Position numbers and translations under genes: made by a program | Shown here: positions 1-64,000 of the stretch, one piece after another | Numbering within the stretch: position 1 is the first letter of the stretch | Layout: each line of letters starts with the position of its first letter | Source of the DNA: PVC group bacterium | GTDB lineage: Bacteria; Omnitrophota; Gorgyraeia; B26-G9 | Direction: 5' to 3' | Length of the DNA: 64,000 nucleotides | Assembly (NCBI GenBank): GCA_024231215.1 | Contig: JAAEQR010000195.1 | Location: 433,349-497,348, forward strand | The notes under the pieces: generated by a model | Database searches by the model: none | Told to the model about the DNA's origin: nothing | What the model saw: only the letters and a program-made list of their open reading frames with translations

Positions 1-1
1 T

Positions 2-619
2 GGCGGAGGCTGTTTAGGAGTAAACAATGAGGCTTTAATCGAGAATATGCAGCAAATGCCGGAACAGAATACTTGTATTGTTGGTGAGATCAAGGCTATG
101 GTTAAGCTGACGGCTTTGGCACTGGTAATGCGGCCGCAGATATATACAATGGTTCTTCCTTTAATTAGAGGGTTAAAAGAAAAAGCTCCAGCCTTAAATT
201 TTGAAGTTAAAGGGTATGCCAAGTTTCAGCTAGGTGTTGCCGGTGCTCTGTTTAAAAAAATAGGAGATTTTAGCGAACAGCGATATGCTAATGGAAAAAG
301 ATTAATAGCAGAGTTACAGGAAACCGAAGGTATTTTTGTGCCAAAAATTGCAGAGAATACTCAGCCAGCATTTAATCGTTTACCGGTTTTATTTAAGGAT
401 ATCAAAAAAAGAAATCAGGTGGCTGAAGAATTAGCTAAAGTGGGGATAGAAACTTCGCGGATGTATTTTAAGCCTTTGCACCACCTGTTTGATTTAGGAT
501 ATGAAAAAGAAGAATTTCCAAAGGCTTGTTATCTTGCCGAACACCTATTAACTCTCCCGACTCATCCGCTTTTAACGGATAATGATATTGATAAGATTAT
601 CGCTACAGTAAAAAAATAG
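2..619 (+). CDS. DegT/DnrJ/EryC1/StrS-type PLP aminotransferase, C-terminal part (5'-truncated by window edge)
   Basis: The reading frame of ORF 47..619 stays open back to nt 2 with no in-frame stop, so the gene most likely begins upstream of the window. The C-terminal stretch (…SRMYFKPLHHLFDLGY…LTLPTHPLLTDNDIDKIIATV) resembles the conserved C-terminus of DegT-family sugar aminotransferases. The family call is from memory, not a search. Confidence 0.45.
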   Translation, partial: GGGCLGVNNEALIENMQQMPEQNTCIVGEIKAMVKLTALALVMRPQIYTMVLPLIRGLKEKAPALNFEVKGYAKFQLGVAGALFKKIGDFSEQRYANGKRLIAELQETEGIFVPKIAENTQPAFNRLPVLFKDIKKRNQVAEELAKVGIETSRMYFKPLHHLFDLGYEKEEFPKACYLAEHLLTLPTHPLLTDNDIDKIIATVKK

Positions 620-640
620 TCTAATTTTTGTCGGTTATTA

Positions 641-1447
641 TTAATACTGAATCAAACTTCCTTGTTTGCGGGCTTTTTTTAATGCGTATTGGAAAGAGCC
701 AAAGCTAAGCGGAATAAGAATTATAGAAAATATGAGTAGAGCCCCCCATTCGTTACTTAGCTGTGCTAAGGAATAGTTTTGGTATACGGCCAGCTCCATA
801 GCACGGATAGCATAGGTGATTGGTAGAAGCTTTGCTAACATTTGCAGAAACGGCGGCATTACAGTTATCGGGAAGAATACTCCACCAAGCAGTCCTTCCA
901 GATTATTTATAATCCAGGCAACTGGGTTGCCTCGTTTGAAGACAATAATAAAACTCGCTGATAGTATACCTAAACTACTAAAGCAGATGATTGTGAGCAG
1001 GAGAATAACCCCGGCAGATAGTAGATTAGCATTAGTAAAATCTATATGAAATAGAAATGCTCCCAAACAAATATATATGCAGGCGTTAAAAGTAGCAAAT
1101 ATAAGGTTCCATAGTGCCATGCTTGCTAAAATTATTCCAATCCGGGTGGGGGTTAAAAGCAGAGATTCTAATGTTCCCATTGTTTGTTCATCTCTGATGC
1201 GTTCGGTAAAAGATCCGATGCCTACCCCGATATAACTAAAGAAAGCCATGCTCAAAAGTACATAAGAAAAATAATTTACTCCGAATTCTTTTAAATGTTC
1301 AGTAATTTCACTGTTGAACATTTTGTCGATAAAAAAGTAAACGAGCAAGAAAACAAATACCCCAAAAATATTAAGGATAAATGAGAGTTTGTAGCTTGTC
1401 TCGATCAGAAGATCTTTTTTTAATAAGGCAAATATTTTTCTAAACAT
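641..1447 (-). CDS. ABC-2 type transporter permease
   Basis: Hydrophobic multi-TM protein immediately downstream of an ABC ATPase on the same strand. The likely start is ATG at 1447 (MFRKIFALLKKD…), overlapping the ATPase stop as ATGTTTAG. The ORF-track start at 1570 would overlap the ATPase by 130 nt. Confidence 0.6.
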   Translation of the reverse strand: MFRKIFALLKKDLLIETSYKLSFILNIFGVFVFLLVYFFIDKMFNSEITEHLKEFGVNYFSYVLLSMAFFSYIGVGIGSFTERIRDEQTMGTLESLLLTPTRIGIILASMALWNLIFATFNACIYICLGAFLFHIDFTNANLLSAGVILLLTIICFSSLGILSASFIIVFKRGNPVAWIINNLEGLLGGVFFPITVMPPFLQMLAKLLPITYAIRAMELAVYQNYSLAQLSNEWGALLIFSIILIPLSFGSFQYALKKARKQGSLIQY

Positions 1448-2228
1448 TTTTTGTAACCTTTTGGTAAATATCGGATAATGACGCATCTTGTAAATTGGTT
1501 TTTTCGCGTAACTGTGACAATGTCCCGCATTCTTGTATCTGCCCATTGTCGAGGATGATAAAAATATCACATAAAGTTTCTGCTTCCGGGATATTGTGAG
1601 TAGCCAAAAGAATGGTTTTCCCTGTATTGCTGAGTTCTTTTATGTGTTGTTTAAGCGATTGCACAGACTGGTAATCTAAACTTTTCATAGGTTCATCAAG
1701 CAGAAGTATTTCCGGATTATGCAGTAGTGCACGGATAAGCGCGAATTTTCGTTTCATGCCCGCAGAGTAAGTATCGAATCGTTTGTCCTGGTAATTTATT
1801 TTAAACATAGAAAATAGTTCATCAATCCGTTTTTTTGTTCGTTGTTTATCTAATCCATAAAGTGTGCTGAAAAATTCTAAATTTTGTTTTCCGGTAAGCC
1901 TCCAGTAAAAACTACGTTCTTCATTAGAAGCAAGACCGAGTAGTGATTTTATTTCGCGGTCATGTGTGCCGGCTGAATAGTTTTTTATCTTGATCCTACC
2001 AACATCCGGCAGAATTAAGGTGGAGATTGTTTTAAGCAGGGTGGTTTTGCCGGCACCGTTTGCGCCTAATAATCCGGTGATTTTCCCTGGTTCAAGAGAA
2101 AAGGAGACATCTTTAAGAGCGGTAACCGCGGATTTTTGTTTATGCTTAATAATGTCGCCGAAAGATACGGCTGGGTAGAATAGTTTAGTGATCGTTTCTA
2201 CGGTTAATATTGAATTATTCATATTCAT
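1440..2228 (-). CDS. ABC transporter ATP-binding protein
   Basis: Walker A GANGAGKTT, ABC signature-like YSAGMKRK, Walker B ILLLDEP and H-loop LATHN are all present. Confidence 0.85.
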   Translation of the reverse strand: MNMNNSILTVETITKLFYPAVSFGDIIKHKQKSAVTALKDVSFSLEPGKITGLLGANGAGKTTLLKTISTLILPDVGRIKIKNYSAGTHDREIKSLLGLASNEERSFYWRLTGKQNLEFFSTLYGLDKQRTKKRIDELFSMFKINYQDKRFDTYSAGMKRKFALIRALLHNPEILLLDEPMKSLDYQSVQSLKQHIKELSNTGKTILLATHNIPEAETLCDIFIILDNGQIQECGTLSQLREKTNLQDASLSDIYQKVTKNV

Positions 2229-2565
2229 AAGCCTATCAAATCAAATAGATATAGTCAAGGTTCATCTTAATATTGATGACAAAAATTAGTGCAACATTTC
2301 GTTACACCACTTTTTTATGGCAATTTTACTTAACATTATTAATTTAAAGATGTTAGGATGTTTTTAGTTTAGGAATGTAACGAAATAATGCATATTAATA
2401 TATATAAAGGAAATATAGTAAGGAATTAAATATGAAAGCATAATTAAAATAAGTAATTGTTAAATAAGTAGTTATGTAAATATATTTAAATTTTCTTCTT
2501 TTTATAGAATTGGTACTGAAAATGCTCTTAATGAAGTTGAGAGATTCTATAGAAAGGGAATTGAT

Positions 2566-3282
2566 TTGAGAAAAAAAGTAATTATCATATTATTGTTACT
2601 GTTGCTGGTTAATACTGGTACGGGGTTTGCACAGAGCGCGGGTGAATCTTCTCTTTTTAGCATTGAATTTATTGGGCAATTTGTTGGGGCCACATATACT
2701 TCGGTAATGATTCACGAGGCAGGTCATTATGATGAAGCTAATATAATGGGGGTTACTCCTACGATACATCTTGGATTTATGAAGCAAAAGTCAGGAGATG
2801 GCAGTTCTCATGTATCCTTGGGAGAAACTCGTTATGAAAGATATCCTCAAGATGCTAAAAAGAAAAGCCGGTTAGCTTTAGCCGGGATAGAGTCATCGCA
2901 CAAGATATATGAATCGCTTAATAATCAAATAATAAACGGGCAAGCCAATAGTCGCTTTGATTCGATGGTTGCGTTGTTTTGTAAGACTGATTTTCCCCGC
3001 TATGCATTTATTCATAGCCTTACTGAGAACCCCGGACAGGCTAATGATCTTGAATGTTATATTACAAATTCCGGTGCAGATAAAGAGTTTATTTATACAG
3101 CAGCTTTTTTAGATGTTGTTTTTAATTTGCCGGATATAGAATTTCATATAAAAAATGTTTTAGGCATGAATTCTCAAATGCCAAAATTAAGAGAAATTTG
3201 TGGTTTTAAAACTCAACCGCGTGTATTTGTCGAGAGATATGCGGGTATAGCTATTGGATTTGATTTAAGTAAGAAATGGTGA
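2566..3282 (+). CDS. secreted hypothetical protein with HExxH motif (putative Zn-metallopeptidase-like)
   Basis: TTG start. N-terminal signal peptide MRKKVIIILLLLLLVNTGTGFA|QS. HEAGH (HExxH) motif at residues ~50-54. C-terminal aromatic residue (…GFDLSKKW). No further family assignment possible. Confidence 0.4.
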   Translation: MRKKVIIILLLLLLVNTGTGFAQSAGESSLFSIEFIGQFVGATYTSVMIHEAGHYDEANIMGVTPTIHLGFMKQKSGDGSSHVSLGETRYERYPQDAKKKSRLALAGIESSHKIYESLNNQIINGQANSRFDSMVALFCKTDFPRYAFIHSLTENPGQANDLECYITNSGADKEFIYTAAFLDVVFNLPDIEFHIKNVLGMNSQMPKLREICGFKTQPRVFVERYAGIAIGFDLSKKW

Positions 3283-3585
3283 TCTGCACATTTTGCAACA
3301 GCGCATGTAAATCCTACCTTATTTTTTCCTTGTCAGTCTTTTTATACTTGTGATACACTTTATAGGTACAGCGAGGTGAAATTGCCGCACTAAAATTGAA
3401 GATGATACGAATACTACTTTGGTAACTCTTCAGGAATTTAAAGCAATGAGTATTGGCCGGGAAACGAGAATGATTGAACTAAAAAGAGAAGTCAATGAAT
3501 TGGCCAAGGAATTGGGGCATCTGGAACCGTATGATATATCTTTCGCGGAGTAACTTTAATTTTAAAACAGGAGGTATAAAGTAAT

Positions 3586-4986
3586 ATGAAGAAGAACAAG
3601 AAACAGTTTTTTATGTTTATTAGTAGTATTATTATTTTAAGCTTTATTATTATTGCCTCGTTTTGTGTTGCTCAACCTATAGTCGGGGAACAGTCGGAAG
3701 TGGCCGGAGAGTTTTTTGAAATGCCTGTTTCAGCCAGCAATTATTACTTTGCTAAGAGAGTGATCCAGACTTTTGGCGCTAAGTGGAGAGGTAATCCTAA
3801 AATTCCGGAAGAGCTGGAAGATCTGGTGTGGCAGGAATTATTATTTTCTTATGAGGCATTTAAAAGAGGAATTGAGGTAACCGAAGAAGAAATAGATGAA
3901 GAAATCGAAAAAACAATCAAGGCGCAAAAAGTTGAATTTAACTGGAGGACTGATAAAGATGAGTTTCAAAAATGGGTTGAAGAAACATTAAAAGTTCCGG
4001 TTGAGATGTTCAGGCATCAAATGGAACATTTAATAAAAATAGAAATACTACGCACAGAAATAATTGATAGTATAGAGCCGGAGGTTACAGAGGAAGAAAG
4101 CTATCAGAAATTTCTTAATGAATATAATACTTTGTTAGTGGAGCTGGTTCAGTTTGACGATATGGAGAAAGCAAAAGATTTTTATGAGCAGTCAGTTAAG
4201 CCTCTTGCAAAAACAGATTGGGAAAAATTAGTTTGGGACGAAAAAGTTCTTTCTTATGAAGCAACTAAACGAGGGATAGAGGTGCTGGATGAAGAAGTTG
4301 AAGCAGCTATTGAGAAAATAATGGTCTGGGATGAAAAACGTGTTCAGTGGAAAACAGATTCGGAAGCTTTTAAAACATGGATAATGGAAAGAACTGGAGA
4401 GACGGAAGATGATTTTCGAAAACATATCAAGTTGTTTGTTAAGATAGAAAAATTATTGAGAGCAATTAAAGCCGAAGAAGAACCGGCAATTAGTGATAAT
4501 GAGTATAAAGCAATGATTGATAAACATGGAACTATTAAAGAAGCTTATGCAAAATTCATTGCAGAGTATGAAATACCGCTAGGGGATGTACTTCATTTTG
4601 GTTCTTTAGAGCAGGCGATAGCTTATTATGAGAAACTGGGGAGAACTCCAGGTTTTTGGGAAGATAAAAAGAGAGAAGATCCTAAGTCGTTTAAGCGTCC
4701 TGGATTTGTAGCTTTAGATTTTCTGGTTAATATGTGGGGATTTCAGGTAGAAGATGCTTATAAAATGCTCGAGTGGGAATTAAATGCTTTTTATCCTCCG
4801 GCGCCTATTTATAAGGGATTTGGAGTGTTTAAAATTTTAAGAGTTCGCAGGGCAGACCCAGCGCAATATAAAGATAGAGAGGAATATTATCTTGATAGAG
4901 TTTCGAGAATTAAAAAACATGAAGGATTCAAGGACTGGGTGAAAACATTTACAGAAAGTGCTAAAATAAAGCGTTTTATCCCATAA
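3586..4986 (+). CDS. secreted protein with internally duplicated SurA-N/PpiC-chaperone-like segments
   Basis: Strong RBS (caggaggt) 8 nt upstream. Signal peptide/TM (FMFISSIIILSFIIIASFCVA). Two paralogous segments (VWQELLFSYEAFKRGIEVTEEEIDEEIEK…NWRTDKDEFQKW and VWDEKVLSYEATKRGIEVLDEEVEAAIEK…QWKTDSEAFKTW). No parvulin PPIase motif seen. The functional call is tentative. Confidence 0.4.
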   Translation: MKKNKKQFFMFISSIIILSFIIIASFCVAQPIVGEQSEVAGEFFEMPVSASNYYFAKRVIQTFGAKWRGNPKIPEELEDLVWQELLFSYEAFKRGIEVTEEEIDEEIEKTIKAQKVEFNWRTDKDEFQKWVEETLKVPVEMFRHQMEHLIKIEILRTEIIDSIEPEVTEEESYQKFLNEYNTLLVELVQFDDMEKAKDFYEQSVKPLAKTDWEKLVWDEKVLSYEATKRGIEVLDEEVEAAIEKIMVWDEKRVQWKTDSEAFKTWIMERTGETEDDFRKHIKLFVKIEKLLRAIKAEEEPAISDNEYKAMIDKHGTIKEAYAKFIAEYEIPLGDVLHFGSLEQAIAYYEKLGRTPGFWEDKKREDPKSFKRPGFVALDFLVNMWGFQVEDAYKMLEWELNAFYPPAPIYKGFGVFKILRVRRADPAQYKDREEYYLDRVSRIKKHEGFKDWVKTFTESAKIKRFIP

Positions 4987-4989
4987 AAT

Positions 4990-5490
4990 ATGGACAATGT
5001 TATTCTTAAGACAAAGATTGATGTTTACCAGGATCAATTAAAGAAAAATAAGAAGGTGCGTATTAAAGTTACCGGTAATTCAATGCTGCCTTTTTTAAAG
5101 AACGGGGAAGTGATTGTTGTTGAGCCTGTAACCGTAAAGAATCTTTTCCCCGGGGATGTTGCTCTGACTTATATCCAGGGGAGCGTGTTTTGTCATCGTG
5201 TTTTTAAAAATAACGGCAGAGTATTTCAGACCAAAGGTGATGCCTTAACCTTGCTTGATCCTCCGGCGACAGAAGAGAATTTAATCGGGAAAGCTACAGC
5301 ACGTGTAGTAGGGCTTAGGAATATGAAGCTTGCCAGGATCACAGGATTTTTGATCTCACGTATGAGTATAATTGCGGCATATGTATATATCCCTTTGCGA
5401 TTCATCAAAAGAATCTTTAAAAAAGTAATTATTGGGGAAGTAATACGGGATGAAAATACGCACCCAAAGCAGGGGCAGCGAGATAAATAA
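4990..5490 (+). CDS. S24/S26-family (LexA/signal-peptidase-like) serine peptidase
   Basis: GNSMLP motif (the Ser nucleophile motif of S24/S26 peptidases) with no N-terminal HTH. Starts 4 nt after the upstream gene's stop. Confidence 0.55.
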   Translation: MDNVILKTKIDVYQDQLKKNKKVRIKVTGNSMLPFLKNGEVIVVEPVTVKNLFPGDVALTYIQGSVFCHRVFKNNGRVFQTKGDALTLLDPPATEENLIGKATARVVGLRNMKLARITGFLISRMSIIAAYVYIPLRFIKRIFKKVIIGEVIRDENTHPKQGQRDK

Positions 5491-6700
5491 TTTTATTAGA
5501 GCACTTATTATAAAACCTTCCGAGTTTTCGTCTGGTTGTGAACATGATTTTTTAAATAATATTGATACTTCGACGTCGCTCAGTATTAACCCTGAGCAGA
5601 CTCCGGACGATAATCTGGGGAAAGTCGAATGGGTTGATTGGCAACTGTTTTTGGAGAGAGTTTTTACTGAAGGGGTAGCAGGGCTAATTTTTTTCAATTC
5701 TGTGCAGTTTAAGTTTTCGCAAATATTTCCTGAGAATGTTTATGAGAAGTTAAGGCATGATTATGAGAATACCACTGGTCGGAATATGGTTATTCTTAAT
5801 TGTCTTGAAGAAGTAATAGCGCGTTTTAAAGAAGAGTCTATTGCATTGCTTTTAATTCGCGGGATTGATTTTCTGAAAAATTTGTATGAAACTGCCGGAA
5901 TACGGGCAATGATTGATGTGGATATAGTGATTCATCGGGAAGATTTAACTCGGGTTGCTGATGTTTTTTCAGGGCTGGGGTATGAGCATCCGGAAGGATA
6001 TCCATATATTTTTTGTCAGGATGGTATTTTCTTCGATTTACATATTGATCGGGCTGGATTTTGGAGGATTGATTCCTGGCCGCAAGCGATAGGCATTAGT
6101 GAGCCGGATATTTGGAATCAGGCTTGTCCATTAGAAGATGAAGCCCCAAATATTAGGACTTTATCTGTTTACGATTCAATCCTGGTTTCCTGCGCGCATT
6201 TACAGGATCATTCCTATAGCCGGTTGATTTGGTTTGTGGATATTTGGTGTCTGATTAAAAAAGAAGCAAATGAGTTCGACTGGCAATATCTATTACAACG
6301 TGCGAAGCAATATAATTTGGAAAAACCGCTTTGTTTTACATTGAGATATCTATCTAAGTACGAATTTATAGATTTGCCGGATAATGTGAATTCTTTTTTA
6401 GATAAGTTGCCTTTGAATTTTATTGAATCAAGGTCGTTGCGTATGCTTTTAGCAGATAATCGACAGGCGGTTTCAGGGGATCTATTGTATTTATTTTCAT
6501 TTAAAACTCTTGCTGAGCGGTTGCGTTTTATCCGGCAGACAATATTTATTGAAAAAGATAATTTTCCTTTATTTGAACAAAAAATAACAGTTTGGGATTA
6601 CTTGCGTAGATTTTTTCGAATAGTGATGTATAGCGTTCGTAAGATGTTTGCGATACTTAACCCGGGAAATACGACCGAGCGTAACGACACAGATGTGTGA
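5450..6700 (+). CDS. nucleotidyltransferase-family protein (PF14907-like), RiPP-cassette member
   Basis: Pol-beta-like NTase core resemblance (…LLLIRGIDFLKNLYETAGIRAMIDVDIVIHREDL…). Sits directly upstream of an HprK-related kinase and a PqqD protein, the context in which this NTase family is typically found. Overlaps the upstream ORF by 41 nt; the true start may be internal. Confidence 0.45.
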   Translation: MKIRTQSRGSEINNFIRALIIKPSEFSSGCEHDFLNNIDTSTSLSINPEQTPDDNLGKVEWVDWQLFLERVFTEGVAGLIFFNSVQFKFSQIFPENVYEKLRHDYENTTGRNMVILNCLEEVIARFKEESIALLLIRGIDFLKNLYETAGIRAMIDVDIVIHREDLTRVADVFSGLGYEHPEGYPYIFCQDGIFFDLHIDRAGFWRIDSWPQAIGISEPDIWNQACPLEDEAPNIRTLSVYDSILVSCAHLQDHSYSRLIWFVDIWCLIKKEANEFDWQYLLQRAKQYNLEKPLCFTLRYLSKYEFIDLPDNVNSFLDKLPLNFIESRSLRMLLADNRQAVSGDLLYLFSFKTLAERLRFIRQTIFIEKDNFPLFEQKITVWDYLRRFFRIVMYSVRKMFAILNPGNTTERNDTDV

Positions 6701-6732
6701 TAATTTGTGCCCGCAGTAGATAATGGTATGAA

Positions 6733-7533
6733 ATGTTCGGGTGGAGACTTAAAATGAATGATATTTATTTGGATATATGTGGACATAAACTGTCTGTTTG
6801 CAGTGAAGATGAAGGTTTTATTGCAGAATTAAAAGACAAATATCGCAATTTTATAAGTAAACTCGAAGGTGATATAAATATTCTTGTAGCTCATAAACCA
6901 TTTAAAGATGAAGACAGCGATATTGTTGTGCAGAAAGAAGCCAAAGGGTATGTTATTACCGGTAATGAGATCGAGGCAAGGGTGGATGATTCCCTGGGGA
7001 AAATTAAACTCAAGATTCCCGCTAATGCAGGCACATTTGATTGTTTTTTGCGTATATTTTATTCTTTACTTTTGTTGGAAGATGATGCGTTTTTGATTCA
7101 TGCTGCGGGTTTGGCAAAAGCAGGCAGGGGAGTACTTTTTACCGGGCCTTCAGAAAGCGGAAAAACAACTACTGTTTCCAGAGCGGAAGGGCTTGATATT
7201 TTAAGTGATGAGCTTGTAGCAATAAAAGAAGATGACGGACAATTCTATCTTTTTTCAACGCCGTTTCATGGAGAATACAGAGGTGATGTTGCCTGTAAAT
7301 GTGTTCCTTTACAGAAAATATATTTTTTAACTAAAAAAGTAGTGGAGCAGAAACCTTTGAAGATATTGGAAGTATTTGTTGGCTTATTGGAAAATACATT
7401 TTTCTTTTATCGGAATAAGCAAGCTGATAAGAAAATTCTGGAGTTATGCCATAAGCTTTCAAAAAAAGTAGATGCATATCACATGAATATTTTAGCAGAG
7501 AGAAGTGTAGGGAGGTTGTTTAATGAAGTTTGA
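6733..7533 (+). CDS. HprK-related kinase (HPr kinase/phosphorylase C-terminal-domain-like)
   Basis: P-loop region LIHAAGLAKAGRGVLFTGPSESGKTTT followed by …DELVAI…, similar to the HPr kinase C-domain. Gene context with PqqD and rSAM/SPASM matches the HprK-related kinase families. Confidence 0.6.
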   Translation: MFGWRLKMNDIYLDICGHKLSVCSEDEGFIAELKDKYRNFISKLEGDINILVAHKPFKDEDSDIVVQKEAKGYVITGNEIEARVDDSLGKIKLKIPANAGTFDCFLRIFYSLLLLEDDAFLIHAAGLAKAGRGVLFTGPSESGKTTTVSRAEGLDILSDELVAIKEDDGQFYLFSTPFHGEYRGDVACKCVPLQKIYFLTKKVVEQKPLKILEVFVGLLENTFFFYRNKQADKKILELCHKLSKKVDAYHMNILAERSVGRLFNEV

Positions 7534-7804
7534 AAATATGTTGATTGGGCGCAGTGATCAGGCGGCTTGGCAGGAAGTTGAAGAGAATGTAGTTGTGGTT
7601 AATTCTAATACACGCAAAGTTCATATTCTTTCCGGTATTGGCGGGAGGATTTGGCAGATTTTAGAACATCCTAGGCAGCAAACAGATATTGTAAATGTAA
7701 TTATGCAAGAGTATGATGTTGCACGTGAGCAGGCGGAAAATGATGTGGATTCTTTTTTGCAGGAACTTGCTCAAAAGGAGATAATAAAGATAAAAGATGA
7801 ATGA
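7523..7804 (+). CDS. PqqD-family peptide chaperone (RiPP recognition element)
   Basis: 93 aa with a PqqD-like pattern (…VVVVNSNTRKVHILSGIGGRIWQILEH…IVNVIMQEYDV…DVDSFLQELAQKEII). Overlaps both neighbouring genes, which suggests translational coupling. Confidence 0.7.
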   Translation: MKFENMLIGRSDQAAWQEVEENVVVVNSNTRKVHILSGIGGRIWQILEHPRQQTDIVNVIMQEYDVAREQAENDVDSFLQELAQKEIIKIKDE

Positions 7805-8798
7805 TATCTGGAAACATGTGCGCAATACAATAGAAAATAAATATATTCCAATCTCAATGATACTGGAACTTACACGGCGGTGTAATTTGAATTGCTGTCA
7901 TTGTTATAATATTAAAAGCAACTCAGAGCTAAGTTTTCCTCAGATAAAAGAGATTAGCCGGCAGTTAAGAGATGCCGGATGTTTATTTTTGTTTCTCACC
8001 GGCGGGGAAGTTTTTTGTATGCCCGATTTTCTGGAGATCATTACTTATTTGCGGCGCGCTGGTTTTGATTTAAAGATTTTCACAAACGGAACATTGATAA
8101 CATCGGATCTTGTTTATAAGCTAGGGGATTTAGGTATTAGCGAAATAGGTATAAGTATTCAGGGAGCCGAACCAAAAACACATGATCGTATTTCCGGAGT
8201 TCCCGGAGCTTTTGAAAAATCAATAACTGCAATTAAAATGTTGAAGGAACGCGGGGTGCCGGTAAATATAAAATGCACCTTAATGAAAGAGAACTTTGCT
8301 GAATACAAGGACATTATAAAATTGGCAGAAAATTTAGGAGTTACTTATGTAATAGACCCGGTAGTTTCACCTCGTGATGATGGGTCCAGGGATGTGTTAT
8401 CCTGTCGTTTGGATGAAACTCAATTAAAGCAATTTTATAGCGAACAATTCTCTCGATTAGAAGTAACTAAAGTCGAGGAAAATTCTATTTGTGAAGCAGG
8501 GCGTACTTTTGGGAGCATATCTGCAGTCGGAGACGTATATCCATGTATTCAGATTCCCTTAAAAGTCGGTAATGTTTTTGAAAGAGAGTTTCTGGATATT
8601 TGGAGTGATGCCCAAATGCTTAAGAAGATGCGCAGCTTTAAATCATCTGAAATTAAGGCTTGTGTGGATTGTGATATGGTATCTTCCTGTTCAATATGTC
8701 CTGGGCTTGCTTACTTGGAAGACGGGGATCTTTTTGGGCCGGCTTCTATAGCTTGTTTAAATGCGCGTATTCAAAAAGAGGTGGAGAATGAAAAATAA
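7797..8798 (+). CDS. radical SAM enzyme with C-terminal SPASM/twitch domain
   Basis: CxxxCxxC near the N-terminus (RRCNLNCCHCYN). Additional Cys cluster at the C-terminus (C…CIQIP…CVDCDMVSSCSICPG). Confidence 0.8.
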   Translation: MNDIWKHVRNTIENKYIPISMILELTRRCNLNCCHCYNIKSNSELSFPQIKEISRQLRDAGCLFLFLTGGEVFCMPDFLEIITYLRRAGFDLKIFTNGTLITSDLVYKLGDLGISEIGISIQGAEPKTHDRISGVPGAFEKSITAIKMLKERGVPVNIKCTLMKENFAEYKDIIKLAENLGVTYVIDPVVSPRDDGSRDVLSCRLDETQLKQFYSEQFSRLEVTKVEENSICEAGRTFGSISAVGDVYPCIQIPLKVGNVFEREFLDIWSDAQMLKKMRSFKSSEIKACVDCDMVSSCSICPGLAYLEDGDLFGPASIACLNARIQKEVENEK

Positions 8799-10731
8799 AC
8801 TGGCAAATAAACTCCTGATACAGATGATTATTGTTGTAATGATCATTTCGGCAGTATTTTATTTTATTATCACTATGCAGGCTAAAGAATCGGAAAAACG
8901 GATATTTGATAAAGCTAAGCTTTTTTCAGCAATTCTGGGAGTTCATATGGACAGGATTGTTGGCGATAATTTGCTTGTTTATCAGAGTTTGCAGACTGTG
9001 GTTTCCGGATTGGCCAAGGCCGATGAGAAAATAGAGAAGATCAGAATTATTGCACCGGAGTCTATTGTATTGGCAGACAGTAATGAGGAGAGAATCTGGC
9101 AGACTGTGGTTTCCGGATATCGGGATGTAATAGAAACGGTGATAGAAACTGGGCAGGCAAAATCTCTTGTTAAAAAAGTATTGGGAAGAGAATTGGTGGT
9201 TCGTTTTATGCCTCTTTTTTCTGAAAAGGAAAAAGAGAATTTGATTGGGGTGATGCAGCTTAATGTGAAATTTTCTTCGCAGCAAGCTCAGGGCATGGCT
9301 TATTTAAGGAGTAATAAAGCGGCTTATTTTAAAGAGAATGCCGCAAGGTTGTCAAAAGAAGTGTCTGAAAATCTGCAAAATGTGCTTGACGATGTGGAAA
9401 GGAATTTTCATTACCTTGATGATTTGGTGGCTCGTATGATCAAGGATGAAGAAATCCAGGATATTAGATTTTTTTCTAAAGATCTGCGATTGCTGGGCTC
9501 GGGTAGTTCCGGAAGGCGTGCGTTACTTTATAGTGATAATGATACGGAATTTTATGAAAGAGTAATAAAAAACGGGAGTATTTTAAAAAGAAATATAGCA
9601 AAATCAGGGGTTGAAGTAGTAAGTCCTCTTTATGTACCGGGTGATACAGAAAAACAGGTGGGCGGAGCCGTGGGTATTACTCTTTCGCTGAAGCGTATTA
9701 ATGAATTAGTATTTTCCCGGATAAAGAATATTTTAATAATGAGTTTGCTTATTATTTGTGCGTTTTGTTTGCTGATCGGGGTGTTTTTCAAGCGGACAGT
9801 AATTGCTCCTTTAAATGGTCTTATGCAGATGGCGCAGCGTGTGGGTAAAGGAGATTTCTCTAAGAAAATACAGGTGGTGTCAAATGATGAGATTGGAAGT
9901 TTGGCCGAAGCTTTTAATCAAATGTCGGATGAATTAAAAAAATCAAAAGAACAGATAGAAGATTTTAATCTAGGTTTGCAGGAAAAAGTAGATAAGGCAA
10001 CCAAAGAATTAGAAGAAAAACAAGCTCAGCTTATTGAATCAGAACGCATGGCTTCGTTAGGAGTTCTTTCCAGCGGGATTGCACATGAGATAAACAACCC
10101 TTTGGGTGTAATTTTAGGGCATGCGCAGATGCTTTTAAAGGAATTAAAGACAAGGGGTGATTTAGAAGATGCGCAGGAAGCGGAAAAGTTGCTTAATACT
10201 ATAGAAGAATATGCAAGAAGATGTACTCATATAGTTAGAAGCCTGTTACAGTTTGCAAAAAAAAGAGAGATGCAGTTTAGTGAAACAGATGTAAGTTCAA
10301 CGGTGAGTAACGCCTTAATGTTTGCTGAAGGCCGCTTGAATAAAAAAGAAATCAAAGTGGGAAAACATTTAGCTTCGGATTTGCCTCCTGTTTTAGCTGA
10401 CGCGATACATCTTGAACAGGTTTTTATTAATATTATTTTTAATGCTGAGCAGAGTATGAATCAGGGTAGCAAGTTGGATGTATCTATTGAGCTTGAAAAA
10501 GGAGAAGAGATTGTAGTTGCTTTTCAGGATGAGGGAGAGGGGGTCTCGGAAGAAAATATTAAAAAGATATTCGATCCATTTTTCTCTACGCGAGAGCCGG
10601 GAGAAGGTGTGGGGTTAGGGTTATCGATTTCTTATGGGATAATTAAAGCGCATGGCGGAGATATTAATATCGAGAGTGAAGTTGGTAAAGGAACCAGGGT
10701 AAGTGTGAGATTGCCGGTTAAAAAGGGGTAA
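8788..10731 (+). CDS. sensor histidine kinase (2 TM, extracytoplasmic sensor, HAMP, HisKA, HATPase_c)
   Basis: H-box HEINNPLGVILGHAQML. HATPase G-boxes (DEGEGV…, GVGLGLSISYGIIKAHGG). TM helices at ~residues 15-40 and ~310-335 flank a ~270-aa sensor region. Likely start is ATG 8788 overlapping the upstream stop; the ORF track gives 8761. Confidence 0.85.
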   Translation: MKNKLANKLLIQMIIVVMIISAVFYFIITMQAKESEKRIFDKAKLFSAILGVHMDRIVGDNLLVYQSLQTVVSGLAKADEKIEKIRIIAPESIVLADSNEERIWQTVVSGYRDVIETVIETGQAKSLVKKVLGRELVVRFMPLFSEKEKENLIGVMQLNVKFSSQQAQGMAYLRSNKAAYFKENAARLSKEVSENLQNVLDDVERNFHYLDDLVARMIKDEEIQDIRFFSKDLRLLGSGSSGRRALLYSDNDTEFYERVIKNGSILKRNIAKSGVEVVSPLYVPGDTEKQVGGAVGITLSLKRINELVFSRIKNILIMSLLIICAFCLLIGVFFKRTVIAPLNGLMQMAQRVGKGDFSKKIQVVSNDEIGSLAEAFNQMSDELKKSKEQIEDFNLGLQEKVDKATKELEEKQAQLIESERMASLGVLSSGIAHEINNPLGVILGHAQMLLKELKTRGDLEDAQEAEKLLNTIEEYARRCTHIVRSLLQFAKKREMQFSETDVSSTVSNALMFAEGRLNKKEIKVGKHLASDLPPVLADAIHLEQVFINIIFNAEQSMNQGSKLDVSIELEKGEEIVVAFQDEGEGVSEENIKKIFDPFFSTREPGEGVGLGLSISYGIIKAHGGDINIESEVGKGTRVSVRLPVKKG

Positions 10732-10734
10732 AAG

Positions 10735-12129
10735 GTGAATAAAGAGTATATTCTAGTAGTAGATGATGAGCGTGGGATGCGTGAATACCTCAAAAAACTT
10801 TTAACAGATAACGGATATGCTGTAGTTGTAGCCAATAACGGGATGGAAGCTTTGACGCAGATAGAAAAAAAGATTCCAGTTTTAGCCATAATAGATTTCA
10901 AGATGCCCGGTATGGACGGATTGGAACTTTTGGCTAAAATAAAAGAGGTGCATCAACAGATAACCGTGATTATGATGACAGCTTACGGCACAATGGAAAA
11001 TGCGATAAAGGCGATGAAGCTGGGAGCCTATGATTATTTAAATAAACCATTTGAGCTTGATGAGATATCACTTGTTATTGATAAGGCTTTTGAAAAGAAA
11101 CGCTTGGAAGAGGAGAACATAGAGCTTCGCAGAGAGCTTAAAAAAGCTTATACATTTGAGGATATTGTTTCCAGTAATGACCAGATGCGTAATATTTTTG
11201 ATACGGTTCAAAAAATAGCGGATACTAAAAGTACTATTTTGATCCAAGGAGAAACAGGTACAGGTAAAGAGCTTATTGCCCGGGCTATACATAATCTGAG
11301 CCAGCGTAAAAACAATTCATTTATTCCGGTAGATTGCAGTGCGCTTACCACAAGTCTTTTGGAAAGTGAGCTTTTTGGTCATGTTAAAGGTGCGTTTACC
11401 GGAGCGAGTACGGATAAAAAAGGTCTTTTTGAGGCGGCGCATGGCGGAACTATATTTCTAGATGAAATAGGACATATTTCTTTGGAGATACAGTCAAAGC
11501 TGCTGCGTGTTTTGCAGGACGGAGAGATAAAAAGGGTGGGAGAGGCTTTAGCACGCAAGGTGGATATTCGTCTTATTGCTGCAAGTAATGAAAATTTAGA
11601 ACGCGCGGTAAAAGAAGGAAGGTTTCGCCAGGATCTTTATTATCGTTTAAATGTGGTGCCGTTGTCTTTGCCGGCTTTACGGGAAAGGACAGAAGATATT
11701 CCGATTTTAATCGAGCATTTTATTAAAAAATATAATCATATAGAAAGTAAAAAATTAGAGAATGTATCCCCGGAAGTTTTAAAGATATTGATGGACTATC
11801 AATGGCCGGGCAATGTGCGGGAGTTGGAAAATCTAATACACCGGGCAGTAGTTATGGAGGTGGGGCCGGTGATTTTACCTAGTGATTTGCCGGCAGGAAT
11901 AAGAGAGCCGCTGATTACTGCGGAGAGGCGAGATATCCTTTCCCGGACGAATAATTTTAGGAAAGCTAAGCGCCAGGCAATGGAAGCTTTTGAGCGGCGT
12001 TTCCTGGCTGAGTGTTTAATTCGAAATAAAGGAAACGTAAGTAAAACTGCAAAAGAGATGGGATTGGACCGGAGAAATTTACAGAGAAAATGTAAGTATT
12101 ATAAGATTAATCCGGGAGAATTTAAATAA
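10735..12129 (+). CDS. sigma-54-dependent response regulator (NtrC-family enhancer-binding protein)
   Basis: Receiver domain (…IIDFKMPGMDG…). AAA+ sigma-54 activator domain (GETGTGKE Walker A, ESELFGH, GAFTGA motif, FLDEIG Walker B). C-terminal Fis-type HTH. Confidence 0.9.
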   Translation: MNKEYILVVDDERGMREYLKKLLTDNGYAVVVANNGMEALTQIEKKIPVLAIIDFKMPGMDGLELLAKIKEVHQQITVIMMTAYGTMENAIKAMKLGAYDYLNKPFELDEISLVIDKAFEKKRLEEENIELRRELKKAYTFEDIVSSNDQMRNIFDTVQKIADTKSTILIQGETGTGKELIARAIHNLSQRKNNSFIPVDCSALTTSLLESELFGHVKGAFTGASTDKKGLFEAAHGGTIFLDEIGHISLEIQSKLLRVLQDGEIKRVGEALARKVDIRLIAASNENLERAVKEGRFRQDLYYRLNVVPLSLPALRERTEDIPILIEHFIKKYNHIESKKLENVSPEVLKILMDYQWPGNVRELENLIHRAVVMEVGPVILPSDLPAGIREPLITAERRDILSRTNNFRKAKRQAMEAFERRFLAECLIRNKGNVSKTAKEMGLDRRNLQRKCKYYKINPGEFK

Positions 12130-12151
12130 AAATCGTGACCTAACCCGATTC

Positions 12152-12201
12152 CACCTGCGCAAAAATTGTCGCGATGCGGCGAAAAATACGCATATTTTGC
12201 G
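12152..12201 (+). repeat. 50-bp direct repeat, copy 1 (cacctgcgcaaaaattgtcgcgatgcggcgaaaaatacgcatattttgcg)
   Basis: Identical to 17221..17270. Contains the inverted repeat TGCGCAAAA-N30-TTTTGCGCA. Begins 22 nt after the stop of the NtrC-family gene. Confidence 0.9.
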
Positions 12202-12231
12202 CAAAATTATCCTTACCTATAAATCCCCCAC

Positions 12232-12260
12232 TTGTAATTTTAAAAGACATAATGTATACT
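12232..12260 (+). promoter_or_regulatory. candidate sigma-70-like promoter (TTGTAA-N17-TATACT) upstream of the SecA-like gene
   Basis: -35/-10-like hexamers with a 17-nt spacer, ~95 nt upstream of the TTG start at 12355. Sequence match only. Confidence 0.3.
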
Positions 12261-12354
12261 TAAAACTTCTGCGGAACTCGTCCGAAAGATGATAAAATCG
12301 GAAGCTGCGCAGAGGCCTTAAGTATAAACTATCAGGTCTATTGTAATTTCTGGG

Positions 12355-15300
12355 TTGCAGTTAGAAGGTTGGCGAAAATTGAAGAGTATTAAACATCTGA
12401 TCATATTTTTTCTTATAAACACGATTATTTTATCAAACATCCCGCCAGTATTTGCTGAAAAAGCTTATAGCGTTTGTCTTTCCCCCGTTGTAACAATTAA
12501 CACTCCTGCGTTGAAATACAATTTTTCTCAGCTTGAGCTTGGCCGCTTACTAGAAACAACACAGTTAAATATTGAAGTAAATGGATTTATCAGAGATTTG
12601 TTTGGTAAAAATAGTAAGAATTTTGTGAATGCTACATTCAAAGGATTTAAAGTTGATTTGATCTCAGGGAGGGGATATCCTGTCGCAGATGAAATTGTTC
12701 CATTTAGATTGGATGATCATGGATATGTTCATCTGACCGAAAGCATGGCTCAACTGATTCAGGATCATCCGGATAGAGAAGAAATTTTATTTGAAATCGG
12801 AGTGCATTATACTCTTAAACTTAATTATAAAGTACTTGCGCAACATCATCCAAATAGCAAACATTATACACAACACAAGTTCAACCTTTTGTTAATTAGA
12901 GCTTTGCCAGATAATAGCGAAAGGGCGATTATTGGTAACTACCTTCCCATTATTTCTAATGGAGCTATTCAGCCAATTGATAGTTTGTTAGGTATTAGGG
13001 ATTATGTCGGTAATGATGACGTAGTATCCCATCATCTTGCATTATTATTCGAACGATATGCTCGCAGGAGACGTATTGGTTATCGAAAACCTGGAAGTTA
13101 TGAAGTGGTAAAAGGCAAAGAAACTTATATGGATTACTTTTATAATACTAAGCATGGTTTAAGTTTTCTGAGTGTTCCCGGGAAACTATCCGCGTTTTTA
13201 ATGTCTTTACAGATTAACGAAAATAATGTATCTGTCGGCCGCTATGATATATCAATAAATGATGTTAATAAAAATTTAAGATCTAATCTAGCCGGTGAAA
13301 ACATGCTTTTTGCTGCGGGGTCACTTTGCATGCACAATAATATGGAACGTTATAGAATAGAAGCGACGGTTCCCTTACTTACGAATGCGTTAGGCGATTT
13401 TAGAAATGATCCTCTGGTTGCCGGATTTTTAGCCTCAGTTACCGGAGATTTTGATATGTATTTTGTTAGGGATTTAATCGAAAAATTTAAAGGAGCCGAC
13501 CTTATTCAAATTGTCTATCAACTTCAAAGGCTTAGAAGAAAGGTAAGAAATGATTCTGATAAAGATTGGGATTTAAGTGAAAGTAAGCAATTTCATAGAA
13601 CTGTTGAACATGTTATGCGGACTTATTCGAAAAAAAATGTTTCCATGATTTTAGATAGTTTTGAAAAACTGGGAGATATATACAACTTGGTGAATGAATC
13701 ATATCGTCCGATGCATAAAGTAATGCCGATTCTCATCTTTATGACAGAGCTGATTTCACGAAGTGAAGATCCTTTAAGAGAAGTTATTGATCCATTACAT
13801 AGTTTTATTTCTACAGTCTCTCCGGCGCAGATTCTTGCTTGTTTGCCTCTTGTTGAAGGCACAGGAACCTTTGGTCTGGCACGTTTGCAAAGCTTAATAC
13901 AGAGATTCGGAAAATTTAATATTAATATCGCGGCTTTAGATATTGTCCCATGGATGAAATTAGCATATGTCGAGTATATTCTGAATCATAGCTCGGATCC
14001 AGAGCATGACTTAAAGCATCTAAATGTTTATCTAAGACATCAAATAGTTCAGAGGGATAGAGAAAACCTTATTCTTGATAATATGAAAAAACTCTATGAA
14101 ATTTATGACTTGCGGCGCGCTCATCATGCTTTATTTAATAATTTGGATCTCCAGTTTACGCCGGGCGAGATTATTGCTGTGGCAAATAAAAAACTAACTG
14201 CGGGGATGGAAAGAGACGGTTCTTATGTGCCATCCATACGGAATATTCGTCATGACCTAGATCAGAGAGGGAATTATAATTGGAATTCTGAGCGGGGAGA
14301 TGATATTGAATTATTGATCTATGGGCTTAACCATTTAAATGCTTCTGACGGGACGCTTATTGCTTTTCAAAAATACGAAAAGATTTTAATTCAATCTTTA
14401 ATTGCTCTAAAATTTGTTGTTGCTCAGGAAGAGTTATTGTTAAAACTTAGAGATCAATTGTTCCAAGTTATGGTTCGTTTTCTTTGCTTGAATAACGAAA
14501 CGGTAGATCCGCTTATCTTGCTCGGATATTTAAATACGATAAGCGAGCATATGAATTACGCTACCGCGGAATCTTTAATTAAGTTTTTAGATAAAATAGT
14601 TTCAAATGGGGATGTTGCTGGTCTGGATAGATTGTTGGAAGAATTAGCTTACTCTGCCGACTGTATGCCTGCCAGAGAAGCAAAGGCAATTATTCGTCAG
14701 TATATTAGTGAGGTTGAGGAGGGTGGAGTGCAGCAAACACTTACCAGATTGATTGCATTACGTGTTGAGTATGAACAGAAGAGATTCCCTGAGGAGGAGC
14801 AATCAATATCAAACATGGTGGCTCAGATTAAAGGCTTGCCTGCTACAGACCAGAAAAGACTAGAGGATGAAATACAAACAGTACTAGGTCACGAAAAAAC
14901 AATAATAAAGATGAGCGATTCTGAGATTAAAAAAAGAGTCAAAGCACTTAAGATTCAAGTGCAAAGAAAAGAGGTGCTTTTTGAGGATGTTAAGCTTTTA
15001 TATTTGGCCTATATCAGAGAGATTGCTAAAAGAAAATACGGGATGAGAGCTTACAATATCCAATTAGCCGCGGTCCTTCTTTTCTTTTATGAGGGAGATT
15101 TTAATAAAAGGGGGTTGGTTCAAGAAATTAAGACAGGTGAGGGCAAATCGCTAATTTTTGCCTTAACAAATAGTTTAGCTGCTTTGACGGGCAAACCAGT
15201 GGATGTTTTTACGGTAAATACATATCTTGCCGCTCGTGATGCCGAACAATTTAAAGTTTTGTATAATTTTTTAGGATTAACTGTTGCCTATTTAAAAGAC

Positions 15301-17193
15301 AATCAAGATGAGGGGCTAGTCGCAGTTAATGAACAATCTTTTGCCGCGGATATTGTCTATGGAACGAATTCCAATTTTGAGTATATATACCTCCTGGAAT
15401 GTATTAGTCAACAACCTATACGTGCGAAAGATGTCGCTGGCAAAACAAAACGGCGGGAATTTGCCATGGCTGTTGTTGATGAGGTCGATATGTTGTTTTT
15501 GGATGAAGCGCTTAATACACATACGATAGCCCGGCCTGATAATATTTTTCCGACTTGGCCGTTCAAGCCGATCTGGAAATTCTTCAATGAATTGGTTCTC
15601 AATATTGATTATAAGGCTGAAGGCCTAACTAATAGAGGAAAAATAAAATATTCTGAGTTCATAGGGCAGTTATACAAGAAAGAAGGAAAAGGGAAGGAGC
15701 TATTATCCGAGAGTCAATTAAAAAGATTCGCTCAATCCGCCCTAATTGCACTGCGTTTAAGAAAAAATCAGGATTATGTTGTAAAAGAAGCAATCAAGAG
15801 GCGTCCTGAAAGAACGATTTGGAGCGGGAAACGTAAGGCTCAAGATGAAGTGATTATTGTTGTGCAAGAAACAGGTCGAAAACACTTCGGCTCATTGTGG
15901 TATGACGGGATTCATCAGTTTGTCGAGTTAAAAGAAGGGATGAAACCAAGTCTAATGAATCGATCGATAGCCTCAATTACACGTCCTTTTTATTTTAGTA
16001 AGTATGAGAAACTATTTGCGCTTACTGGGACGATTGGATCCGAGACAGATGCCTGGGAATTGCAAAAGATATATGGAGTAAATTCGCTTTGTCTTCCTCC
16101 ACATAAGCATTCAAAGCGTGAAGACAGAGAAGATTTAATCCTGGATACATTAGAGCAAAAATGGACAGAAGTTATCCAAAGCATTCAAGCCGAACATAAT
16201 AAAGGACGACCTGTGTTAGTAGGAGTGAGAACGATAGAGCAGTCTGTTAAACTTCACCGGAAACTTGAAGAGGAAACAAGGATTGATGCCCAGCTTTTAA
16301 ATGGAGAGCAAGGCACTCCGGAAGCGCAGATTATAAAGCAGGCAGGTTTAAGCGGAACGGTAACGATTGCCACCAATTTGGCGGGACGAGGAACAGATAT
16401 ACTTCTCGGTAAAGGTGTCGAAGCGCGGGCTGGTTTGCATGTTATTGGAACGGAGCGTTTTAGATCCAGGCGAATTGATGACCAGTTAAAAGGAAGAGCG
16501 GGTAGGCAGGGGCAGCCGGGAAGTTCTCAATTCATTATCTCTCTTGAGGACGAGGCATATCGCAGCTATTTAGATCAGGAGAAGTTAAGGAAACAGCAAG
16601 ATCATGCTAAGAGAAAACAGGCTGTACAGGATGTTCAAGAAAAATTAGATGTTGCTTCTTTTGAAAGGCGGGTTAGGGTTTTCCGCATTTGCTCTATTCA
16701 GGATAGGCAAATGACGGATTTTTTCAATGAGATAGAGCGTCTTTTTAATATGAAGAGAATAGATAAAATTTTCCCGGAAATTATTCCGGAGTATAATCGA
16801 CCATCTCTGCTTGGAACTGATGAAAGAGCTTCTATATTTACAATAGTAGAGGCAGGGGATGTGTGTTTTGAGGGCTGGATAGCTCATTTGCAGTTATTGG
16901 AAGAGTTGAGGAAAGCACTTGAATTTGAATCATCTGAAACCTTTGAGTCTGGTCTAGAAATATATCAGGAACAGGCGGAAAAAAGTTTTAAGAATGTTAT
17001 GAATGAATTACGGGAAAAGGTATATCTATTATATGCGGAGTTATCGGGGTTGGATCAAGTTGAAGTTGTCAAAAGGGGCAATGATTTTGAACAAACTGGC
17101 GTTACTCCGACACAAAAGCCTTTAATTGATGGAATGGAACTATTCCAAGTAGAAAATCAAATAATTGCGGCTATGCTTGAGCAAGCAGTTTAA
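12355..17193 (+). CDS. N-terminally extended SecA paralog (SecA2-like preprotein translocase ATPase fused to an ~880-aa unknown N-terminal region)
   Basis: From residue ~890 the SecA motor is collinear with E. coli SecA. NBD1: GMRAYNIQL and Walker A KTGEGKSL, VNTYLAARDAEQF…FLGLTV, DIVYGTN, VVDEVDMLFLDEA. PPXD: DYVVKE…VIIVVQETGRKHFGSLWYDGIHQFVELKEG…SITRPFYFSKYEKLFALTGT. NBD2: RPVLVG…TIATNLAGRGTDILLG, LHVIGTERFRSRRIDDQLKGRAGRQGQPGSS. A shortened helical scaffold follows, with no Zn-finger tail. TTG start; an alternative TTG at 12379 gives MKSIKHLIIFFLINTIILSNIPPVFA|EK, a signal/anchor-like segment. Confidence 0.8.
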   Translation: MQLEGWRKLKSIKHLIIFFLINTIILSNIPPVFAEKAYSVCLSPVVTINTPALKYNFSQLELGRLLETTQLNIEVNGFIRDLFGKNSKNFVNATFKGFKVDLISGRGYPVADEIVPFRLDDHGYVHLTESMAQLIQDHPDREEILFEIGVHYTLKLNYKVLAQHHPNSKHYTQHKFNLLLIRALPDNSERAIIGNYLPIISNGAIQPIDSLLGIRDYVGNDDVVSHHLALLFERYARRRRIGYRKPGSYEVVKGKETYMDYFYNTKHGLSFLSVPGKLSAFLMSLQINENNVSVGRYDISINDVNKNLRSNLAGENMLFAAGSLCMHNNMERYRIEATVPLLTNALGDFRNDPLVAGFLASVTGDFDMYFVRDLIEKFKGADLIQIVYQLQRLRRKVRNDSDKDWDLSESKQFHRTVEHVMRTYSKKNVSMILDSFEKLGDIYNLVNESYRPMHKVMPILIFMTELISRSEDPLREVIDPLHSFISTVSPAQILACLPLVEGTGTFGLARLQSLIQRFGKFNINIAALDIVPWMKLAYVEYILNHSSDPEHDLKHLNVYLRHQIVQRDRENLILDNMKKLYEIYDLRRAHHALFNNLDLQFTPGEIIAVANKKLTAGMERDGSYVPSIRNIRHDLDQRGNYNWNSERGDDIELLIYGLNHLNASDGTLIAFQKYEKILIQSLIALKFVVAQEELLLKLRDQLFQVMVRFLCLNNETVDPLILLGYLNTISEHMNYATAESLIKFLDKIVSNGDVAGLDRLLEELAYSADCMPAREAKAIIRQYISEVEEGGVQQTLTRLIALRVEYEQKRFPEEEQSISNMVAQIKGLPATDQKRLEDEIQTVLGHEKTIIKMSDSEIKKRVKALKIQVQRKEVLFEDVKLLYLAYIREIAKRKYGMRAYNIQLAAVLLFFYEGDFNKRGLVQEIKTGEGKSLIFALTNSLAALTGKPVDVFTVNTYLAARDAEQFKVLYNFLGLTVAYLKDNQDEGLVAVNEQSFAADIVYGTNSNFEYIYLLECISQQPIRAKDVAGKTKRREFAMAVVDEVDMLFLDEALNTHTIARPDNIFPTWPFKPIWKFFNELVLNIDYKAEGLTNRGKIKYSEFIGQLYKKEGKGKELLSESQLKRFAQSALIALRLRKNQDYVVKEAIKRRPERTIWSGKRKAQDEVIIVVQETGRKHFGSLWYDGIHQFVELKEGMKPSLMNRSIASITRPFYFSKYEKLFALTGTIGSETDAWELQKIYGVNSLCLPPHKHSKREDREDLILDTLEQKWTEVIQSIQAEHNKGRPVLVGVRTIEQSVKLHRKLEEETRIDAQLLNGEQGTPEAQIIKQAGLSGTVTIATNLAGRGTDILLGKGVEARAGLHVIGTERFRSRRIDDQLKGRAGRQGQPGSSQFIISLEDEAYRSYLDQEKLRKQQDHAKRKQAVQDVQEKLDVASFERRVRVFRICSIQDRQMTDFFNEIERLFNMKRIDKIFPEIIPEYNRPSLLGTDERASIFTIVEAGDVCFEGWIAHLQLLEELRKALEFESSETFESGLEIYQEQAEKSFKNVMNELREKVYLLYAELSGLDQVEVVKRGNDFEQTGVTPTQKPLIDGMELFQVENQIIAAMLEQAV

Positions 17194-17220
17194 ATATCCT
17201 ATAATCATTCCGAAGTGGCG

Positions 17221-17270
17221 CACCTGCGCAAAAATTGTCGCGATGCGGCGAAAAATACGCATATTTTGCG
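17221..17270 (+). repeat. 50-bp direct repeat, copy 2 (candidate enhancer/UAS or REP-like element)
   Basis: Perfect copy of 12152..12201. Lies 27 nt after the SecA-like stop and ~100-150 nt upstream of the sigma-54 promoter at 17370. Confidence 0.9.
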
Positions 17271-17369
17271 TATTTTTATTCTCGTCAATAAAACCCTCCA
17301 AAACTCAAAACATAACAGCTTTGTTTTTAAGTAGTTATGATTTATGTTTTATTTATAAAATCATATTTC

Positions 17370-17385
17370 TGGCATGATATTTGCT
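17370..17385 (+). promoter_or_regulatory. sigma-54 (RpoN) -24/-12 promoter of the giant gene
   Basis: TGGCATGATATTTGCT matches the consensus TGGCACG-N4-TTGCW with correct GG/GC spacing. An RBS (aaggagt) and the ATG at 17430 follow ~45 nt downstream. Confidence 0.65.
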
Positions 17386-17429
17386 TTTATAAAATAGACT
17401 GAATATAACTATCACAAAGGAGTAAGATC

Positions 17430-20400
17430 ATGAAGAGACTAATAACGATTGGATTGATTCTGAGTATCTGGTGTTTTAGCGCAATTTTGGTGTATGCCGG
17501 AGATGGGGATTTTGCTATATACCGGGAAGCTACAGGTGGGGAAGCTTCAACCGCAACCGCTGCTGATGTTACTTGGGATACTACGGTAAGTGCTGATGCT
17601 ACTTTTTCAATTAGTGCTAACACTTCTGTGGATCTTTCTGAGGGAGGTCATTATTTTGTTATGTACAATATTGGCTGGTTGGGGTCTGGTGGAAACAGGC
17701 GTTCTGAGCAACAGATGTGGCTTAATTTAGCTGGAAGTGAAATTGTCTGGGGGCGCTCAACGGGATATATACGTCGGTCAAATGCAATGGAGGCCTGGCA
17801 ATTTGGTGCAGCGATTATTAATGCGAATGCTGGTGATGATCTAAAAATAGTTGAACAGCGTACTGATACTTATCCAACTATGGTAACAAATAGAATTGCG
17901 AATTCCAGCAGTTTAATGGTTTTAAAATTAAATGATAATTGGGATTATGCTCGGATTAGTGAAGCTGGCGGGGGGCAAGCTTTTAGTAGTACTACTGCTA
18001 CTGCTGTTACTTGGGATACCAATGATGAATTAGATACCGGCTCATTTACTCATACCGGAGATACTGATCAGATTACATTAAAAACAGCAGGACATTATCT
18101 AGTTACAGCAAATATTGAAATGCTAACTTCGGGGACATCCAGAACTGCTGGTAGTATGTATTTGTCTTTAGATGGGACTGAAATTGATGGCACAAGGACA
18201 ACAAGTTATATTAGAGGAACAGATGGTACAAATAATAACACTGCTGTTTTTTCTGGAATAATTGAGACTTCATCTGCAGACCAAGTTTTACGAGTAATGA
18301 TGTATGAGAAAACTGGATCTAATCCGACAATTGTTGCTAATAAAGCCGGTATTACTATTGTAAAATTACCAGACACTGCTGATTATGTCCGTTTAGTTAA
18401 AACTACTACTCAGGCAGTTGACGGTACCGATGACCCGATTACTTGGGATTCCCAGGTTGAGCTGGATACTGGTAGCTTTGGTAATTCTTCAAATCTAGTT
18501 ACTTTTACTCAGGATTCTGATTATCTTTTCCTGGCTACTTTTTGGGCTGATGGCACAACGAATAATAGTCGTAATTATCCTCATTGGGAGTGGCGAAAAA
18601 GCGGTACAAAAATCCAATATGGTTCGGGTGGTAAATATAGCCGTGGTACTGGCAGTGCTGAGGCCGGAAATAGTTTAGGCTTAATTGCGCATGGTATTAC
18701 TACCAGTAATAATATTGATATTGTTAACACCGATGAAACTAACAAAGATGATGCCGAAAGACTTTTTCAGGCCAATAGAATGGCTTTGCAGGCAATTAAT
18801 ATGAAAGCTTTTTTACCTCCGGTAATTACCGATGCTGCTGATGAGGTTTTTTATAATACTGAAACTTCGGTTACAATTACCGGGGACAGATTCCGGACGA
18901 CTAAGGGAACTGGAAAATTAGAACTCTGTGATTCTGCAACCTATGCTACAGCTAATAAGATCGAGCAAACTACTACAGCTTGGGGAAATACTTCGATTGA
19001 TTTCACAGTAAATCGTTCTACTTTAGCCGAAGGGACTTTGTATCTATTTATTACTAATGATGATGGTCAGATTACCGGAGGCTATTCTGTCGAAGTATAT
19101 GATTTGCCGGCTATTACAAATGTCAGCCCATCAACATTTGTGGACACTGATACGGGGATTGATATTACCGGTTCAAATTTTAATGCTGCTCAAGGATCAG
19201 GAATTGTTGAATTAGGGAATGCTGCTACATATGCAGGATCTACGACAAAAGTCAGTCAAACTGTTACTGGTTGGGCAGAAGGCTCAATTACTTTTACTGC
19301 TGTTCAAGGAGCTCTTGGTGGTGGTGATGTTTACGTTTATGTTACTGATGATTATGGACATGTTTCGAGTGGGTATCAGGTTAAGTTAGCGGCAAATCCT
19401 TTAATTACAGATATTGATGATGAAGTTTTTTATGATGGGGAAACTTCAGTTACCATAATCGGAGATGCTTTTTATGCAGCAAAAGGAACCGGTAAAGTTG
19501 AATTAGCTGACTCGGCGACTTATGCAACTGCTAACAAAGTCGAGCAAACTACTACTAGCTGGGGCAATAGTTCAATTGATTTTACAGTTAACCGCAGTAC
19601 TCTTTCTGAAGGCTCTTTATATGTTTTTGTTACTAATGATGACGCTTTGACTTCAGCCGGATATGCTGTTTATGTATATGATTTACCAAGTATATCAGGT
19701 GTTGATCCTACATCATTCATGGATAGTGATACAGGGATTGATATTAGTGGAGCTGATTTTGGCGCCTCTCAAGGTACCGGAATTTTAGAAATAGGAGATG
19801 CCGCAACTTATGCTGCATGTGTAACAAAAGTCAGTCAAACAGTTACTAGCTGGGCAGATGATACGATTACTTTTACTGCGGTGCAGGGAGCTTTAACTCC
19901 GGGTACAGTATATTTGTATGTTACGGATGATAATGGCCATGTTTCAGCTGCTCAATCAGCTACTTTAACTGTGCCGCCGCCGCCGTCTATTACTTTAGTT
20001 GACCCGGCGGGATTTACAAATAATGATCCTGGTATTGAAATCACGGGAAGTTATTTTGACGCATCTCAAGGTACGGGAAAAGTCGAATTAGGAGATGCTT
20101 CCACATATGGATCTTGTACTATTTTAGAAGAACAGACAATAACTTCCTGGGCTTCGGATACGATTACTTTTACTGCAGTAAGAGGAGCGCTTACTCCGGG
20201 CGGTGTTTATCTTTATGTTACTAATGATGATTCAGATACCTCTACCGGAACTTCAGTTAATATCGCGGCAGAACCAATTCCTGAGGGGACAAAACTGGGA
20301 GCTTATCAGGCTGCTGGAAGTGCTAGTGGTACGACTTCACGTAGTAGATATATGGCAATGACTTCTCCGGATATTGATAATATTCGAATTATTAAATTTG

Positions 20401-23400
20401 GGCATAAAAGCAATGTTGCTGGTTCAATGCGCATGGGGTTATATGTGGGTGGAGCAATTGGGAATCCGGATAATGCAACATTGGCAGCTGATTCCGGTCA
20501 AGTTACTCATGATGGGGGCGGGAGTTGGCAGGAATTTGACCTTACAACTCCTTACGATTTAGCGAAAAATACACAATACGGGGTGGCTTGGAAAACTGAC
20601 GGAGCATCTTATTATTTTGATAATACTTCATTAGGAAATTTAGAGGATTGCGATCAATACTGGGAGAATCTTACTAATGAGCCGGCTAATTCAACAAATG
20701 CTTTTCAAGGTACACTAAATGTAGCTTCTACCTATGACTATACATATTTACATTATATTGTTTATGTGCGTTATCCTACGCTTAGTTCTGTTTCCGAGAC
20801 TTATATTGATGATGGAGATCTGGCGATCCAGGTCAATGGGGTGGGTTTTGAGGATGATAATGAGTTTGGTAATAGTGCAAATAAGATTTATTTAGGTGAT
20901 GCGGCTACTTATGCGGCATGTTCGACTTTAGTTGAGCAGACATTCACAGCCTGGGCAGATGCTCAGATCACTTTTAATGTATCAAAAGGTGATTTGAGTG
21001 ATGGTACAGTTTATGTCTATGTAATAAATGATAATAGCCAGGTCAGTGATAATGGACAATCAGTTATTTTAGATGTTAATACTCCGACTAATCCGACAGC
21101 TCCGGCTTCGGGATGGGATGTTAGCGGTAAGACAAATGCTTTAACTAATAATACCTGGGGAGGTCATGCTTCGGCTTATTTTGAATGGACCGGGGCTGAT
21201 GATAGTGGAGGTAGTGGGGTTAGCGGATATTCAGTTTATTGGGGCACGGATTCCGGCGGAGAACCTGGAGTAACGCAAGATCAGGCGGGGAGCTCCTATG
21301 ATGCCGGAGCAATTTTATTCGATGGTATTTATTATTTAAGGGTAAGAACTTTTGATAATATTGGGAAATTTAGTGAGCCGATAACATTATTTACTTATAA
21401 ATATGATAAGACTGATCCAGTTAATCCAACATCTCCATCCGGGGCTTGGTATACATCTTCAAAAATAGATTCCTTAATAGATGATACTTGGCAAAATGAT
21501 GATGAAACTCCGTATTTTGAATGGTCCGGGGCAACTGATGCAACCAGCGGAGTTAGTGGATATTCAGTTTATTGGGGAACTGCAATAGATGGGGAACCTG
21601 GATTAATACAAGAACAGGTAGTTACAACTTTGGGAGAAGTTTCGGCTACTGGCGATAATACGTATTATTTAAGGATAAGAACATTTGATTTTGCGGGAAA
21701 TTATTCGGATATAGTAAACTTATTTACGTGTAAATTTGATAATACTGTTCCAGCAAATCCGACAGCTCCGGCTTTGGCTTGGGATTCCTCAGGTAAATCA
21801 ACTGGTCTTACTGATAATACTGTCCAAAACATTGATGATACTCCATATTTTGAATGGTCTGGGGCAACTGATGCAACTAGCGGAGTTAGTGGATATTCAG
21901 TTTATTGGGGCATAGCTATAGATGGCGAGCCGGAAATTACTCAGGAGCAAACTGCTATTAGTTATGATATTAGTACTCCTACCGGGGATGCTACTTATTA
22001 TTTAAGAGTGAGGACTTTTGATAATGCAACAAATTATAGTGATGCGATAACTGTCTTTACCTTTATATATGATAGCCAAAAGCCTACAGTGCTTATTGAA
22101 GTCAGTCCAGATCCAACCGGATCAATTCCTTCTGGCAGCTTAGAATTTAAATTAACTTTTTCAGAAACCATGGATATCGGAACAACTCCAACAATAACAT
22201 ATGATCCTAGCGGTGCTACCGGAGTGCAATCTGTTTCCACCGGCGGCAGTTGGTCAACTACTACTTATTCTAATGATACATATACTGTTTATAATGATAA
22301 TGCAATTACTTCTACAACTGGTGATGGAGTAGCGACAATTAGTGTTACTCAAGCCAAAGATCCAGCAGATAATACTATGGATGCAGATACTGACGATTCT
22401 TTTGATATTGATAGTGCTATGCATCATTTTAGAGTTGAGCATGATGGCTCAGGATTGATCAATGTTGCTGAACTCCTAACGATCACTGCAGTAACCCAGG
22501 GGGGGAATACTGCGATTGATTATACTGGAACAATTACTGTTAGTACTCAAGGTGAAACTGCGCAAATTAGCTGGGATGTAAATACCGGAACAAACGCTAT
22601 TAATGATGGCGGGGCGGGAAATGATTCAGCAACCTATTTATTTGATGCAGCAGATAATGGAGTAGTTGTTTTGGAGATGATCTCTACTGCTCCGGATACC
22701 TTAGATATTGAAGTAGATGATACTACTTATACCGATGATGATACCGAAGGTAATATTGTAATTTCAAGTTATGCTTTAGATCATTTTGTTATATCTCATG
22801 ATAATTCAGGAGAAGCTGGGGTTGGGGAGAATGTTACGGTTACTGCGATCAATACCGAAAGTCAAACTAAAACAGATTATGTTGGAACAATAACTTTGGA
22901 TACAACGGGAACATCCACTGCAATTGGCTGGTCATTATCATCAGGCAACGGAATATTTAATGATGGTGGTGGAGCAAGTGATACTGCAACTTATAATTTT
23001 AATATTAATGATAATGGGGTGGCGACATTTATTTTTACCGGGACAAAAGTAGAAACCTTGGATATTGATGTTGCTGATGGGGCAGAAACTGATGATGAAT
23101 CAGAGGGAACAATGGCTATAAGTCCTTCAGCGATTGATCATTTTGATATTACTCATGATAATAGTGCAGTAGCTGGGGGCGCAGAGAATGTTACGATCAC
23201 AGCAAAAGATGCTTATGAAAATATTAAAACTAATTTTACCGGGACAGTGACTTTGGATACTGATGGAGATGTTAATGCTGTTTCCTGGGCTGAGGATGCG
23301 GGTAATCAGGGGACTTTTAATGATGGTGGTTCTGGGGTTGCTTCAGCGACATATACTTTTGCCTTAGCTGATAACGGTACAGCTGATTTTACTATCACTG

Positions 23401-26400
23401 ATACAAAAACTGAAAGTATTGATATTGATGTTAGCGGATCAGGGAAATATGATAGCGACGAAGAAGGGCTTTTGCTTGTTACTCCCGGGAGTATTAATTA
23501 TTTTATTATTGTGCATGATAATAGTGCTGCGGCTGGAGTTGCCGAAGGCTTAACAGTTACTTCATATGATCAATACGATAATATTAAAACTGACTATACT
23601 GGCGAGATTACTTTAGATACTGATGGAACTGCAACTTCTATTACTTGGGCTTTAGATACTGGGAATGGAATTTTTGCTGATGGGGGTGGTTTATTAGATA
23701 CAGCAACGTATACTTATGATGCAGCTGATAGTGGTGTTGCAACTTTTACTATTACTGATACGACTCAAGAATCTTTGGATATTGATATCTCAGGCGATGC
23801 TAATGACAATGATTCTGAGGGCAATTTAATTGTTGGACTACCAGTTATTTCTTATTTTGTTGTTTTGCATGATGGAGCGGCTAATGCCGGAGTAACTGAG
23901 AATGTTACTGTAACAGCAAAAGATTCTTTAGGTGCGACAATGACATCATATGTTGGTCAGATACAGCTGGATACAAATGGAACAGCAACAACAATAGTTT
24001 GGGCTTTAGATACTGGTGATGGGACATTTAATGATGGCGGAGCAAGTGTCGATACAGCACTTTATACTTATGATGCAGCTGATAATGGAGTAGCTGTATT
24101 TTCAATAATTGATAATACGCAGGAAACAATTAATATTGCAGTAACCGGAGATGGTAAGACTGATAATAATACTGAAGGCAACTTAATTGTGGGAGTTCCT
24201 TTATTAAGTCATTTTACTATATCTCATGATGGGAATGCTGACGCCGGAGTAGATGAAAATGTTACGGTTACTGCTAAAGATACTGTTGACAGTACTAAAA
24301 CTGATTATACCGGACAAATAACCTTAGATACTAATGGTACTTCTGGAACAATAACTTGGGCTTTAGATACGGGGAATGGAACTTTTAATGATGGTGGGGC
24401 ATTAGTTGATACTGCAACATATAATTATACGGGCAGTGATAATGGGGTTGCTATTTTTACAATCAATGATACAACTGCAGAAAGTTTGGATATTGATGTT
24501 TCAAGCGGCGGTATAGTTGATGATGAGACTGAGGGGAATTTAATTGTTGCTACCGGGGCTTTAGATTACTTTTTGATTGAGCATGATAATGCTGCAGTAA
24601 TAAATATTTCTGAATTAGTTATAGTAACTCCGCGGGATAGCCAGAATAATATAATCACTGATTATACCGGACAAATAACTTTAGATACTAATACTTCCAG
24701 CCCATCCGGCATAACCTGGACATTGCTTTCTGGGAATGGTTCTTTTGTTGATGGAGGAGGTTCTGTTGATACTGCAACATATACATATGCTTTAGCTGAT
24801 TCGGGAACAGCAAGTTTTAGTATTAAGAGTTCAAGCCTTGAAACTATAAATTTAGCAGTAAGCGGGGATGGGGAGAATGATGATAATACTGAAGGAAACT
24901 TAGTTGTTGGTAATGCTGCAGAGCTAACCTGGGGTATGGTTGATGCTGTTCAGGCATATGCGACTACTACTACTAGTGGTCGTATGATCTCGGGATATTC
25001 TCCCAATATCTCTAATATGATAATAACAAAACTTGCTAGCCATCATGGATCAACCGGAAGTACCAGAATTGGATGCTGGACTGGAGGAGTTAGCGGAGAT
25101 CCTACCGGAGCAACTCTTTTAGTTCAAACCGGTAATGAAACAGTATCAAGTACAGGGTGGGCTGAACATGATGTAACAGATACTCCGTGGCCGAAAAATA
25201 CCCGGACTTGGAGCGGATATGCTTTAAGTGGAGCAGCTATTAGTTATGCTAATAATGGAGCGTATAACGAGGATTATGATGAAAGCCATGGCCGTACACA
25301 TCAACCTGCAGGATTGAGTACTAATCCGGCAACTGCACATCAGAATATTACCGGAGATGGAGCAGAAGCGGCTTTTTGGTATTATATGCATGTTATGTAT
25401 ACAATTGAGCCAGGAGTAAACGCGATAAGTAATAGTGTTATCTCTAGCAGTGTTGATGTTGGCAGCAGTGATAAAATAATTTTGGATTTATCTTTAACTA
25501 ATGATTCGGTAACAGCGGATACTATTACAGCGGTTACTATTAATAATGTAGGTACTGCATCAGATTCTGATATCTCATCAGTAAAACTCTATTATGATAG
25601 TAATAATTCCGAAGATTATTCTCCGGGAGCAGATACTCAGGTTGGTTCTGGAGTATTCTCATCCGGTACAAAAACTTTCTCCAATCTAAGTATAAATATT
25701 GATGCTAATCTGGGCACTGAGGAATTATTTGTTGTTGTAGATATTTCCAATAGTGCCACTCCAGGAAATACTATTGATGTAGCTATTCCGGCTAATGGTA
25801 TTACTTTATCTGGAACTGGAACAATAGAGGATGCAGCGCTTAATTCATCAGGAAATAGAAGTATAGTTATGTTACTGGATCATTTTACTATAAGCCATGA
25901 TACTGCTGGGTTAGCTGGTTCTGATGAAAGTATTACAATTATGGCAAAAGATTCTTATGGGAATACAAAAATTGACTATACCGGAACTATAAATATAGAT
26001 ACTACCGGAACAGCAGGCTCTATTGCTTGGGCTCTGTCCTCTGGGTCGGGAGTATTTAATGATGACGGAGCAAGTGTTGATACTTGTGATTATACTTTTA
26101 GCGGGGCGGATAATGGGGTTGTTGTTCTAAGCTTAAATGATACGATATCTGAAACCTTGAATATTTCAGTATCTGGAGACACTAAAACTGATGATAATAC
26201 TGAAGGAGATTTAGTAATTTCTCCAGCGCCAATACATCACTTTGTTATTGGTCATGATAATACGGCTGAGGCGGGGATAGGAGAAAGCATTACTGTTACG
26301 GCTAAAGATGAATTTGAAAATACCTTAGTTGATTATTCTTCTCAGATAACTTTAGATACTAATGGTTCTTTAGATAGTATTAGTTGGACTTTAAGCTCAG

Positions 26401-29400
26401 GATTTGGCAGTTTTGCGGATGGCGGAGGGAGTGTTGATACTGCTACTTATACTTTTGATGAAACCGATGACGGGGTTGCGACATTTACCATGACTGATAC
26501 AATATCTGAAACTATTAATATTTCAGTCAGTGGTGATACTAAAACCGATGATAATACCGAAGGTGATTTAGTTGTTTCTGCCGGAACAATTGATTATTTT
26601 GTTATTAGTCATGATGAGGTAGCTAATGCTGGAATTGCGGAAACAATTACCATAACTGCTAAGGATTCTTTAGGAAATACAAAAGCTGACTATATTGGAA
26701 CTATTACTATAGATACTAATGGAACTGTCAATACCATTACCTGGTCTGATCCAGGTGGGAATAATGGAGTTTTTACTGAAGGCGGAGCAAGCGTAGATAC
26801 TGCAACTTATGAATATGCAGCGGATGATAATGGAGAAGTAACTTTAAATATCACTGATACAAAAACTGAAGGCTTAGATATTTCAGTAACCGGTGACACC
26901 AAAACTGATGATGATACTGAAGGAGATTTGACGATTAATCCGGGAGTTATTGATTATTTTATTGTATCGCATGATGGTACTGCTGTTACTGGAATTTCTG
27001 AGGATCTGATTGTTACTGCATATGATGCTGAAGATAATATAAAAACTGATTATACTGGTACGATTACTTTAGATACTAATGGTACTTCTACGGCAATAAC
27101 CTGGACATTGAAAAACGGCAGTGGAACTTTGGATGATGACGGTTCAAATTATGATACTGCAGATTATACTTTTAATAGTAGTGATTTAGGGACGGCTACT
27201 TTTGGTATTATTGATTTTGCTGCAGAAACGATTAATGTTGATGTAACTGGCGATGCTAAAACGGATGATGATACTGAAGGAAACCTACAGTTTATTTCTT
27301 CGGGCATCGATCACTTCTTAATTGTTCATGATGGGGATGCGATCGCTGGTATTGCTGAAAACATAACAATATATGCAAAAGATGCTAATGAAGATACGAT
27401 CACGACTTATCAAGGGCAGATAACTATTAATACTGATGGTTCAGCAACAGGAATTGGCTGGGCATTAAACACCGGAAGCGGTTCATTTGTTGATGGAGGG
27501 GGAACTGTTGATACTGCTACTTATACATTTGATCCAACAGACAATGGCGTGGTTATTCTGGAATTAACGGATACTGTAGAAGAAACTATTGATATTTCTA
27601 TAGTGGGAGAAGGTAAAAATGATGATGATACTGAAGGAGTCTTAGAAGTTAATCCTGCGGGCATGCATCATTTTAATATAGTGCATGATGGTAATGCTCA
27701 AGCTGGAATTGCTGATTCGATAACTATTCAGGTCCATGATGCTAATCATAATACAGTAACTGATTATACTGGGGAAATCACAGTTTATACAAATGGTACA
27801 GCAACTGCGATTACTTGGGCAAAGCAAACAGGATCGGGTTCTTTTAGTGAGGGCGGACCGACGGTGGATACTGCTACATATACATTTGTATTCCAAGATA
27901 ATGGCGTTTGTGTTTTGACTCTGGCTGATACTAAGGTGGAAACATTGAATATTGGTGTTTCCGGTGGTGGAAAACTTGATGATGATACTGAAGGTGCTTT
28001 AGTAGTGGGACCCGGACTTATTGATCAATTTGTTATTACTCATGATGGCGGAGCAATAGCTGGTATTTCAGATAATGTTACTATCCGGGCAGAAGATGCA
28101 TATGCAAATTTAAAAACTGATTATACGGGAATGATTACAGTTGATACAAACGGAACAGTGGATACTATTGTTTGGGCAAAAGTAGTTGGTAATGGAACTT
28201 TCCTTGATGGCGGAGCCAGTGTAGATACTGCTACTTATACTTTTGATGCTACTGATAGTGGGCAATGTACACTTAGTGTTTCTGACACAATAGCGGAAAG
28301 TCTCAATGTATCTGTTTCTGGGGATGCTAAAGTCGATGATGATACTGAAGGTGATCTTGTTGTTACTGCGACATCATTAGACCATTTTGTGGTTAGTCAT
28401 GATAATACAGCAGAGGCGGCAGTAGCAGAAAGTATTACTATTACTGCTTATGATATCTATGAAAATGTTAAGGAAAACTATACTGGACAAATAACTGTTG
28501 ATACCAGTGGTACAGCTAATGCCATTACTTGGGGATTATCGGTGGGTAATGGAACTTTTCTTGATGGCGGAGCCAGTGTAGATACTGCTACTTATACATA
28601 TGCAGATTCTGATGATGGAGTAGTTATTTTAACTATTTCCGATACAGTTGCCCAAAGTATTGATGTTGATTGTTCCGGGGATGCTAAAACTGATGATGAT
28701 ACCGAAGGAAATTTAGTTGTCGGAGCAACAGTAATTAATTATTTTAAAGTCAATCATGATGAGTTAGCAAGTGCGGGAGTCGCAGAAAATGTAACAATAA
28801 CTGCATATGACACTTATGATAATGCTAAAACAAATTATACAGGGACAATCACAGTAGATACTGATGGTTCCGCAGATGCTATTACCTGGGCAAAAATCAC
28901 CGGAGGCGGTTCATTTGTTGATGGTGGAGGTGCTGTAGATACAGCTACATATACTTATGTGGCTGGTGATTTAGGAGTGGTTGTCTTGAGCATCACAGCT
29001 AATGCTGCGGAAAGTTTAGATATAGATATTACCGGTAGCTCTAAATCCGATGATGATACTGATAATGCTTTGGTTGTAAGTGCTTCAACTCTTGAAGATT
29101 TCCTTATAAGCCATGATGGGCAGGGGGTTGTAAATTCTGGAGAGCCGATAACTATTACTGCTCGTGATGCTTATCAAAATACAAAGTTAGATTATACAGG
29201 AGAAATTTCAGTTTCTGTTAGTGGAGAAACTGGAGAAATAACCTGGGCAGTTGCAAACGGAGCAGGTTCATTTGCCGATGGTGGTCAATATACTGATACT
29301 GCTAATTATACTTTTCATTCTAATGATGAGGGAGTAGTAATCTTAACTCTTACTGATGATGAGGCAGATACGGTTAATATTGCTGTTAGCGGTGGAGGTA

Positions 29401-32400
29401 AGGCTGATGAAAATAGTGAAGGGACTTTAAGTTTTACTTCAAGTTATATTGTTATTGATAATTTAGATTCCGGTTATACGGAAAATGCTACAGATAATGA
29501 CTGGACAACTCAAACAGCTGGAAATGAATACAGTTCAGATTGGCGACGGGATACAACTTTTAATGATGGTGACTGGGCTCGTTGGACTCCAGATATTGAC
29601 TTAAATGGTAACTATGAAGTATTTGCTTATTGGTCAAGTAATGGTGCAGCAAATGCTACGGATGCTCCATATACTATATATTATAATGGCGGCAATGATA
29701 CAGTTGATAAAAACCAGGAAGTTGCGGGAAATATGTGGAATACTTTAGGGACTTATGAATTCATTTCAGGTACTAGCGGCTATGTTCAGTTAGATGATTC
29801 AGCTAATGATGATCTAAGTGCAGATGCAATAAAATTTGAGCTTCGTGGAAGTGCTAATGCTAGTGCCAATAGTGTAACAACTGATGCGGTAGAAGCTGGA
29901 GAATCAGATATTTTGATTTTGGATTTTACAGTTACTAATAATTATACAGAAAACGATACAGTAAATTCTATTACAATGAATAATAATGGCACTGTAAGTG
30001 ACTCAGATATTATTTCTATCAAACTTTTTTATGATAGCAATAATTCATATGATTATAGTCCGGGAGTAGATAGCCAAATAGGTACAGGAACATTTTCGTC
30101 TGGCACAAAAACATTTAGCGGGTTAAATATTACTGTTCCAGGTGCTGGGACTAAGGATTTCTTTGTGGTTTTAGCAATAGATTCTGATGTTGCTCAGGAT
30201 GTAACTTTGGATGTTCAGATTCCAATAGATGGAATTACGTTGGCTAATGCTCCTGAGGTGGAGGATTCGATCATTAACTCTAGTGGAACAAGAACAGTAT
30301 CCTTGGTGCTTGATTATTTTGTAATTGCTCATGATAATGCAGCTAATGCTGGAACTTCAGAGGATATTACGGTTACTGCCAAAGACCAATATGGCAATAC
30401 AGTTACATCTTATGAAGGAACAATAACTTTAGATACCAATGGAACTGTAAATACGATCACCTGGGCTCTTGATACAGGCAATGGTTCTTTTGATGATGGC
30501 GGAGCTTTGGCGGATACTGCGACTTATACTTTTAATAATAGTGATAATGGAATAGCTGTATTTACAATTAATGATACAAAAACTGAAACAATTAATATTG
30601 CTGTTTCTGGAAGCGGAAAGAGTGATGAGAATAATGAAGGGGATTTGGTTGTATCAGCTGGAACTTTAGCTCATTTTGATGTGGATATTGACAATAGTGC
30701 TATTGTCGGTTTGGCTGACTTAGTTACAGTTACTGCTCATGATGTAAATCACAATATAATTGAAAATTATACAGGAACAATAACCCTAGATACTAATGGT
30801 ACAGAAGATACGATTACCTGGGGGCTTAATTCTGGGTTTGGAAATTTTACTGATAATGGAGTTTTAGTAGATACTGCGACTTATGAATTTGATTCTTCAG
30901 ATAATTCCACAGTTGTATTTTTAATAACTGATACTATGGCTGAAACAATTAATATTGCAGTCAGTGGAGATGGACAACAGGATTATGATGATGAAGGGAA
31001 TTTAGTTTTTCAAACAGGAAGCATTGACCATTTTCTCATTGCTCATGATGGAAGTGCCCAGGCTGGGGTAGTAGATAATATTACGATCACAGCTAAAGAT
31101 GCATATGAAAATACTTTGGTTAACTATACCGGACAAATAACAGTGGATACAGATGGTACTGCAGCGACAATCGAATGGGCAAAAGTTACCGGAAACGGCA
31201 CTTTTAATGACGGCGGGTTAAGTGTAGATACTGCTACATATACTTATAATTCTTCAGATAATGGGGTGGTTGTATTATCAATAAAAGATACAACATTAGA
31301 AAGTTTGAATATTGCTGTTTCTGGGGATGGTAAGAGTGATGATGATACTGAAGGACTGATTAGTATAGGAACTGGAGTGATTGATCATTTTGCTATAAGC
31401 CATGATGGTTTCGCGATGCAGAACCAGACTGAGGATATTACAATTAAAGCCTATGATGCTTATAATAATATAAAAACAGATTATACCGGAGAGATAACCG
31501 TAGATACTGATGGTTCGGGTGATATTACCTGGGCATTGGATACCGGTGGGGGAGTTTTTAATGACGGGGGCGGGGGAGATGATACTGCGACTTATACTTA
31601 TGTCGGGGGTGATAGTGGAGAAGTAGTTTTATCAATTACTGATTTGTCAGCGGAAATTATAAATATTTCTGTAAGCGGGGATACAAAGACAGATGATGAT
31701 AATGAAGGGGTTTTAGAAGTTGTTGCAGCTGGATTTCATCATTTCAAGATTACGCATGATGGTAATGCTGTGACTGGAGTAGCGGAACAGATTACAATTA
31801 CCGCCAAAGATGTGAGTGATGATACGGTAACAAATTATGCTGGTACAATGACCGTAGATACAAATGGAACTGCTACAGCTATAGCCTGGGGTTTAGATAC
31901 TGGTAATGGTACATTTAATGATGACGGGGCGGGAGTGGATACAGCAGATTATACGTTTAATGCATCAGATAATGGTGTAGTAATCCTGACGCTTACTGAT
32001 ACAAATCAGGAAACAATAAATATTTCTGCTTCCGGAAGCGGTAAGACGGACGATAATACAGAGGGTAGTTTAGTTATTAATCTGGCTGGTATTGATCATT
32101 TTATAATATCTCATGACGGAGCTGCATTTGCTGGTATGGCAGATGATGTTAATATTACCGCAAAAGATGCGAATAGTGCGACGGTTACTAGTTATACAGG
32201 TACGATTACTATAGACACAAGCGGGACTTCGGGAACAATCACTTGGGCACTGGTAACCGGTGATGGTTCTTTTAATGATGGAGGAGCAGCTGTAGATACG
32301 GCGGATTATACATTTGTTTCCGGAGATAATGGTGTTGTTACGCTGAGTATAAATGATACGACCGCGGAAACTCTAAATATTTCTGTGAGCGGTGATGGGA

Positions 32401-35400
32401 AAACAGATGACAATACTGAGGGAAATATGATTATAAGTCATTCTGTGATTGATTATTTTGCTGTTTTGCATGATGGAGAAGCTGAGGCCGGAGTGGCAGA
32501 AGAAATCACAATAGAAGCAAAGGATGAATATGGTAATACATTAGTTGATTATACGAGTCAAATCACGGTTGATACTAATGGAACTCCGGGTACTATTACT
32601 TGGGGGAAGACTACCGGAGACGGGGTTTTTAATAACGGTGGAGCAGGTGTTGATACAGCAACTTATACCTTTGCTGCATCTGATGACGGAGTGGTGGTAT
32701 TGAATATTACAGATACTACAGTAGAAACTTTAAATATTTCTGTAAGTGGTGACAGTAAAACAGATAATGATACTGAAGGCGATTTGAACGTAGGTTCCGG
32801 AGCTTTAGAAGAATTTATAATTTCGCATGATGGTACAGCAGTTGCCGGGACCCAGGAAGCAATTACAGTTACTGCATATGATACTTATAGCAATATCAAA
32901 ACGAATTATACCGGACAGATAACTTTAGATACTAATGGTACCCAAGCTGCAATAAGCTGGGCTTTAAGCTCCGGGGTAGGAACGTTTAATGACGGTGGAG
33001 CAAGTGTGGATACAGCTACATATACTTTTGTCTCGGCTGATAATGGTACAGCTACGTTTATGATCACTGATACAAAAGCAGAAACCATTGATGTGAATGT
33101 AAGCGGTAGCGGAAAATTTGATGATGATTCAGAAGGGACCTTAGTTGTTTCTCCGGCAGTACTCAATGATTTTAAAATATCTCATGATGCTCAGGCAATA
33201 GCGGGTACATCGGAAAATATTACTATTTATGCTAAAGATTCCTATGGGAATACAAAGACTGATTATACCGGACAAATAATCGTGGATACAAACGGTACAG
33301 AAACTACGATTACCTGGGCATTAGTTACCGGTAACGGTACTTTCAATGATGATGGAGCAAGTGTAGATACAGCTGATTATACATTTGACGCAAATGATAA
33401 TGGGGAAGTAATATTGTCCATAAATGATACAACAGCGGAAGTAATAAATATATCGGTAAGTGGTAATAGTAAATTTGATGATGATACCGAAGGTAACTTA
33501 ACTGTAAATTCTGCGGTGATTGATTGCTTTGTAATCGTGCATGACGGTTCTGCGGTGCAATCTGTAGGAGAACTAATAACTGTTACAGCTAAAGATCAAT
33601 ATGCGAATAGTAAGGCTGATTATACCGGGACTATAACTTTAGATACTAATGGTGATGCGAATAATATCGCATGGGCATTGAACACAGGATCCGGGGTTTT
33701 TAATGATGGTGGTGCATCAGTGGATACTGCTACTTATGCTTATGTATCCGGGGATAGCGGGGTGGCTTTATTTGAAATTACGGATAATACAGCCCAGACA
33801 ATTAATATTTCCGTAAGCGGGGACGGTCAAACAGATGATGATACAGAAGGAAACCTGGTAGTACAGGCTTCTTCGACTACGGTTAGCGGGAGTGCAAATA
33901 CACTTACTTCTTATTATGTTCCTTCTGCGGTCAGCGGCAAATTAGTGCTTGATGTTACTTTGACCAATAATGATGTCCTTAGTACTGATACTTTAGAGAG
34001 TATTACGATAAATAATGTCGGAACGATTATGGACAGCCAGGTTAATTTGGTTAAATTATATTATGATAGTAATAATTCTAGTAGCTATACTCCGGGGGTG
34101 GATAATGAAATTGGGTCCGGAACTTTTTCAGGAGGAAGTATTACGTTTAATAATGTGAATGTTCAATTATCTGAGGCTGGAACAGAAGAGATATTTGTGA
34201 CTATTGATTTAAAAGCTGGCGTTAGTAACGGAGTAACTGTTGATGCTAGTATTCCTGTGGATGGTATGAATTTTGCCAATGCACCTGATTCTGAAAGTAT
34301 AATTCTTAATTCTTCCGGAAACTTGACTGTAGATTCCGCAACTCCGGGGGAAGTAACCAATTTGGCTACATCAAGCCATAACAATGCTACCAGTGCCTGG
34401 GATGATCCTCAGTCAAGAGATGATACGGTTTATGTGAGCTGGACCCCGGCTTTAGACAGTGGTAGTGGTATTGACGGTTATTCAATTCTTTGGGATACAA
34501 GTCCAACTACTTTACCGGATACAACCCAGGAGATAGAAGAAAGTATTACGGCTCAGACCAGTGCTGAATTGGCTGTGGGGAATGCCCACTATTTTCACAT
34601 TAGGAGTATAGACAAGGTAGGGAATTGGGATGATCAAGCAGCGCATATAGGACCTTTTTATATTGATACGACTTCTCCTGTTTCCACATCTATTTATCAG
34701 ATTACAGAATACGCTGGAGGAGATTATCTTTATGTGAGTGGTAATACAGTTTATTATTCCGGAGTTGGGTATTCTGCGTTTCGTGTTTTTGTGGAAGCAG
34801 CAGATGGTATATCTGCTCTTAAAGAAGCTGTATTTCCAACTACTACAAGTGCCGGAGGCACCGATGCAACAGAAGAAAGCGGTGCTTACGAATATATATA
34901 TACATATGAAGTAACCGCTGCCGGGAACAGCTATAATGATGTAAATGTTGCAGTATCTGATGTTGCGGGAAATACGACTAATGTTTCGTTTAGTGTGGTA
35001 TTGGATGAAACATCTCCGGCGACAGTAGCTTCTTTGAGTTCAAGTACACATACTCCAAGTGTTACTTCGGCTGATAATGATGTTACTTTGAACTGGACAG
35101 ATGCGAGTGATGCTGCAGCAGGTTTAGCCGGATATAGTATAGTTATAGATACAGCCTCAGACACATTGCCTCCACAATATAAAAATGTTAACAACGGGGT
35201 GGAGACATATATAGAAAGCGATCTTGATAACGGAACCTATTATGCTCATATCCGTCCGGTGGATAATGTGGGTAATTGGACGGCAAGCGCGACTCATGCC
35301 GGACCCTATATTGTTGGTCGCGGTTCTCTTGATGCATCTATTGCTGCTTCTCAGGCTGTGGTTAGTACGGATCAACAGTTTATGGTAACTATGACTGTTG

Positions 35401-37853
35401 ATAATACGGGTGATGCTAGTATTAGTGACGTTGATATTTCTAGCCTTACGGTTACAGGTACAAGCGGAGCTTCTGCAACGACCGGTTCTAACCCCGCTTC
35501 TCAGGATATTTCTTCTTCAGATCAGAAGCAATTTCAGTGGACTTATACGGCCGGATCTTCCAGCGGTACGATAAATTTTAAAGGTTCAGCCCAGGGTACG
35601 GACCAGGAAGGTTCAATTATTTCAGATATTGTTATTTCATCTGATATTGTGGTTGAAGAAAAAGCAGCTTTGAGCGTTGCTGCTTCGGCAAGTCCAAGTA
35701 CTGCAAATACAAACGAAACAATAACAATTACAGTTACGGTAACCAATAGCGGAGCAGCGGATGCATTAACCGTAGCACCAAGTTTGACCCCTTCGGGAAC
35801 AGCTAGTCCAGCTATAGATAGCGGTCCTAGCCCGGCTAATGCTACAGTTGGGGGAGGTAAATCTAAAGATTTTACGTTTACTGCGCATGGGACAGCTGCG
35901 GGAACAGCTACATTTACGGCAAACTTAACTTCTGGTACAGATGAAAATTCCGGAGATAATTTGTCAGTTACAGATGATGCTGATTCTGTAACTGTGGAGA
36001 CTCCGATTCCTTTTGAATTAACTTCATTGGTCAGTGCAACTCCTGTTGCCGTAAATACTTCAGAAACGATTACCGTAACTATGAGTGTGCAGAATACAGG
36101 TGCCAATAGTATAGCTAATGTGACACCTTCTTCTTTGGTAGTAGGCGGAACATCTTCGGATGCGGTTTATGCTACTGGGCCGGTTCCGGCTAATGTGGCT
36201 AGTTTAGCATCTGGTGCTAGTCAAAATTTTACCTGGACATATACAGCAGGAACTACGTTAGGAACTGTGAACTTTAGCGGAAACGCAGTAGGGACAGAGG
36301 CTTCTTCGACCTCAAATAGTTCCAGCGATATTACGATTCAGGCTGCTCCTGCAACATTAACCTCAACGATTAGTTCTTCTCCGACTAGCTTGCTGACTAA
36401 TGCTTCGATTACCGTAACTATGACAGTTACTAATACTGCTTCTGCAGGTGGAGCAGCCTCAGACGGAACAGGTCCTTCAAATCTCAGTTTAGATGGGACA
36501 AGCGGAGAAGCTAACTTATTAACCGGGCCGATTCCGGTAAGCGCGGATATTGCTGCCGGAGCTAGTCAGGATTTTGTCTGGACATATCGGGCTGGAACTA
36601 CAGCGGGTACAGTAAATTTTAGCGGGAATGCTTCCGGGACAGATGGAAATTCAGGAGCAGATGTTTCATCAACTTCTAATAGTTCAAACAATGTCACCAT
36701 AAGTACATTATCTCCGGATTGGATGTATCCGACCGGGACTGATGTTACCGGTCCGGTGCGTGGTGTTCCGATTGCTTATTGGGGGATGCGTAATTATATT
36801 TATTTTGGTTCTGATGACAATAATCTTTATGTACTTGACGGTGATACACATGAATTGGTTTTTGCATTTACCAGTTCCGGTATGATCCGGGGATTGCCGT
36901 ATCCATCCAGTGAGACTAAAGGAGCGGGGACCGAAGATGTTGTTTACTTTGGTACTTTGGGTAAGACGATATATTCGTTATGGGCGGATAATTCTTTGAA
37001 TTGGGAACGGGTAATGGGTGAAGAGCTTTCTACGACTATTTTATATGATTATGTTTCCGGTGTGTATTTTGGCACAAAAAGTAATAGAATATATTGTCTT
37101 GATTCTACTGACGGAACTGATGGCTGGGCAGCTCCGGCTGATGTGGGTGGTAGTGTTGAGTCTGATCCGGCAATGATTTATGTTCCTACGCTTGACTATG
37201 ACGAAGTATACTTTGGAGCTAGTGACGGAAAGATATACGCGTTTAAAGCTGCAGACGGAACCGGAGCACGTTCTTTTGATACAGGGTTTGGCGAGACAGG
37301 GGCAATAAAAACAGCTCCGTTTATTTCAAATCAGGAGCCGGGGAATAGTAGTTCGCGTCGTCTTGTATTCTTTGGCACAGCTAACGGCAGATTTTATGCG
37401 GTTAATACCGCTAATTTAAGTGCAAGTACGGCTGAGACCGGATGGGATACAAACCCGGTAGTTGTCGGAGACGCTGTATATTCTTCACCGTGGGTGGATG
37501 CAGATACCGATTGTGTATATTTCGGTTCACAGGACGGTAAGATTTATGCTTTAAATCTTGCGGATGGAACTTCTAAGGCTAATTTCCCGGTAGATATTGG
37601 TTCACCGATTGATTCTGCGCCGTTGGTGGAAAATGGAGTTATTTATTGTGGAGCAGATAACGGTAAGTTTTATGCTGTAGATATAGCTACTGGGACTCTT
37701 GTTCCGGGGTGGCCTTATGATACCGGAGATGCAATAAAAGGCGGTGCGGCATTACACTTGATTTATGATACGGAGACTTGGGATGTAATAGATACCTATG
37801 TTCTTGTTGGGTCTGATTCAGGTAAAATATATTCTTTTCAAGCGGTACAATAA
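17430..37853 (+). CDS. giant secreted multi-repeat surface protein (6,807 aa): IPT/TIG, FN3-like, Big_5-like and ~35 tandem Ig-like repeats, CARDB-like repeats, CBM-like module, C-terminal PQQ beta-propeller
   Basis: Single uninterrupted ORF with signal peptide MKRLITIGLILSIWCFSAILVYA|GDG. 3x ~155-aa N-terminal repeats (…VTWDT…). 7 IPT/TIG-like units (…ITGxxFxxxxGTGKVELxDxATYA…). 3 FN3-like units (…GVSGYSVYWGT…YYLRVRTFD…). Big_5-like (…LEFKLTFSETMD…). ~35 units of …HFxIxHDxxAxAGxxExxTxTAKDxYxNxKTDYTGxITxDTNGTxxxITWAxxTGNGTFNDGGASVDTATYTFxxxDNGVxxxxIxDTxxExxNISVSGDxKTDDDTEGxLxV…. 5 CARDB/DUF11-like units (…TVTNTGxxxxxxVxPS…WTYTAGT…GTVNFSGNAxGT). C-terminal PQQ-type propeller repeats (…VYFGSxDGKIYAxxxxDGT…). 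Domain names are from sequence pattern memory, not HMM. Confidence 0.85.
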   Translation: MKRLITIGLILSIWCFSAILVYAGDGDFAIYREATGGEASTATAADVTWDTTVSADATFSISANTSVDLSEGGHYFVMYNIGWLGSGGNRRSEQQMWLNLAGSEIVWGRSTGYIRRSNAMEAWQFGAAIINANAGDDLKIVEQRTDTYPTMVTNRIANSSSLMVLKLNDNWDYARISEAGGGQAFSSTTATAVTWDTNDELDTGSFTHTGDTDQITLKTAGHYLVTANIEMLTSGTSRTAGSMYLSLDGTEIDGTRTTSYIRGTDGTNNNTAVFSGIIETSSADQVLRVMMYEKTGSNPTIVANKAGITIVKLPDTADYVRLVKTTTQAVDGTDDPITWDSQVELDTGSFGNSSNLVTFTQDSDYLFLATFWADGTTNNSRNYPHWEWRKSGTKIQYGSGGKYSRGTGSAEAGNSLGLIAHGITTSNNIDIVNTDETNKDDAERLFQANRMALQAINMKAFLPPVITDAADEVFYNTETSVTITGDRFRTTKGTGKLELCDSATYATANKIEQTTTAWGNTSIDFTVNRSTLAEGTLYLFITNDDGQITGGYSVEVYDLPAITNVSPSTFVDTDTGIDITGSNFNAAQGSGIVELGNAATYAGSTTKVSQTVTGWAEGSITFTAVQGALGGGDVYVYVTDDYGHVSSGYQVKLAANPLITDIDDEVFYDGETSVTIIGDAFYAAKGTGKVELADSATYATANKVEQTTTSWGNSSIDFTVNRSTLSEGSLYVFVTNDDALTSAGYAVYVYDLPSISGVDPTSFMDSDTGIDISGADFGASQGTGILEIGDAATYAACVTKVSQTVTSWADDTITFTAVQGALTPGTVYLYVTDDNGHVSAAQSATLTVPPPPSITLVDPAGFTNNDPGIEITGSYFDASQGTGKVELGDASTYGSCTILEEQTITSWASDTITFTAVRGALTPGGVYLYVTNDDSDTSTGTSVNIAAEPIPEGTKLGAYQAAGSASGTTSRSRYMAMTSPDIDNIRIIKFGHKSNVAGSMRMGLYVGGAIGNPDNATLAADSGQVTHDGGGSWQEFDLTTPYDLAKNTQYGVAWKTDGASYYFDNTSLGNLEDCDQYWENLTNEPANSTNAFQGTLNVASTYDYTYLHYIVYVRYPTLSSVSETYIDDGDLAIQVNGVGFEDDNEFGNSANKIYLGDAATYAACSTLVEQTFTAWADAQITFNVSKGDLSDGTVYVYVINDNSQVSDNGQSVILDVNTPTNPTAPASGWDVSGKTNALTNNTWGGHASAYFEWTGADDSGGSGVSGYSVYWGTDSGGEPGVTQDQAGSSYDAGAILFDGIYYLRVRTFDNIGKFSEPITLFTYKYDKTDPVNPTSPSGAWYTSSKIDSLIDDTWQNDDETPYFEWSGATDATSGVSGYSVYWGTAIDGEPGLIQEQVVTTLGEVSATGDNTYYLRIRTFDFAGNYSDIVNLFTCKFDNTVPANPTAPALAWDSSGKSTGLTDNTVQNIDDTPYFEWSGATDATSGVSGYSVYWGIAIDGEPEITQEQTAISYDISTPTGDATYYLRVRTFDNATNYSDAITVFTFIYDSQKPTVLIEVSPDPTGSIPSGSLEFKLTFSETMDIGTTPTITYDPSGATGVQSVSTGGSWSTTTYSNDTYTVYNDNAITSTTGDGVATISVTQAKDPADNTMDADTDDSFDIDSAMHHFRVEHDGSGLINVAELLTITAVTQGGNTAIDYTGTITVSTQGETAQISWDVNTGTNAINDGGAGNDSATYLFDAADNGVVVLEMISTAPDTLDIEVDDTTYTDDDTEGNIVISSYALDHFVISHDNSGEAGVGENVTVTAINTESQTKTDYVGTITLDTTGTSTAIGWSLSSGNGIFNDGGGASDTATYNFNINDNGVATFIFTGTKVETLDIDVADGAETDDESEGTMAISPSAIDHFDITHDNSAVAGGAENVTITAKDAYENIKTNFTGTVTLDTDGDVNAVSWAEDAGNQGTFNDGGSGVASATYTFALADNGTADFTITDTKTESIDIDVSGSGKYDSDEEGLLLVTPGSINYFIIVHDNSAAAGVAEGLTVTSYDQYDNIKTDYTGEITLDTDGTATSITWALDTGNGIFADGGGLLDTATYTYDAADSGVATFTITDTTQESLDIDISGDANDNDSEGNLIVGLPVISYFVVLHDGAANAGVTENVTVTAKDSLGATMTSYVGQIQLDTNGTATTIVWALDTGDGTFNDGGASVDTALYTYDAADNGVAVFSIIDNTQETINIAVTGDGKTDNNTEGNLIVGVPLLSHFTISHDGNADAGVDENVTVTAKDTVDSTKTDYTGQITLDTNGTSGTITWALDTGNGTFNDGGALVDTATYNYTGSDNGVAIFTINDTTAESLDIDVSSGGIVDDETEGNLIVATGALDYFLIEHDNAAVINISELVIVTPRDSQNNIITDYTGQITLDTNTSSPSGITWTLLSGNGSFVDGGGSVDTATYTYALADSGTASFSIKSSSLETINLAVSGDGENDDNTEGNLVVGNAAELTWGMVDAVQAYATTTTSGRMISGYSPNISNMIITKLASHHGSTGSTRIGCWTGGVSGDPTGATLLVQTGNETVSSTGWAEHDVTDTPWPKNTRTWSGYALSGAAISYANNGAYNEDYDESHGRTHQPAGLSTNPATAHQNITGDGAEAAFWYYMHVMYTIEPGVNAISNSVISSSVDVGSSDKIILDLSLTNDSVTADTITAVTINNVGTASDSDISSVKLYYDSNNSEDYSPGADTQVGSGVFSSGTKTFSNLSINIDANLGTEELFVVVDISNSATPGNTIDVAIPANGITLSGTGTIEDAALNSSGNRSIVMLLDHFTISHDTAGLAGSDESITIMAKDSYGNTKIDYTGTINIDTTGTAGSIAWALSSGSGVFNDDGASVDTCDYTFSGADNGVVVLSLNDTISETLNISVSGDTKTDDNTEGDLVISPAPIHHFVIGHDNTAEAGIGESITVTAKDEFENTLVDYSSQITLDTNGSLDSISWTLSSGFGSFADGGGSVDTATYTFDETDDGVATFTMTDTISETINISVSGDTKTDDNTEGDLVVSAGTIDYFVISHDEVANAGIAETITITAKDSLGNTKADYIGTITIDTNGTVNTITWSDPGGNNGVFTEGGASVDTATYEYAADDNGEVTLNITDTKTEGLDISVTGDTKTDDDTEGDLTINPGVIDYFIVSHDGTAVTGISEDLIVTAYDAEDNIKTDYTGTITLDTNGTSTAITWTLKNGSGTLDDDGSNYDTADYTFNSSDLGTATFGIIDFAAETINVDVTGDAKTDDDTEGNLQFISSGIDHFLIVHDGDAIAGIAENITIYAKDANEDTITTYQGQITINTDGSATGIGWALNTGSGSFVDGGGTVDTATYTFDPTDNGVVILELTDTVEETIDISIVGEGKNDDDTEGVLEVNPAGMHHFNIVHDGNAQAGIADSITIQVHDANHNTVTDYTGEITVYTNGTATAITWAKQTGSGSFSEGGPTVDTATYTFVFQDNGVCVLTLADTKVETLNIGVSGGGKLDDDTEGALVVGPGLIDQFVITHDGGAIAGISDNVTIRAEDAYANLKTDYTGMITVDTNGTVDTIVWAKVVGNGTFLDGGASVDTATYTFDATDSGQCTLSVSDTIAESLNVSVSGDAKVDDDTEGDLVVTATSLDHFVVSHDNTAEAAVAESITITAYDIYENVKENYTGQITVDTSGTANAITWGLSVGNGTFLDGGASVDTATYTYADSDDGVVILTISDTVAQSIDVDCSGDAKTDDDTEGNLVVGATVINYFKVNHDELASAGVAENVTITAYDTYDNAKTNYTGTITVDTDGSADAITWAKITGGGSFVDGGGAVDTATYTYVAGDLGVVVLSITANAAESLDIDITGSSKSDDDTDNALVVSASTLEDFLISHDGQGVVNSGEPITITARDAYQNTKLDYTGEISVSVSGETGEITWAVANGAGSFADGGQYTDTANYTFHSNDEGVVILTLTDDEADTVNIAVSGGGKADENSEGTLSFTSSYIVIDNLDSGYTENATDNDWTTQTAGNEYSSDWRRDTTFNDGDWARWTPDIDLNGNYEVFAYWSSNGAANATDAPYTIYYNGGNDTVDKNQEVAGNMWNTLGTYEFISGTSGYVQLDDSANDDLSADAIKFELRGSANASANSVTTDAVEAGESDILILDFTVTNNYTENDTVNSITMNNNGTVSDSDIISIKLFYDSNNSYDYSPGVDSQIGTGTFSSGTKTFSGLNITVPGAGTKDFFVVLAIDSDVAQDVTLDVQIPIDGITLANAPEVEDSIINSSGTRTVSLVLDYFVIAHDNAANAGTSEDITVTAKDQYGNTVTSYEGTITLDTNGTVNTITWALDTGNGSFDDGGALADTATYTFNNSDNGIAVFTINDTKTETINIAVSGSGKSDENNEGDLVVSAGTLAHFDVDIDNSAIVGLADLVTVTAHDVNHNIIENYTGTITLDTNGTEDTITWGLNSGFGNFTDNGVLVDTATYEFDSSDNSTVVFLITDTMAETINIAVSGDGQQDYDDEGNLVFQTGSIDHFLIAHDGSAQAGVVDNITITAKDAYENTLVNYTGQITVDTDGTAATIEWAKVTGNGTFNDGGLSVDTATYTYNSSDNGVVVLSIKDTTLESLNIAVSGDGKSDDDTEGLISIGTGVIDHFAISHDGFAMQNQTEDITIKAYDAYNNIKTDYTGEITVDTDGSGDITWALDTGGGVFNDGGGGDDTATYTYVGGDSGEVVLSITDLSAEIINISVSGDTKTDDDNEGVLEVVAAGFHHFKITHDGNAVTGVAEQITITAKDVSDDTVTNYAGTMTVDTNGTATAIAWGLDTGNGTFNDDGAGVDTADYTFNASDNGVVILTLTDTNQETINISASGSGKTDDNTEGSLVINLAGIDHFIISHDGAAFAGMADDVNITAKDANSATVTSYTGTITIDTSGTSGTITWALVTGDGSFNDGGAAVDTADYTFVSGDNGVVTLSINDTTAETLNISVSGDGKTDDNTEGNMIISHSVIDYFAVLHDGEAEAGVAEEITIEAKDEYGNTLVDYTSQITVDTNGTPGTITWGKTTGDGVFNNGGAGVDTATYTFAASDDGVVVLNITDTTVETLNISVSGDSKTDNDTEGDLNVGSGALEEFIISHDGTAVAGTQEAITVTAYDTYSNIKTNYTGQITLDTNGTQAAISWALSSGVGTFNDGGASVDTATYTFVSADNGTATFMITDTKAETIDVNVSGSGKFDDDSEGTLVVSPAVLNDFKISHDAQAIAGTSENITIYAKDSYGNTKTDYTGQIIVDTNGTETTITWALVTGNGTFNDDGASVDTADYTFDANDNGEVILSINDTTAEVINISVSGNSKFDDDTEGNLTVNSAVIDCFVIVHDGSAVQSVGELITVTAKDQYANSKADYTGTITLDTNGDANNIAWALNTGSGVFNDGGASVDTATYAYVSGDSGVALFEITDNTAQTINISVSGDGQTDDDTEGNLVVQASSTTVSGSANTLTSYYVPSAVSGKLVLDVTLTNNDVLSTDTLESITINNVGTIMDSQVNLVKLYYDSNNSSSYTPGVDNEIGSGTFSGGSITFNNVNVQLSEAGTEEIFVTIDLKAGVSNGVTVDASIPVDGMNFANAPDSESIILNSSGNLTVDSATPGEVTNLATSSHNNATSAWDDPQSRDDTVYVSWTPALDSGSGIDGYSILWDTSPTTLPDTTQEIEESITAQTSAELAVGNAHYFHIRSIDKVGNWDDQAAHIGPFYIDTTSPVSTSIYQITEYAGGDYLYVSGNTVYYSGVGYSAFRVFVEAADGISALKEAVFPTTTSAGGTDATEESGAYEYIYTYEVTAAGNSYNDVNVAVSDVAGNTTNVSFSVVLDETSPATVASLSSSTHTPSVTSADNDVTLNWTDASDAAAGLAGYSIVIDTASDTLPPQYKNVNNGVETYIESDLDNGTYYAHIRPVDNVGNWTASATHAGPYIVGRGSLDASIAASQAVVSTDQQFMVTMTVDNTGDASISDVDISSLTVTGTSGASATTGSNPASQDISSSDQKQFQWTYTAGSSSGTINFKGSAQGTDQEGSIISDIVISSDIVVEEKAALSVAASASPSTANTNETITITVTVTNSGAADALTVAPSLTPSGTASPAIDSGPSPANATVGGGKSKDFTFTAHGTAAGTATFTANLTSGTDENSGDNLSVTDDADSVTVETPIPFELTSLVSATPVAVNTSETITVTMSVQNTGANSIANVTPSSLVVGGTSSDAVYATGPVPANVASLASGASQNFTWTYTAGTTLGTVNFSGNAVGTEASSTSNSSSDITIQAAPATLTSTISSSPTSLLTNASITVTMTVTNTASAGGAASDGTGPSNLSLDGTSGEANLLTGPIPVSADIAAGASQDFVWTYRAGTTAGTVNFSGNASGTDGNSGADVSSTSNSSNNVTISTLSPDWMYPTGTDVTGPVRGVPIAYWGMRNYIYFGSDDNNLYVLDGDTHELVFAFTSSGMIRGLPYPSSETKGAGTEDVVYFGTLGKTIYSLWADNSLNWERVMGEELSTTILYDYVSGVYFGTKSNRIYCLDSTDGTDGWAAPADVGGSVESDPAMIYVPTLDYDEVYFGASDGKIYAFKAADGTGARSFDTGFGETGAIKTAPFISNQEPGNSSSRRLVFFGTANGRFYAVNTANLSASTAETGWDTNPVVVGDAVYSSPWVDADTDCVYFGSQDGKIYALNLADGTSKANFPVDIGSPIDSAPLVENGVIYCGADNGKFYAVDIATGTLVPGWPYDTGDAIKGGAALHLIYDTETWDVIDTYVLVGSDSGKIYSFQAVQ
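22420..33870 (+). repeat. coding tandem-repeat array (~315-360 bp units) inside the giant gene
   Basis: About 35 near-periodic units. Some stretches are identical at DNA level between units (e.g. ttccttgatggcggagccagtgtagatactgctacttatac at ~28200 and ~28557). Confidence 0.8.
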
Positions 37854-37974
37854 CTCATTCGACAGGCTTAGGGTTAATGCTGAGCTGGTCGAAGTATGAA
37901 AAAATCAAAAGGACAAAAAAATGGTTGTAAATTAAGGAGGTTCCGGGTGTATAATAAAAACATGGGGGTGTAAT

Positions 37975-39108
37975 ATGAAACGATTATTTGCATTGACCTT
38001 GGTGTGTCTATTTTTATTGTCCAGCATATGTTTTGCCGCTGATTGGCCGATGTTTCGAAAAGATGTAGAGCGCTCAGGTAATAGCGGTGAATATTTACAG
38101 TCGCCGCTTTCTGTAAAATGGGAATTTAAAGCTAGTGGTAAAATAGTTTCTTCTCCTACTGTGTTTGACGGAAAAGTTTATGTTGGCTCAAGAGATGGTA
38201 ATGTATATGCGCTAAACGCTCAGACCGGTAAGAGTATTTGGAGTTTTGAAGCCGGAGATTGGGTGGACTCTTCTTGTACGGTAACTAATGACGGAGTGTA
38301 TTTTAGCTGCCGGAACGGGCTTTTTTATTGTCTGGATTCCGAGACAGGAGAAGTTAAATGGCAATATGAGACCATGGGGACGGATTCATCTTCCCCGCTG
38401 GTTGTGGACGGTAAGGTTTTTTGCGGGTCTGGGTTTGAAAATAAATTTATTTATGCTTTGGATGCCAAACTGGGTATATTGCTTTGGCAGACAGATACTC
38501 AGCAGATGGTTTATTCTTCGCCTGCATATTCCCAGGGCAAGGTTTATGTTGGATCTAATGATGGGTATGTTTATTGTCTGGATGAAAATTCCGGGACAGT
38601 GAAGTGGAAATATAATACAGGATCTGAACTATATTATTCTACTCCGGCAATTGGCAATGATAAGTTATATATTGCGCCGGGAAAATTTAATTGGAAAGTC
38701 TATGCGTTAAATGTTAATTCCGGAAGCGTTGCTTGGGAGTATGAAGTGGAAGATAAAAAAGAAACCCCAACTTATGTATCCAGTGTGGCGGTGGCGCAAA
38801 ATTCCATATTCTTTGTTTCAGGATATGAGAAGCAATATATATATTGTATTGATGTTAATACCGGAACGCTTAAATGGAAAGGACTCTTAGGCGCGGCATT
38901 ACGTTATGGTTTTGCGTCGTCACCTTGTATTACCGAAGATATGATTTATGTGTGTTCATCAAAAGGCACGCTTAAGGCGTTTGATCCAGATAGTGGAGAG
39001 TTGCAATGGGAAGAGATGATAGCCAAAGGAGTGCTTTCTTCTCCGGCAATAGTGAATCAAGTATTGTACATTTCTGCTTTTGACGGTACTGTGTATGCTT
39101 TAGAATAG
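37975..39108 (+). CDS. secreted PQQ-repeat beta-propeller protein (BamB/PQQ-enzyme-repeat-like)
   Basis: Signal peptide MKRLFALTLVCLFLLSSICFA|AD. Repeated …GKVYVGSxDGxVYALxxxTGxxxWxxx… blades (about 7-8). Confidence 0.8.
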   Translation: MKRLFALTLVCLFLLSSICFAADWPMFRKDVERSGNSGEYLQSPLSVKWEFKASGKIVSSPTVFDGKVYVGSRDGNVYALNAQTGKSIWSFEAGDWVDSSCTVTNDGVYFSCRNGLFYCLDSETGEVKWQYETMGTDSSSPLVVDGKVFCGSGFENKFIYALDAKLGILLWQTDTQQMVYSSPAYSQGKVYVGSNDGYVYCLDENSGTVKWKYNTGSELYYSTPAIGNDKLYIAPGKFNWKVYALNVNSGSVAWEYEVEDKKETPTYVSSVAVAQNSIFFVSGYEKQYIYCIDVNTGTLKWKGLLGAALRYGFASSPCITEDMIYVCSSKGTLKAFDPDSGELQWEEMIAKGVLSSPAIVNQVLYISAFDGTVYALE

Positions 39109-39380
39109 GCCGCTAAGATTACGTTTGGAGTTTACCGTGGCGAGTTTTTTCAGGAGAATTTCTTATTTCCCCTTATACACGCTGAACTAAGAGATATATT
39201 ATTGGCATTAGCGCATTTTGCGCAGGCTAAAGCATTAACCTCATAAACATCCCGGGATTCTATGCGGGGCGGATCATATCGTTTTTTTTGATTTCTTTTC
39301 TTGTTTTCCATTTTTCACCTCCTAATTTTTAGTAACGGACAGATACAGAGGTCTGTCCCTACATAATTAAAAAAATATTT

Positions 39381-41147
39381 TTAGCGTCTTTTTTTCTTTT
39401 CGTTTTTTGTTTGTACTTTTTTCTGCTTGGTGTCATATCCTACGATTTTTCGTACGGCCTGTTTAAGCTGCCCACGGTTTTTTGTATTTTTAATTGCGAG
39501 CAGCTTATCTTTATCAGGCTGGGTCATATCTTCTAAGTCTTTAAGGCTTCTTAGGATATGCGGGGTTAGAAAAACTAAAAGTTCTGTTTTTAAAAGTGAT
39601 TTTTCTGTTTTCTTAAACAAATGCCCGATAAAGGGAATATCTCCGAGTAAGGGGATTTTATGCTCGATAATACTGTCGTTATCCCGCATTAATCCGCCTA
39701 AGACAACGGTATGACCATCTGGGATAATAACCGTGGCATTGGCTTCGCGTTTATTGATAATGCTTGCGTCAAATAAAGTTTGTGCGCTTAAATCCTTTAA
39801 CTCAGCATGGACTTTTAAATTCACAAAACCGTCCTGGCTGATACGGGGCAGGACTTTTAATTGTAAGCCTACATCTTCATATTTAAAATTCACAGTGCTG
39901 ACATTATTCACCAGATCAGTTACCGAAGATTCGATGATCGGTATTTCCTGTCCCACGGTAATAGATGATTCCTGGTTATTGGAAGCCAGAATTCTCGGGG
40001 TAGAGATTACTTTACTGTTTTCCTGTGAATCAAGGATAAAACCCAGCAGGTTTGAAGTTTCTTTTTGCGTGAGGATGCGATAAGTGAATCCTTGGGTAGA
40101 AGCATTGGTAGATAACCCAAGCATAGAATGGAAAATGCTTTCTTTATCTCCGGCAGCTGAGCCAAGGTCAACTTTTACTCCTTCTGTGGTTACAGTCGGG
40201 CTTGTTGCACTTGAATATTCAACTCCCATTACAAAGTCGTCGTCAAGTGTAACGTCCATAAGAATGACTTCAATCATTGCCTGAGGAGGGAAGACATCAA
40301 GTTTTTGGATCAATCGTTCTATGGCTGGGAAATTTACCGGGAAAGTAGCGACAACTACAGAGTTGGTTTCTTCTTCGGCAAATGCCTGTATTTCTCCGAA
40401 TATTTCCAGTGGGATATTATCAGGGCTGAGTTCTTTAACCATGGGGTATTGAATATCTTTATCTTTTTTTGATAATTCGTTGAGAATTTCTGCAATTTTT
40501 TTCGAATCTCCGTAGTTGATTATGAAAGGTTTTACCTGCATTTTAGCCGGCATGGAACGGTCTAGTTCGCTTATGATTGTGGCCAGTCTTTTTATGTTTG
40601 ATGATACGTCGGTTAGGATTATCGTGTTAGTACGATCATGTGCCAGGATATTTCCGTGCTTGCCGACTAATGATTGAATATCATTTTTTACTTTTGCTGC
40701 AGACGCATATTTAAGGGGCATAACCTGAGTGGTGACTACGTCTTTTTCTTCGATTAGTTCGGGAAAACTGCCGATATTTACAGCTACATTTGTTTGTTTT
40801 GTTTCGGAGATTGGAACGACTTTAAGTGCGTTTTGGGATTTTACCAGAGTGAATCCTCGGATCATCAGTGCACTTTCTAATATGTTGGCTACGGTTTCCG
40901 GAGCGACTTTGTCCAGGCTTATAATGTTTATTTTGCCTTTTAATTGGGTGTGGGGAATGATCACTGTTTCAGTGATATCTCCGAGGACATTAAGCACTTG
41001 ATTAATGTCCGCATTTTGAAAGCTTAAAGAAATCAAATTATCTTCATTTTCCATCGTTGTTTCTAAGTCGATATCCTGAGAGAATACCGGTGGTATTAGC
41101 ACTAAAATAGATGCTAACAGCAAAATAAGTATATTTAGTTTTTTCAT
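39381..41147 (-). CDS. secretin (PilQ/GspD family outer-membrane channel)
   Basis: Conserved secretin C-terminal domain (…VVLGGLMRDNDSIIEHKIPLLGDIPFIGHLFKKTEKSLLKTELLVFLTPHIL…). N-terminal signal peptide. Last gene of the minus-strand pilus-like operon. Confidence 0.85.
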   Translation of the reverse strand: MKKLNILILLLASILVLIPPVFSQDIDLETTMENEDNLISLSFQNADINQVLNVLGDITETVIIPHTQLKGKINIISLDKVAPETVANILESALMIRGFTLVKSQNALKVVPISETKQTNVAVNIGSFPELIEEKDVVTTQVMPLKYASAAKVKNDIQSLVGKHGNILAHDRTNTIILTDVSSNIKRLATIISELDRSMPAKMQVKPFIINYGDSKKIAEILNELSKKDKDIQYPMVKELSPDNIPLEIFGEIQAFAEEETNSVVVATFPVNFPAIERLIQKLDVFPPQAMIEVILMDVTLDDDFVMGVEYSSATSPTVTTEGVKVDLGSAAGDKESIFHSMLGLSTNASTQGFTYRILTQKETSNLLGFILDSQENSKVISTPRILASNNQESSITVGQEIPIIESSVTDLVNNVSTVNFKYEDVGLQLKVLPRISQDGFVNLKVHAELKDLSAQTLFDASIINKREANATVIIPDGHTVVLGGLMRDNDSIIEHKIPLLGDIPFIGHLFKKTEKSLLKTELLVFLTPHILRSLKDLEDMTQPDKDKLLAIKNTKNRGQLKQAVRKIVGYDTKQKKVQTKNEKKKRR

Positions 41148-41710
41148 TTTGTCCTCCTGACTCCCCTTCTTAATTTTTGCATAGTATTTAACGGATAATC
41201 GTCCTTGTTTTCGCCGGTATAGGCTGGGCTTATTGAAATAGTTTTCGGCTCATTATTATTAGCTGGCAATGGAGTACTGCTGAGACCGGCTTGTTTGAGT
41301 TTTAAATCAAATAGCTGGTTGTTGCGTTCCAATATAATTTTATTTTTCTGAATATCTTTAACTATATAGTTTTCGATGCTATCGTTTATCCCGACATAAA
41401 ATCCTTTATCCTGATTTTTCTTTTCGACGATGGCTTTGTACCCGTTTTTCAGATTTACTACTCCGGTCAGGATAAGATCTCTGGCTTTGGCAGATCCATC
41501 GTTACCCGGGAAGGCGCTTTGTATACCTGAACTCTGAACTTCGGCATTCAAATCTTTTGTGGGACGAAAAAAATTTCTTTTTTCAATAATTTCATAATAA
41601 GATAGAGGAGGGATGTTTTCTTGCGCGGTACAGTTTTGTAGTCCCCAGCACATAGCCCATAGACAAAAAATTGTTAATATAATAAAGATTTTTGATTCTT
41701 GTGTTTTCAT
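41144..41710 (-). CDS. PilP/GspC-like secretin-associated periplasmic protein (tentative)
   Basis: Small protein with N-terminal signal/lipoprotein-like segment (MKTQESKIFIILTIFCLWAMCWGLQNC), encoded between the PilO-like gene and the secretin. Likely start at 41710 overlapping the upstream stop as ATGA. Assigned by position only. Confidence 0.35.
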   Translation of the reverse strand: MKTQESKIFIILTIFCLWAMCWGLQNCTAQENIPPLSYYEIIEKRNFFRPTKDLNAEVQSSGIQSAFPGNDGSAKARDLILTGVVNLKNGYKAIVEKKNQDKGFYVGINDSIENYIVKDIQKNKIILERNNQLFDLKLKQAGLSSTPLPANNNEPKTISISPAYTGENKDDYPLNTMQKLRRGVRRTK

Positions 41711-42240
41711 CTCTGCTCCTTTAACAATATTGTAGAAATTACGAGATGACATTTTAATAAGGCTGATCGTTCTGATTTTGGTTCAAGTCGGAGTTTTTTA
41801 GCAACTAAAACCACAGATGACTTTCTCATTTGATAAAGAAATCGAACCAGGTTGCCTAAATTAGCCTGCATGTTTATTTCTACGGAGACTTCGTTGAATG
41901 CTCCCAAGTCGCGTAAAGGCAGAGGGTTCATTGTTTCAACATGGACATTGGTATATTCAGCTACAGAGCCGATAGCATTAAGAAACGTGTTTTCACCGCG
42001 TTCTAAGCTTAGCTTTGCCTGAACTTTTCGACTTAGATCAGAAAATCTCTTGGTTAATTCTTCTTTTTGTCCGATAATTTCACGACTTTTTTCTAATAGA
42101 ATTTTTTTCTTTTTAATTTCACTAGTTTGGCGCGTCCAATTTCTAGAGAAAGGAGAAATGATCTTACTGGAGATAAGAACAATAATTACGCCGCATGCTG
42201 CTGCCATAAGTATCTTTTTTCTATGTTTTAGAAAATTCAC
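41707..42240 (-). CDS. PilO/GspM-like inner-membrane pilus assembly protein (tentative)
   Basis: Single N-terminal TM (ILMAAACGVIIVLISSKII) followed by a coiled-coil/periplasmic region. Positioned between the PilM-N fusion and the PilP-like gene. Confidence 0.45.
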   Translation of the reverse strand: MNFLKHRKKILMAAACGVIIVLISSKIISPFSRNWTRQTSEIKKKKILLEKSREIIGQKEELTKRFSDLSRKVQAKLSLERGENTFLNAIGSVAEYTNVHVETMNPLPLRDLGAFNEVSVEINMQANLGNLVRFLYQMRKSSVVLVAKKLRLEPKSERSALLKCHLVISTILLKEQR

Positions 42241-42241
42241 G

Positions 42242-44074
42242 TTATTTTGCCTCCAGTTTGTTTAATTCGCAGATTATTTCAAAATCAACTATTTCTTTGC
42301 CTGGGATGTCTTTTTTCTTGGTATAGATGATTTTAGCATTTTCAAAGAAAGACGACTCATTTAGCCTCTGTGAAAATTTTACTACGGATGAATGAGCCTG
42401 GGCTATTCCGGTGCAGACACTAGAATTATTCCTTTCAAAGGCAAAGCTGTCCAGAGTTATATCATAGGGGACGAGTATGCTTATTTCCCGAACAACCTCC
42501 ATGCAGGAATTTTTCACGGAAATATAACCTTCAATGCTTTGGATTTTATCACGAAGTTTTTGTGCTGAATCAAGAGCTGGTTTTAATTCTGCGATTTTGA
42601 CGTCCAGATTTTTTATGATGCTTTCACGATATCCGACAAACATTGTCGGTACAAGTAAAGATATCGCAGTGATACCCGTGATTATCCCGGCAAGAACAGA
42701 TATTTGCGTTTTTCTCTTTTTATGTGTTAGTTCCTGTTTTATTTTTCTTGGCAGAAGATTTAGTTTTAATGGATTAAAGTTTTCTGATTCGGGGATAATA
42801 ATTCCTAATGAAGTTGCAAATTCAGGAAAACATTGTTCATGTTTAGCTATTTGGGGCAGGGCCTGGATTTCTACAGGCATTTTCTGATTAGTTATTTTTG
42901 TTTTCAGGGAGTCACGTAAATAGTCATTAAGATTAATGATGCGTGATCCGCCGCCGCTTAAGATTATTTGGTCAAGCGTGGTTATGCCATGCTCTAATTG
43001 CATTGATTCAGTGGTGCGTTTTATCTCATTGAGGAGTTTGTCTGCCCATGCTTTGGTAATGTCTGAAATTGTTTTTTTTGTTTTTGTATTTTGTTTTTTT
43101 GTCAGGACAATTCCATTATCTTTTTTTATTTTTTCTGCATTTTCAAATTCTATATTGAATTTTCTGCTTAAATCAAGCGTGAGGTTTTCGGATCCCCAAT
43201 GGATGCCGCGGCTTAAAATTAATTGTTTATCTTTAATAATATTCATGTCGCAGTATTCAGCGCCAATATTCAGCTGCATGTGAACACCTTCAAAAGGCAG
43301 TGAATTGACTATGGAGTTGTAGAGAGATAGAGCGCTTACAGCAATCGAGTGTGGGTGTAAATTCACGGTTTTTAACAATCTAAGGTGTTTTGCAATATCT
43401 TCTTTTTTAATTGCAGCGACGATGACCTGTGTTCGGGATTCTTTTTTGGCAAGAATTTGATAATCAATCTCTATGTCTGAGAGGGGAAACGGTAAATGAC
43501 GCTCTGCTTCAAATTCAATCATTTTATCTATTTCATTATCGTTTTGGGTTGGTAAGTCGATTAGTTTTATTACTACCTTACTTCGCGGAATGAGTGTAGT
43601 TAAATGCGCTTTTTCTAAAATGTCCGAAGAGATGTTTTGGTGGATACTTTCATGGATAAATGCGAACATTTTTTCTTCGGTTGTATTGCTGACAAGATAG
43701 GGAATGGATATACAGACTACGTTTGTTAATATAAAGTTTTCTTTTTCTTTCTTTATTTCTAGTATTTTTAAATTTCGAGATCCAAAATCAATGATTAAAT
43801 TGTAAGGGGCTTCTTGACTAATTGCTTGGCAGCAATATCCGTATAGAGAAGATGGCAGAGTTTTTATTTGATTTAATGATAACCCTTTTTTTAGGTGTCC
43901 GGCCAGGGTTTTTCCTTCTGAGAAAAGAAAATCAGGGGTTGTGACCGGAGGATGATTTTCATCCTTTTTACTCTTATCAACCTGATGGAATAGAGCGTCC
44001 AGTCCCAAGCCTTTTATTCTTGAGCGTACGACTTTATCCAAATGTTCTTGGTTTGTTTTATTTTTATCGCTCAT
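42242..44074 (-). CDS. PilM-PilN fusion protein (actin-like ATPase-fold PilM/GspL cytoplasmic domain + PilN-like TM/periplasmic part)
   Basis: PilM-like N-terminal part (…NLIIDFGSRNLKILEI…, …QLNIGAEYCDMNII…, …ILSGGGSRI…). A TM segment (VLAGIITGITAISLLVPTMFVGY) precedes a C-terminal PilN-like region. Confidence 0.6.
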   Translation of the reverse strand: MSDKNKTNQEHLDKVVRSRIKGLGLDALFHQVDKSKKDENHPPVTTPDFLFSEGKTLAGHLKKGLSLNQIKTLPSSLYGYCCQAISQEAPYNLIIDFGSRNLKILEIKKEKENFILTNVVCISIPYLVSNTTEEKMFAFIHESIHQNISSDILEKAHLTTLIPRSKVVIKLIDLPTQNDNEIDKMIEFEAERHLPFPLSDIEIDYQILAKKESRTQVIVAAIKKEDIAKHLRLLKTVNLHPHSIAVSALSLYNSIVNSLPFEGVHMQLNIGAEYCDMNIIKDKQLILSRGIHWGSENLTLDLSRKFNIEFENAEKIKKDNGIVLTKKQNTKTKKTISDITKAWADKLLNEIKRTTESMQLEHGITTLDQIILSGGGSRIINLNDYLRDSLKTKITNQKMPVEIQALPQIAKHEQCFPEFATSLGIIIPESENFNPLKLNLLPRKIKQELTHKKRKTQISVLAGIITGITAISLLVPTMFVGYRESIIKNLDVKIAELKPALDSAQKLRDKIQSIEGYISVKNSCMEVVREISILVPYDITLDSFAFERNNSSVCTGIAQAHSSVVKFSQRLNESSFFENAKIIYTKKKDIPGKEIVDFEIICELNKLEAK

Positions 44075-44831
44075 TGTTTTTTTCTACGACTTCCTTTGCT
44101 AAGTCCATAAAGTGTCGGGCTGCTTCATCCTGTGGTGCATATGCATGGATATGCTGTCCATGCATTTCAGCTTCCGGAATTTTCCTGCTGCGGTGAATGA
44201 TCGTATCGAATACTTTCCGAGAAGTGAAATATTCGGTGATTGTTTTAGTTACCGAAGAATGAAGTGTTATCGACGGATCGAACATATTTACCGCTACTCC
44301 GAGAAAAGATGTGTAGTGCTCTAAGTCTTCTTTTATTTTTAATATTGTGCTCATTAACATACTCATGCCTTTGAGAGCATAACTGTTTGGTTCAATTGGG
44401 ACAAGTAAAGCATTGCTTGCGACAATAGCATTGACTGTTAATATCCCTAAAGAGGGAGGGGAGTCAATGAGTACAAAGTCATATTTTTCCGCTTCTGAAC
44501 GTAATGCCTTTCTTAGTTTAAATGGACGGGTAATATCTGAAGCAAGTTCTGTTTCTGCGCCGGAAAGACTGATATTTGCCGGGGCAATGGCCCAGTTATC
44601 AAGCTGATGCGGAAGGATGATATCGCTTAGAGGAACATCATTGACCAGGGTGTCATAGATAGTATCATCCAAAGTATTGGTTTCAATGCCCATGCCGTCG
44701 GAAGAATTGCCCTGAGGATCCATATCAATGGTAAGAACCCGATACCCCAGTATGGCTAGTGCAGCGGAAAGATTAATCGTAATTGTGGTTTTCCCCACCC
44801 CACCTTTTTGATTAGTTACCGCAATAATCAT
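44064..44831 (-). CDS. ParA/MinD-family P-loop ATPase
   Basis: Deviant Walker A KGGVGKTT at the N-terminus (MIIAVTNQKGGVGKTTITINLS). Walker B …VLIDSPP…. Confidence 0.85.
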   Translation of the reverse strand: MIIAVTNQKGGVGKTTITINLSAALAILGYRVLTIDMDPQGNSSDGMGIETNTLDDTIYDTLVNDVPLSDIILPHQLDNWAIAPANISLSGAETELASDITRPFKLRKALRSEAEKYDFVLIDSPPSLGILTVNAIVASNALLVPIEPNSYALKGMSMLMSTILKIKEDLEHYTSFLGVAVNMFDPSITLHSSVTKTITEYFTSRKVFDTIIHRSRKIPEAEMHGQHIHAYAPQDEAARHFMDLAKEVVEKNNER

Positions 44832-45032
44832 TTACCCTTTCTTAATTTCATCCCCAAAGAGGGCTTTTATCTTGATTAGGTCTTCGTAAGTGTAGTATCT
44901 CCAGTGCTTACTGTCTCTTTTTGCTTTGGGCAATATGCCCTTGTCTTCATAATTTTTTATAGTTTGGATAGAAACACTTAATTCTTTGGCCAGTTGGTTG
45001 ATTTTGATCTTTTTTTCTTTCATGGTTGGCAT
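44832..45032 (-). CDS. MerR/excisionase-type HTH DNA-binding protein
   Basis: 66 aa with an HTH region (KINQLAKELSVSIQTIKNYEDKGIL). First gene of the minus-strand operon. Confidence 0.55.
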   Translation of the reverse strand: MPTMKEKKIKINQLAKELSVSIQTIKNYEDKGILPKAKRDSKHWRYYTYEDLIKIKALFGDEIKKG

Positions 45033-45070
45033 TTTTCCCCTTATCGACTTTTGCCCCTAAACTCAACAAA

Positions 45071-45099
45071 ATTATAATACTTTTCGCTAGTTTTGTCAA
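45071..45099 (-). promoter_or_regulatory. consensus sigma-70 promoter (TTGACA-N17-TATAAT) on the minus strand driving merR-parA-pilMN-pilO-pilP-secretin
   Basis: The reverse complement of 45071..45100 reads attgacaaaactagcgaaaagtattataat. The -35 maps to 45094..45099 and the -10 to 45071..45076. The ATG of the HTH gene is at 45032. Confidence 0.55.
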
Positions 45100-45110
45100 T
45101 GTTTCTTTAC

Positions 45111-45139
45111 TTGACCCTTAAAAATAATTTTGCTATAAT
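45111..45139 (+). promoter_or_regulatory. near-consensus sigma-70 promoter (TTGACC-N17-TATAAT) for the pilB/gspE operon, arranged back-to-back with the minus promoter
   Basis: ttgacc (45111-45116), a 17-nt spacer, then tataat (45134-45139). About 150-nt leader before ATG 45288. Confidence 0.55.
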
Positions 45140-45287
45140 ACAAAATGATGTAGTATACTATATACTAGTAAAGACATATTATAATAATGTGTCAGCCCGC
45201 CAAAAGGATTGGCGAGGCTTAATTTGCGTAGATTACTTAGCTTCACGTTGTTTGCTAAGTAATACGCTTATTAAGGAAGAATCAAGG

Positions 45288-47006
45288 ATGACCGTAAATT
45301 CCAGAGTCCAATTTATTGGAAATCTGCTGGTTGAAAAAGGATTTTTGACCAAAGCAGCCGGGGAGAAAATTTCTCAAAAAATTACTCCCAAAGACATTCC
45401 TCAATCCCAGGAGGAGTTAGAGGCTCTATTTCTTGAACCGGGGATTGTTTCCGAAGAAGATTTGCTTACCGCATATAGCCAGCATCTTAATATTCCTTAC
45501 CTGGATTTAAGTACTCAGAAAATAGATTCCAAAACAGTGGCATTTATCCCGGCAAAATTTGCTAATAAGAATAAAGTGATTGTAATCAAAAAAGAGGATG
45601 ACAAGCTTTTTGTGGCTATGCGTAATCCTTTTGCGATTGATGTGCTGGATGAACTTAAAATATTAACAAAGCTTTATATCCAGCCGGTATTGAGTAGATC
45701 GGAAGATATTTTAAATGCAATAGGTATTTATTACGGGGTAGGAGCAGAAACAGTAGAAACCTTAGTGCAGGATAAAAAAACAGAATCGTCTCAGGAATTA
45801 GGAGGGGGGATACAAGAGGCAGAAGATGAAGATAAGGGGACAAATGATGCTTCAATTATTCAATATGTAAATCAGATATTGCTCGAAGCTTATCGTAAAC
45901 GCGCTACAGATATTCATATTGAGCCGTTTGAACAGACATTACGTATCCGTTATCGTATCGACGGAATATTGTCTGAGGCGAAAACTCCGACAGAACTTAA
46001 AAGATTACATGTTTCTATAATCTCCCGTTTAAAAATTATGGCTAACCTGAACATTGCTGAGAAACGCAGACCTCAGGACGGCCGTTGTAAAATGAAATTG
46101 CAGTCAGAAGAGATAGATCTGAGATTGTCCACTTTTCCAACGCTTTATGGGGAAGGGGTTAGTATTCGGCTTTTAACCAAAAGCATGATTCTTTTAGGGG
46201 TTGATCAATTAGGATTATCAAAAGATATGGTTGATCAATTAAAGGGTATTTTGCAAAAAACAAATGGCATGGTGCTGGTTACCGGACCTACCGGATGCGG
46301 GAAAACAACTACGCTTTATTCTTGTTTGAATTATCTAAACACTTCTCAGGTGAATATTATTACTTTGGAAGACCCGGTTGAATATCAATTAGAAGGAGTA
46401 AATCAGATACAGATTAATCCGCAGGCTGATTTGGTGTTTTCCAGCGGATTGCGTTCAATATTACGTCAGGATCCGGATATTATCATGGTCGGGGAAGTAC
46501 GTGATTTAGAAACTGCGCAAATTGCAGTGCGCGCGGCACTTACCGGACATCTTCTTTTTAGTACTTTACATACCAATAATGCTTTAGCAACAATTACACG
46601 GTTGCTGGATCTGGGTATTGAGCCGTTCCTGGTGAGCGGTACGGTCAGAGGTGTAATTGCTCAACGGTTAGTGAGGAAGATTTGTGAGAGCTGTAAAAAG
46701 AAATATAAGCCGGATAGAAAACTCCTGAAAATGGTTGGGATGGAAAAACAGAAAATAAATTTTGTTAGAGGTAAAGGTTGTGAAAAATGTAATAATACAG
46801 GATACAAAGGGCGTATCGGTATTTATGAATTGCTTTTGATAGACGAACATTTGGGTGCGCTTATATCTTCCGGAGCATCGGTGATTGAGCTAAAAAAGCA
46901 GGCTCAGAAAAATGGAATGAAAAGTTTAAAAGAAGATGGATTTGACAAGGTGCGTCAAGGTCAAACAACTATAGAAGAAGTGATCAGGGTTACCGAACAG
47001 GAATAA
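45288..47006 (+). CDS. type II secretion / type IV pilus assembly ATPase (GspE/PilB family)
   Basis: Walker A GPTGCGKTTT. Conserved GspE segments (RIRYRIDGIL, …MVGEVRD…, HLLFSTLHTNNA). Tetra-Cys Zn motif (CESCKK…CEKCNNTG). Start set at ATG 45288 (MTVNSRVQF…) with RBS aaggaag. ORF-track residues 1-65 cover the promoter region. Confidence 0.9.
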   Translation: MTVNSRVQFIGNLLVEKGFLTKAAGEKISQKITPKDIPQSQEELEALFLEPGIVSEEDLLTAYSQHLNIPYLDLSTQKIDSKTVAFIPAKFANKNKVIVIKKEDDKLFVAMRNPFAIDVLDELKILTKLYIQPVLSRSEDILNAIGIYYGVGAETVETLVQDKKTESSQELGGGIQEAEDEDKGTNDASIIQYVNQILLEAYRKRATDIHIEPFEQTLRIRYRIDGILSEAKTPTELKRLHVSIISRLKIMANLNIAEKRRPQDGRCKMKLQSEEIDLRLSTFPTLYGEGVSIRLLTKSMILLGVDQLGLSKDMVDQLKGILQKTNGMVLVTGPTGCGKTTTLYSCLNYLNTSQVNIITLEDPVEYQLEGVNQIQINPQADLVFSSGLRSILRQDPDIIMVGEVRDLETAQIAVRAALTGHLLFSTLHTNNALATITRLLDLGIEPFLVSGTVRGVIAQRLVRKICESCKKKYKPDRKLLKMVGMEKQKINFVRGKGCEKCNNTGYKGRIGIYELLLIDEHLGALISSGASVIELKKQAQKNGMKSLKEDGFDKVRQGQTTIEEVIRVTEQE

Positions 47007-47013
47007 TAAAGTA

Positions 47014-48216
47014 ATGGTATTTAAATATCAGGCACGGGATAAAAAAGGTAAATTGATCGAAGGTAAAGAAGAAGCTGGGAATCGCGGGGCGATAATAGAT
47101 GAATTGAGGGGAAGAGGTTATTTTCCGATAAGTGTCGAAGAGGCTGGCCGTGAAACAAAGCGTTTTAAATTTTCTGCCTTCAAAGTAAATGATTATGAGC
47201 TGGTATTTTTTACACGCCAGCTTTTTAATCTTTTAGATTCCGGAGTGGCTTTGGTAAAGTCATTAAATATCTTGTCAGGACAGACTAAAGGGCAGGAGTT
47301 TAAAAAGATTGTTTCAAAATTGCATATTATGGTTTCCGAAGGCAGTTATTTCTACGAAGCACTTACCCAATATCCGGAGATTTTTTCCGGGGTTTACCGG
47401 GGGATGGTTGAAGCCGGAGAAAAAGGTGGTAATTTAGAAAGAGTTTTGGGTAATCTGGCTGATTTCATGGAACAGAAAAAAGATATTAAAGATGTAATGT
47501 TTTCGATGCTTATTTATCCGGTAATTATAATGCTCGTGGGTGCGGGTACGGTATTGTTTTTAATGATGTTTGTGGTGCCAAAGATGTTTTTTATATTCTC
47601 CGAGATGCGTGAAACGCTGCCTTTAGCAACAAAAATATTGATTAACAGTAGTTCATTTTTGTCTAAATACTGGGCAATTCTTCTTTTCTTATTTTCCATT
47701 ATAGGATTAATTTTACACAAAATGTGTTTGCAGGAGCAAAGGCGTTTGATTATGGATAAGTTTTTATATGAACTGCCGATAATCGGAGAGTCTTTGCAAA
47801 AGATGATATTTTCCAGGTTTAGTTATGTTCTTAGTATGCTGCTTTCTAATGGCATGCCGATATTAGAAAGCATGGAGATTGGACAGCAGATGATTCAGAA
47901 TAGAGTCATCAGGGAACGATTAAAAGAGGTGCATTTAAAAGTGTCGCAGGGAAGTTCTTTATCGGTTAGTTTAACGGAAAGTCGGTTATTCCCCTCCGTA
48001 ATGGTGGACATGATATATGTGGGAGAGGAGACGGGTAAACTAGATCAGACACTTTTAAAAATTGCGCATATTTATGAAAAAGAATCTCGACAGGAGTTGA
48101 AACGTTTCTTAAGCTTATTAGAGCCGGGATTGATTTTATTTGTGGCTTTGGTTGTAGGGTTTTTGGTTATGGCGATGCTGTTGCCGTTATTGCAGTTTAA
48201 TTTGGAGATAGTATGA
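47014..48216 (+). CDS. GspF/PilC-family inner-membrane platform protein
   Basis: 400 aa with the typical duplicated T2SSF-like architecture and 3 TM regions. Immediately follows the GspE/PilB ATPase. Confidence 0.85.
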   Translation: MVFKYQARDKKGKLIEGKEEAGNRGAIIDELRGRGYFPISVEEAGRETKRFKFSAFKVNDYELVFFTRQLFNLLDSGVALVKSLNILSGQTKGQEFKKIVSKLHIMVSEGSYFYEALTQYPEIFSGVYRGMVEAGEKGGNLERVLGNLADFMEQKKDIKDVMFSMLIYPVIIMLVGAGTVLFLMMFVVPKMFFIFSEMRETLPLATKILINSSSFLSKYWAILLFLFSIIGLILHKMCLQEQRRLIMDKFLYELPIIGESLQKMIFSRFSYVLSMLLSNGMPILESMEIGQQMIQNRVIRERLKEVHLKVSQGSSLSVSLTESRLFPSVMVDMIYVGEETGKLDQTLLKIAHIYEKESRQELKRFLSLLEPGLILFVALVVGFLVMAMLLPLLQFNLEIV

Positions 48217-48569
48217 AAAGATCAGGTTTTACTTTACTTGAATTAATGCTGGCATTATCCATTGTTAGTATTTCTTTAGTTGTAGTTATAAATTCTTTTT
48301 CAATTATTGTCAGGGCAAAAACAAGTGTAGCTAATCATACTAAGGCAATGTTTCTTGCCGAACAAAAACTTTTTGATCTTAAGATAGAAAAAAAAGAAGA
48401 AAGAAAGACTGAGGGTATTTTTGATGCACCGTTAGATAATTTTCACTGGTTGGTAGAAACTGAAAGCGCTTTGTTTGAGGGGTTGGAGAAAATATCTCTT
48501 TCTGTGTCATGGAAAGAGCATAATCATAATAAAAAAATACGCACAACTACTTATTTAAAAAGAGGCTGA
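48213..48569 (+). CDS. minor pseudopilin / type IV pilin-like protein (prepilin N-methylation motif)
   Basis: N-terminus MKRSGFTLLELMLALSIVSISLVV matches the prepilin peptidase cleavage/methylation motif G|FTLLE. Confidence 0.7.
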   Translation: MKRSGFTLLELMLALSIVSISLVVVINSFSIIVRAKTSVANHTKAMFLAEQKLFDLKIEKKEERKTEGIFDAPLDNFHWLVETESALFEGLEKISLSVSWKEHNHNKKIRTTTYLKRG

Positions 48570-48571
48570 TC

Positions 48572-49135
48572 ATGAAGAAATATTTAGGTTTTACTTTGGT
48601 GGAGTTACTTTTATCTGTGGTAATTATGAGTGTTGTTTTTTTAACTGTTTACAGTACTTTTTCTTTAGGTGTTGAAGCTTGGAAAAAATCAGGCAGTAGA
48701 AATGTCTATGAAGCCAGAACGATCTTGAGTCAGATATCCGAAGATTTGCGCTCGGCATGTATTCCGGTAAGTAAAGAGCAGAGATTTTCTTTTAACGGCA
48801 ATGCTGCTTCGTTGAGTTTTGTTACTGCGGCTTCATCTCATACCGGTATGAATAAGGTTAGATATTATGTGACTCCCGGTAAATTCAATGATACGCGTTC
48901 ACTGGTCTACCGGGTGGATGATATTTTAAATACTGATATCAATGCTTTAGGAAAAGTACAGGAACTGACTGGTACTCTCAATGTTTTATCTTTTTCTTAT
49001 TATGATGGAGAACAATGGCTGCGTGCCTGGAATTCGGCGGAGACAATGCCGCAGGCAGTACAAATATCTCTGGCTTTGCAGGATGATTCCGGCAGAGAAG
49101 AGTTTTCTGCGGTTGTAGAGGTTTCTTGCAATTGA
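48572..49135 (+). CDS. minor pseudopilin (GspJ/PilW-like), prepilin N-methylation motif
   Basis: N-terminus MKKYLGFTLVELLLSVVIMSVVFL, with the G|FTLVE motif. Confidence 0.65.
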   Translation: MKKYLGFTLVELLLSVVIMSVVFLTVYSTFSLGVEAWKKSGSRNVYEARTILSQISEDLRSACIPVSKEQRFSFNGNAASLSFVTAASSHTGMNKVRYYVTPGKFNDTRSLVYRVDDILNTDINALGKVQELTGTLNVLSFSYYDGEQWLRAWNSAETMPQAVQISLALQDDSGREEFSAVVEVSCN

Positions 49136-49200
49136 GCAAGCCCAAAGGGCGGGTCGAATGGATTAGATATGAAACCGGATGAAGTTTTAGGGAGACTGCT

Positions 49201-50118
49201 TTGAAGATGAGGCAAAGAGACAGAGGTTCGGTACTAGTAATGGCATTGTTTGTCGTTTTTTTTCTGGCGGCAATAGCTTTGAAACTTTCGCATGTTATGC
49301 ACTTGGAAATAGAATTGACACAACGACATATTAAGAGACTGCAGTCTTTTTGTTTAGCGCGCAGTGGTTTTGTGCTGGCGATAGAGGATTTGAAAAAAGA
49401 TATGGTGTTAAATGATGTTGATTCATTTAATGACAGTTGGCGTACAACATTTCAGGGGCGGCACCGACCGCGAGTTCATAAACTTTATGATACTGAAGGA
49501 GAATTGGCCGGAACTTACTCCATCAGTATTAATGACGAGAGAAGTAAAATGAATTTAAATTCTGCATCGTCGTATTCATTGGAAAAATTATTGGGCGCGT
49601 TAAGAATAAGGAATAGTCGGATTATTGCTAAAGCTGTTATATCTTACAAGCAAAGCCGCGGCTACGATAAAAAATTTTTAAGTATAGATGAGTTGCTGCG
49701 GATAGAAGAAATTGATGAAGAAATGTTTTTTGGGGATGATTCTGCGGGTGAAGGCGATATAACTGCTTATGGGTTAAAAGATTGTTTGACTGTTTATGCG
49801 GATGGGAAGGTAAATGTAAATACTGCACCGCTGCCTGTATTGATGAGTATGCCGGGTATGAATAGAGAACTTGCCGATATATTGATCAAAGCCCGCGAAG
49901 AAGCAGTGTTTGCAAAGGTTGATGATTTAAATAGACTTGCATTTGTAAATAATGGGATGCATCAGGAAATATTTAGCTGGGCAGCTGTGGAGTCTAATAT
50001 ATTTAATATCAAAGCATCTGGACAGGTGGAAAAGGCAAATACAGCTAGACAGATTACGGCTATTATAGATCGGGCTCAGGAACCGGTGAAAACGTTAAGC
50101 TGGCAAGAAGGTGAATAG
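49201..50118 (+). CDS. GspK-like minor pseudopilin
   Basis: N-terminus RGSVLVMALFVVFFLAAIAL resembles GspK. C-terminal helix-hairpin-helix-like motif (VNVNTAPLPVLMSMPGMNRELADILIKAREE) is typical of GspK. Confidence 0.6.
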   Translation: MKMRQRDRGSVLVMALFVVFFLAAIALKLSHVMHLEIELTQRHIKRLQSFCLARSGFVLAIEDLKKDMVLNDVDSFNDSWRTTFQGRHRPRVHKLYDTEGELAGTYSISINDERSKMNLNSASSYSLEKLLGALRIRNSRIIAKAVISYKQSRGYDKKFLSIDELLRIEEIDEEMFFGDDSAGEGDITAYGLKDCLTVYADGKVNVNTAPLPVLMSMPGMNRELADILIKAREEAVFAKVDDLNRLAFVNNGMHQEIFSWAAVESNIFNIKASGQVEKANTARQITAIIDRAQEPVKTLSWQEGE

Positions 50119-50196
50119 TGAATAGAACACTCTATAGATGAAATTTTTTACGATTCACGAAATACTAGATGCGAGATACGAGACAAGGAGTATTAT

Positions 50197-51354
50197 ATGA
50201 TGATTCCCTGGAGAAACTTTAGACGGTTTGGCCAGAAAGTGCTTAAACAGCCGGGGTATGCCTTTGCCGTAGCGGCAAAAAGGATCAAAGCTTATTTGGC
50301 TTATGCGCGTTCTGACGGTCGCAGCAGTATGCCGGAGGCGATAACCTTGTTTTTAACCCATCGTTGTAATCTTCGTTGTAAAATGTGTGGGCAATGGGGT
50401 GAAAGTGGAGTTACTAAAACAATGGCCGATGCTTTGGTTAAAGAAGAGCTGGCTTTTGATGAACTAAAAAAAATGATTGATGATGTGAGCGTTTTCAAAC
50501 CAAGCCTTACGCTTTTTGGCGGAGAGCCGTTGTTGTATTCGCAATGCATTCCATTAATTGAATATATTAAAAAAAATAAAATGCATTGTTTGATGATCAG
50601 TAATGGTTCAATGTTGAAAAACTTTGCAGAGAAGTTGGTTGATGCCGGGCTGGATGAATTAAACCTTTCTTTAGACGGAGATCAACAGCTGCATGATCAG
50701 ATTCGGGGTATGCCGGAACTTTTTGAAAAAATTACGTCTGGGTTAAAATTGATGAATCAATATAAAAAGCAAAAGGGTAAAAACAAGCCTCTTATAAACC
50801 TGCAATGTACAATCACAAAATATAATTATCATCATTTAGAGAAGCTGACTGAGGTGGCGAAAGAAGTAGGAGCTAATTCGCTAACCTATCATAATCTAAT
50901 TTTCGTGGGTGATGATTTACTTAAAAAACAAGAAGCATATGATCAAATGCTTAAGTGTTCATCGAAGGAATGGGAGGGGTTTGTTATTGAGCCGGAAATA
51001 GACCCGGAACAGCTTTATAAAAAGATCCAGTATGTTTTAAGTAAGAAGTATGATTTTAATGTTGATTTTTATCCGAATCTATCTTTACAGGGATTAAAGG
51101 AGTATTATCAAAATCCTTCTTATTTGCCTTCTGAGTATCCGGGGCGATGTCTGAGTCCCTGGGTTGTATCCTATGTTTTTCCTGACGGGGAAGTAAGACC
51201 ATGTCTTAACTGCAGTTATTCTTTTGGTAATGTGAAAAATAGTTCGTTTTCTCGAATTTGGAACAACGAGGATGCCAGGCTTTATCGAACTACGCTGAAG
51301 AAAAACAAAATTTTCCCCGTATGTATAAGGTGTACGGAATTATACAGGTATTAA
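50197..51354 (+). CDS. radical SAM enzyme with C-terminal Cys-rich (SPASM/twitch-like) region
   Basis: CxxxCxxC (THRCNLRCKMCGQW). C-terminal cysteines (CLSPW…PCLNCSYSF…PVCIRC). Last gene of the pilB operon. Confidence 0.75.
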   Translation: MMIPWRNFRRFGQKVLKQPGYAFAVAAKRIKAYLAYARSDGRSSMPEAITLFLTHRCNLRCKMCGQWGESGVTKTMADALVKEELAFDELKKMIDDVSVFKPSLTLFGGEPLLYSQCIPLIEYIKKNKMHCLMISNGSMLKNFAEKLVDAGLDELNLSLDGDQQLHDQIRGMPELFEKITSGLKLMNQYKKQKGKNKPLINLQCTITKYNYHHLEKLTEVAKEVGANSLTYHNLIFVGDDLLKKQEAYDQMLKCSSKEWEGFVIEPEIDPEQLYKKIQYVLSKKYDFNVDFYPNLSLQGLKEYYQNPSYLPSEYPGRCLSPWVVSYVFPDGEVRPCLNCSYSFGNVKNSSFSRIWNNEDARLYRTTLKKNKIFPVCIRCTELYRY

Positions 51355-51519
51355 AAATAAATCAAAATTTAAAAGTAAAAATAATTATATTGTTCAAAAG
51401 AGATGTTTGCAATAACAATGATACAAGGTGCAATGATAGTTCGAAAGACTTGCCATTCTGAGCTCAGTCGAAGGATAAATAAAGAAATCATAGTCTTAAC
51501 ATAGATTTAATTACATGAG

Positions 51520-53598
51520 ATGAGCCTTAATTTGCATATGAAAAAACATATAACTCTCTTCATGCTTCTAGCCCTAATTTTTACCGGATGTGTAATCTAT
51601 GCCGGGGCAATAAATGGTCAATTTATCTGGGATGATCATTTATTGATCAAGGATAATGTTTATATTAAAAGCTGGAATCATTTGCAGGAGATTTTTACGC
51701 AGGATTACGGGGCTGGGGTGGGACGGGAATATCATTTGTATCGGCCGCTTCAGATATTAAGTTATGTGGTAGAACATTCTCTTTGGAAACTTGATGTCCG
51801 AGGCTATCACATTGTTAATATTGGATTACATATACTAAACAGCTTGTTTGTTTTCTTTTTATGTATGCTTTTATTCAAAGATAGAACGCTGGCTTTTATA
51901 ACTGCGCTTTTATTCCTAAGCCATCCGGTGCATACGGAGACAGTTATTTATTTATCGAATCGGGGCGATCTTCTCGCTACCTTTTTTATCTTGCTATGTT
52001 GTATTTTATATATGGGATTTCATGAACGAAAGAGTGTTGTTTTATATATTTTTATTCCCATAAGTTGTCTTGCGGCAGTATTTTCTAAGGAGCAGGGGCT
52101 GATTTTGCCATTTTTGCTTTTGATATATCATTATGCATTTGGTATTAAAATAAAAAAAGGACGATTTGTTTCAATATCTGTTTTGTTGTTTGTCTATGTT
52201 ATTTTAAGGATAACTCTTTTAAAATCATTTCTACCCGGAGCCTCGGCGGCAATAGGGATGCCTCAGCGGATACCGGGATTTTTTGCCGCAATCACAAATT
52301 ATCTAAGGCTTTTGATCTTACCGGTTGGTTTGCATATGGATTATGGTAATAATATGTATGCGGTATTTCACCCGTTGGTATTAATCGGTATAGGGATAAC
52401 CGGATTGGCGATAAAAGCAGCTGTAACTTTCAGAAAACAAAATCCGCTTTTTACTTTTTCTATACTGTGGTTTTTTGCAGCATTATTACCGTTTTCAAAT
52501 ATCTATCCGCTACCGTTTTATATGTCAGAACACTATGTTTATATCCCTTCTATTGGTTTTTTGCTTATTGTTGCTTATGGGGTTCGACGTTTTTTAAAAA
52601 CCCCGGGGATGCTTTGTCGCATAACAATTTTAGGATTAGGTATCGTGGTTGGAATATTTGGGATATTGACTATAAGGCAAGCTGCTTATTGGAAAGACCC
52701 GATTAGTTTTTATGAACGCACACTACAGTATGCTCCGGATAGTGCGCGGATTAATCACAATCTTGGTGATATATATAACATAAAAGAGGAGTTTGATTTA
52801 TCAATAGGGTATTATGAAAAAGCAATAAAGCTTGATCCCAATCAGCCGGATACATATAACAGTTTAGGAGTTGTTTATCAGAAACAGGTGAAGTTGCAAG
52901 AAGCAGAAGCTTTATTTAGGCAAGCTTTAAAAATTAATCCTAAATTTATTGATGCTCGTAATAATCTAGGCGTAATATATCATAAACAAGGGGAGTTGGA
53001 TAAAGCACTTAGGGAATTCAAACATGCTTTAGCGATTAATCCTAATTACACAAAAGCTTATCTTAATTCCGCTAGAATTTATTATGCGTTAGGACAAAAA
53101 GAAAAGGCAGTAGATTGCTATAAAAAAGCATTAGAAACTGATCCGTCTGATAGTGGAATATACTATACGCTTGGAATTTTGTATCATGAGATGGGACAGG
53201 CAGATGAAGCGATCGGGATGTTTAAAAATTCCTTGAGAGGCAATACTCAGAATGTAGATGCATATTATAATCTTGGGGTTGTTTATGCGAAACAGGAGCA
53301 ATTTCAAGAGGCCATAGCGATGCTTAAGAAGGCAAAGTCTATGGATGAATCAGCGGCGGATATATGCTATGCATTAGGTTCGGCGTACTCCAAGATGGAA
53401 GAAATTGCTCAGGCTATTGCTGAATATGAAAAAGCATTGAAAATTAATCCAAATTATGCTCAGGCACATAATAATATTGCCTTGTTGTATTTTCATAATC
53501 AGGAGTATACTCGTGCTTTAGAACATTGTGAAAAAGCTTTATCTTTAGGAGGTATTGTGAATCTAGAGCTATTGGAAGCTTTAGAGCCGTATCGTTAG
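51520..53598 (+). CDS. polytopic membrane protein with C-terminal TPR array (TMTC/PMT-like GT-C + TPR architecture)
   Basis: About 10 TM helices in the N-terminal ~400 aa (…WDDHLLIKDN… loop near TM1). About 9 TPR repeats in the C-terminal half (…AYYNLGVVYAKQ…, …AHNNIALLYF…). Confidence 0.65.
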   Translation: MSLNLHMKKHITLFMLLALIFTGCVIYAGAINGQFIWDDHLLIKDNVYIKSWNHLQEIFTQDYGAGVGREYHLYRPLQILSYVVEHSLWKLDVRGYHIVNIGLHILNSLFVFFLCMLLFKDRTLAFITALLFLSHPVHTETVIYLSNRGDLLATFFILLCCILYMGFHERKSVVLYIFIPISCLAAVFSKEQGLILPFLLLIYHYAFGIKIKKGRFVSISVLLFVYVILRITLLKSFLPGASAAIGMPQRIPGFFAAITNYLRLLILPVGLHMDYGNNMYAVFHPLVLIGIGITGLAIKAAVTFRKQNPLFTFSILWFFAALLPFSNIYPLPFYMSEHYVYIPSIGFLLIVAYGVRRFLKTPGMLCRITILGLGIVVGIFGILTIRQAAYWKDPISFYERTLQYAPDSARINHNLGDIYNIKEEFDLSIGYYEKAIKLDPNQPDTYNSLGVVYQKQVKLQEAEALFRQALKINPKFIDARNNLGVIYHKQGELDKALREFKHALAINPNYTKAYLNSARIYYALGQKEKAVDCYKKALETDPSDSGIYYTLGILYHEMGQADEAIGMFKNSLRGNTQNVDAYYNLGVVYAKQEQFQEAIAMLKKAKSMDESAADICYALGSAYSKMEEIAQAIAEYEKALKINPNYAQAHNNIALLYFHNQEYTRALEHCEKALSLGGIVNLELLEALEPYR

Positions 53599-54281
53599 CG
53601 GATATGAAAGAGGCTTTTGATTATTAACCAGGTTAATTTGAACAGACTTTTCCAGGCTACCATTTTAGAAGCTCCTGCTTTTCTCGCAGCATAAGGTATT
53701 GCTATCTCCATTATTTTCATTTTATTCCGCTTAGCTTGTACTAAAAGCTCAAAATCAGGCCAACTGTCCTCTTGTAACTTATCAATAAGCTGGGGAATGC
53801 GAAAAGCTTTCATGCCGCAGAGAGTATCGGTTAGAGGTTGTTTAAGGGCCAGGGAGAATATGCGGGCAGTAAGTTTGTTTCCTAATATTTTGGGAACAGA
53901 AAAAGCTCCTTTTTCAAAGGGGTATATAAAACGGCTGCCATTTACAAAATCAGCTTTTTTATTGATTATAGGAGCAATGAATTTAGGGATTTCCAGTGGT
54001 GGAGAAGTGTAGTCTGCATCTAGTATAATGCCAATATCTCCGGTAGCATGTTGTAATCCGGTGCGAATTGCAAATCCTTTGCCACGGTTTTTTTTGTATT
54101 CAATAACATTAATTTCGGATGGAGTTATTGTTTTAGCTACTTGAGCTGTCTTATCGGATGATCCATCATCAATGACAATTATTTCTGTTTCATGGTTCAG
54201 AGGCGGAATTTTTTGAATACAATTTATTATATTTTCAGCTTCATTATAGCAGGGGATAAGGATTGATATTTTTTCGGTCAT
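53595..54281 (-). CDS. GT2 glycosyltransferase, polyprenyl-phosphate sugar synthase-like (DPM1/ArnC-like)
   Basis: ISILIPCYNEAENI…VIDDGSSDKT and DADYTSPP (DxD) motifs. At 228 aa it is a short soluble GT-A. Confidence 0.75.
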   Translation of the reverse strand: MTEKISILIPCYNEAENIINCIQKIPPLNHETEIIVIDDGSSDKTAQVAKTITPSEINVIEYKKNRGKGFAIRTGLQHATGDIGIILDADYTSPPLEIPKFIAPIINKKADFVNGSRFIYPFEKGAFSVPKILGNKLTARIFSLALKQPLTDTLCGMKAFRIPQLIDKLQEDSWPDFELLVQAKRNKMKIMEIAIPYAARKAGASKMVAWKSLFKLTWLIIKSLFHIR

Positions 54282-55873
54282 AATTTATAGATGCCCATAA
54301 TTTTTAAATTACCGACTTTAATTGTGTGATATTCTTCTAGTAAAATACGTTTTTGCCAGCGGTAATTGGTTATAAGATAATCTGCTGTATGCTCGTTATC
54401 TACATAAGTTATTTTCTTTCTTTGTGATATAGGAAGTATTTTAGCTGTATCTTTTCCCGGGAGATTTGCCGCATAAATTTTAATATTAGGTCGTTGGTCA
54501 TTATTTAAGATGAATTCCAGGGCTTGTCGATACGATAGCCCCCAATAGTCTAATTCAAAATTACCTTTTGCTGCATTCATGTTGTGTCCCATTAATCCAT
54601 TGAAATATACATTTTGATGTGGATGGTTCTGGCGCATAAAATTCATAATAATAGCCATGTTTATAATACAGATGAAAATAAGAGCTGCTCGGGCAATAAT
54701 TAGATGTTTTTTCGAGATCACATGTGCAAGCTTTAAATAGAGGTAAGACAATCCATATAAACTGATTAAGAGTAAGGCCGGGTATATAAAGAATAAATGT
54801 CGCCATGCATCATAAGAGCCGGGTTTTATGATTATGATTCCAATTAAGGGGACGCACAACCAGGTTATAATAAGAAGTTCTGGTTTTTTGTTTTTAAGAA
54901 ACTCACGGGGAGTTTTTATTAAGAGAAAGAATAGTCGGGTAAAACCAACCAAGAAAAAAGCAATGTAGAGCAAAGGAGTTGATATTAATATCCAGACAAA
55001 GCTGTAATGCCAGGGTAATTGCGTGGCTTTTATTTGTTTGCCAAGGTAGAGAACCGGCCATTCCCACTGATAACTGCGTGTATGCGTGAATGCCTGGGTG
55101 AGTGAGAGAAAAGGTGTTTTCCATAGAAGCGGCCAGAAGAAAATTATCAATGCGATTAATGTGGTACTGTACACAAGGAAGCTTTTAATTGGTTGCTTTA
55201 TTATTTTTTGATTTTTTCTATCGGGGAATATATTTGCAATATATATAACGCTGGTATATATAGGTATGAGAATCCCGGTTGTTCGTATGTCTATTAGGAT
55301 AGCGCAGGTAAATGCATGCAAGATAGCGTATGGAATTGTTTTCTTTTCTAAAAATAAAAAGAGTGTATACATGCTTATGATATAGAAAGATAGGAAAGGT
55401 ATATCCATTGAATTGTAGAACGCATGAGCGAATATGCGTGGGCTTAAGACCAGGAATATTACCCCGAGTATGCTTAGCCAGGGGTTTTTAAAACAGTATG
55501 TACCCAAAAGGTAAAAGAAAATAAGTCCGATAAAGAAGAGAATGAACGTACATAAGTGCCTAAATAATATGGTATTATGCGAATCTGAAAGATCGATTAT
55601 TTTATCGTGCAGGAAAAATAAGAAAACTTCAAATGCCGGCCCGTGGACCAGGTCATGATGTTTGAACGTCAGGTCAGTTATATCAGGATGTGAGAGGTCT
55701 CCTTTCTCGAAAACTTGGATAACATAATTTCCCCAGCGTTTTCCGAATTCTTGATTCTGAATTTCATCCCAGTGCAGTCCATAGTCTTTATAGATGTTCA
55801 GTCCAATAATAAAAATGATAAATAGAACTAGGCAAAGGAAATATTTGGGTGTTTTATGGTTTAGTTTTAGCAT
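54278..55873 (-). CDS. GT-C fold membrane glycosyltransferase (ArnT/PMT family 39/83-like)
   Basis: Polytopic membrane protein with an early HWDE (DE) loop motif typical of GT-C/PMT/ArnT enzymes. Translationally coupled to the GT2. Confidence 0.55.
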   Translation of the reverse strand: MLKLNHKTPKYFLCLVLFIIFIIGLNIYKDYGLHWDEIQNQEFGKRWGNYVIQVFEKGDLSHPDITDLTFKHHDLVHGPAFEVFLFFLHDKIIDLSDSHNTILFRHLCTFILFFIGLIFFYLLGTYCFKNPWLSILGVIFLVLSPRIFAHAFYNSMDIPFLSFYIISMYTLFLFLEKKTIPYAILHAFTCAILIDIRTTGILIPIYTSVIYIANIFPDRKNQKIIKQPIKSFLVYSTTLIALIIFFWPLLWKTPFLSLTQAFTHTRSYQWEWPVLYLGKQIKATQLPWHYSFVWILISTPLLYIAFFLVGFTRLFFLLIKTPREFLKNKKPELLIITWLCVPLIGIIIIKPGSYDAWRHLFFIYPALLLISLYGLSYLYLKLAHVISKKHLIIARAALIFICIINMAIIMNFMRQNHPHQNVYFNGLMGHNMNAAKGNFELDYWGLSYRQALEFILNNDQRPNIKIYAANLPGKDTAKILPISQRKKITYVDNEHTADYLITNYRWQKRILLEEYHTIKVGNLKIMGIYKL

Positions 55874-55883
55874 GAAATATTAT

Positions 55884-56579
55884 TCATCCTTCTTGTTTTG
55901 ATAGTTCTTGTCGTAAAATTATGCGGCTGTCATAGACAAGTAAGCAAAAACGAATTAGATTAGTAGCTAAAAGTATATTTGCTCCGGAGTAAAGGATGAT
56001 TTTTAAATATGATAGTGTTATTTCTGTTCCGGAGAGAGATTGTAAGGATATGACTATTCCACCTAAGAAAAAGATAGCTATTTTAAGGATTAAGTATGCT
56101 ATGCGGGAAAATTTGGAAGCGACTAATGCTTTTCCGAGTTTAGACTGGTGCATGGAGAAAGTGGAAATCCCCTGTCTTACCCAGAGAAATCTTATGAAAT
56201 CAGAAATTAATGAGCGGGCGATGAAAATAAGTGGCACATATATAGGGATTAGTCGAACAAAGGCAAAAAAGATAAGCAGTAGGTTTTCGGTTATTCTATC
56301 GCCTAAAGTGTCTAACATGCCTCCGACTAATGATGATGTATTATTTTTTCTGGCTAAATAGCCGTCTACTCCGTCAAGTATCGCGGCAACACCTAATAGT
56401 ATTACCCCTATGATGTTGTGCGTGAATGAAGGCATAGAAAAGAGTACGAGTACAATAAAAACCAGAATGATTCTGATAAATACTATTGTGTGAGCAATGT
56501 TATTAGTGAGCCACTTGAGCATATTTATGGGCCTCGGTAAAAGATTTGTATAGAGAACCGGCAATAGCACTATAAGCAT
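55884..56579 (-). CDS. CDP-alcohol phosphatidyltransferase family protein
   Basis: Signature D-G-x2-A-R-x8-G-x3-D-x3-D is present (DGVDGYLARKNNTSSLVGGMLDTLGDR). The start may be the internal Met MLKWL… to reduce overlap with the upstream gene. Confidence 0.65.
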   Translation of the reverse strand: MLIVLLPVLYTNLLPRPINMLKWLTNNIAHTIVFIRIILVFIVLVLFSMPSFTHNIIGVILLGVAAILDGVDGYLARKNNTSSLVGGMLDTLGDRITENLLLIFFAFVRLIPIYVPLIFIARSLISDFIRFLWVRQGISTFSMHQSKLGKALVASKFSRIAYLILKIAIFFLGGIVISLQSLSGTEITLSYLKIILYSGANILLATNLIRFCLLVYDSRIILRQELSKQEG

Positions 56580-57579
56580 CGCAGGGGCTCCAGCAAGAAG
56601 GACATATATTATTAGAGCATTCGTAACTTAGCTGTTTTGCGTGGGGACTGTCCCAGAGTTTAGATAATTCTTCATGATTGGTTTTTATATTACAAAGTTT
56701 TTTATTGAATATAGCACAGGGGTAAATATCTCCGTATGGATCCAGGAAACATGTAGACGATAGTGCTTTGCAAGGTAATGGGCATTTTTGGGTTTTGAGA
56801 TATTTTGTGTATAGTTTTAAATATGTTCGGCGGATATAACTGTTAATTGATAATTTTTCTTTATCCATATTGAGTATATTTTTAATTGTTTTAATGAGTT
56901 GAGTGTTATCGAGTAGAGGTGTATCCAGATTGTCATAGTAAAATCCGGATTTTTGAAAAATATTGATTGTTAAATCATCAAAGCTTAAAGCCGGAAAATT
57001 GTCTTTGATTGCCTGCCAGGTCTGAGGAAAACTGTTCATGTTTTGATGAGAAATCGTAAATCCGATACGGGGTGTAACCGGGCCGGGGAGACTTTTAAGA
57101 TAAATGAAGGTTTCTATGGCTTTTTCCCAGACATCGTCTCGACCTCTAATCTTATTGTGCAGATCAGGTGGGCCATCCAGGCTGACTGTAAAAGCAATGG
57201 CGAGGGAAGGTTTTTTATTTTTAATATGTGCGACTATTTCCTTGATTCTTGGCAGGCAAGTACCGTTTGTGGCAAAATGAATATGGGAAAGCCGGGAACA
57301 ATGTTTTAATACAATATCAATGGTGTCTTTAAGGTTTTCTTTTAAAAAAGGTTCTCCACCGGTAATGCCTAGCCAGGAAAAAGCATTGGAACTAAAGAAG
57401 AAGCGTTCAAGTTCTTCCAGAGATAGTTCATTTTCCACGGGGGGTTTTTCCCAAATATTACACATTTCACAGCGAAGATTGCATTTATAAGTAACTGCAT
57501 AGGAAAGTTTTAAAGGAAATGCTAATCGTTTAAAATTTGAGGTGACAATTGAGTTTAAAATGTGAAGTTTATTTGTCAT
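56503..57579 (-). CDS. radical SAM enzyme with C-terminal Cys-rich region
   Basis: CxxxCxxC (TYKCNLRCEMCNIW). C-terminal cysteines (CPLPCK…CFLDPYGDIYPC…CSNNICPSCWSPC). Start set at ATG 57579 (MTNKLHIL…) because the ORF-track extension to 57687 would run through two terminator-like hairpins. Confidence 0.7.
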   Translation of the reverse strand: MTNKLHILNSIVTSNFKRLAFPLKLSYAVTYKCNLRCEMCNIWEKPPVENELSLEELERFFFSSNAFSWLGITGGEPFLKENLKDTIDIVLKHCSRLSHIHFATNGTCLPRIKEIVAHIKNKKPSLAIAFTVSLDGPPDLHNKIRGRDDVWEKAIETFIYLKSLPGPVTPRIGFTISHQNMNSFPQTWQAIKDNFPALSFDDLTINIFQKSGFYYDNLDTPLLDNTQLIKTIKNILNMDKEKLSINSYIRRTYLKLYTKYLKTQKCPLPCKALSSTCFLDPYGDIYPCAIFNKKLCNIKTNHEELSKLWDSPHAKQLSYECSNNICPSCWSPCDAYSAIAGSLYKSFTEAHKYAQVAH

Positions 57580-57595
57580 ATATAAGTAATGGTAG

Positions 57596-57628
57596 GGGCG
57601 GATTCTTGTATCCGCCCGATATTTTTTT
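57596..57628 (+). terminator. intrinsic-terminator-like hairpin 1 (gggcggat-tcttgt-atccgccc followed by T7)
   Basis: 8-bp GC-rich perfect stem, 6-nt loop and TTTTTTT on the + strand, but no + strand gene ends just upstream. Confidence 0.4.
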
Positions 57629-57647
57629 AGTATATAACAATCAGGAA

Positions 57648-57679
57648 CAGATTTCAAGGAGATTGAAATCTGCTTTTTT
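57648..57679 (+). terminator. intrinsic-terminator-like hairpin 2 (cagatttcaa-ggaga-ttgaaatctg followed by CTTTTTTG)
   Basis: 10-bp perfect stem, 5-nt loop and a T6 run on the + strand, ~110 nt upstream of the 57790 gene. Confidence 0.4.
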
Positions 57680-57789
57680 GTTTGCAAAGTATATCATATT
57701 AATTTATTATAATATATACGGAAGGACTGATGCAAAACTCACATGCAAATTTTGCAACAGCCCAATAGATGTAAAGGTATGGAGGCCGG

Positions 57790-60420
57790 GTGAAAGATTT
57801 AGTGAAAAATGTTCAAAAAGTACTATCTTCTAAACGAGATATTATTTTATTGATATTGATTGTCCTTGTGTCATTGACTGTAAGAGGTGTTTATCTGCAC
57901 CAATTACAGTCCACTCCTTTATTTGGATTCTTTTCGGCTGATTCCTATCTGTACAATATACTTGCTCGCCAAATACAGCAGGGAAATTTTACTTCTCTTG
58001 ATTCAACCTGCATGAATCCATTATATCCTGTTTTTTTGGCTGTTTTATACTATATTCTGGGACAGACTTTTATTGTTGTTGCAATCTTTCAAATAGCGCT
58101 GGATCTTATTACTTGTCTAATGCTTTATTTTATAGCAATAAGGGTATTTAAGAGAAAGAGTGTAGGGTTGATTGCAGCATTTATTTATAGTTGTTATGGT
58201 ATTGCGATTTTCTTTACTGGATTTTTGCTGGGAACTACTTTAGTTACATTTCTCTATGTATTACTGATGTTTATGGTTTTATCAGCTTACGATCGGGATA
58301 GCCGGGTGCTTTGGTTATGCTCTGGGATTATAGCCGGACTAAGCTTACTTTTACGGGCAAATCTATTAATTTTCCTGCCGTTTTTAATCTTCTGGTATTG
58401 GAATAGTACAGGCCATACTTTAAAGCGGAAAGTTGTTGCTATGCTTTTGCTTATATTCGGCATATGTATAGCTCTTTTACCCTTTGCCATTCGTAATTAT
58501 AAGATTGAAAATCGCATATCTCCGTTTTCGGTGCATGGAGGCCTTAATTTCTATATCGGTAATAATCCGCAAGCCAGCGGTACTTATATGACATTACCGG
58601 GAATTTCCGGGTCGCCTTTGGAACAGGCGGATAGCTCAATGGCTATTGCGCGTAGAGAGACAGCAAAAGAGTTGTCTGCGGTAGAAGTATCGCAATATTG
58701 GGTTTCCAAGGCATGGTCTTTTATTCTCGGCAAACCAGGACACTCTATACGCTTGTTGCTAAGAAAGGCTGTTTTGTTCTGGAGCGCAGAAGAACTTCAG
58801 GGGAATTTAAATTATTATTTTTGCCGTAAATTCATTCCAATATTAAGATTGCCGCTTTTGCCGTTTGTCTTGATTGGTCCTTTGGGGCTATTGGGAATGA
58901 TATTTGCTCTTAGGGATAAGAAAAAAGAACCGGTATTGTTGATTTTTTTCATTATTGCTTATCTCGTATCACTTGTGCTTTATTTTGTAACATCACGTCA
59001 TCGCTTTCCCTGTATACCGTTTATCATTATTTTCGCTGCATATGCCGTAGATAGTTTCACTGCATTGCTTTTTAATAAGAAGAAAAAAGAAACGGGCATA
59101 GCTGTAATTTTATTATTGATATTTATTGTTTTTTCTTTGGCTCCCGGGCGGAGTGCAGAAGCCGAGAAGAATTTTTTTGTTGCTTATACAAATTTAGGAA
59201 TGGCGTATTATCGGCAGGGTAAGATAGATAAAGCGGTTAAAGAATATGAACATGCAATCAGACTTAATCCTCGATATGCAGAAGCTCAGTATAAGCTGGG
59301 CATCATATATTTGGAAAAAAATGAACATGATAAAGCCATAGAGACATTTCGAAAAGTCGTAAAGTTAAATCCTTATGATACGGATGCGTATAATAATTTG
59401 GGTGTTGTCTTCACAAAACAAGGGTTATGGGAAGAGGCGATACGTGAATTTAAATTTGCGCTTTCGGTTAATTCACGATCAGCTGATACGTATAATAATC
59501 TTGGCATAGTTTACAGTGAGATGGGGATGCTTCAAGATGCTGTAAAATATTATCAAAAAGCAATTGATTTGGATCCTCAATATACAGAGGCTTATTACAA
59601 TCTCGGGACGGGTTATCAGAAGCAGGGGATGATGCAGAAGGCGATTGAAACATATAAGAAAACTATAGATGTAAATCCCTCCTTCATAAGTACTTATAAT
59701 AATCTCGCTTTTATTTATGAGAAAAAAGGAATGCTTAGTGAGGCGATGAAGGTGCATGAAAAAGCAGCATCTTTAAATCCTAAATCCGCAATTATTTATT
59801 ATAATCTAGGTAATATTTATTACAAAAGGAGAAAGTTTTCTGAGGCGCAGCAGGCTTATCAAATGGCTTTAAAAATTAATCCTGATTTTGCTTCGGCACA
59901 TTATAATCTAGGCTTGGTTTTTTACAAATTAGGAAAGAAAGACAAAGCAAAGATAGAATATGATAAATCTGCGCAATTAAAAAAATCATTTGCAGATATT
60001 CCCTACGCGCCAAAAATAAATACTAATAAACCGGATAATTCTAATCTTGAAAGAAATCTGGAGACAGAAGGTGATTATGGTATGGGCAATATATTCCTGG
60101 CGGAAAGTCAGTTTGATGATGCAATAGATCAATATAAAAAAGTTTTAGAAGCTGATCCTGGTCATGCTGATGCTCGCTATAATCTGGGGGTAGCTTATCA
60201 GGGTAAGGGAGATATGATTCAGGCGGTGGTTGAATATCAAAAAACGATTCAAATTAATCCGGCTCATGCTGAGGCTTATAATAATCTAGCTGTATATAAT
60301 TACTATGAAAATAATTTTGAACGCGCTATCGATTATGCGGATAAAGCATTGGATCTTGGTTATAAGGTTGATTCTCGTTTCTTGGAAATGATAAAAATAC
60401 ATAGAAAAGAAGAAAAATAA
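57790..60420 (+). CDS. polytopic membrane glycosyltransferase-like protein (GT-C/ArnT-PMT-like N-domain) with C-terminal TPR array (TMTC-like)
   Basis: About 11 TM helices in the first ~450 aa. About 12 TPR repeats in the C-terminal half (…AYNNLGVVFTKQG…, …TYNNLGIVYSEMG…). Confidence 0.6.
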   Translation: MKDLVKNVQKVLSSKRDIILLILIVLVSLTVRGVYLHQLQSTPLFGFFSADSYLYNILARQIQQGNFTSLDSTCMNPLYPVFLAVLYYILGQTFIVVAIFQIALDLITCLMLYFIAIRVFKRKSVGLIAAFIYSCYGIAIFFTGFLLGTTLVTFLYVLLMFMVLSAYDRDSRVLWLCSGIIAGLSLLLRANLLIFLPFLIFWYWNSTGHTLKRKVVAMLLLIFGICIALLPFAIRNYKIENRISPFSVHGGLNFYIGNNPQASGTYMTLPGISGSPLEQADSSMAIARRETAKELSAVEVSQYWVSKAWSFILGKPGHSIRLLLRKAVLFWSAEELQGNLNYYFCRKFIPILRLPLLPFVLIGPLGLLGMIFALRDKKKEPVLLIFFIIAYLVSLVLYFVTSRHRFPCIPFIIIFAAYAVDSFTALLFNKKKKETGIAVILLLIFIVFSLAPGRSAEAEKNFFVAYTNLGMAYYRQGKIDKAVKEYEHAIRLNPRYAEAQYKLGIIYLEKNEHDKAIETFRKVVKLNPYDTDAYNNLGVVFTKQGLWEEAIREFKFALSVNSRSADTYNNLGIVYSEMGMLQDAVKYYQKAIDLDPQYTEAYYNLGTGYQKQGMMQKAIETYKKTIDVNPSFISTYNNLAFIYEKKGMLSEAMKVHEKAASLNPKSAIIYYNLGNIYYKRRKFSEAQQAYQMALKINPDFASAHYNLGLVFYKLGKKDKAKIEYDKSAQLKKSFADIPYAPKINTNKPDNSNLERNLETEGDYGMGNIFLAESQFDDAIDQYKKVLEADPGHADARYNLGVAYQGKGDMIQAVVEYQKTIQINPAHAEAYNNLAVYNYYENNFERAIDYADKALDLGYKVDSRFLEMIKIHRKEEK

Positions 60421-60435
60421 TACAAAGGGTGTGTT

Positions 60436-61599
60436 ATGGCAAAAATCAAGATAGCGCATATTGTTACTCGTATGGATTGGGGAGGGTCTCCGGATATTGT
60501 GCGCATCCTATGTGAATATGCGGATAAAGAAAAATACGAGGTAAAACTTGTTTTTGGTCAGACAAAACATCCCTCGGAAAAGACAAATCGTTTTTTTCGG
60601 AAATTTCCAATGCAACTTTTGAATGTGCCTCATTTGCGTCGGGATATAAATATCTGGTTTGATTTTTTAGCTCTGGTAAGGCTATATGTACTTATAAAAA
60701 AAGAGAATTTTGATGTTGTGCATACACATACAGCCAAAGCCGGCATGCTGGGTAGAATAGCCGCAAAATTAGCTGGCGTGAAAGTAATTGTCCACACTTC
60801 TCATGGGCATAATTTTTATGGTTATTTTGGCTTGGTAATGAGTAAATTAATTGTGGTGTTGGAGCGCTGGGCTGTAGGTTTTACGAATAGACTTGTTGTT
60901 CTTACAGATTTAGAAAAACGAGATTTGATCGCTTACCAAGTTGCGGATGAATCTAAAATATCAAAAATTCATACTGCGGTTGAGTTTGAGGAATTAGGTG
61001 GCTTAAGCGATGTTGACCGGGAATTTAAAAAAACACAGATGCGGATTCATCCGGGTGAGTTAGTTGTCGGTATGGTGGGGAGGCTGGAGCCGATTAAAGG
61101 TGTTGAATATTGTGTAGAAGCGGCGATTCAGTTGTGTAATAAACATAAAAATATCCGGTTTATGCTTGTTGGTTCAGGAAGTTTGCTTGCTCTTTTGCGT
61201 GATAAGGTGCAAGCTGTTGGTCTTAATGAGAGGATAAGTTTTACGGGGTGGCGTGATGATGTACGGCAAATAATGCCGATATTTGATGTGCTTGTATTGC
61301 CATCTTTAAATGAGGCGGTAGGGCTTGTTTTGATTGAAGCACAGGCTCTGGGGATCCCTGTGCTTGCAACGGCAGTGGGAGGGATTCCGGAAGTTGTTGA
61401 AAACGGGAAAAGTGGTATTTTGGTGCAGCCTAAAGATGTTTCTGGATTTGCTCAGGCGATTGAAAGCTTGATCCTGGATAAAGCAAAAAGAGAGGCAATG
61501 GGTGAGTTTGCTAAAGGGTATGTGAAAGATAAATATGATCCATTGGATTTGGTCGAAAAAATAGAGAGTATTTATGAACAAATATTGGCTAGTAAGTGA
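60436..61599 (+). CDS. GT4-family glycosyltransferase
   Basis: GT-B/GT4 C-terminal motif (…EAQALGIPVLATAVGGIPEVVENGKSGILV…). Confidence 0.8.
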   Translation: MAKIKIAHIVTRMDWGGSPDIVRILCEYADKEKYEVKLVFGQTKHPSEKTNRFFRKFPMQLLNVPHLRRDINIWFDFLALVRLYVLIKKENFDVVHTHTAKAGMLGRIAAKLAGVKVIVHTSHGHNFYGYFGLVMSKLIVVLERWAVGFTNRLVVLTDLEKRDLIAYQVADESKISKIHTAVEFEELGGLSDVDREFKKTQMRIHPGELVVGMVGRLEPIKGVEYCVEAAIQLCNKHKNIRFMLVGSGSLLALLRDKVQAVGLNERISFTGWRDDVRQIMPIFDVLVLPSLNEAVGLVLIEAQALGIPVLATAVGGIPEVVENGKSGILVQPKDVSGFAQAIESLILDKAKREAMGEFAKGYVKDKYDPLDLVEKIESIYEQILASK

Positions 61600-63022
61600 T
61601 ATTAGAAAGATTCATATTTTTTTATTTATATGTATTTTGCTTATATCTGGGATAAAGTCTTATGCTTTTGAAGAAGAACAAATCCCGGCGTTAATTCATA
61701 TAAGTTCTACGGTTAGTGACGGCAGGTATGAACTCTCGGATATAGTGGATGAGGCAGAGAAAGCTGGATTTAAAGCCGTTGTTTTTACGGATCGTTTACT
61801 TATGCGTTGGGAATATGGGCTGTGGCCGTTGCGGAAAATAATAAAGAGTACGGTTGAAAATAATTCTATATTTAGATTCGGAATCGAAAAATATCTACAA
61901 CAGATTGAAATATTGAGTCGGAATAATCCGGAAATGGTTCTTATCGGCGGTGTGGATACGACGCCTTTTTATTATTGGGAAGGAGATATGTTTAAACAGG
62001 GGTTAACACTTAACGATTCCCATAAACACATGCTTGTGGTTGGACTGGATAACCCCCAAGATTTAAGTCAAATGCCGGTTATGGGAAATAGCGCTGCATT
62101 ATATTCAGGCTTTAAATTTGTGGATTTTTGGCCGTTTTTAATAATCATAGCGGGGATTATATGCTTAGTTAGGGTAAATAAATATCGAATAGTGAGTATA
62201 TTGTTATTGATAATCGGAGGGGTTTTTCTGGTTAATAACTTTCCATTTAGGACGACAGTATTTGATCAGTATCAGGGAGATAAGGGAATTCTGCCTTATC
62301 AAAATCTTATTAATCATGTTGAGGCAAAAGGTGGTATGACGTTTTGGACTCATCCGGAAGCTGAAAATATTCAAAAAACATCAAAAGCAGATATTGTTAC
62401 TAAAAAACATCCGGAAGATTTATTGAAGAGTAAAGATTATACCGGCTTTACTGTATTTTATGAGGGATATCAAGAAGTTGGTCGTCCCGGTGGTGTTTGG
62501 GATGAGGTGCTTTTGCAATACATAAGCGGTAAACGCCAAAAGCCGGTTTGGGCAATCGGGGGGATGGCCTTTGATTACTCAGGCAGTCTTGAGGATCGGT
62601 GTTTGAGTCTTAGGAACATATTGCTAATAAAAGACTTGGATAAAATGTCAGCACTTGAGTCTTTTCGAAAAGGCCGGTTGTATGTGTTGGCTGGTAAACA
62701 GGCATCTGGATTTATGCTTGATGACTTTGTTGTTTTAGATAAGTCTCAGGGGGCAAAAAGCGGGATGGGACAGACATTGTTGTTGCAAGGTGCTGTGCCT
62801 CATTTAAAAATAAACGGCCATTTTTTAAATAGCAGTGCTCAGGAGCTTAAAATAAAACTAATAAAAAATAAAGAAGTAGTGAAAACATTTGTTGTCCATG
62901 CACCGCTTAATATAGAATATAGCGATGGATCATTTAACTCGGATGCTTATTATCGGGTGGAAATTCAGGGAAAAGGGTTGCATGTAATTACAAACCCCAT
63001 TTTTGTAAGAAAGGAATTATGA
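61574..63022 (+). CDS. PHP-domain-like membrane protein (tentative)
   Basis: N-terminal signal/TM followed by IHISSTVSDGRYELSDIVDEAEKAGFKAVVFTDR, resembling the start of PHP (polymerase/histidinol-phosphatase) domains. Two central TM helices. Confidence 0.35.
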   Translation: MNKYWLVSDIRKIHIFLFICILLISGIKSYAFEEEQIPALIHISSTVSDGRYELSDIVDEAEKAGFKAVVFTDRLLMRWEYGLWPLRKIIKSTVENNSIFRFGIEKYLQQIEILSRNNPEMVLIGGVDTTPFYYWEGDMFKQGLTLNDSHKHMLVVGLDNPQDLSQMPVMGNSAALYSGFKFVDFWPFLIIIAGIICLVRVNKYRIVSILLLIIGGVFLVNNFPFRTTVFDQYQGDKGILPYQNLINHVEAKGGMTFWTHPEAENIQKTSKADIVTKKHPEDLLKSKDYTGFTVFYEGYQEVGRPGGVWDEVLLQYISGKRQKPVWAIGGMAFDYSGSLEDRCLSLRNILLIKDLDKMSALESFRKGRLYVLAGKQASGFMLDDFVVLDKSQGAKSGMGQTLLLQGAVPHLKINGHFLNSSAQELKIKLIKNKEVVKTFVVHAPLNIEYSDGSFNSDAYYRVEIQGKGLHVITNPIFVRKEL

Positions 63023-63723
63023 TTATTTCGGTGCATCAACCGCAGTATTTACCCTGGCTGGGATACTTTGACAAGATAGATAAAAGTGATTGCTTTGTTT
63101 TTCTGGATACGGTACAATATAAGATGAGGGAATTTCAAAACCGTAATAAAATCCGAACCAAGGACGGTTGGATATGGTTGACTGTCCCGGTAAAAACAAA
63201 GGGGCATTTTCACCAAGATATTAGCGCCGTCCTAATTGACGATGAGTCAGACTGGGCCGTTGAACACAAAAAGAGTTTAATGGCTTGGTATGGGAAGGCG
63301 CCTTTTTTTCGGCAATATTTTCCTTTTTTTGAGGATGTTTTTGCCAGGAGATGGGATCGTCTTGTTGATTTAAATATTTATATAATAAAATACTTACTGC
63401 AGGAATTGCAGATAGATACGCCTTTATATTTTGAATCTGAAGTAGGTACGACGCAAAAAAGTACTGCCCGGATAGTGGAAATTTGTCAAAAGCTTAAAGC
63501 AGATACCTATTTATCCGGTACTGGCGGGAAAGATTACATGGATGAAGGGTTGTTTGTGCAGACAGGGATTGGTTTGCAATATCAGCATTTTAATCACCCC
63601 TGTTACAACCAGCAGTTTATTTCTGCCCAACATCCATTTACTCCATATATGTCGGTTCTTGATTTATTGTTTAACGAAGGACCAAGAAGCATAGATATTA
63701 TAAAAGAAACTAATCACTTGTAA
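63019..63723 (+). CDS. WbqC-family protein
   Basis: N-terminus MIISVHQPQYLPWLGYFDKIDKSDCFVFLDTVQY matches the conserved start of WbqC-like proteins from LPS/O-antigen clusters. Confidence 0.7.
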   Translation: MIISVHQPQYLPWLGYFDKIDKSDCFVFLDTVQYKMREFQNRNKIRTKDGWIWLTVPVKTKGHFHQDISAVLIDDESDWAVEHKKSLMAWYGKAPFFRQYFPFFEDVFARRWDRLVDLNIYIIKYLLQELQIDTPLYFESEVGTTQKSTARIVEICQKLKADTYLSGTGGKDYMDEGLFVQTGIGLQYQHFNHPCYNQQFISAQHPFTPYMSVLDLLFNEGPRSIDIIKETNHL

Positions 63724-63758
63724 CTCGTAATTTGTAACTACCGAGCGGAGCGAGGTTT

Positions 63759-64000
63759 ATGTACGAACAATATTGGGGGCTTACCGAGAAACCATTTGAG
63801 AATATGCCAAATCCGGATTTTCTCTATAATTCACAGCAGCATGAAGAAGGATTGTCCCGGCTTTTATATATAGTTAGTGAAGGCAAAGGTGCTGGGTTGC
63901 TGACTGGTGTTTTTGGCTGTGGAAAAACTCTTCTAGGACGGACATTATTTAAAGAACTTGACCGTGATATTTACAAAACCGCATTTATTTCTAATCCGTA
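63759..64000 (+). CDS. ExeA/GspA-like AAA ATPase (T2SS-associated), 3'-truncated by window edge
   Basis: N-terminus MYEQYWGLTEKPFENMPNPDFLYNSQQHEEGLSRLLY…GAGLLTGVFGCGKTLL matches the ExeA family start (…FgL.e.PF…Pd.rf.y.s..h.eal..L.y.i…G…ltGevGtGKT). Confidence 0.55.
   Translation, partial: MYEQYWGLTEKPFENMPNPDFLYNSQQHEEGLSRLLYIVSEGKGAGLLTGVFGCGKTLLGRTLFKELDRDIYKTAFISNP

Follow-up and report, generated by a model that had tools for sequence, protein, structure and literature searches.

A predicted RiPP maturation cassette with PqqD, radical SAM/SPASM and ScmC-family proteins in an Omnitrophota bacterium, and its candidate precursor peptide

Five tightly packed ORFs at 4990-8798 (+) of the 64,000-nucleotide stretch of Omnitrophota DNA analysed here (the window) are supported as members of a widespread pathway that tailors a small ribosomal peptide (RiPP), and their precursor is quite probably a 53-aa peptide encoded at 39150-39311 (-). 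The five genes encode an S24/S26-type Ser/His peptidase, a PF14907 nucleotidyltransferase, a ScmC-family protein of HprK fold, a PqqD protein and a radical SAM/SPASM enzyme. All of them lie where the first-pass annotation had placed five coupled genes, with neighbors overlapping or at most 33 nt apart, and the close packing extends from 3586, at the start of a SurA-like gene, to 12129, at the end of a sigma-54 activator gene. The catalytic motifs of the cassette enzymes are kept in orthologues. In the literature we found no description of this peptide family or cassette family.

The identity of the cassette was examined gene by gene. The peptidase (166 aa, 4990-5490, +) matches Peptidase_S24 (PF00717, E 3.4e-8), and its best NCBIfam match, the archaeal-type signal peptidase I TIGR02228, reaches 47.2 bits, just below the cut-off of 51.85. 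Its GNSM, CHRV and TK(G/A)DA motifs (TKGDA in the window) are conserved among orthologues. A hydrophobic or amphipathic segment is present at the C-terminus. Since the N-terminus carries no membrane anchor, a cytoplasmic location is predicted for the catalytic domain, and the Ser protease of the LexA/signal-peptidase type noted earlier is not a secretory signal peptidase of the usual kind. The nucleotidyltransferase (416 aa, 5450-6700, +; NTP_transf_5, PF14907, E 2.5e-41) carries a DxD motif (IDVDIV). The ScmC-family P-loop protein (266 aa, 6733-7533, +; Pfam PF27840 'ScmC') shows an HprK/PEPCK-type fold in a structural model of moderate confidence (pLDDT 60.7), and its sequence match to solved HPr kinases was not significant. 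The PqqD-family RiPP recognition element (93 aa, 7523-7804, +; PF05402, E 1.5e-16) has the lasso PqqD chaperone as its best NCBIfam match, at 56.6 bits where the cut-off is 80. Finally, the radical SAM enzyme (333 aa, 7797-8798, +; Radical_SAM E 5.4e-26, SPASM E 1.9e-9) contains a CX3CX2C motif and seven C-terminal cysteines, which indicate a full SPASM domain; of the "SPASM/twitch" cysteines proposed previously, the SPASM part therefore holds and the twitch part does not. HMM searches thus agree with the proposed PqqD, radical SAM/SPASM and nucleotidyltransferase placements, and the HprK-related one is supported by the ScmC family match and the modelled fold; nor were homologous cassettes in other genomes found to be tied throughout to a known pathway such as PQQ or mycofactocin.

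The closest NCBIfam models to the radical SAM enzyme are AhbD (169 bits) and NirJ2 (144 bits), which would fit an enzyme that, together with its partners, makes a small-molecule or tetrapyrrole-type cofactor in the manner of AhbD or NirJ. We consider this extremely improbable, as both scores are only about one third of the 500-bit cut-offs, the gene of the PqqD recognition protein overlaps that of the radical SAM enzyme, the neighbors include no further gene of the heme or heme d1 pathways, and this radical SAM subfamily consistently adjoins a peptide gene.

That peptide was recognized in distant ScmC-PqqD-radical SAM cassettes from other phyla, which carry small ORFs sharing a motif (loci L002, L007, L008, L010 and L012). 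The family pattern consists of Y-x-x-P, a first cysteine 18 residues on, a second cysteine and a C-terminal serine, with A-x-[A/T/S] before the first cysteine and x-K after it. A set of 5.8 billion proteins yielded 255 members at E<=10, none of them named. Motif statistics were taken over 186 distinct sequences, all of which contain Y-x-x-P by construction because it served as the selection criterion; the motif was found independently in 120/120 database peptides. The first cysteine stands at +18 from the tyrosine in 183/185 family peptides, preceded by alanine at -3 in 183/185 and followed by lysine at +2 in 180/185, and the C-terminal serine is near-invariant (182/186).

Using the peptide alone, 80 metagenome loci were found, many of them on incomplete contigs, and their neighbors included PqqD (64 loci), radical SAM (56), ScmC (51), S24 (39) and nucleotidyltransferase (26) genes. 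The full order S24-ScmC-PqqD-peptide-radical SAM-nucleotidyltransferase was present in 16 of the 80, and of the 11 loci whose flanks extend 3.5 kb or more in both directions, six were complete. In L047, L061 and L010 the S24 homologue and the peptide gene are immediate neighbors. Orphan peptide loci also exist, for example L024, with no cassette gene within 5 kb of the peptide. HMMs made solely from the peptide-flanking metagenome genes matched all five window proteins: the radical SAM enzyme at 362.9 bits (HMM from 40 peptide-adjacent homologues), ScmC at 155.6, the nucleotidyltransferase at 82.5, PqqD at 78.6 and the S24 peptidase at 72.8 (HMM from 27 peptide-adjacent homologues). These matches support and strengthen the view of the locus as a RiPP-type maturation cassette.

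The first-pass annotation had seen no precursor in the window, and this did not hold. A profile HMM made from six precursors of other loci (L002, L007, L008 with three copies, L010 and L012) gave a single window match, on the minus strand at 39153-39314 (E 3e-9; six-frame translation, 381,130 residues). The matching ORF, MENKKRNQKKRYDPPRIESRDVYEVNALACAKCANANNISLSSACIRGNKKFS, lies at 39150..39311 (-), is annotated as hypothetical protein GY853_12990, eight genes past the ScmC-like gene GY853_12950, and has an AGGAGG ribosome-binding site 7 nt upstream of its ATG. The peptide has all the family invariants (Y12, P15, A27, C30, C45 and the C-terminal S53). In L096, an orthologue with 57-62% identity is found in the same synteny, beside a beta-propeller protein of equal position and length (53% identity) to the BamB/PQQ-like one (377 aa, 37975..39108, +; PF13570 and PF13360) whose gene sits between the giant gene described below and the peptide gene in the window. 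Of 47 codons aligned between the two peptides, 15 differ synonymously and 18 non-synonymously; these codon differences suggest purifying selection. The L096 contig ends inside the giant gene, short of where the cassette would lie.

The peptide gene lies 30 kb from the enzyme genes, on the opposite strand and beyond the giant gene, and their pairing in the window draws on co-occurrence at the family level, not on adjacency. Likewise, an expected short ORF beside the cassette in related genomes was seen in the metagenome loci but not in six other Omnitrophota-type loci, where no peptide gene was found within 10 kb of the radical SAM gene. Together with the orphan peptide loci, this separation would suit a cassette that serves another unrecognized small peptide elsewhere in the genome, with the 53-aa ORF an orphan that is handled by other enzymes or is non-functional. 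That reading is unlikely, however, because in the window a single member of the peptide family coexists with a single set of the five cognate enzyme families. With the peptide-adjacent HMM, the two remaining radical SAM/SPASM genes of the window score 87.6 and 55.3 bits versus 362.9 for the cassette enzyme; they have no PqqD partner and sit among glycosyltransferase and TPR genes. The synteny of the 53-aa peptide and the purifying selection suggested by its codons also speak against an orphan.

In its Omnitrophota form the cassette is rearranged and linked with SurA-like chaperone, histidine kinase and sigma-54 activator genes. Immediately 5' of the peptidase gene, a 466-aa SurA_N-like periplasmic chaperone-like protein with a signal peptide or anchor (3586..4986, +; PF13624, E 7e-7) keeps its position in L003-L005 with 49-61% identity; in L095 a 446-aa ORF without a Pfam match takes its place, and the gene is absent from soil-type cassettes. 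Further upstream, the operon may begin with the gene of a secreted 238-aa protein (2566..3282, +) that contains an HEAGH (HExxH) motif; Pfam and NCBIfam gave no match for it, and no counterpart was found in L003-L005 or L095. A weak sigma-54-type promoter-like site, TGGTAC-N5-ATGCT (2511..2526, +), lies 40 nt upstream of this ORF, and a pattern scan of the window gave only one other intergenic match. The cassette operon may start at this site, but only tentatively, since orthologous loci showed no such site ahead of their SurA-like genes.

Downstream, the start of a sensor histidine kinase gene (8761..10731, +; two TM, a periplasmic Cache-like region, HAMP, HisKA and HATPase) overlaps the end of the radical SAM gene, and its position is kept in L003-L006 and L095. 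It is followed by an NtrC/AtoC-type sigma-54-dependent response regulator (10735..12129, +; assigned from domain matches) with 60-73% identity over the sigma-54 interaction domain in L003-L006 and L095. A homologue of this regulator also stands upstream of a precursor-containing cassette, L061, in which a sigma-54 activator, kinase, HD_5, ScmC, PqqD, radical SAM, precursor and S24 genes share one contig and so bridge the two arrangements. The giant gene (17430..37853, +) encodes a secreted protein of 6807 aa with a C-terminal PQQ-like beta-propeller and lies downstream of the cassette in 6/6 Omnitrophota-type arrangements. The sole match in the window to the sigma-54 promoter consensus (TGGCAT-N5-TTGCT, 17370..17385, +; 0.11 expected) stands 60 nt upstream of it. 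The consensus is present in 4/6 of these arrangements, and in L003, L004 and L005 its distance to the giant gene downstream of it is 61-220 nt. The giant gene probably shares the regulation of the cassette, in keeping with the link to the sensor kinase and sigma-54 activator drawn at the outset.

This gene order also bears on the earlier suggestion of a protein substrate, which could be the giant protein or its signal region or one of the two proteins encoded ahead of the peptidase gene (the SurA-like one and the secreted one of 238 aa). In its favor, the SurA-like gene shares an operon with the cassette, a giant gene always follows the cassette, and protein-modifying radical SAM/SPASM enzymes do exist, sulfatase maturases being an example. 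However, in other loci the same five families surround a small peptide without any SurA-like gene, the 238-aa protein is missing from orthologous loci, the giant proteins begin with ordinary signal peptides of low conservation, and no motif of the Y-x-x-P type is conserved in the SurA-like proteins. A segment in the window SurA-like protein (FKRPGFV) was considered as such a motif and rejected, being at chance level and confined to the window copy. With a member of the precursor family in the window, a protein substrate is therefore quite improbable.

For the 53-aa peptide as precursor, we infer a chemistry, an order of steps and a biological role beyond the observed family membership, co-occurrence and synteny. 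The PqqD protein would first bind the leader through the conserved Y-x-x-P segment, setting the core at a fixed distance with the first cysteine 18 residues past the tyrosine. The ScmC-family protein, a predicted peptide Ser kinase of HprK fold, would then phosphorylate the near-invariant C-terminal serine, and the nucleotidyltransferase, predicted by analogy to decorate the phosphorylated serine, would add a hexose or nucleotide as PsmN does in pseudomycoidin. In a fourth step, the radical SAM/SPASM enzyme, a predicted peptide cross-linking maturase, would introduce at least one intramolecular cross-link, most probably a thioether, in which the conserved cysteines take part. Finally, the cytoplasmic S24/S26-type peptidase would cut the leader at A-x-[A/T/S], just before the first cysteine, leaving a core of about 24-26 residues. 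In Omnitrophota, the enzyme genes would have become detached from the precursor gene and merged into an operon with the SurA-like chaperone, sensor kinase and sigma-54 activator. Since this operon holds a sigma-54 activator and the giant surface-protein gene a sigma-54 promoter, the peptide most likely works alongside, or takes part in controlling, the giant-protein and type II secretion-like apparatus.

Among known systems, the peptidase resembles the SipW/archaeal-type signal peptidase I group (S26B) and SodX, the cytoplasmic NiSOD maturation protease, in its GxSMxP serine, HRV histidine and TKGD box and in a predicted cleavage site with small residues at -3 and -1 (A-x-A type). It differs from that group in its lack of an N-terminal anchor and its score below the TIGR02228 cut-off, and it is predicted to act on a RiPP leader instead of a Sec signal peptide. 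Sactipeptides, ranthipeptides, PQQ and mycofactocin share with the cassette a full-SPASM radical SAM enzyme guided by a PqqD-type RRE and a short Cys-containing peptide. However, the window enzyme falls under the curated cut-offs (AlbA 93/850, StsB 90/625, MftC 120/265 and PqqE 108/381), and the combination of kinase, nucleotidyltransferase and signal-peptidase-like leader protease does not occur in these classes.

The lasso peptides provide a further parallel. The Y-x-x-P motif has a role in lasso leaders, and the leader of the cassette family carries the same motif. The lasso PqqD chaperone model is also the best curated match of the window PqqD, and lasso precursors likewise have a conserved C-terminal serine. 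The tailoring modules of Bacillota lasso peptides (paeninodin PadeK/PadeB1 and pseudomycoidin PsmK/PsmN) combine an HprK-superfamily kinase, an "uncharacterised nucleotidyltransferase" and a PqqD-type RRE (PMC6993621, PMC9266682, PMC5067487). In these systems PadeK and PsmK phosphorylate the C-terminal serine of the precursor, and PsmN, of an uncharacterised nucleotidyltransferase family, is needed for hexose addition to the phosphoserine (PMC6993621, PMC9266682, PMC12639078). It is this residue, phosphorylated by HprK-type lasso kinases and then glycosylated via PsmN (PMC6993621, PMC9266682), that is near-invariant in the cassette family, which makes the kinase/nucleotidyltransferase likeness to lasso peptides drawn by the first-pass annotation apt. 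Unlike lasso clusters, the window cassette lacks an Asn-synthetase-like cyclase and a B2 transglutaminase-type protease and has a radical SAM/SPASM enzyme and an S24/S26-type Ser peptidase instead, and the core has conserved cysteines where lasso cores have a ring-forming Asp/Glu. The window ScmC protein is also far from the curated HprK-related models.

The SynChlorMet cassette (SCM; ScmC, ScmD, ScmE, ScmF), a computationally defined TIGRFAMs/NCBIfam system of unknown function, likewise joins a ScmC-family protein to a PqqD homologue and radical SAM/SPASM proteins. The window proteins nevertheless score well under the SCM equivalog cut-offs (18/125, 27/100, 121/400 and 96/400). The window cassette has one radical SAM gene where SCM has two, an S24 peptidase and a PF14907 nucleotidyltransferase are additional to it, and, unlike for SCM, a precursor family has been identified for the window cassette type.

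The five forward-strand genes of the cassette overlap or nearly abut one another, and domain searches bore out the families that the first-pass annotation had proposed for the S24, nucleotidyltransferase, PqqD and radical SAM products. The first gene (4990-5490) encodes an S24-type peptidase (Peptidase_S24, E 3.4e-8) and is followed by genes for a PF14907 nucleotidyltransferase (NTase; 5450-6700, E 2.5e-41), a ScmC-family protein (6733-7533, Pfam PF27840), a PqqD protein (7523-7804; PF05402, E 1.5e-16, 60.9 bits against a cut-off of 23.4) and a radical SAM (rSAM)/SPASM enzyme (7797-8798; Radical_SAM, E 5.4e-26; SPASM PF13186, E 1.9e-9). The tight packing begins upstream with a SurA_N-like gene (3586-4986) and continues downstream of the rSAM gene through a HAMP/HisKA sensor kinase gene (8761-10731) to that of an NtrC-type sigma-54 activator (10735-12129). 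The rSAM enzyme carries a CX3CX2C motif and seven C-terminal cysteines, read from its sequence, and because of the latter it is assigned a full SPASM domain. The best NCBIfam match of the S24 peptidase is the archaeal-type signal peptidase I model TIGR02228 (47.2 bits against a cut-off of 51.85); it has conserved motifs for the catalytic Ser and His residues and no N-terminal hydrophobic segment. A DxD motif (IDVDIV) is found in the NTase, and conserved His, Lys and Asp residues accompany a Walker A P-loop in the ScmC protein. Since a search of the ScmC-family profile against PDB sequences gave no significant match, a structure prediction was made, and in the predicted model the fold is that of the HprK C-domain/PEPCK type. 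The back-translated ScmC alignment is a generic P-loop pattern, with at least three loci in the genome-collection scan.

Two further reading frames lie upstream of the packed genes. A 238-residue secreted protein with a HEAGH (HExxH) motif and no family match is encoded at 2566-3282 (+), 3' of a weak sigma-54-like site at 2511, and, among the versions of the operon, occurs in that of this genome alone. A 44-residue ORF at 3419-3553 (+), MVTLQEFKAMSIGRETRMIELKREVNELAKELGHLEPYDISFAE, is located in the 300 nt that precede the SurA-like gene; it has no conserved counterpart in the orthologous loci, its sequence departs from the precursor motif described below, and it may be a gene remnant. Rfam searches gave no match anywhere in the window.

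The cassette had been described as lacking an identified precursor. No conserved small ORF was found in the cassette intergenic space of the window and of the related loci L003-L005, and every conserved small ORF in these cassettes lies out of frame inside a large gene. Precursor motif and HMM searches near the rSAM gene, with 10-kb flanks, gave no match in seven Omnitrophota-type loci, and the N-termini of the giant proteins were rejected as leaders, being ordinary and poorly conserved signal peptides. More distant ScmC-PqqD-rSAM cassettes from Elusimicrobiota, Acidobacteriota, Chloroflexota and unassigned metagenome contigs (L002, L007, L008, L010 and L012) carry small ORFs with a common motif, for example MKRKRKKYQKPEVVSEKVFETEALACAKCIGSFPIFQAACRLLLKKS in L010 and MKKSYEKPAIIHTETIEARAIRCTKADDASCPGGPTTS, one of three copies in L008; S24-type peptidases are encoded beside the small ORFs in both of these loci. 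A precursor HMM was built from six peptides of other loci, none of them from the window, and searched against six-frame segments of the window and the loci. It gave a single window match, at 39153-39314 (-), with an E value of 3e-9. The corresponding ORF (39150-39311, -) encodes a predicted precursor peptide of 53 residues, MENKKRNQKKRYDPPRIESRDVYEVNALACAKCANANNISLSSACIRGNKKFS, has the sequence AGGAGG 7 nt before its ATG and is annotated in the source record as hypothetical protein GY853_12990. Its match to an independently built model overturns the claim that the cassette has no precursor. The peptide family comprises 255 members at E<=10 in a collection of 5.8 billion proteins, none of which has been named.

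The peptide ORF closely follows the gene for the secretin in an operon of type II secretion/type IV pilus-like genes (39381-44831, -) and is convergent with the giant gene (17430-37853, +) and with a gene for a BamB-like propeller protein. The interval from the stop codon of the secretin gene to the ribosome-binding site of the peptide contains a hairpin at 39330-39356 (-), GGGACAGA...TCTGTCC, with a minimum free energy of -16.6 kcal/mol (z-score -2.1 relative to shuffled sequences). As it has no T-tract, it is not a canonical terminator, and it may be a processing or attenuation site.

A metagenome scan queried with the peptide alone returned 80 loci, many on short contigs, and the neighboring genes were identified by local HMM searches. 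PqqD was found near the peptide in 64 of the 80 loci, rSAM/SPASM in 56, ScmC in 51, S24 in 39 and the PF14907 NTase in 26, and the complete contiguous order S24-ScmC-PqqD-peptide-rSAM-NTase was present in 16. Eleven loci extend 3.5 kb or more to each side of the peptide; six of these were complete and ten had at least part of the set. This clustering of precursor and enzymes is seen in the wider family, and the precursor in the window lies 30 kb from the cassette, across the giant gene. We then scored the window proteins with enzyme HMMs built only from peptide-adjacent genes, which gave 362.9 bits for the cassette rSAM enzyme, 155.6 for ScmC, 82.5 for the NTase, 78.6 for PqqD and 72.8 for S24. 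Two other rSAM/SPASM genes in the window scored 87.6 bits (50197-51354, +) and 55.3 bits (56503-57687, -) with the peptide-adjacent rSAM HMM; their low scores, the lack of a PqqD partner and an unrelated context led us to reject them as alternative maturases. Neither reaches a curated family, and they are surrounded by genes for a T2SS pseudopilin, TPR, glycosyltransferase, PMT_2 and CDP-alcohol phosphatidyltransferase proteins. On the basis of the family-wide co-occurrence, the cassette and the peptide of the window most likely form a pair.

Exhaustive phmmer searches identified a peptide (P0244) with 57% identity to that of the window, on a contig (L096) that represents an orthologous locus. 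Its gene order is a T2SS-like operon with secretin, a PRMT-like methyltransferase gene, the peptide, a gene for a 377-residue BamB-like protein and the 3' end of a giant gene, and identity to the window is 66% for the giant C-terminus, 72% for the secretin and 53% for the BamB-like protein. Across 47 aligned codons of the two peptide genes, 14 are identical, 15 differ synonymously and 18 non-synonymously, a pattern that suggests selection for a protein product. A bridge locus (L061) carries on one contig a sigma-54 activator, a kinase, HD_5, ScmC, PqqD, rSAM, the precursor and S24. The contig of another peptide, P0248, is only 508 bp long.

Several loci depart from the common arrangement. In L039 (9041-10147), L069 (5122-6384) and L070, the peptide is accompanied by PqqD and S24 with no ScmC or rSAM gene within several kb, which may mean that the pathway is reduced or split there. 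What looked like a fusion of S24 and PqqD in L039 was rejected after the reading frames were checked, as it is an artefact of overlapping stop-free frames in GC-rich DNA. Low-GC cassettes have an HD_5 (HD-GYP-like) gene upstream (L010, 7550-11999; L061, 6569-11362; L093, 3684-4913), and in L010 and L061 an AAA_22 (ExeA/GspA-like) ATPase gene adjoins the rSAM gene. The HD_5 and AAA_22 genes hint at links to cyclic-di-GMP signalling and type II secretion.

Motif statistics were calculated over 186 distinct peptide sequences chosen on Y-x-x-P, which is therefore present in all 186 by construction, and the same motif was found independently in 120 of 120 database peptides. The first cysteine lies exactly 18 residues past the tyrosine in 183 of 185 sequences. 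Before it come Glu at -6 (181), Ala at -3 (183), Val, Leu or Ile at -2 and Ala, Thr or Ser at -1 (159), and after it Ala, Gly or Ser at +1 and Lys at +2 (180). The last cysteine is 7-8 residues from the C-terminus in 168 of 185, the terminal residue is Ser in 182 of 186, and 112 of the 120 peptides contain exactly two cysteines after Y..P. Long precursor variants of about 90-110 residues were also observed in L029 (407-808) and as two tandem copies in L032 (1234-1611 and 1758-2033); these have a normal leader and first cysteine, then an extension rich in Gly, Ser, Tyr and Trp, a late cysteine and a C-terminal Ser.

These conserved positions suggest a role for each enzyme. The Y-x-x-P motif is known for its role in lasso peptide leaders, and with a PqqD protein closest to the lasso B1 chaperone model, leader recognition would be of the lasso type. 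The S24/S26-type enzyme would cut the leader, the small residues at -3 and -1 resembling a classical signal-peptidase site, and because it has no N-terminal anchor it should work in the cytoplasm. Thioether-type cross-links involving the conserved cysteines are suggested for the SPASM enzyme. By analogy with the HprK-superfamily lasso kinases PadeK and PsmK, which phosphorylate a C-terminal Ser, the predicted HprK-fold kinase would phosphorylate the C-terminal Ser of the peptide, and the PF14907 enzyme, which carries the matching DxD motif, may decorate the phospho-Ser further in the manner of PsmN, a member of the "uncharacterised nucleotidyltransferase" family that is needed for the addition of one or two hexoses to phospho-Ser (PMC6993621, PMC9266682, PMC12639078). 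The product is probably a new peptide scaffold, with a phosphorylated and further decorated C-terminus and an rSAM cross-link.

The window belongs to a MAG labelled 'PVC group bacterium', the closest homologs of the cassette rSAM enzyme (52-64% identity) are from Omnitrophota, and the same organization was found in six further loci (L003, L004, L005/L006, L093/L094 and L095). The shared order starts with LPS-type glycosyltransferase, methyltransferase and aminotransferase genes, a divergent ABC-2 transporter and the SurA-like gene and continues with S24, NTase, ScmC, PqqD, rSAM, sensor kinase and sigma-54 activator genes; the Omnitrophota-type cassette is in every case followed by a giant gene, 4,279 to 7,761 codons long. 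A sigma-54 consensus, TGGCAT-N5-TTGCT, lies 60 nt 5' of the giant gene of the window and is the sole match there, against 0.11 expected, and the same consensus lies 61-220 nt 5' of the giant gene in L003, L004 and L005. Because the consensus precedes these giant genes, the earlier proposal that the two-component pair controls the giant gene is well founded. The relaxed form TGGCAY-N5-TTGCT occurs once each in 12 of 97 loci, always on the cassette strand, with about 1.25 matches expected in the 730 kb (scaled from the window shuffle expectation), and lies 5' of the giant gene, 5' of a large upstream protein gene or just 3' of the NTase gene. In soil-type cassettes, which have no SurA-like gene, these sites are on the forward strand at locus positions 3112 (L025), 3885 (L033), 3773 (L057), 1879 (L083) and 4102 (L092) and, in a second set, 3639 (L062), 12576 (L076) and 6276 (L087). 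One soil-type group has the site 180-370 nt 5' of the gene for a 1000-1335-residue secreted protein that precedes the cassette, and the other has it just 3' of the NTase gene, ahead of DUF7948 and SBBP propeller genes.

A 1612-residue protein is encoded at 12355-17193 (+), in the interval that separates the sigma-54 activator gene of the window from the giant gene. The C-terminal half of this protein consists of a divergent SecA motor (SecA_DEAD, E 1e-56; P-loop_SecA), for which the SecA models score about 400 bits, half their cut-offs, and its N-terminal 830 or so residues hold no recognisable domain. Published work describes SecA domains inside Omnitrophota giant proteins, whereas the motor is encoded here by a separate gene, and the orthologous loci have a Y1_Tnp-like or zinc-ribbon gene in its place. 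The divergent ABC-2 type transporter pair beside the Omnitrophota cassette operon (641-2228, -; about 3793-5698 in L003-L005) could be a peptide exporter or part of the adjacent LPS/glycan genes; a similar pair adjoins the PF14907 gene of an Elusimicrobiota locus (L012, 2927-4600).

The biological role of the peptide is the least certain part of this analysis. Genes for large secreted proteins that often carry beta-propellers of PQQ-like or other types recur near the peptide or the cassette. The giant gene (C-terminal propeller, about 36500-37853) and the BamB-like gene (37975-39108) are near the peptide in the window, as are their counterparts in L096 (propeller at 10290-11423). In L097, a gene that ends in a propeller (2-208) precedes the peptide by 37 nt, and that propeller is 49% identical (tblastx) to the giant C-terminus of the window. 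Other examples are a protein of more than 2,768 residues with a propeller in L010 (13243 onward), a 1,335-residue protein with a C-terminal PQQ_2 propeller in L025 (3481-7488) and the DUF7948 and SBBP propeller genes of L076 (13299-14621), and, upstream of the cassette, soil loci have genes for homologous secreted proteins about 1,000-1,335 residues long. The propellers are of PQQ_2/ACSF4/BamB-like or SBBP types in unrelated arrangements, and their association with the peptide or cassette is a tentative one. Type II secretion-like genes also recur, the peptide following a secretin gene in the window and in L096, and ExeA-like AAA_22 genes being present in L010 and L061. On the simplest interpretation, the peptide acts together with the large-protein and secretion apparatus or controls it, and it might do so as a signal to the co-operonic kinase, a propeller ligand or an exported effector. 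We regard as possible but rather doubtful the fuller proposal of a new RiPP class, combining C-terminal phospho-Ser decoration by an HprK-fold kinase and a PF14907 transferase, an rSAM cross-link and a signal-peptidase-like leader protease, whose product is a dedicated partner of large secreted beta-propeller proteins, as a kinase signal or as a propeller ligand or cofactor. If it holds, the mature peptide in Omnitrophota would be sensed by the co-operonic histidine kinase and switch on the sigma-54-dependent giant gene; alternatively, the PQQ-like propellers of the giant protein and of the BamB-like protein would bind it as a ligand or use it as a cofactor. In both cases, deployment of the giant-protein and type II secretion-like apparatus would be linked to a small modified peptide.

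The precursor, with its sharp motif, provides a concrete substrate candidate for three families that have had none, ScmC/PF27840, PF14907 outside lasso clusters and this rSAM/SPASM subfamily, and makes a pathway open to direct testing out of an orphan cassette that had been defined by computation. Its distribution is wide and takes in soil Acidobacteriota-type bacteria, Chloroflexota, Elusimicrobiota and Omnitrophota. In the last of these, the pathway is the first conserved regulatory/biosynthetic module beside the giant surface-protein genes of putative predatory nanobacteria and gives a handle on their control; the cassette goes unmentioned in the two papers that deal with giant genes of Omnitrophota.

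Both a short predicted precursor, with a conserved leader and a core, and a PqqD/RRE protein are present in the window, two of the features that define a RiPP cluster. NCBIfam searches with the five cassette proteins, covering the SCM, HPr-rel-A, GeoRSP, PQQ and mycofactocin models, sactipeptide/ranthipeptide maturases and lasso chaperones, reached no curated equivalog. No enzyme of the complete soil-type cassette L076 reached an NCBIfam cut-off either, and no curated model covers the six precursor peptides searched. SynChlorMet (SCM) models scored well below their cut-offs (ScmC 18.1/125, ScmD 26.6/100, ScmE 120.7/400 and ScmF 96.4/400 bits), and SCM needs two rSAM/SPASM genes whereas the cassette has one, so that only the broader Pfam family PF27840 applies. 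The same was true of HPr-rel-A (TIGR04352 kinase A, 24.8/200; TIGR04353 PqqD_rel_X, 24.5/35 bits). The first-pass annotation had named PQQ and mycofactocin as known pathways that homologous cassettes might accompany, but their models also stay below cut-off (PqqE 108/381, PqqD 25.8/46, MftC 120/265) and no homologs of PqqB/C or MftA/B/D-F were found among the cassette neighbors. The archaeal/SipW signal peptidases (S26B) share the Ser and His motifs of the S24 enzyme, which differs in lacking an N-terminal anchor and in falling below TIGR02228. Sactipeptide/ranthipeptide systems share CX3CX2C, a seven-cysteine SPASM domain and cysteines in the core peptide, but their curated maturase models were not reached (AlbA 93/850, StsB 90/625). 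The best match of the window PqqD is the lasso B1 chaperone NF033536, at 56.6 bits against 80, a resemblance only; the ORFs between 2566 and 12129 include no lasso cyclase (Asn-synthetase-like) and no B2 transglutaminase-type protease, and the related loci examined likewise showed neither. A list of phosphorylated RiPPs from 2025 is confined to microcin C, paeninodin, pseudomycoidin, phospeptin and a few others, and we found neither the cassette nor the peptide described in open-access papers. Because no curated equivalog was reached, no lasso cyclase or B2 protease is present and no description was found in the literature, we file the pathway as a putative RRE-guided radical SAM RiPP system, which by sequence and analogy would combine a lasso-type kinase/NTase pair with a signal-peptidase-like leader protease.

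Follow-up and report, generated by a model that had tools for sequence, protein, structure and literature searches.

In the Omnitrophota locus described here, from the metagenome-assembled genome of an uncultivated PVC group bacterium, a sensor kinase, an NtrC-family activator, a sigma-54 promoter and a conserved 37-bp element most probably turn on expression of a surface protein of 6,807 residues, as judged from sequence conservation. The explanation of the whole that we consider best, and hold with good though not full confidence, is that the kinase and activator would act via the element and the promoter on the giant gene, and that insertion of a SecA-like gene would have duplicated the element. 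The window (the whole 64,000-nucleotide stretch of DNA that was analysed) contains the following features:

8788-10731, + strand: sensor histidine kinase (Pfam HAMP 1.8e-16, HisKA 2.1e-14, HATPase_c 1.7e-24)
10735-12129, + strand: NtrC-family sigma-54 enhancer-binding response regulator, the activator (Pfam Sigma54_activat 2.7e-71, Response_reg 2e-31, HTH_8 2.7e-7)
12152-12201, + strand: 50-bp repeat, copy 1 (37-bp core at 12156-12192), 22 nt past the activator stop codon
12202-12229, + strand: diverged repeat tail after copy 1 (17/28 identical to 17271-17298)
12232-12260, + strand: sigma-70-like promoter candidate TTGTAA-17-TATACT (consensus scan, 9/12 matches)
12379-17193, + strand: SecA-like gene, 1,604 aa (Pfam SecA_DEAD 1e-56, P-loop_SecA 1.2e-48)
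17221-17270, + strand: 50-bp repeat, copy 2
17225-17261, no strand assigned: conserved 37-bp element, the proposed UAS (ten-locus alignment, leave-one-out scans)
17370-17385, + strand: sigma-54 (-24/-12) promoter TGGCATGATATTTGCT (consensus scan; equivalents in eight related loci)
17417-17422, + strand: Shine-Dalgarno sequence AAGGAG of the giant gene (direct sequence reading)
17430-37853, + strand: giant gene, 6,807 aa (open reading frame), the proposed target of the two-component system

A kinase-activator pair next to the giant gene in Omnitrophota

The kinase and activator genes are the final two of a conserved cluster, and the giant gene comes next. An activator orthologue (57-71% identical) occurs in ten other Omnitrophota loci, all with the same cassette-kinase-activator order, and a giant gene lies downstream in all nine that have downstream sequence; the activators of L003 and L085 are 92% identical, so these two loci are not independent. 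The pair neighbours a radical-SAM/PqqD cassette as well as a type II secretion-like cluster. A gene with HAMP, HisKA and HATPase_c domains was called at the equivalent position in 10/10 related loci, and in the three that were aligned (L001, L003, L004) the kinase orthologues are 49-60% identical. Across the ten, no further gene for a DNA-binding regulator recurs consistently in the cluster.

The domain assignments of the sequence-only reading hold for both proteins. The kinase has the large extracytoplasmic domain ascribed to it, two hydrophobic segments (TM1 and TM2) flanking about 280 residues ahead of HAMP, HisKA and HATPase_c; a dCache_1 match (Pfam) in the kinase is sub-threshold. A longer kinase reading frame, from 8761, overlaps the 3' end of the radical-SAM gene. 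The activator combines a receiver, a GAFTGA-containing AAA+ domain and a Fis-type HTH whose recognition helix is LDRRNLQRK, and it is, as had been claimed, the only enhancer-binding protein encoded in the window. Its orthologues number about 45 at 58-71% identity, after which the next proteins drop to 52% or less, and those with a named source all come from Omnitrophota/Omnitrophica. The activator scores below every NCBIfam equivalog cut-off. rpoN is absent from the 64-kb window, and a Sigma54_DBD gene was seen in one related locus only, L089.

The giant protein comprises a signal peptide, about 23-30 tandem 119-aa repeats (357 nt), a Golvesin_C domain and, at the C-terminus, a beta-propeller. 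Structure prediction gives the repeat unit an Ig-like beta-sandwich fold (pLDDT 95), for which the closest PDB folds are the S-layer protein SbsC, filamin and intimin D00, with marginal Foldseek E-values (5e-4 and weaker).

A conserved 37-bp element at near-fixed distance from a sigma-54 promoter

The promoter TGGCATGATATTTGCT was found where the sequence-only reading had placed it, ending 45 nt before the giant-gene ATG. By count it is unremarkable, as three matches with at most one mismatch were observed in the window against 1.8 expected, and its significance therefore derives from its position and its conservation in related loci. A profile built from eight related loci ranks the 17370 site as the top match on either strand of the whole window (18.2 bits). 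Nine of the ten related loci have an activator-to-giant-gene spacer available for comparison, and in eight of them TGGCA[CT]-N5-TTGC[TA] lies a few tens of nucleotides upstream of the likely start of the giant gene; the ninth, L087, has a degenerate match only.

The perfect 50-bp direct repeat reported earlier also stands: CACCTGCGCAAAAATTGTCGCGATGCGGCGAAAAATACGCATATTTTGCG occurs exactly twice in the window, at 12152-12201 and 17221-17270, with 0 mismatches and 0 occurrences expected by chance. The dyad named within it, TGCGCAAAA-N30-TTTTGCGCA, fared less well, since it is complete in copy 1 only, its last two bases lie outside the 50-mer, and copy 2 reads TTTTGCGTA instead. What is conserved is a 37-bp element with the consensus TGYG-N10-CRCA-N-TGNG-N10-CRCA, which in the window consists of two adjacent 18-bp dyads, TGCG-N10-CGCG (17225-17242) and TGCG-N10-CGCA (17244-17261); the 50-mer extends past this element by 4 nt at one end and 9 nt at the other. 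Its length is exactly 37 bp in all ten sequences (the window and nine related loci), and positions G2, G4, C15, C17, G21, G23, A33, C34, C36 and A37 are invariant in the alignment. The four 4-bp blocks carry 1.3-1.8 bits per position, compared with 0.3-0.6 for flanking positions; the AT content of the spacers is 73-80%. In leave-one-out profile scans of both strands the element ranks first in every locus (19-37 bits, runner-up 5-12), as a single-copy dyad in the 12-64 kb scanned per locus; the copy 1 core scores 37.0 bits with the profile from the other loci. In L091, which was left out of the element profile, the top match (31 bits) lies 1 nt past the stop codon of the activator gene, and a sigma-54 promoter follows after another 120 nt.

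The spacing between element and promoter is near-fixed. In the window the element centre lies 128 nt upstream of the -24 GG (the centre of the copy 2 50-mer about 126 nt, in agreement with the roughly 125 nt first estimated), and the distances over the ten loci are 128, 129, 130, 130, 130 and 131 nt, 118 nt, and 140, 141 and 144 nt, in steps of approximately one helical turn. The distance from the activator stop to the element, unlike the promoter spacing, ranges from -7 to 5095 nt. The spacer has received a Zn-ribbon gene in L001, a Y1 transposase gene in L003 and L085, and the SecA-like gene in the window; every insert falls upstream of the element, which thus stays with the promoter.

From these observations we infer that the activator would bind the element and use the promoter. 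The HTH is conserved across the orthologues and the recognition helix LDRRNLxRK is essentially invariant; residue x is His in four proteins, whose block 1 reads TGTG or CGTG, and Gln in six, whose block 1 reads TGCG or AGCG, a correlation that falls in one clade and so reflects a single evolutionary event.

The SecA-like gene and the two copies of the element

The SecA-like protein, in which a SecA motor follows a signal peptide and some 800 aa of N-terminal domain, is identical to the NCBI MAG protein GY853_12975. No full-length homologue of it was found. Its N-terminal domain has five relatives (E up to 0.001) among 1.84 billion representatives; four of the five are long proteins (1,520-2,345 aa), a SecA motor being present in three of these long ones. 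None of the ten related loci contains the SecA-like gene, and the two repeat copies exactly flank its reading frame with a start-to-start spacing of 5069. The upstream edge of the repeat is sharp (0/10 identical), and past the perfect 50-mer a weaker similarity runs on for about 26-28 nt (17/28, p about 0.002), which a repeat-finding tool joins to it as a 76-nt repeat at 87% identity. Comparison with the related loci marks the SecA-like gene as an insertion specific to this lineage, placed between activator gene and enhancer element, and we infer that the duplication arose via this insertion. Binding-site selection alone does not explain 50/50 identity beside a tail that is about 39% diverged; to account for this contrast, either gene conversion or a recent event is required, the similarity in the tail being fortuitous in the latter case.

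Copy 1 follows right after the activator gene, as had been noted, beginning 22 nt past the stop codon, and no sigma-54 promoter lies after it (12193-12378); over the stretch from copy 1 to the start of the SecA-like gene the profile reaches at most 2.0 bits, versus 18.2 at the real site. The 'duplicated UAS' of the sequence-only reading is hence best read as a by-product of the SecA insertion, not as two independently placed enhancers. As for the proposed gating of both genes by the two-component system, the part concerning the giant gene is upheld by the conserved promoter and 37-bp element. The part concerning the SecA-like gene is unsupported, given its absence from relatives and the variable spacer content; as an insertion flanked by a duplicated element it is probably outside sigma-54/activator control. 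Its transcription probably comes from a promoter of its own or from read-through of the activator operon; a sigma-70-like candidate precedes the gene, in a scan whose total of sites equals the chance expectation, so that it can be put forward only tentatively. NtrC enhancers remain active at distances of kilobases, so that copy 1 might still contribute weakly. Most likely it is a leftover, and at most a distal extra binding site.

Alternative explanations

An unlikely alternative is that the element works mainly at the RNA level, as an intrinsic terminator or 3'-stabilising hairpin that serves the kinase-activator operon and, within the window, the SecA-like gene as well. Both copies begin 22-27 nt past a stop codon, the elements of L086, L004 and L091 fold into a long interrupted hairpin with a T-rich tail (folding energies of -14 to -20 kcal/mol, z-scores between -2.9 and -4.4) and could therefore also terminate the activator operon, and copy 2, which carries the local hairpin AAAAATACGCA/TGCGTATTTTT, gives an 11-bp AU-rich hairpin followed by Ts. 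However, folding is weak in L087, L088 and L090 (-4.5 to -7.9 kcal/mol, z above -1) where the blocks are still conserved, the 10-nt spacers of the two arms lack complementarity, mismatches between the blocks are mostly non-wobble (about 10 versus 4 G-T), and a plus-strand terminator scan has no site at either copy. The element moreover keeps its distance to the downstream promoter and not to the upstream stop codon, which it overlaps in L090; in L087 separate classic terminators (GC-rich hairpin plus T-run) lie between the activator gene and the element, which is thus not needed as a terminator there. We give similarly little credence to the element serving as operator of some other protein, be it a repressor, a nucleoid protein or a further activator, with the neighbouring two-component system regulating something else. 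Dyad symmetry and a fixed promoter position would suit any promoter-linked regulator, but in each of the ten loci with spacer sequence the element is accompanied by the activator orthologue, the cluster offers no consistent alternative regulator, and the recognition-helix residue tracks the half-site base. Sigma-54 promoters, furthermore, strictly require an enhancer-binding protein, of which the window encodes a single one, and a 4-N10-4 tandem about 128 nt upstream of -24 fits known NtrC-family sites.

Two further explanations concern the repeat itself, and both appear very improbable. The 50-mer could be an interspersed repeat of REP or MITE type, or else an att-type core belonging to a mobile cassette, its proximity to the promoter being incidental: two perfect direct copies surround one lineage-specific gene, and the same spacer gained other inserts in relatives, Y1 transposase genes among them. 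Against this, there are two copies only in the 64 kb scanned of a 506,687-bp contig, both in one spacer, searches of 596 Gb of genomes and of the JGI metagenome collection gave no match to the central 20-mer, no recombinase or transposase is encoded in the insert, and the Y1 inserts of L003 and L085 bear flanking repeats of their own that are unrelated to the 50-mer. The core is orthologous to a single-copy element in nine loci without duplication, so that it pre-dates the insertion and is not mobile-element cargo. The REP-like or terminator reading, which the sequence-only reading had kept as its alternative, is disfavoured and poorly supported, on a scan that covered the 64-kb window. It is just as doubtful that assembly created the direct repeat artificially, by threading a 5,069-bp graph cycle (e.g. 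a partial-population variant) into the chromosome through the shared 50-mer. The sequence is a short-read-style metagenome assembly, and an exact repeat with a sharp upstream edge around a single flanked unit is the expected cycle pattern. A graph artefact would nevertheless not yield diverged similarity for about 26-28 nt past the perfect part; the insert has the same base composition as its surroundings, and the related loci show that the spacer accepts insertions. Nor is 50 bp known to be k or k-1 in the default k-mer series of common assemblers, which counts against an artefact.

Relation to known systems

The NtrB/NtrC system offers one comparison for the predicted regulation by activator and element. 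The activator shares with NtrC the receiver, AAA+ and Fis-type HTH architecture, and would share activation by DNA looping; the element resembles the glnAp2 enhancer, with paired dyads about 100-140 bp upstream of a sigma-54 promoter. The activator falls under the NtrC equivalog cut-off (434 versus 559), its element differs from the NtrC recognition sequence TGCACC-N5-GGTGCA, and its kinase, unlike the cytoplasmic NtrB, has a large extracytoplasmic domain. PrsK/PrsR of the PEP-CTERM system (NCBIfam TIGR02915, 'PEP-CTERM-box response regulator transcription factor'), a system whose targets are secreted or located at the cell surface, is among the better-scoring activator matches, at 411 bits against a cut-off of 502.6; unlike in that system, the genes next to the pair here belong to a radical-SAM/PqqD cassette and to a type II secretion-like cluster, and no PEP-CTERM or exosortase features were noticed in passing.

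By analogy, the element architecture matches that of a proven NtrC-family site, the GlrR consensus TGTCN10GACA, of which several copies lie upstream of a sigma-54 promoter (PMC3045617). GlrK/GlrR (QseE/QseF) controls the sigma-54 promoters of glmY and glmZ in Enterobacteriaceae, where GlrR sites and promoter are conserved jointly across species (PMC3045617). Both systems pair a membrane sensor kinase with an NtrC-family response regulator, place several 18-bp 4-N10-4 dyads upstream of a -24/-12 promoter and co-conserve sites and promoter. The half-sites differ (TGYG/CRCA here, TGTC/GACA for GlrR), two abutting sites with centres 19 bp apart stand in place of three spread-out ones, no IHF sites were identified at the Omnitrophota locus, and the target is a 20-kb surface-protein gene instead of a small RNA. 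With a score of 356 against the GlrR equivalog cut-off of 763, the activator is not GlrR.

Omnitrophota giant genes with divergent SecA domains beside type II secretion genes have been described (West-Roberts et al. 2023, bioRxiv 10.1101/2023.11.21.568195). The present locus shares with these the phylum, a giant extracellular protein, a divergent SecA motor without canonical C-terminal parts and a nearby secretin/GspE/GspF/pseudopilin cluster, but its SecA module is a separate 1,604-aa gene, and its giant protein has 6,807 aa where the predicted proteins highlighted there exceed 30,000 aa. Neither that preprint nor a 2026 preprint on complete Omnitrophota genomes mentions sigma-54, promoters, two-component systems or NtrC.

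Proposed mechanism

In the mechanism that we propose, the phosphorylated activator would bind the two 18-bp TGYG-N10-CRCA dyads at 17225-17261, roughly at -150 from the predicted start site, and would there assemble into an ATPase ring. The AT-rich spacer DNA would loop, allowing the ring to remodel sigma-54 RNA polymerase held at TGGCATGATATTTGCT, and the giant gene would be transcribed only when the kinase senses an extracytoplasmic signal. A 5-kb segment with the SecA-like gene would have inserted between the activator gene and the element, leaving one element copy on each side, of which copy 2 would retain the working distance to the promoter. The earlier observation is thereby partly confirmed and its interpretation partly supported, with its core idea much strengthened by the comparative evidence. 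The mechanism would be an ordinary one and its place new: sigma-54/two-component control at an Omnitrophota giant gene.

A predicted NtrC-family activator and its related loci

The region upstream of the giant gene had been read, from its sequence alone, as a two-component system that acts on a sigma-54 promoter through a repeated element, and both regulatory genes of that proposal are borne out. The kinase carries HAMP, HisKA and HATPase_c domains with about 280 residues between two hydrophobic segments. The neighbouring gene encodes a 464-aa protein with a receiver domain (Pfam Response_reg, 2e-31, residues 6-113), an AAA+ sigma-54 interaction domain (Sigma54_activat, 2.7e-71), for which the GAFTGA loop is seen in the translation, and a C-terminal Fis-type helix-turn-helix (HTH_8, 2.7e-7, residues 416-454). 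The closest PDB matches are NtrC1, NtrC4, LuxO and NtrX. The phospho-acceptor aspartate D54 (in IIDFKMPGMDG) is invariant across 11 orthologues, and the recognition helix LDRRNLxRK is near-invariant among the orthologues. The protein is a predicted NtrC-family response-regulator sigma-54 enhancer-binding protein, hereafter the activator. The features of the region are as follows.

Features of the activator-giant gene region in the window
8788-10731: sensor histidine kinase gene
10735-12129: predicted activator gene
12152-12201: 50-bp repeat, copy 1
12156-12192: 37-bp element in copy 1, from the alignment of loci
12379-17193: SecA-like gene
17221-17270: 50-bp repeat, copy 2
17225-17261: 37-bp element in copy 2, from the alignment of loci
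17370-17385: predicted sigma-54 promoter, oriented towards the giant gene
17430-37853: giant gene

Compared with the NCBIfam equivalogs, the activator reaches none of the curated cut-offs (score/cut-off: AtoC 500/714, NtrC 434/559, NtrX 415/600, PrsR 411/503, LuxO 380/800, ZraR 377/760, GlrR 356/763) and for this reason lies outside every named subfamily. About 45 orthologues share 58-71% identity, followed by a sharp fall to at most 52%, and all those with a source name come from Omnitrophota/Omnitrophica. Judged by these identities, the activator is a member of a distinct Omnitrophota orthologue group.

Searches for related loci with the full kinase alignment relied on generic patterns (GIAHEINN) and returned only paralogues of at most 43% identity, and the kinase sensor domain alone gave 600 pattern matches, none of which was confirmed; the related loci were obtained through exact-protein look-ups of activator orthologues. 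Ten loci from Omnitrophota were compared (L001, L002/L003, L004 and L085-L091), L002/L003 being one contig from two sources that was counted once. Most of them start with DegT and ABC transporter genes on the minus strand, followed by a conserved gene cassette (SurA-like, S24 peptidase, NTP_transf_5, the HprK-related ScmC, PqqD and radical-SAM/SPASM), the kinase, the activator, a variable spacer and a gene encoding about 6,000 aa. The core from cassette to activator is common to all ten loci, while the outer genes vary in L086, L087, L089, L090 and L091, and the L089 contig ends without reaching a giant gene. In L088, a Y1_Tnp gene (9054-9938) is located between the kinase and activator genes.

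A predicted sigma-54 promoter upstream of the giant gene

The promoter TGGCATGATATTTGCT is found where it had been placed, at 17370-17385 and 45 nt 5' of the giant-gene ATG. It has a GG-GC gap of 10 nt and matches the TGGCAC-N5-TTGCW context with one mismatch. With at most one mismatch allowed, the consensus occurs three times in the 64-kb window against 1.8 occurrences expected, and given this chance-level count the promoter call needed outside support. A further good match at 2616 was rejected, as it lies within a signal-peptide coding region. In eight of the nine related loci with downstream sequence, TGGCA[CT]-N5-TTGC[TA] is located just 5' of the giant gene, and L087 has the promoter in degenerate form. 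A 20-nt profile built from those eight loci retrieves 17368-17387 as its top match on either strand of the 64-kb window (18.2 bits). This comparison argues that the sigma-54 promoter before the giant gene is real. The transcript of the giant gene is predicted to start near 17395-17397.

When ORFs of 100 aa or more from the 64-kb window were searched with Pfam, no rpoN was detected; the L089 cluster carries a Sigma54_DBD gene (rpoN-like, 363 aa, 3705-4796) that occupies the place of the S24 peptidase in the orthologous cassette. In L003, the interval that separates the sigma-54 promoter from the called giant-gene start contains tandem repeats of about 27 nt (agtatgctaagaaatatgaaaaagga..., 12790-12965), and an ATG 43 nt past the promoter may be the real start. 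In L086, the promoter is followed by about 7 kb nearly devoid of called genes (11599-18449) and then by a large gene (at least 2,169 aa); the gene-poor stretch may represent a giant-gene start that has decayed or was miscalled.

A conserved 37-bp element at a constrained distance from the promoter

Alignment of the loci on the promoter brings out, in every locus, a 37-bp element of the form TGYG-N10-CRCA-N-TGNG-N10-CRCA. It consists of two abutting 18-bp dyads (TGYG-N10-CRCA, a 4-N10-4 form) with invariant positions G2, G4, C15, C17, G21, G23, A33, C34, C36 and A37; its spacers are 73-80% AT and its flanks carry almost no information. The repeated 50-mer CACCTGCGCAAAAATTGTCGCGATGCGGCGAAAAATACGCATATTTTGCG of the window is this element with 4 additional nt on its 5' side and 9 on its 3' side. 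Scanned with leave-one-out profiles, every locus gives the element as its best match, at matching positions on the two strands, with 19-37 bits as against 5-12 for the runner-up; the element is thus a unique dyad-symmetric site in each stretch of 12-64 kb. L091, which was fetched after profile building as a held-out test, gave its best match (31 bits) 1 nt past the activator stop, with a sigma-54 promoter 120 nt later. In total, the element accompanies the activator in 10 of the 10 loci having spacer sequence. In L089, a membrane-protein gene follows the activator and no 37-bp element is found up to the contig end.

Six loci have their element centre 128, 129, 130, 130, 130 or 131 nt from the -24 GG, one locus has it at 118 nt, and the remaining three at 140, 141 and 144 nt; the steps between these spacings approximate one helical turn. 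The distance from the activator stop to the element ranges from -7 nt (L090, where the stop is overlapped) to 5,095 nt; all spacer inserts lie upstream of the element, which always stays with the promoter. The fact that its position is tied to the promoter rather than to where the preceding gene ends speaks more strongly than anything else for an enhancer as opposed to a terminator. With its paired dyads, its location in the range of roughly 80-200 bp 5' of the promoter and its constrained spacing, we propose that the element is the upstream activating sequence (UAS) of the NtrC-type activator. Each of its dyads shares the 4-N10-4 architecture with the proven GlrR sites (TGTCN10GACA) that precede the sigma-54 promoters of glmY and glmZ (PMC3045617).

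The variable residue x of the recognition helix is His in L003, L004, L085 and L088, where half-site position 3 is T, and Gln in six proteins, among them the activator of the window (Gln450), where it is C; since the four His-type activators form one clade and hence reflect a single event, this covariation is only suggestive. Single TGYG-N10-CRCA dyads number four in the window, where 1.9 would be expected; two of them lie outside the repeat, within coding sequence, and were discounted, and an occurrence of TGCGCAAAA at 39216 is unrelated. A profile of the single 18-bp dyad proved too weak to detect remnants of the element beside other inserts. Just 3' of the element, the distantly related loci L001 (11976-11992) and L086 (11481-11497) share a 13-mer, TTTTATTGATTTT, with a loose resemblance to an IHF site; the window yielded no copy of it.

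The repeat brackets a lineage-specific insertion

The two copies of the 50-mer are identical, with zero mismatches where no such repeat is expected by chance. The sequence-only reading had placed the dyad TGCGCAAAA-N30-TTTTGCGCA in both of them; it is complete in copy 1 only, and copy 2 ends in TTTTGCGTA and forms a different, local hairpin. Together the copies bracket the SecA-like gene exactly, which is present as claimed and encodes 1,604 residues. Copy 1 is located 22 nt past the activator stop, near the ancestral position of the element, and copy 2 has retained the spacing to the promoter at which the element would work. Neither consensus nor profile identifies a sigma-54 promoter between copy 1 and the SecA-like start (best profile score 2.0 bits), and this interval offers only a weak sigma-70-like match. 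The leader of the gene contains a 30-nt imperfect inverted repeat (12249-12332, 77% complementary, 24-nt loop) that overlaps the sigma-70-like -10 candidate.

The content of the spacer differs between the related loci or is absent.

Content of the spacer between activator and giant gene
L004, L087, L088, L090, L091: empty
L001: gene for a 157-aa Zn-ribbon protein
L003, L085: Y1 transposase gene
L086: about 7 kb almost without called genes
Window: SecA-like gene

On account of this variation, the SecA-like gene is regarded as a lineage-specific insertion, and the suggestion that it belongs to the same regulon as the giant gene has to be corrected. The repeats flank a segment that is absent from 10 of the 10 related loci, which is a trait of direct repeats generated by insertion, be they target duplications or of att type; the insert encodes no recombinase or transposase, the SecA-like protein being its sole product. 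The N-terminal 820 residues of this protein have five relatives at E <=0.001 among 1.84 billion representatives; four of the five are long proteins (1,520-2,345 aa), three of these four with a SecA motor. This agrees with the report of divergent SecA modules within giant proteins of Omnitrophota (10.1101/2023.11.21.568195). The Y1_Tnp (IS200/RAYT-like) inserts of L003 (11497-12348) and L085 (11462-12352) are likewise located in the gap between activator gene and element, and that of L003 is bounded by its own repeat, ATAAGTAACA...AAGCAATGCTTGAAATGTA (about 11423-11455 and 12548-12580).

The upstream edge of the 50-bp repeat is sharp. Past its perfect 50 bp, 17 of 28 positions match (p ~0.002), after which similarity ends. 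If this tail is truly homologous, its ten differences over 26-28 nt, beside a perfect 50 nt, would imply gene conversion, because selection on a binding site alone cannot explain that contrast. If the tail similarity is due to chance, the duplication event is simply recent.

An origin of the direct repeat as an artefact of assembly is highly improbable, given that its continuation has diverged. We consider it very unlikely, too, that the 50-mer is a REP-like, MITE-like or otherwise mobile repeat: it is present in two copies in the 64-kb window, both inside one spacer, profile scans of nine related loci, the held-out L091 among them, each detected the element only once, and the central 20-mer of the repeat, TGTCGCGATGCGGCGAAAAA, had 0 matches in two public collections, one of genome contigs and one of metagenome contigs.

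Folding of the element is mixed across loci (z -0.4 to -4.4), and its versions in L004, L086 and L091 fold well and are followed by Ts, as would suit a terminator or another RNA-level feature, possibly with a secondary role in some genomes. However, the four blocks are kept in L087, L088 and L090, where the element folds poorly (z above -1), the spacers are not complementary, and the mismatches between blocks are mostly non-wobble. A terminator scan made no plus-strand call at either copy, and L087 has separate classic terminators upstream of its element. That the element acts mainly at the RNA level is therefore quite unlikely, and we favour its reading as an enhancer.

The giant gene and its neighbourhood

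The giant ORF starts at 17430 as claimed and encodes 6,807 residues, with a signal peptide, about 23-30 tandem repeats of 119 residues, a Golvesin_C domain and a C-terminal beta-propeller. A model for which 23 internal repeats served as the alignment predicts an Ig-like beta-sandwich for the repeat unit (pLDDT 95); a single-sequence model of two repeats was unusable (pLDDT 39). Among PDB folds, those of S-layer SbsC, filamin and intimin D00 domains come closest, with marginal E-values of 5e-4 and weaker. Located 3' of the giant gene are genes for a BamB-like propeller, a secretin, PilM/N, GspE, GspF, pseudopilins and GspK, an arrangement in keeping with the reported link between Omnitrophota giant genes and type II secretion-like systems (10.1101/2023.11.21.568195). 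Further 3' of this cluster, among TPR/glycosyltransferase genes, lie two radical-SAM genes (50197-51354 and 56503-57687), one of them with a SPASM domain. No Rfam family matches anywhere in the window.

The cassette (3586-8798 in the window, and at the same positions in L001, L003, L004 and L085-L091) is always directly 5' of the kinase-activator pair. Cassette and pair overlap in the window and in some of the loci, and the kinase and activator genes are probably co-transcribed with it. The cassette resembles the peptide-maturation-like 'SynChlorMet cassette' of NCBIfam (ScmC, ScmE/F). A literature search for SynChlorMet and ScmC returned only unrelated acronyms, and a search for a precursor-peptide ORF conserved across the related loci found none. 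At 2566-3282 the window encodes a secreted 238-aa protein with a HEAGH motif and no Pfam or NCBIfam match. This protein is absent from all related loci, and its ORF is a further lineage-specific insertion, which lies at the cassette's 5' end.

Implications

Phylogenetic footprinting lends good support to the central interpretation from which we started, a putative module of kinase, activator, enhancer and sigma-54 promoter before the giant gene; the parts of it that did not stand are the choice of the dyad that matters, the nature of copy 1 and the membership of the SecA-like gene in the regulon. The proposed mechanism is that of a standard NtrC-type enhancer with a sigma-54 promoter, and this textbook arrangement involves no new principle. 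Novelty lies in the target, the phylum and the defined 37-bp site: the publications on Omnitrophota giant genes that were checked make no mention of sigma-54, promoters, two-component systems or NtrC. Made up of a single 464-aa activator, one 37-bp site and one 16-bp promoter, the module is compact and portable, and it could be rebuilt in E. coli. It also provides a search rule, TGYG-N10-CRCA twice at about 130 nt 5' of TGGCA-N6-TTGC, by which co-regulated genes may be found in other Omnitrophota.

A more far-reaching scenario, which we regard as speculative and on balance unlikely, would have the cassette make a modified peptide or envelope cue that is sensed by the 280-residue extracytoplasmic domain of the kinase. 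The 35-kb region would then be a self-contained switch for autoinduction or prey contact that turns on a giant Ig-repeat surface protein, exported via the adjacent type II secretion-like machinery, and the gap between activator and enhancer would be a tolerated landing pad for cargo that leaves the switch intact. If this were true, the cargo so far would comprise the SecA-like module, the Zn-ribbon protein and the Y1 transposases.

The Omnitrophota are ultra-small bacteria that have not been cultivated and that probably live as predators or parasites. The value of the finding lies in the biology of the target. The location of the predicted module directly before the giant gene implies that the giant protein would be made on demand, upon an external signal.

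Follow-up and report, generated by a model that had tools for sequence, protein, structure and literature searches.

A divergent SecA-like ATPase fused to a large uncharacterised N-terminal domain, encoded directly upstream of a 6,807-aa protein in a PVC group bacterium

In the 64-kb stretch of DNA analysed here (the window), from a host labelled "PVC group bacterium" by NCBI, we detected a gene whose 1,604-aa product, judged by its sequence, combines a highly divergent SecA with a large domain that is uncharacterised. As an earlier note on this DNA had stated, the gene lies directly 5' of an ORF for a 6,807-aa protein (17430-37853). Taking all lines together, we read the product as a membrane-associated, catalytically competent, divergent SecA-family ATPase serving the export of this downstream protein, and give this joint reading a probability of about one half. 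For the passage of proteins thousands of residues long across the inner membrane, the published proposals rest on SecA-like domains inside proteins of 30,000-150,000 aa, which makes them experimentally intractable. In the locus described here the motor (1,604 aa) and its signal-peptide-bearing substrate (6,807 aa) are separate parts, accompanied by a T2SS-like exporter and a candidate switch of the two-component/sigma-54 type, so that the hypothesis of a dedicated SecA-like motor exporting giant proteins becomes testable. The features of the gene and its motor part are as follows (window positions):

12379-17193, + strand: SecA-like CDS, 1,604 aa plus stop; TTG start, AGAAGG at 12363-12368
14851-15507, + strand: SecA-like NBD1 (Pfam SecA_DEAD, 1e-56), invariant ATPase columns retained
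15130-15150 and 15472-15489, + strand: Walker A KTGEGKS and Walker B/DEVD, inside NBD1
15508-15990, + strand: divergent PPXD, residues ~1044-1204; weak SecA_PP_bind match, modelled by AF2 as an insertion of mixed alpha/beta structure
15991-16602, + strand: end of NBD1 and NBD2 (Pfam P-loop_SecA, 1.2e-48), with LTGT
16363-16401 and 16492-16527, + strand: NBD2 motifs TIATNLAGRGTDI and GRAGRQGQPGSS
16603-17046, + strand: scaffold helix, wing remnant and finger helices (AF2, Foldseek, alignments)

The mechanical ORF spans 12355-17193. The likelier CDS starts with the TTG at 12379, which has the Shine-Dalgarno-like AGAAGG 10 nt 5' and is also the start of the NCBI annotation MCP4650973.1; ATG is absent from the first 110 codons of the ORF. 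The motor core (residues ~825-1556) contains NBD1, PPXD, NBD2, the scaffold helix and the two-helix finger, and is preceded by an N-terminal region of about 800 aa starting with a signal-peptide-like hydrophobic segment. The presence of such an extension had been recognised before, but its length of ~880 aa was overestimated: homology begins at SecA residue ~8-24, leaving ~820 aa.

Significant Pfam matches to SecA_DEAD (1e-56, residues 823-1223) and P-loop_SecA (~1e-48) bear out the proposed SecA paralogy, and the motifs quoted in its favour are located where the earlier note had placed them (KTGEGKS, residues 918-924; VVDEVD, 1032-1037; LTGT, 1215-1218; TIATNLAGRGTDI, 1329-1341; GRAGRQGQPGSS, 1372-1383). 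The core features of the SecA superfamily are present, i.e. NBD1 with an inserted PPXD, NBD2, and intact Walker A, Walker B and arginine-finger motifs. Judged by these intact ATPase motifs, the motor is a catalytically competent SecA-family ATPase. The PPXD, already named in the earlier note, is present in a divergent form (SecA_PP_bind 1.8e-4, below the gathering score; 31.8 bits in the homologue P0123). In the Pfam scan of the protein neither SecA_SW (PF07516) nor SEC-C (PF02810) was matched. Despite the missing SecA_SW match, scaffold and finger helices persist. The AF2 model (pLDDT 81, pTM 0.77), which superposes on SecA over ~800 columns, exhibits a long scaffold helix (residues 1409-1455) and two long helices in the position of the two-helix finger/IRA1 (1483-1556), with a remnant of ~27 residues between them where the wing domain is expected. 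The helical scaffold had been described as shortened; this applies to the wing domain, which is missing, but not to the long helices. The C-terminal zinc finger is absent as reported, its columns being gaps in the alignment. The top Foldseek matches were the SecY-engaged SecA structures 5eul_A and 6itc_A (TM 0.77-0.78, E 5e-38). The finger tip motif LRGYxQKDP is not conserved in the alignment; since the finger tip and many positions conserved in canonical SecA are replaced, engagement of SecY is not assured.

With the NCBIfam models for SecA and SecA2 the protein reached 258-398 bits against cut-offs of 725-1493. The housekeeping models TIGR00963 and NF009538 gave 371 and 398 bits (cut-offs 800 and 814), the SecA2 models TIGR03714, TIGR04397, TIGR04221 and NF012136 gave 342, 364, 276 and 258 bits (cut-offs 930, 1085, 725 and 1100). 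Being less than half of every SecA and SecA2 cut-off, these scores agree with the divergence from housekeeping SecA observed earlier and support the assignment as a divergent paralogue that is not of the housekeeping type. The order NBD1-PPXD-NBD2-scaffold-finger, the intact ATPase motifs and the TM value of the model (0.77-0.78) are shared with housekeeping SecA, whereas identity is ~31-36%, the wing, the zinc finger and a conserved finger tip are lacking, and the canonical N-terminus is internal.

An accessory-Sec-type (SecA2-like) motor had been suggested. This classification was rejected: no SecA2 model reached its cut-off and, consistent with what had been noted about SecY2 and Asp, a Pfam scan covering 30 of the window's 34 ORFs with 150 aa or more detected no secY2, asp1-3 or cytoplasmic Gtf. 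SecA2 (mycobacterial 4uaq; C. difficile 6sxh/6t4h, all among the best PDB matches) is nevertheless similar in being a second paralogue with a smaller core and without a zinc-finger tail, and in the logic of a dedicated motor serving special substrates. Mycobacterium SecA2 is likewise not known to have a wing domain. The ~820-aa extension and the hydrophobic N-terminus set the protein apart from SecA2; furthermore, accessory-Sec loci contain cytoplasmic Gtf pairs, whereas the glycosyltransferases nearby in our window include enzymes of the GT-C/PMT_2 type.

The region ahead of the motor can be divided into three parts:

12379-12456, + strand: residues 1-26, signal-peptide-like N-terminus, sole hydrophobic segment (KD 2.07)
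12538-13590, + strand: first half of the N-module, residues ~54-404, aligned with P0122, P0123 and P0124; AF2 pLDDT <50
13591-14850, + strand: second half of the N-module, residues 405-824, all-alpha helical-repeat scaffold continuous with the motor

That this region of ~800 aa contains no recognisable domain was confirmed, as it has no Pfam match. Residues ~54-404, carrying the motifs GYVHLT (115-120), ILFEIGVHY (136-144), LFERYA (223-228) and SFLSVPGKL (262-270), match neither Pfam nor, at sequence level, the PDB. The extension, which was new to the earlier note, is not unique to this protein. An exhaustive phmmer search of 1.84 billion representative proteins revealed the N-module (~760 aa) in only four further lineages of Omnitrophota/"Elusimicrobia" MAGs (five sequences, none above 2,345 aa; E-values for P0122-P0125 from 1e-76 to 4e-22; P0125 from an Omnitrophota MAG). 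This conservation supports the view that the extension is translated. The family signature comprises GYVH[LM]T, ILFE[IL][GA]VHY, FLERYA, SFLxxPGxL and C-terminal helical repeats, together with a motor containing QLA[AS]VLLFF. In every homologue reaching the junction (P0123, P0124 and P0125) the N-module immediately precedes the same divergent motor; at sequence level, N-module and motor thus are a small family in which the module is fused to the motor wherever the junction is covered. The motors of this family are monophyletic, at a distance of 0.76 to canonical SecA versus 0.45 among canonical SecAs, and 83 of the 249 columns conserved in canonical SecA are replaced in all three family motors, finger tip and zinc finger included. 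The locus therefore defines a conserved, unannotated module of ~760 aa travelling with a divergent motor clade. Two homologues exhibit further features: an HExxH motif (HESHH) was read by eye in P0122, where Pfam gave no peptidase match, and P0124 has a weak ChaN/Tiki-like match.

The surroundings of the gene contain the following features:

8761-10731, + strand: sensor histidine kinase (Pfam dCache, HAMP, HisKA, HATPase_c)
10735-12129, + strand: NtrC-type sigma-54 activator/response regulator (Response_reg; Sigma54_activat, 2.7e-71; HTH_8)
12152-12201, + strand: copy 1 of the 50-bp element, with the dyad TGCGCAAAA...TTTTGCGCA; a candidate site for binding of a regulator
12232-12260, + strand: weak sigma-70-like promoter candidate TTGTAA-17-TATACT, a consensus match no better than shuffles
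17221-17270, + strand: 50-bp element, copy 2, ~100-150 bp 5' of the sigma-54 promoter, a typical enhancer distance
17370-17385, + strand: near-consensus sigma-54 promoter TGGCATGATATTTGCT, 45 bp 5' of the ATG of the giant gene
17430-37853, + strand: giant ORF, 6,807 aa, signal peptide MKRLITIGLILSIWCFSAILVYA before GD
39381-50118, no strand assigned: T2SS/type-IV-pilus-like cluster (Pfam)

The giant ORF contains T/G/D/S-rich repeats, a Golvesin_C domain and a C-terminal beta-propeller. SecA domains are absent from it, as are membrane anchors other than its signal peptide, beyond which there is one weak hydrophobic stretch (residues 2133-2151, KD 1.71) and no strong membrane segment. A stop, a 236-bp spacer, a promoter and an RBS keep it apart from the SecA-like gene. 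The T2SS-like exporter and the glycosyltransferases mentioned in the earlier note were both found by Pfam. The cluster near the giant gene encodes a secretin, a GspM-like protein, a PilM-PilN fusion, a ParA/MinD-like ATPase, GspE, GspF and GspJ/K-like pseudopilins, and a SurA-like protein is encoded in the neighbourhood, too.

The genes for the histidine kinase and the NtrC-type regulator (8761-12129) are located directly 5' of the SecA-like gene. The two flanking 50-bp elements reported as identical are indeed 100% identical (chance expectation 0) and occur nowhere else in the 64 kb; their resemblance extends to 76 nt at 87%, and copy 2 is overlapped by an 11-bp hairpin at 17251-17277. From this arrangement we infer that the element is a regulator site. 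TGGCATGATATTTGCT has one mismatch to TGGCAC-N5-TTGCW and is the sole such site in the intergenic region before the giant gene; no sigma-54 -24/-12 element was detected ahead of the SecA-like gene. Physically linked to the giant gene, the SecA-like gene is probably linked to it in regulation as well.

Divergent SecA_DEAD/PPXD domains have been described inside giant Omnitrophota proteins ("Archaeovorin" and "Dockerin-type") whose genes adjoin T2SS-like clusters, and a function of the embedded domains in giant-protein export was proposed (West-Roberts et al. 2023, bioRxiv 10.1101/2023.11.21.568195). Compared by their published description, these domains resemble our motor in that SecA_DEAD and PPXD are detectable and Pfam SecA_SW is not, in the PVC/Omnitrophota-type genome, in the membrane segments beside the SecA-like part, and in a T2SS/T4P-like cluster and a SurA/rotamase-like gene nearby. 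They differ in being located inside a giant (>30,000 aa) protein after membrane anchors, whereas ours is encoded by a separate gene and bears the ~760-aa N-module. The SecA-like gene may be read as the stand-alone "in trans" counterpart of these embedded domains. As such domains have been known since 2023, the novelty here lies in the split gene and the N-module only. A SecA-like ATPase domain predicted to aid secretion is also known from giant secreted toxins of actinobacteria (Kaur, Iyer, Burroughs & Aravind 2021, PMC8195603). There, too, a SecA-like ATPase is tied to a very large secreted protein, but the toxins, likened here by description, belong to another phylum and combine the ATPase in cis with an MFS transporter and toxin domains.

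By analogy with these systems a dedicated role in the export of the neighbouring giant protein is plausible. The helical module may serve as a docking or substrate-holding platform, and ATP-driven movements of clamp and finger, as in SecA, might feed the 6,807-aa signal-peptide protein or hold it export-competent, until it would reach the surface via the neighbouring T2SS-like machinery. With the common 50-bp element as the link, both genes would be under the control of the histidine kinase and NtrC-type activator encoded next to them, the giant gene via its sigma-54 promoter.

Alternatively it might be that the SecA-derived motor is membrane-associated but has a job unrelated to the giant gene, e.g. 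acting on other substrates, in T2SS/pilus-like assembly or in inserting its own or partner membrane proteins, with the adjacency being incidental. We regard this as possible, though on the unlikely side. A general linkage of N-extended SecA proteins to giant ORFs, which the earlier note had proposed as a test, was not observed: P0124 (L002), the sole homologue with readable context, is flanked by rpsB-tsf-pyrH-frr on one side and clpX-clpP-tig on the other, and neither a giant ORF nor a T2SS is present inside 10 kb. The differing extra domains of P0122 and P0124 and the SecA-like gene's want of a sigma-54 promoter point in the same direction. Identical 50-bp elements before both genes, found nowhere else in the 64 kb, argue against an incidental adjacency, as does the literature, in which divergent SecA-like domains are recurrently tied to giant secreted proteins.

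The signal-peptide- or anchor-like start from TTG 12379 claimed in the earlier note was confirmed by a KD scan, in which MKSIKHLIIFFLINTIILSNIPPVFA, followed by EK, is the sole hydrophobic segment of the whole SecA-like protein. It consists of an n-region (MKSIKH), an h-region of ~15 residues and PPVFA before EK. With two Asn in the h-region, PP, and V-F-A at -3 to -1, it resembles a cleavable Sec signal peptide more closely than a membrane anchor. The flanking charges, +2 N-terminally and 0 C-terminally, speak for an N-in/C-out orientation, by which the ATPase would end up on the wrong side of the membrane. Homologues usually have membrane segments ~20-80 residues ahead of the N-module. Hydrophobic segments are present in P0122 and P0123, and P0124 has a two-helix membrane hairpin just before the module with positive charges flanking both sides, which assigns its module and motor to the cytoplasm. 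P0125 (starting MGLNQK...) shows no hydrophobic segment across 1,520 aa.

These classic signal-peptide features could mean that the SecA-like protein itself is exported, leaving through the T2SS-like system after cleavage and acting as an ATP-dependent effector in or on prey or host. Omnitrophota are reportedly predatory or host-dependent, with T2SS-like loci adjoining giant genes; the list of Amoebophilus effector domains includes SecA-like helicase-related domains (PMC3482391), and a 998-aa SecA-like protein of Legionella without SecA_SW is among the matches (P0055). We nevertheless consider such an effector improbable in view of the cytoplasmic placement of P0124 and the signal-free P0125. 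Furthermore, a 180-kDa multidomain ATPase is an improbable Sec/T2SS substrate, and no effector-type domains were detected in the protein. There is, in our estimate, a slim chance that the signal-like N-terminus stays lodged in the lateral gate of SecY for good or that the whole motor is exported to prey. In the former case a covalently tethered motor would "unlock" and monopolise a translocon for the 6,807-aa substrate, in the latter it would be an effector acting as unfoldase or translocase at the expense of ATP; for the SecA family, both modes of action are so far undescribed.

That the gene product is the housekeeping SecA of this bacterium, merely enlarged by an unusual N-terminus, is very improbable: the 64-kb window contains no other secA, but the scores below half of every family cut-off, the 83 of 249 altered columns with finger tip and zinc finger among them, and the occurrence of the family in only 5 lineages in the search of 1.84 billion representative proteins speak against it, and Omnitrophota genomes with such domains reportedly have a separate, normal SecA.

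Two adjacent genes of the window are at issue here:

12379-17193, forward strand: SecA-like protein of 1,604 aa, with the motor at residues ~825-1556
17430-37853, forward strand: giant ORF of 6,807 aa

The mechanical ORF of the SecA-like gene extends from 12355 to 17193. TTG 12379 is the likely start codon, because an AGAAGG motif is located 10 nt 5' of it, the first 110 codons contain five later in-frame TTG/GTG codons without a comparable motif and no ATG, and the same 1,604-aa product is found at NCBI as MCP4650973.1 (contig of 506,687 bp). The entry is labelled 'hypothetical protein GY853_12975 [PVC group bacterium]', an annotation behind which there is a real, well-defined feature. The protein matched the Pfam families SecA_DEAD (residues 823-1223, 1e-56), P-loop_SecA (residues 1246-1349, 1e-48) and, below threshold, SecA_PP_bind (residues 1082-1183, the preprotein cross-linking domain, PPXD), while SecA_SW and SEC-C gave no match in Pfam. 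The SecA motifs quoted in the earlier note were located where it had placed them, and together with the Pfam and NCBIfam results and the 6,807-aa neighbour they confirm a SecA-like ORF with an unrecognised N-terminal extension. The extension is real, but it comprises about 820 and not about 880 residues, since homology in this protein begins at SecA residue ~8-24. The NCBIfam models for SecA and SecA2 were aligned over most of their length with scores of 258-398 bits, compared to cut-offs of 725-1493. With the SecA2 models below their cut-offs and neither SecY2 nor Asp detected by Pfam among 30 of the 34 window ORFs of at least 150 aa, the SecA2-like, accessory-Sec identity that had been proposed could not be upheld.

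Word-indexed searches and contig scans yielded no relatives of the N-terminal region. An exhaustive phmmer search with this region over 1.84 billion representative proteins detected five.

Relatives of the N-terminal region (protein; length; query residues matched; E-value)
P0122; 1,964 aa; 59-820; 1.5e-76
P0123; 1,795 aa; 86-820; 6.7e-76
P0124; 2,345 aa; 54-822; 2.5e-32
P0125; 1,520 aa; 459-821; 3.7e-22
P0126; 188 aa, fragment; 686-820; 1.0e-08

They originate from an Omnitrophota-labelled MAG (P0125), 'Elusimicrobia'-labelled MAGs (P0122, P0123) and a JGI metagenome. In P0123, P0124 and P0125 the region is directly followed by SecA_DEAD and then by the remaining motor as far as the contig allows; P0122 ends at the contig end, just short of the motor. 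Compared by eye, P0122 and P0123 are near-identical over their overlap, so the 'Elusimicrobia' homologue may be at least about 2,960 aa long if both are fragments of one gene. These alignments establish the N-terminal region as a conserved module (N-module). Its first half (residues ~54-404) shows the conserved motifs GYVH[LM]T, ILFE[IL][GA]VHY, FLERYA and SFLxxPGxL, had no match in Pfam or among PDB sequences and was poorly predicted by AF2 (pLDDT <50); the second half (residues 405-824) consists entirely of alpha-helical repeats. Upstream of the module, P0122 contains a hydrophobic motif repeated twice, WAWLNLP[IV]Q.VFGL.LATPVQE.AHILAA.GF (residues ~190-330 and ~1005-1090), plus an HExxH (HESHH) recognised by eye, without a peptidase match in Pfam. 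P0123 has membrane segments C-terminal to the motor (residues ~1560-1620).

The motors following this module are strongly diverged. The top match among 992 SecA hits, from 5.8 billion proteins searched, shows 36% identity to the window protein. In an alignment of 62 sequences (59 reference SecAs and three family motors) the columns invariant throughout, which the window protein keeps by definition, include Walker A/B and the arginine-finger region. However, of the 249 columns in which at least 90% of canonical SecAs agree, 83 are occupied by another residue in each of the three family motors, in many columns by one substitution common to all of them. For example, GG..LH is replaced by [AS]V..FF, and the finger-tip motif LRGYxQKDP is lost. 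The three available motors form one clade with a mean distance of 0.76 to canonical SecAs, compared to 0.45 among the latter. Another protein lacking SecA_SW and SEC-C, P0055 from Legionella nautarum (998 aa; SecA_DEAD, PPXD and P-loop domains), is very distant from canonical SecAs and from this family alike and may be another non-housekeeping SecA derivative.

An AF2 model of residues 405-1604, based on a 64-sequence alignment, reached a mean pLDDT of 81 and a pTM of 0.77. Its top Foldseek matches in the PDB were exclusively SecA and SecA2, with about 800 columns aligned and the best TM-scores (0.77-0.78) for two SecY-engaged structures with bound substrate, 5eul_A and 6itc_A. The model retains a scaffold helix of 47 residues (1409-1455) and two long helices (residues 1483-1556) in the two-helix-finger/IRA1 position, so the failure of Pfam to detect SecA_SW overstates the loss. 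As only ~27 residues separate the scaffold helix from the finger helices, the wing domain is missing. The alignment shows that the zinc-finger tail is missing, too. Loss of the C-terminal tail is common to this motor and SecA2 proteins; in mycobacterial SecA2, the wing domain is also lost.

The sole hydrophobic segment of the window protein is its N-terminus, MKSIKHLIIFFLINTIILSNIPPVFA|EK, about 30 residues before the module. Its position matches the second of two hydrophobic helices which in P0124 precede the module by about 20 residues (...RVRRATFKALARTRTW-ATSGIVLGVAAGASLIA-PDAGT-VLRVIGIVAAALPLLVAAIGS-NAAGHRR...). With positive charge on both flanks, this pair forms a hairpin leaving module and motor cytoplasmic. 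In P0122, hydrophobic segments are located about 80 residues N-terminal to the module, and a scan of all 1,520 aa of P0125 detected none. By homology, the motor of the window protein should be cytoplasmic and tethered. This conflicts with the appearance of its N-terminus: a ~15-residue h-region with two Asn, followed by PP and V-F-A|E, taken alone looks like a cleavable signal peptide, and the charge distribution favours N-in/C-out, so that the ATPase would be exported.

The 6,807-aa product of the giant gene is rich in T, G, D and S and has its own signal peptide. One weak hydrophobic stretch (residues 2133-2151) passes the membrane scan; there are no strong membrane segments. Elements possibly involved in regulating both genes are:

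8761-12129: sensor kinase and NtrC-type sigma-54 activator genes, upstream of the SecA-like gene
12152-12201: 50-bp element, copy 1, 23 bp past the activator-gene stop and 178 bp ahead of the SecA-like start
17221-17270: 50-bp element, copy 2
17251-17277: 11-bp perfect hairpin (AAAAAUACGCA...UGCGUAUUUUU)
17370-17385: near-consensus sigma-54 promoter TGGCATGATATTTGCT, 45 bp before the giant-gene ATG

The two copies match each other at every position, and the 64-kb window contains no further one. Copy 2 lies about 100-150 bp upstream of the sigma-54 promoter, a classic enhancer geometry. Between copy 1 and the SecA-like gene there is no -24/-12 element, only a weak sigma-70-like match. We infer that the element is a putative binding site of one regulator, most simply the adjacent NtrC-type activator, which would couple both genes. 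The hairpin, absent from copy 1, overlaps the 3' end of copy 2 just past the SecA-like stop (fold z = -3.0) and could be a weak terminator. Two more sigma-54-like -24/-12 matches (TGGTACTGAAAATGCT, TGGTACGGGGTTTGCA) were found at 2511-2631, around the start of an unannotated ORF (2566-3282).

We give a probability of about 0.5 to a tethered SecA-like motor dedicated to the neighbouring giant protein. The adjacency of both genes, the exact 50-bp element common to them, the intact ATPase with its clamp/finger architecture and published cis-fusions of SecA-like domains argue for it; the diverged SecY-facing finger tip and the two incompatible topology signals weaken it. A further point against it is the P0124 locus, the sole homologue with context, which contains neither a giant ORF nor a T2SS within 10 kb and has its gene between rpsB-tsf-pyrH-frr and clpX-clpP-tig. 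A SecA-derived motor serving another client, a reading which this locus favours and against which the shared 50-bp element speaks, is possible at lower odds. Improbable is an exported effector, for which the signal-peptide-like N-terminus speaks and against which the homology to P0124 does. A housekeeping SecA, with NCBIfam scores below half of the SecA cut-offs and so many conserved columns replaced, is hardly credible.

A dedicated motor would agree with published observations. Most giant Omnitrophota proteins contain a divergent SecA_DEAD and PPXD without the scaffold/wing Pfam domain, adjoining membrane segments, forming a long-branch clade apart from the normal SecA that these genomes also encode, with T2SS-like clusters and a rotamase-type gene in the vicinity; it was suggested that these domains aid giant-protein export (West-Roberts et al. 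2023, bioRxiv 10.1101/2023.11.21.568195). The same was predicted for SecA-like ATPase domains of giant actinobacterial toxins (Kaur et al. 2021, PMC8195603), and a 2026 preprint lists, for long Omnitrophota proteins, a PF07517 architecture cluster with 20 members. The locus fits this picture as a variant of a kind described only recently; it does not open a new category. In contrast to the published giants, its motor is a separate gene, its giant neighbour has neither a SecA domain nor an anchor, and its motor is fused to a module that an exhaustive phmmer search detected in only four other lineages, never in a protein exceeding 30,000 aa. It thereby offers the giant-protein/SecA-like association in a tractable form, split between genes, and defines a new conserved module.

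Downstream of the giant gene, two radical-SAM/SPASM genes and TPR proteins accompany the following:

37975-39108: BamB/PQQ-type beta-propeller gene, next after the giant ORF
39381-50118: T2SS/T4P-like cluster, divergently arranged (GspD, GspE, GspF, pseudopilins)
53595-55873 and 57790-61599: GT2, GT4 and two PMT_2-type (GT-C, periplasm-facing) glycosyltransferases

The giant protein near these transferases contains 23% Ser+Thr, which hints at periplasmic O-glycosylation, in contrast to the cytoplasmic glycosylation of accessory-Sec substrates; of the two PMT_2 proteins, one additionally carries fused TPR repeats. Over its last ~350 residues, the giant protein matches the propeller families also hit by the product of the gene at 37975-39108, suggesting duplication or a shared partner. 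Also encoded in the T2SS/T4P-like cluster are a PilM-PilN fusion of 610 aa and, at 44064-44831, a ParA/MinD-like ATPase. Furthermore, a gene set resembling a peptide-maturation cassette (4990-8798, 50197-51354, 56503-57687) comprises an S24-like peptidase, a PF14907 nucleotidyltransferase, an ORF of 266 aa lacking annotation and three radical-SAM genes, of which two encode SPASM domains.
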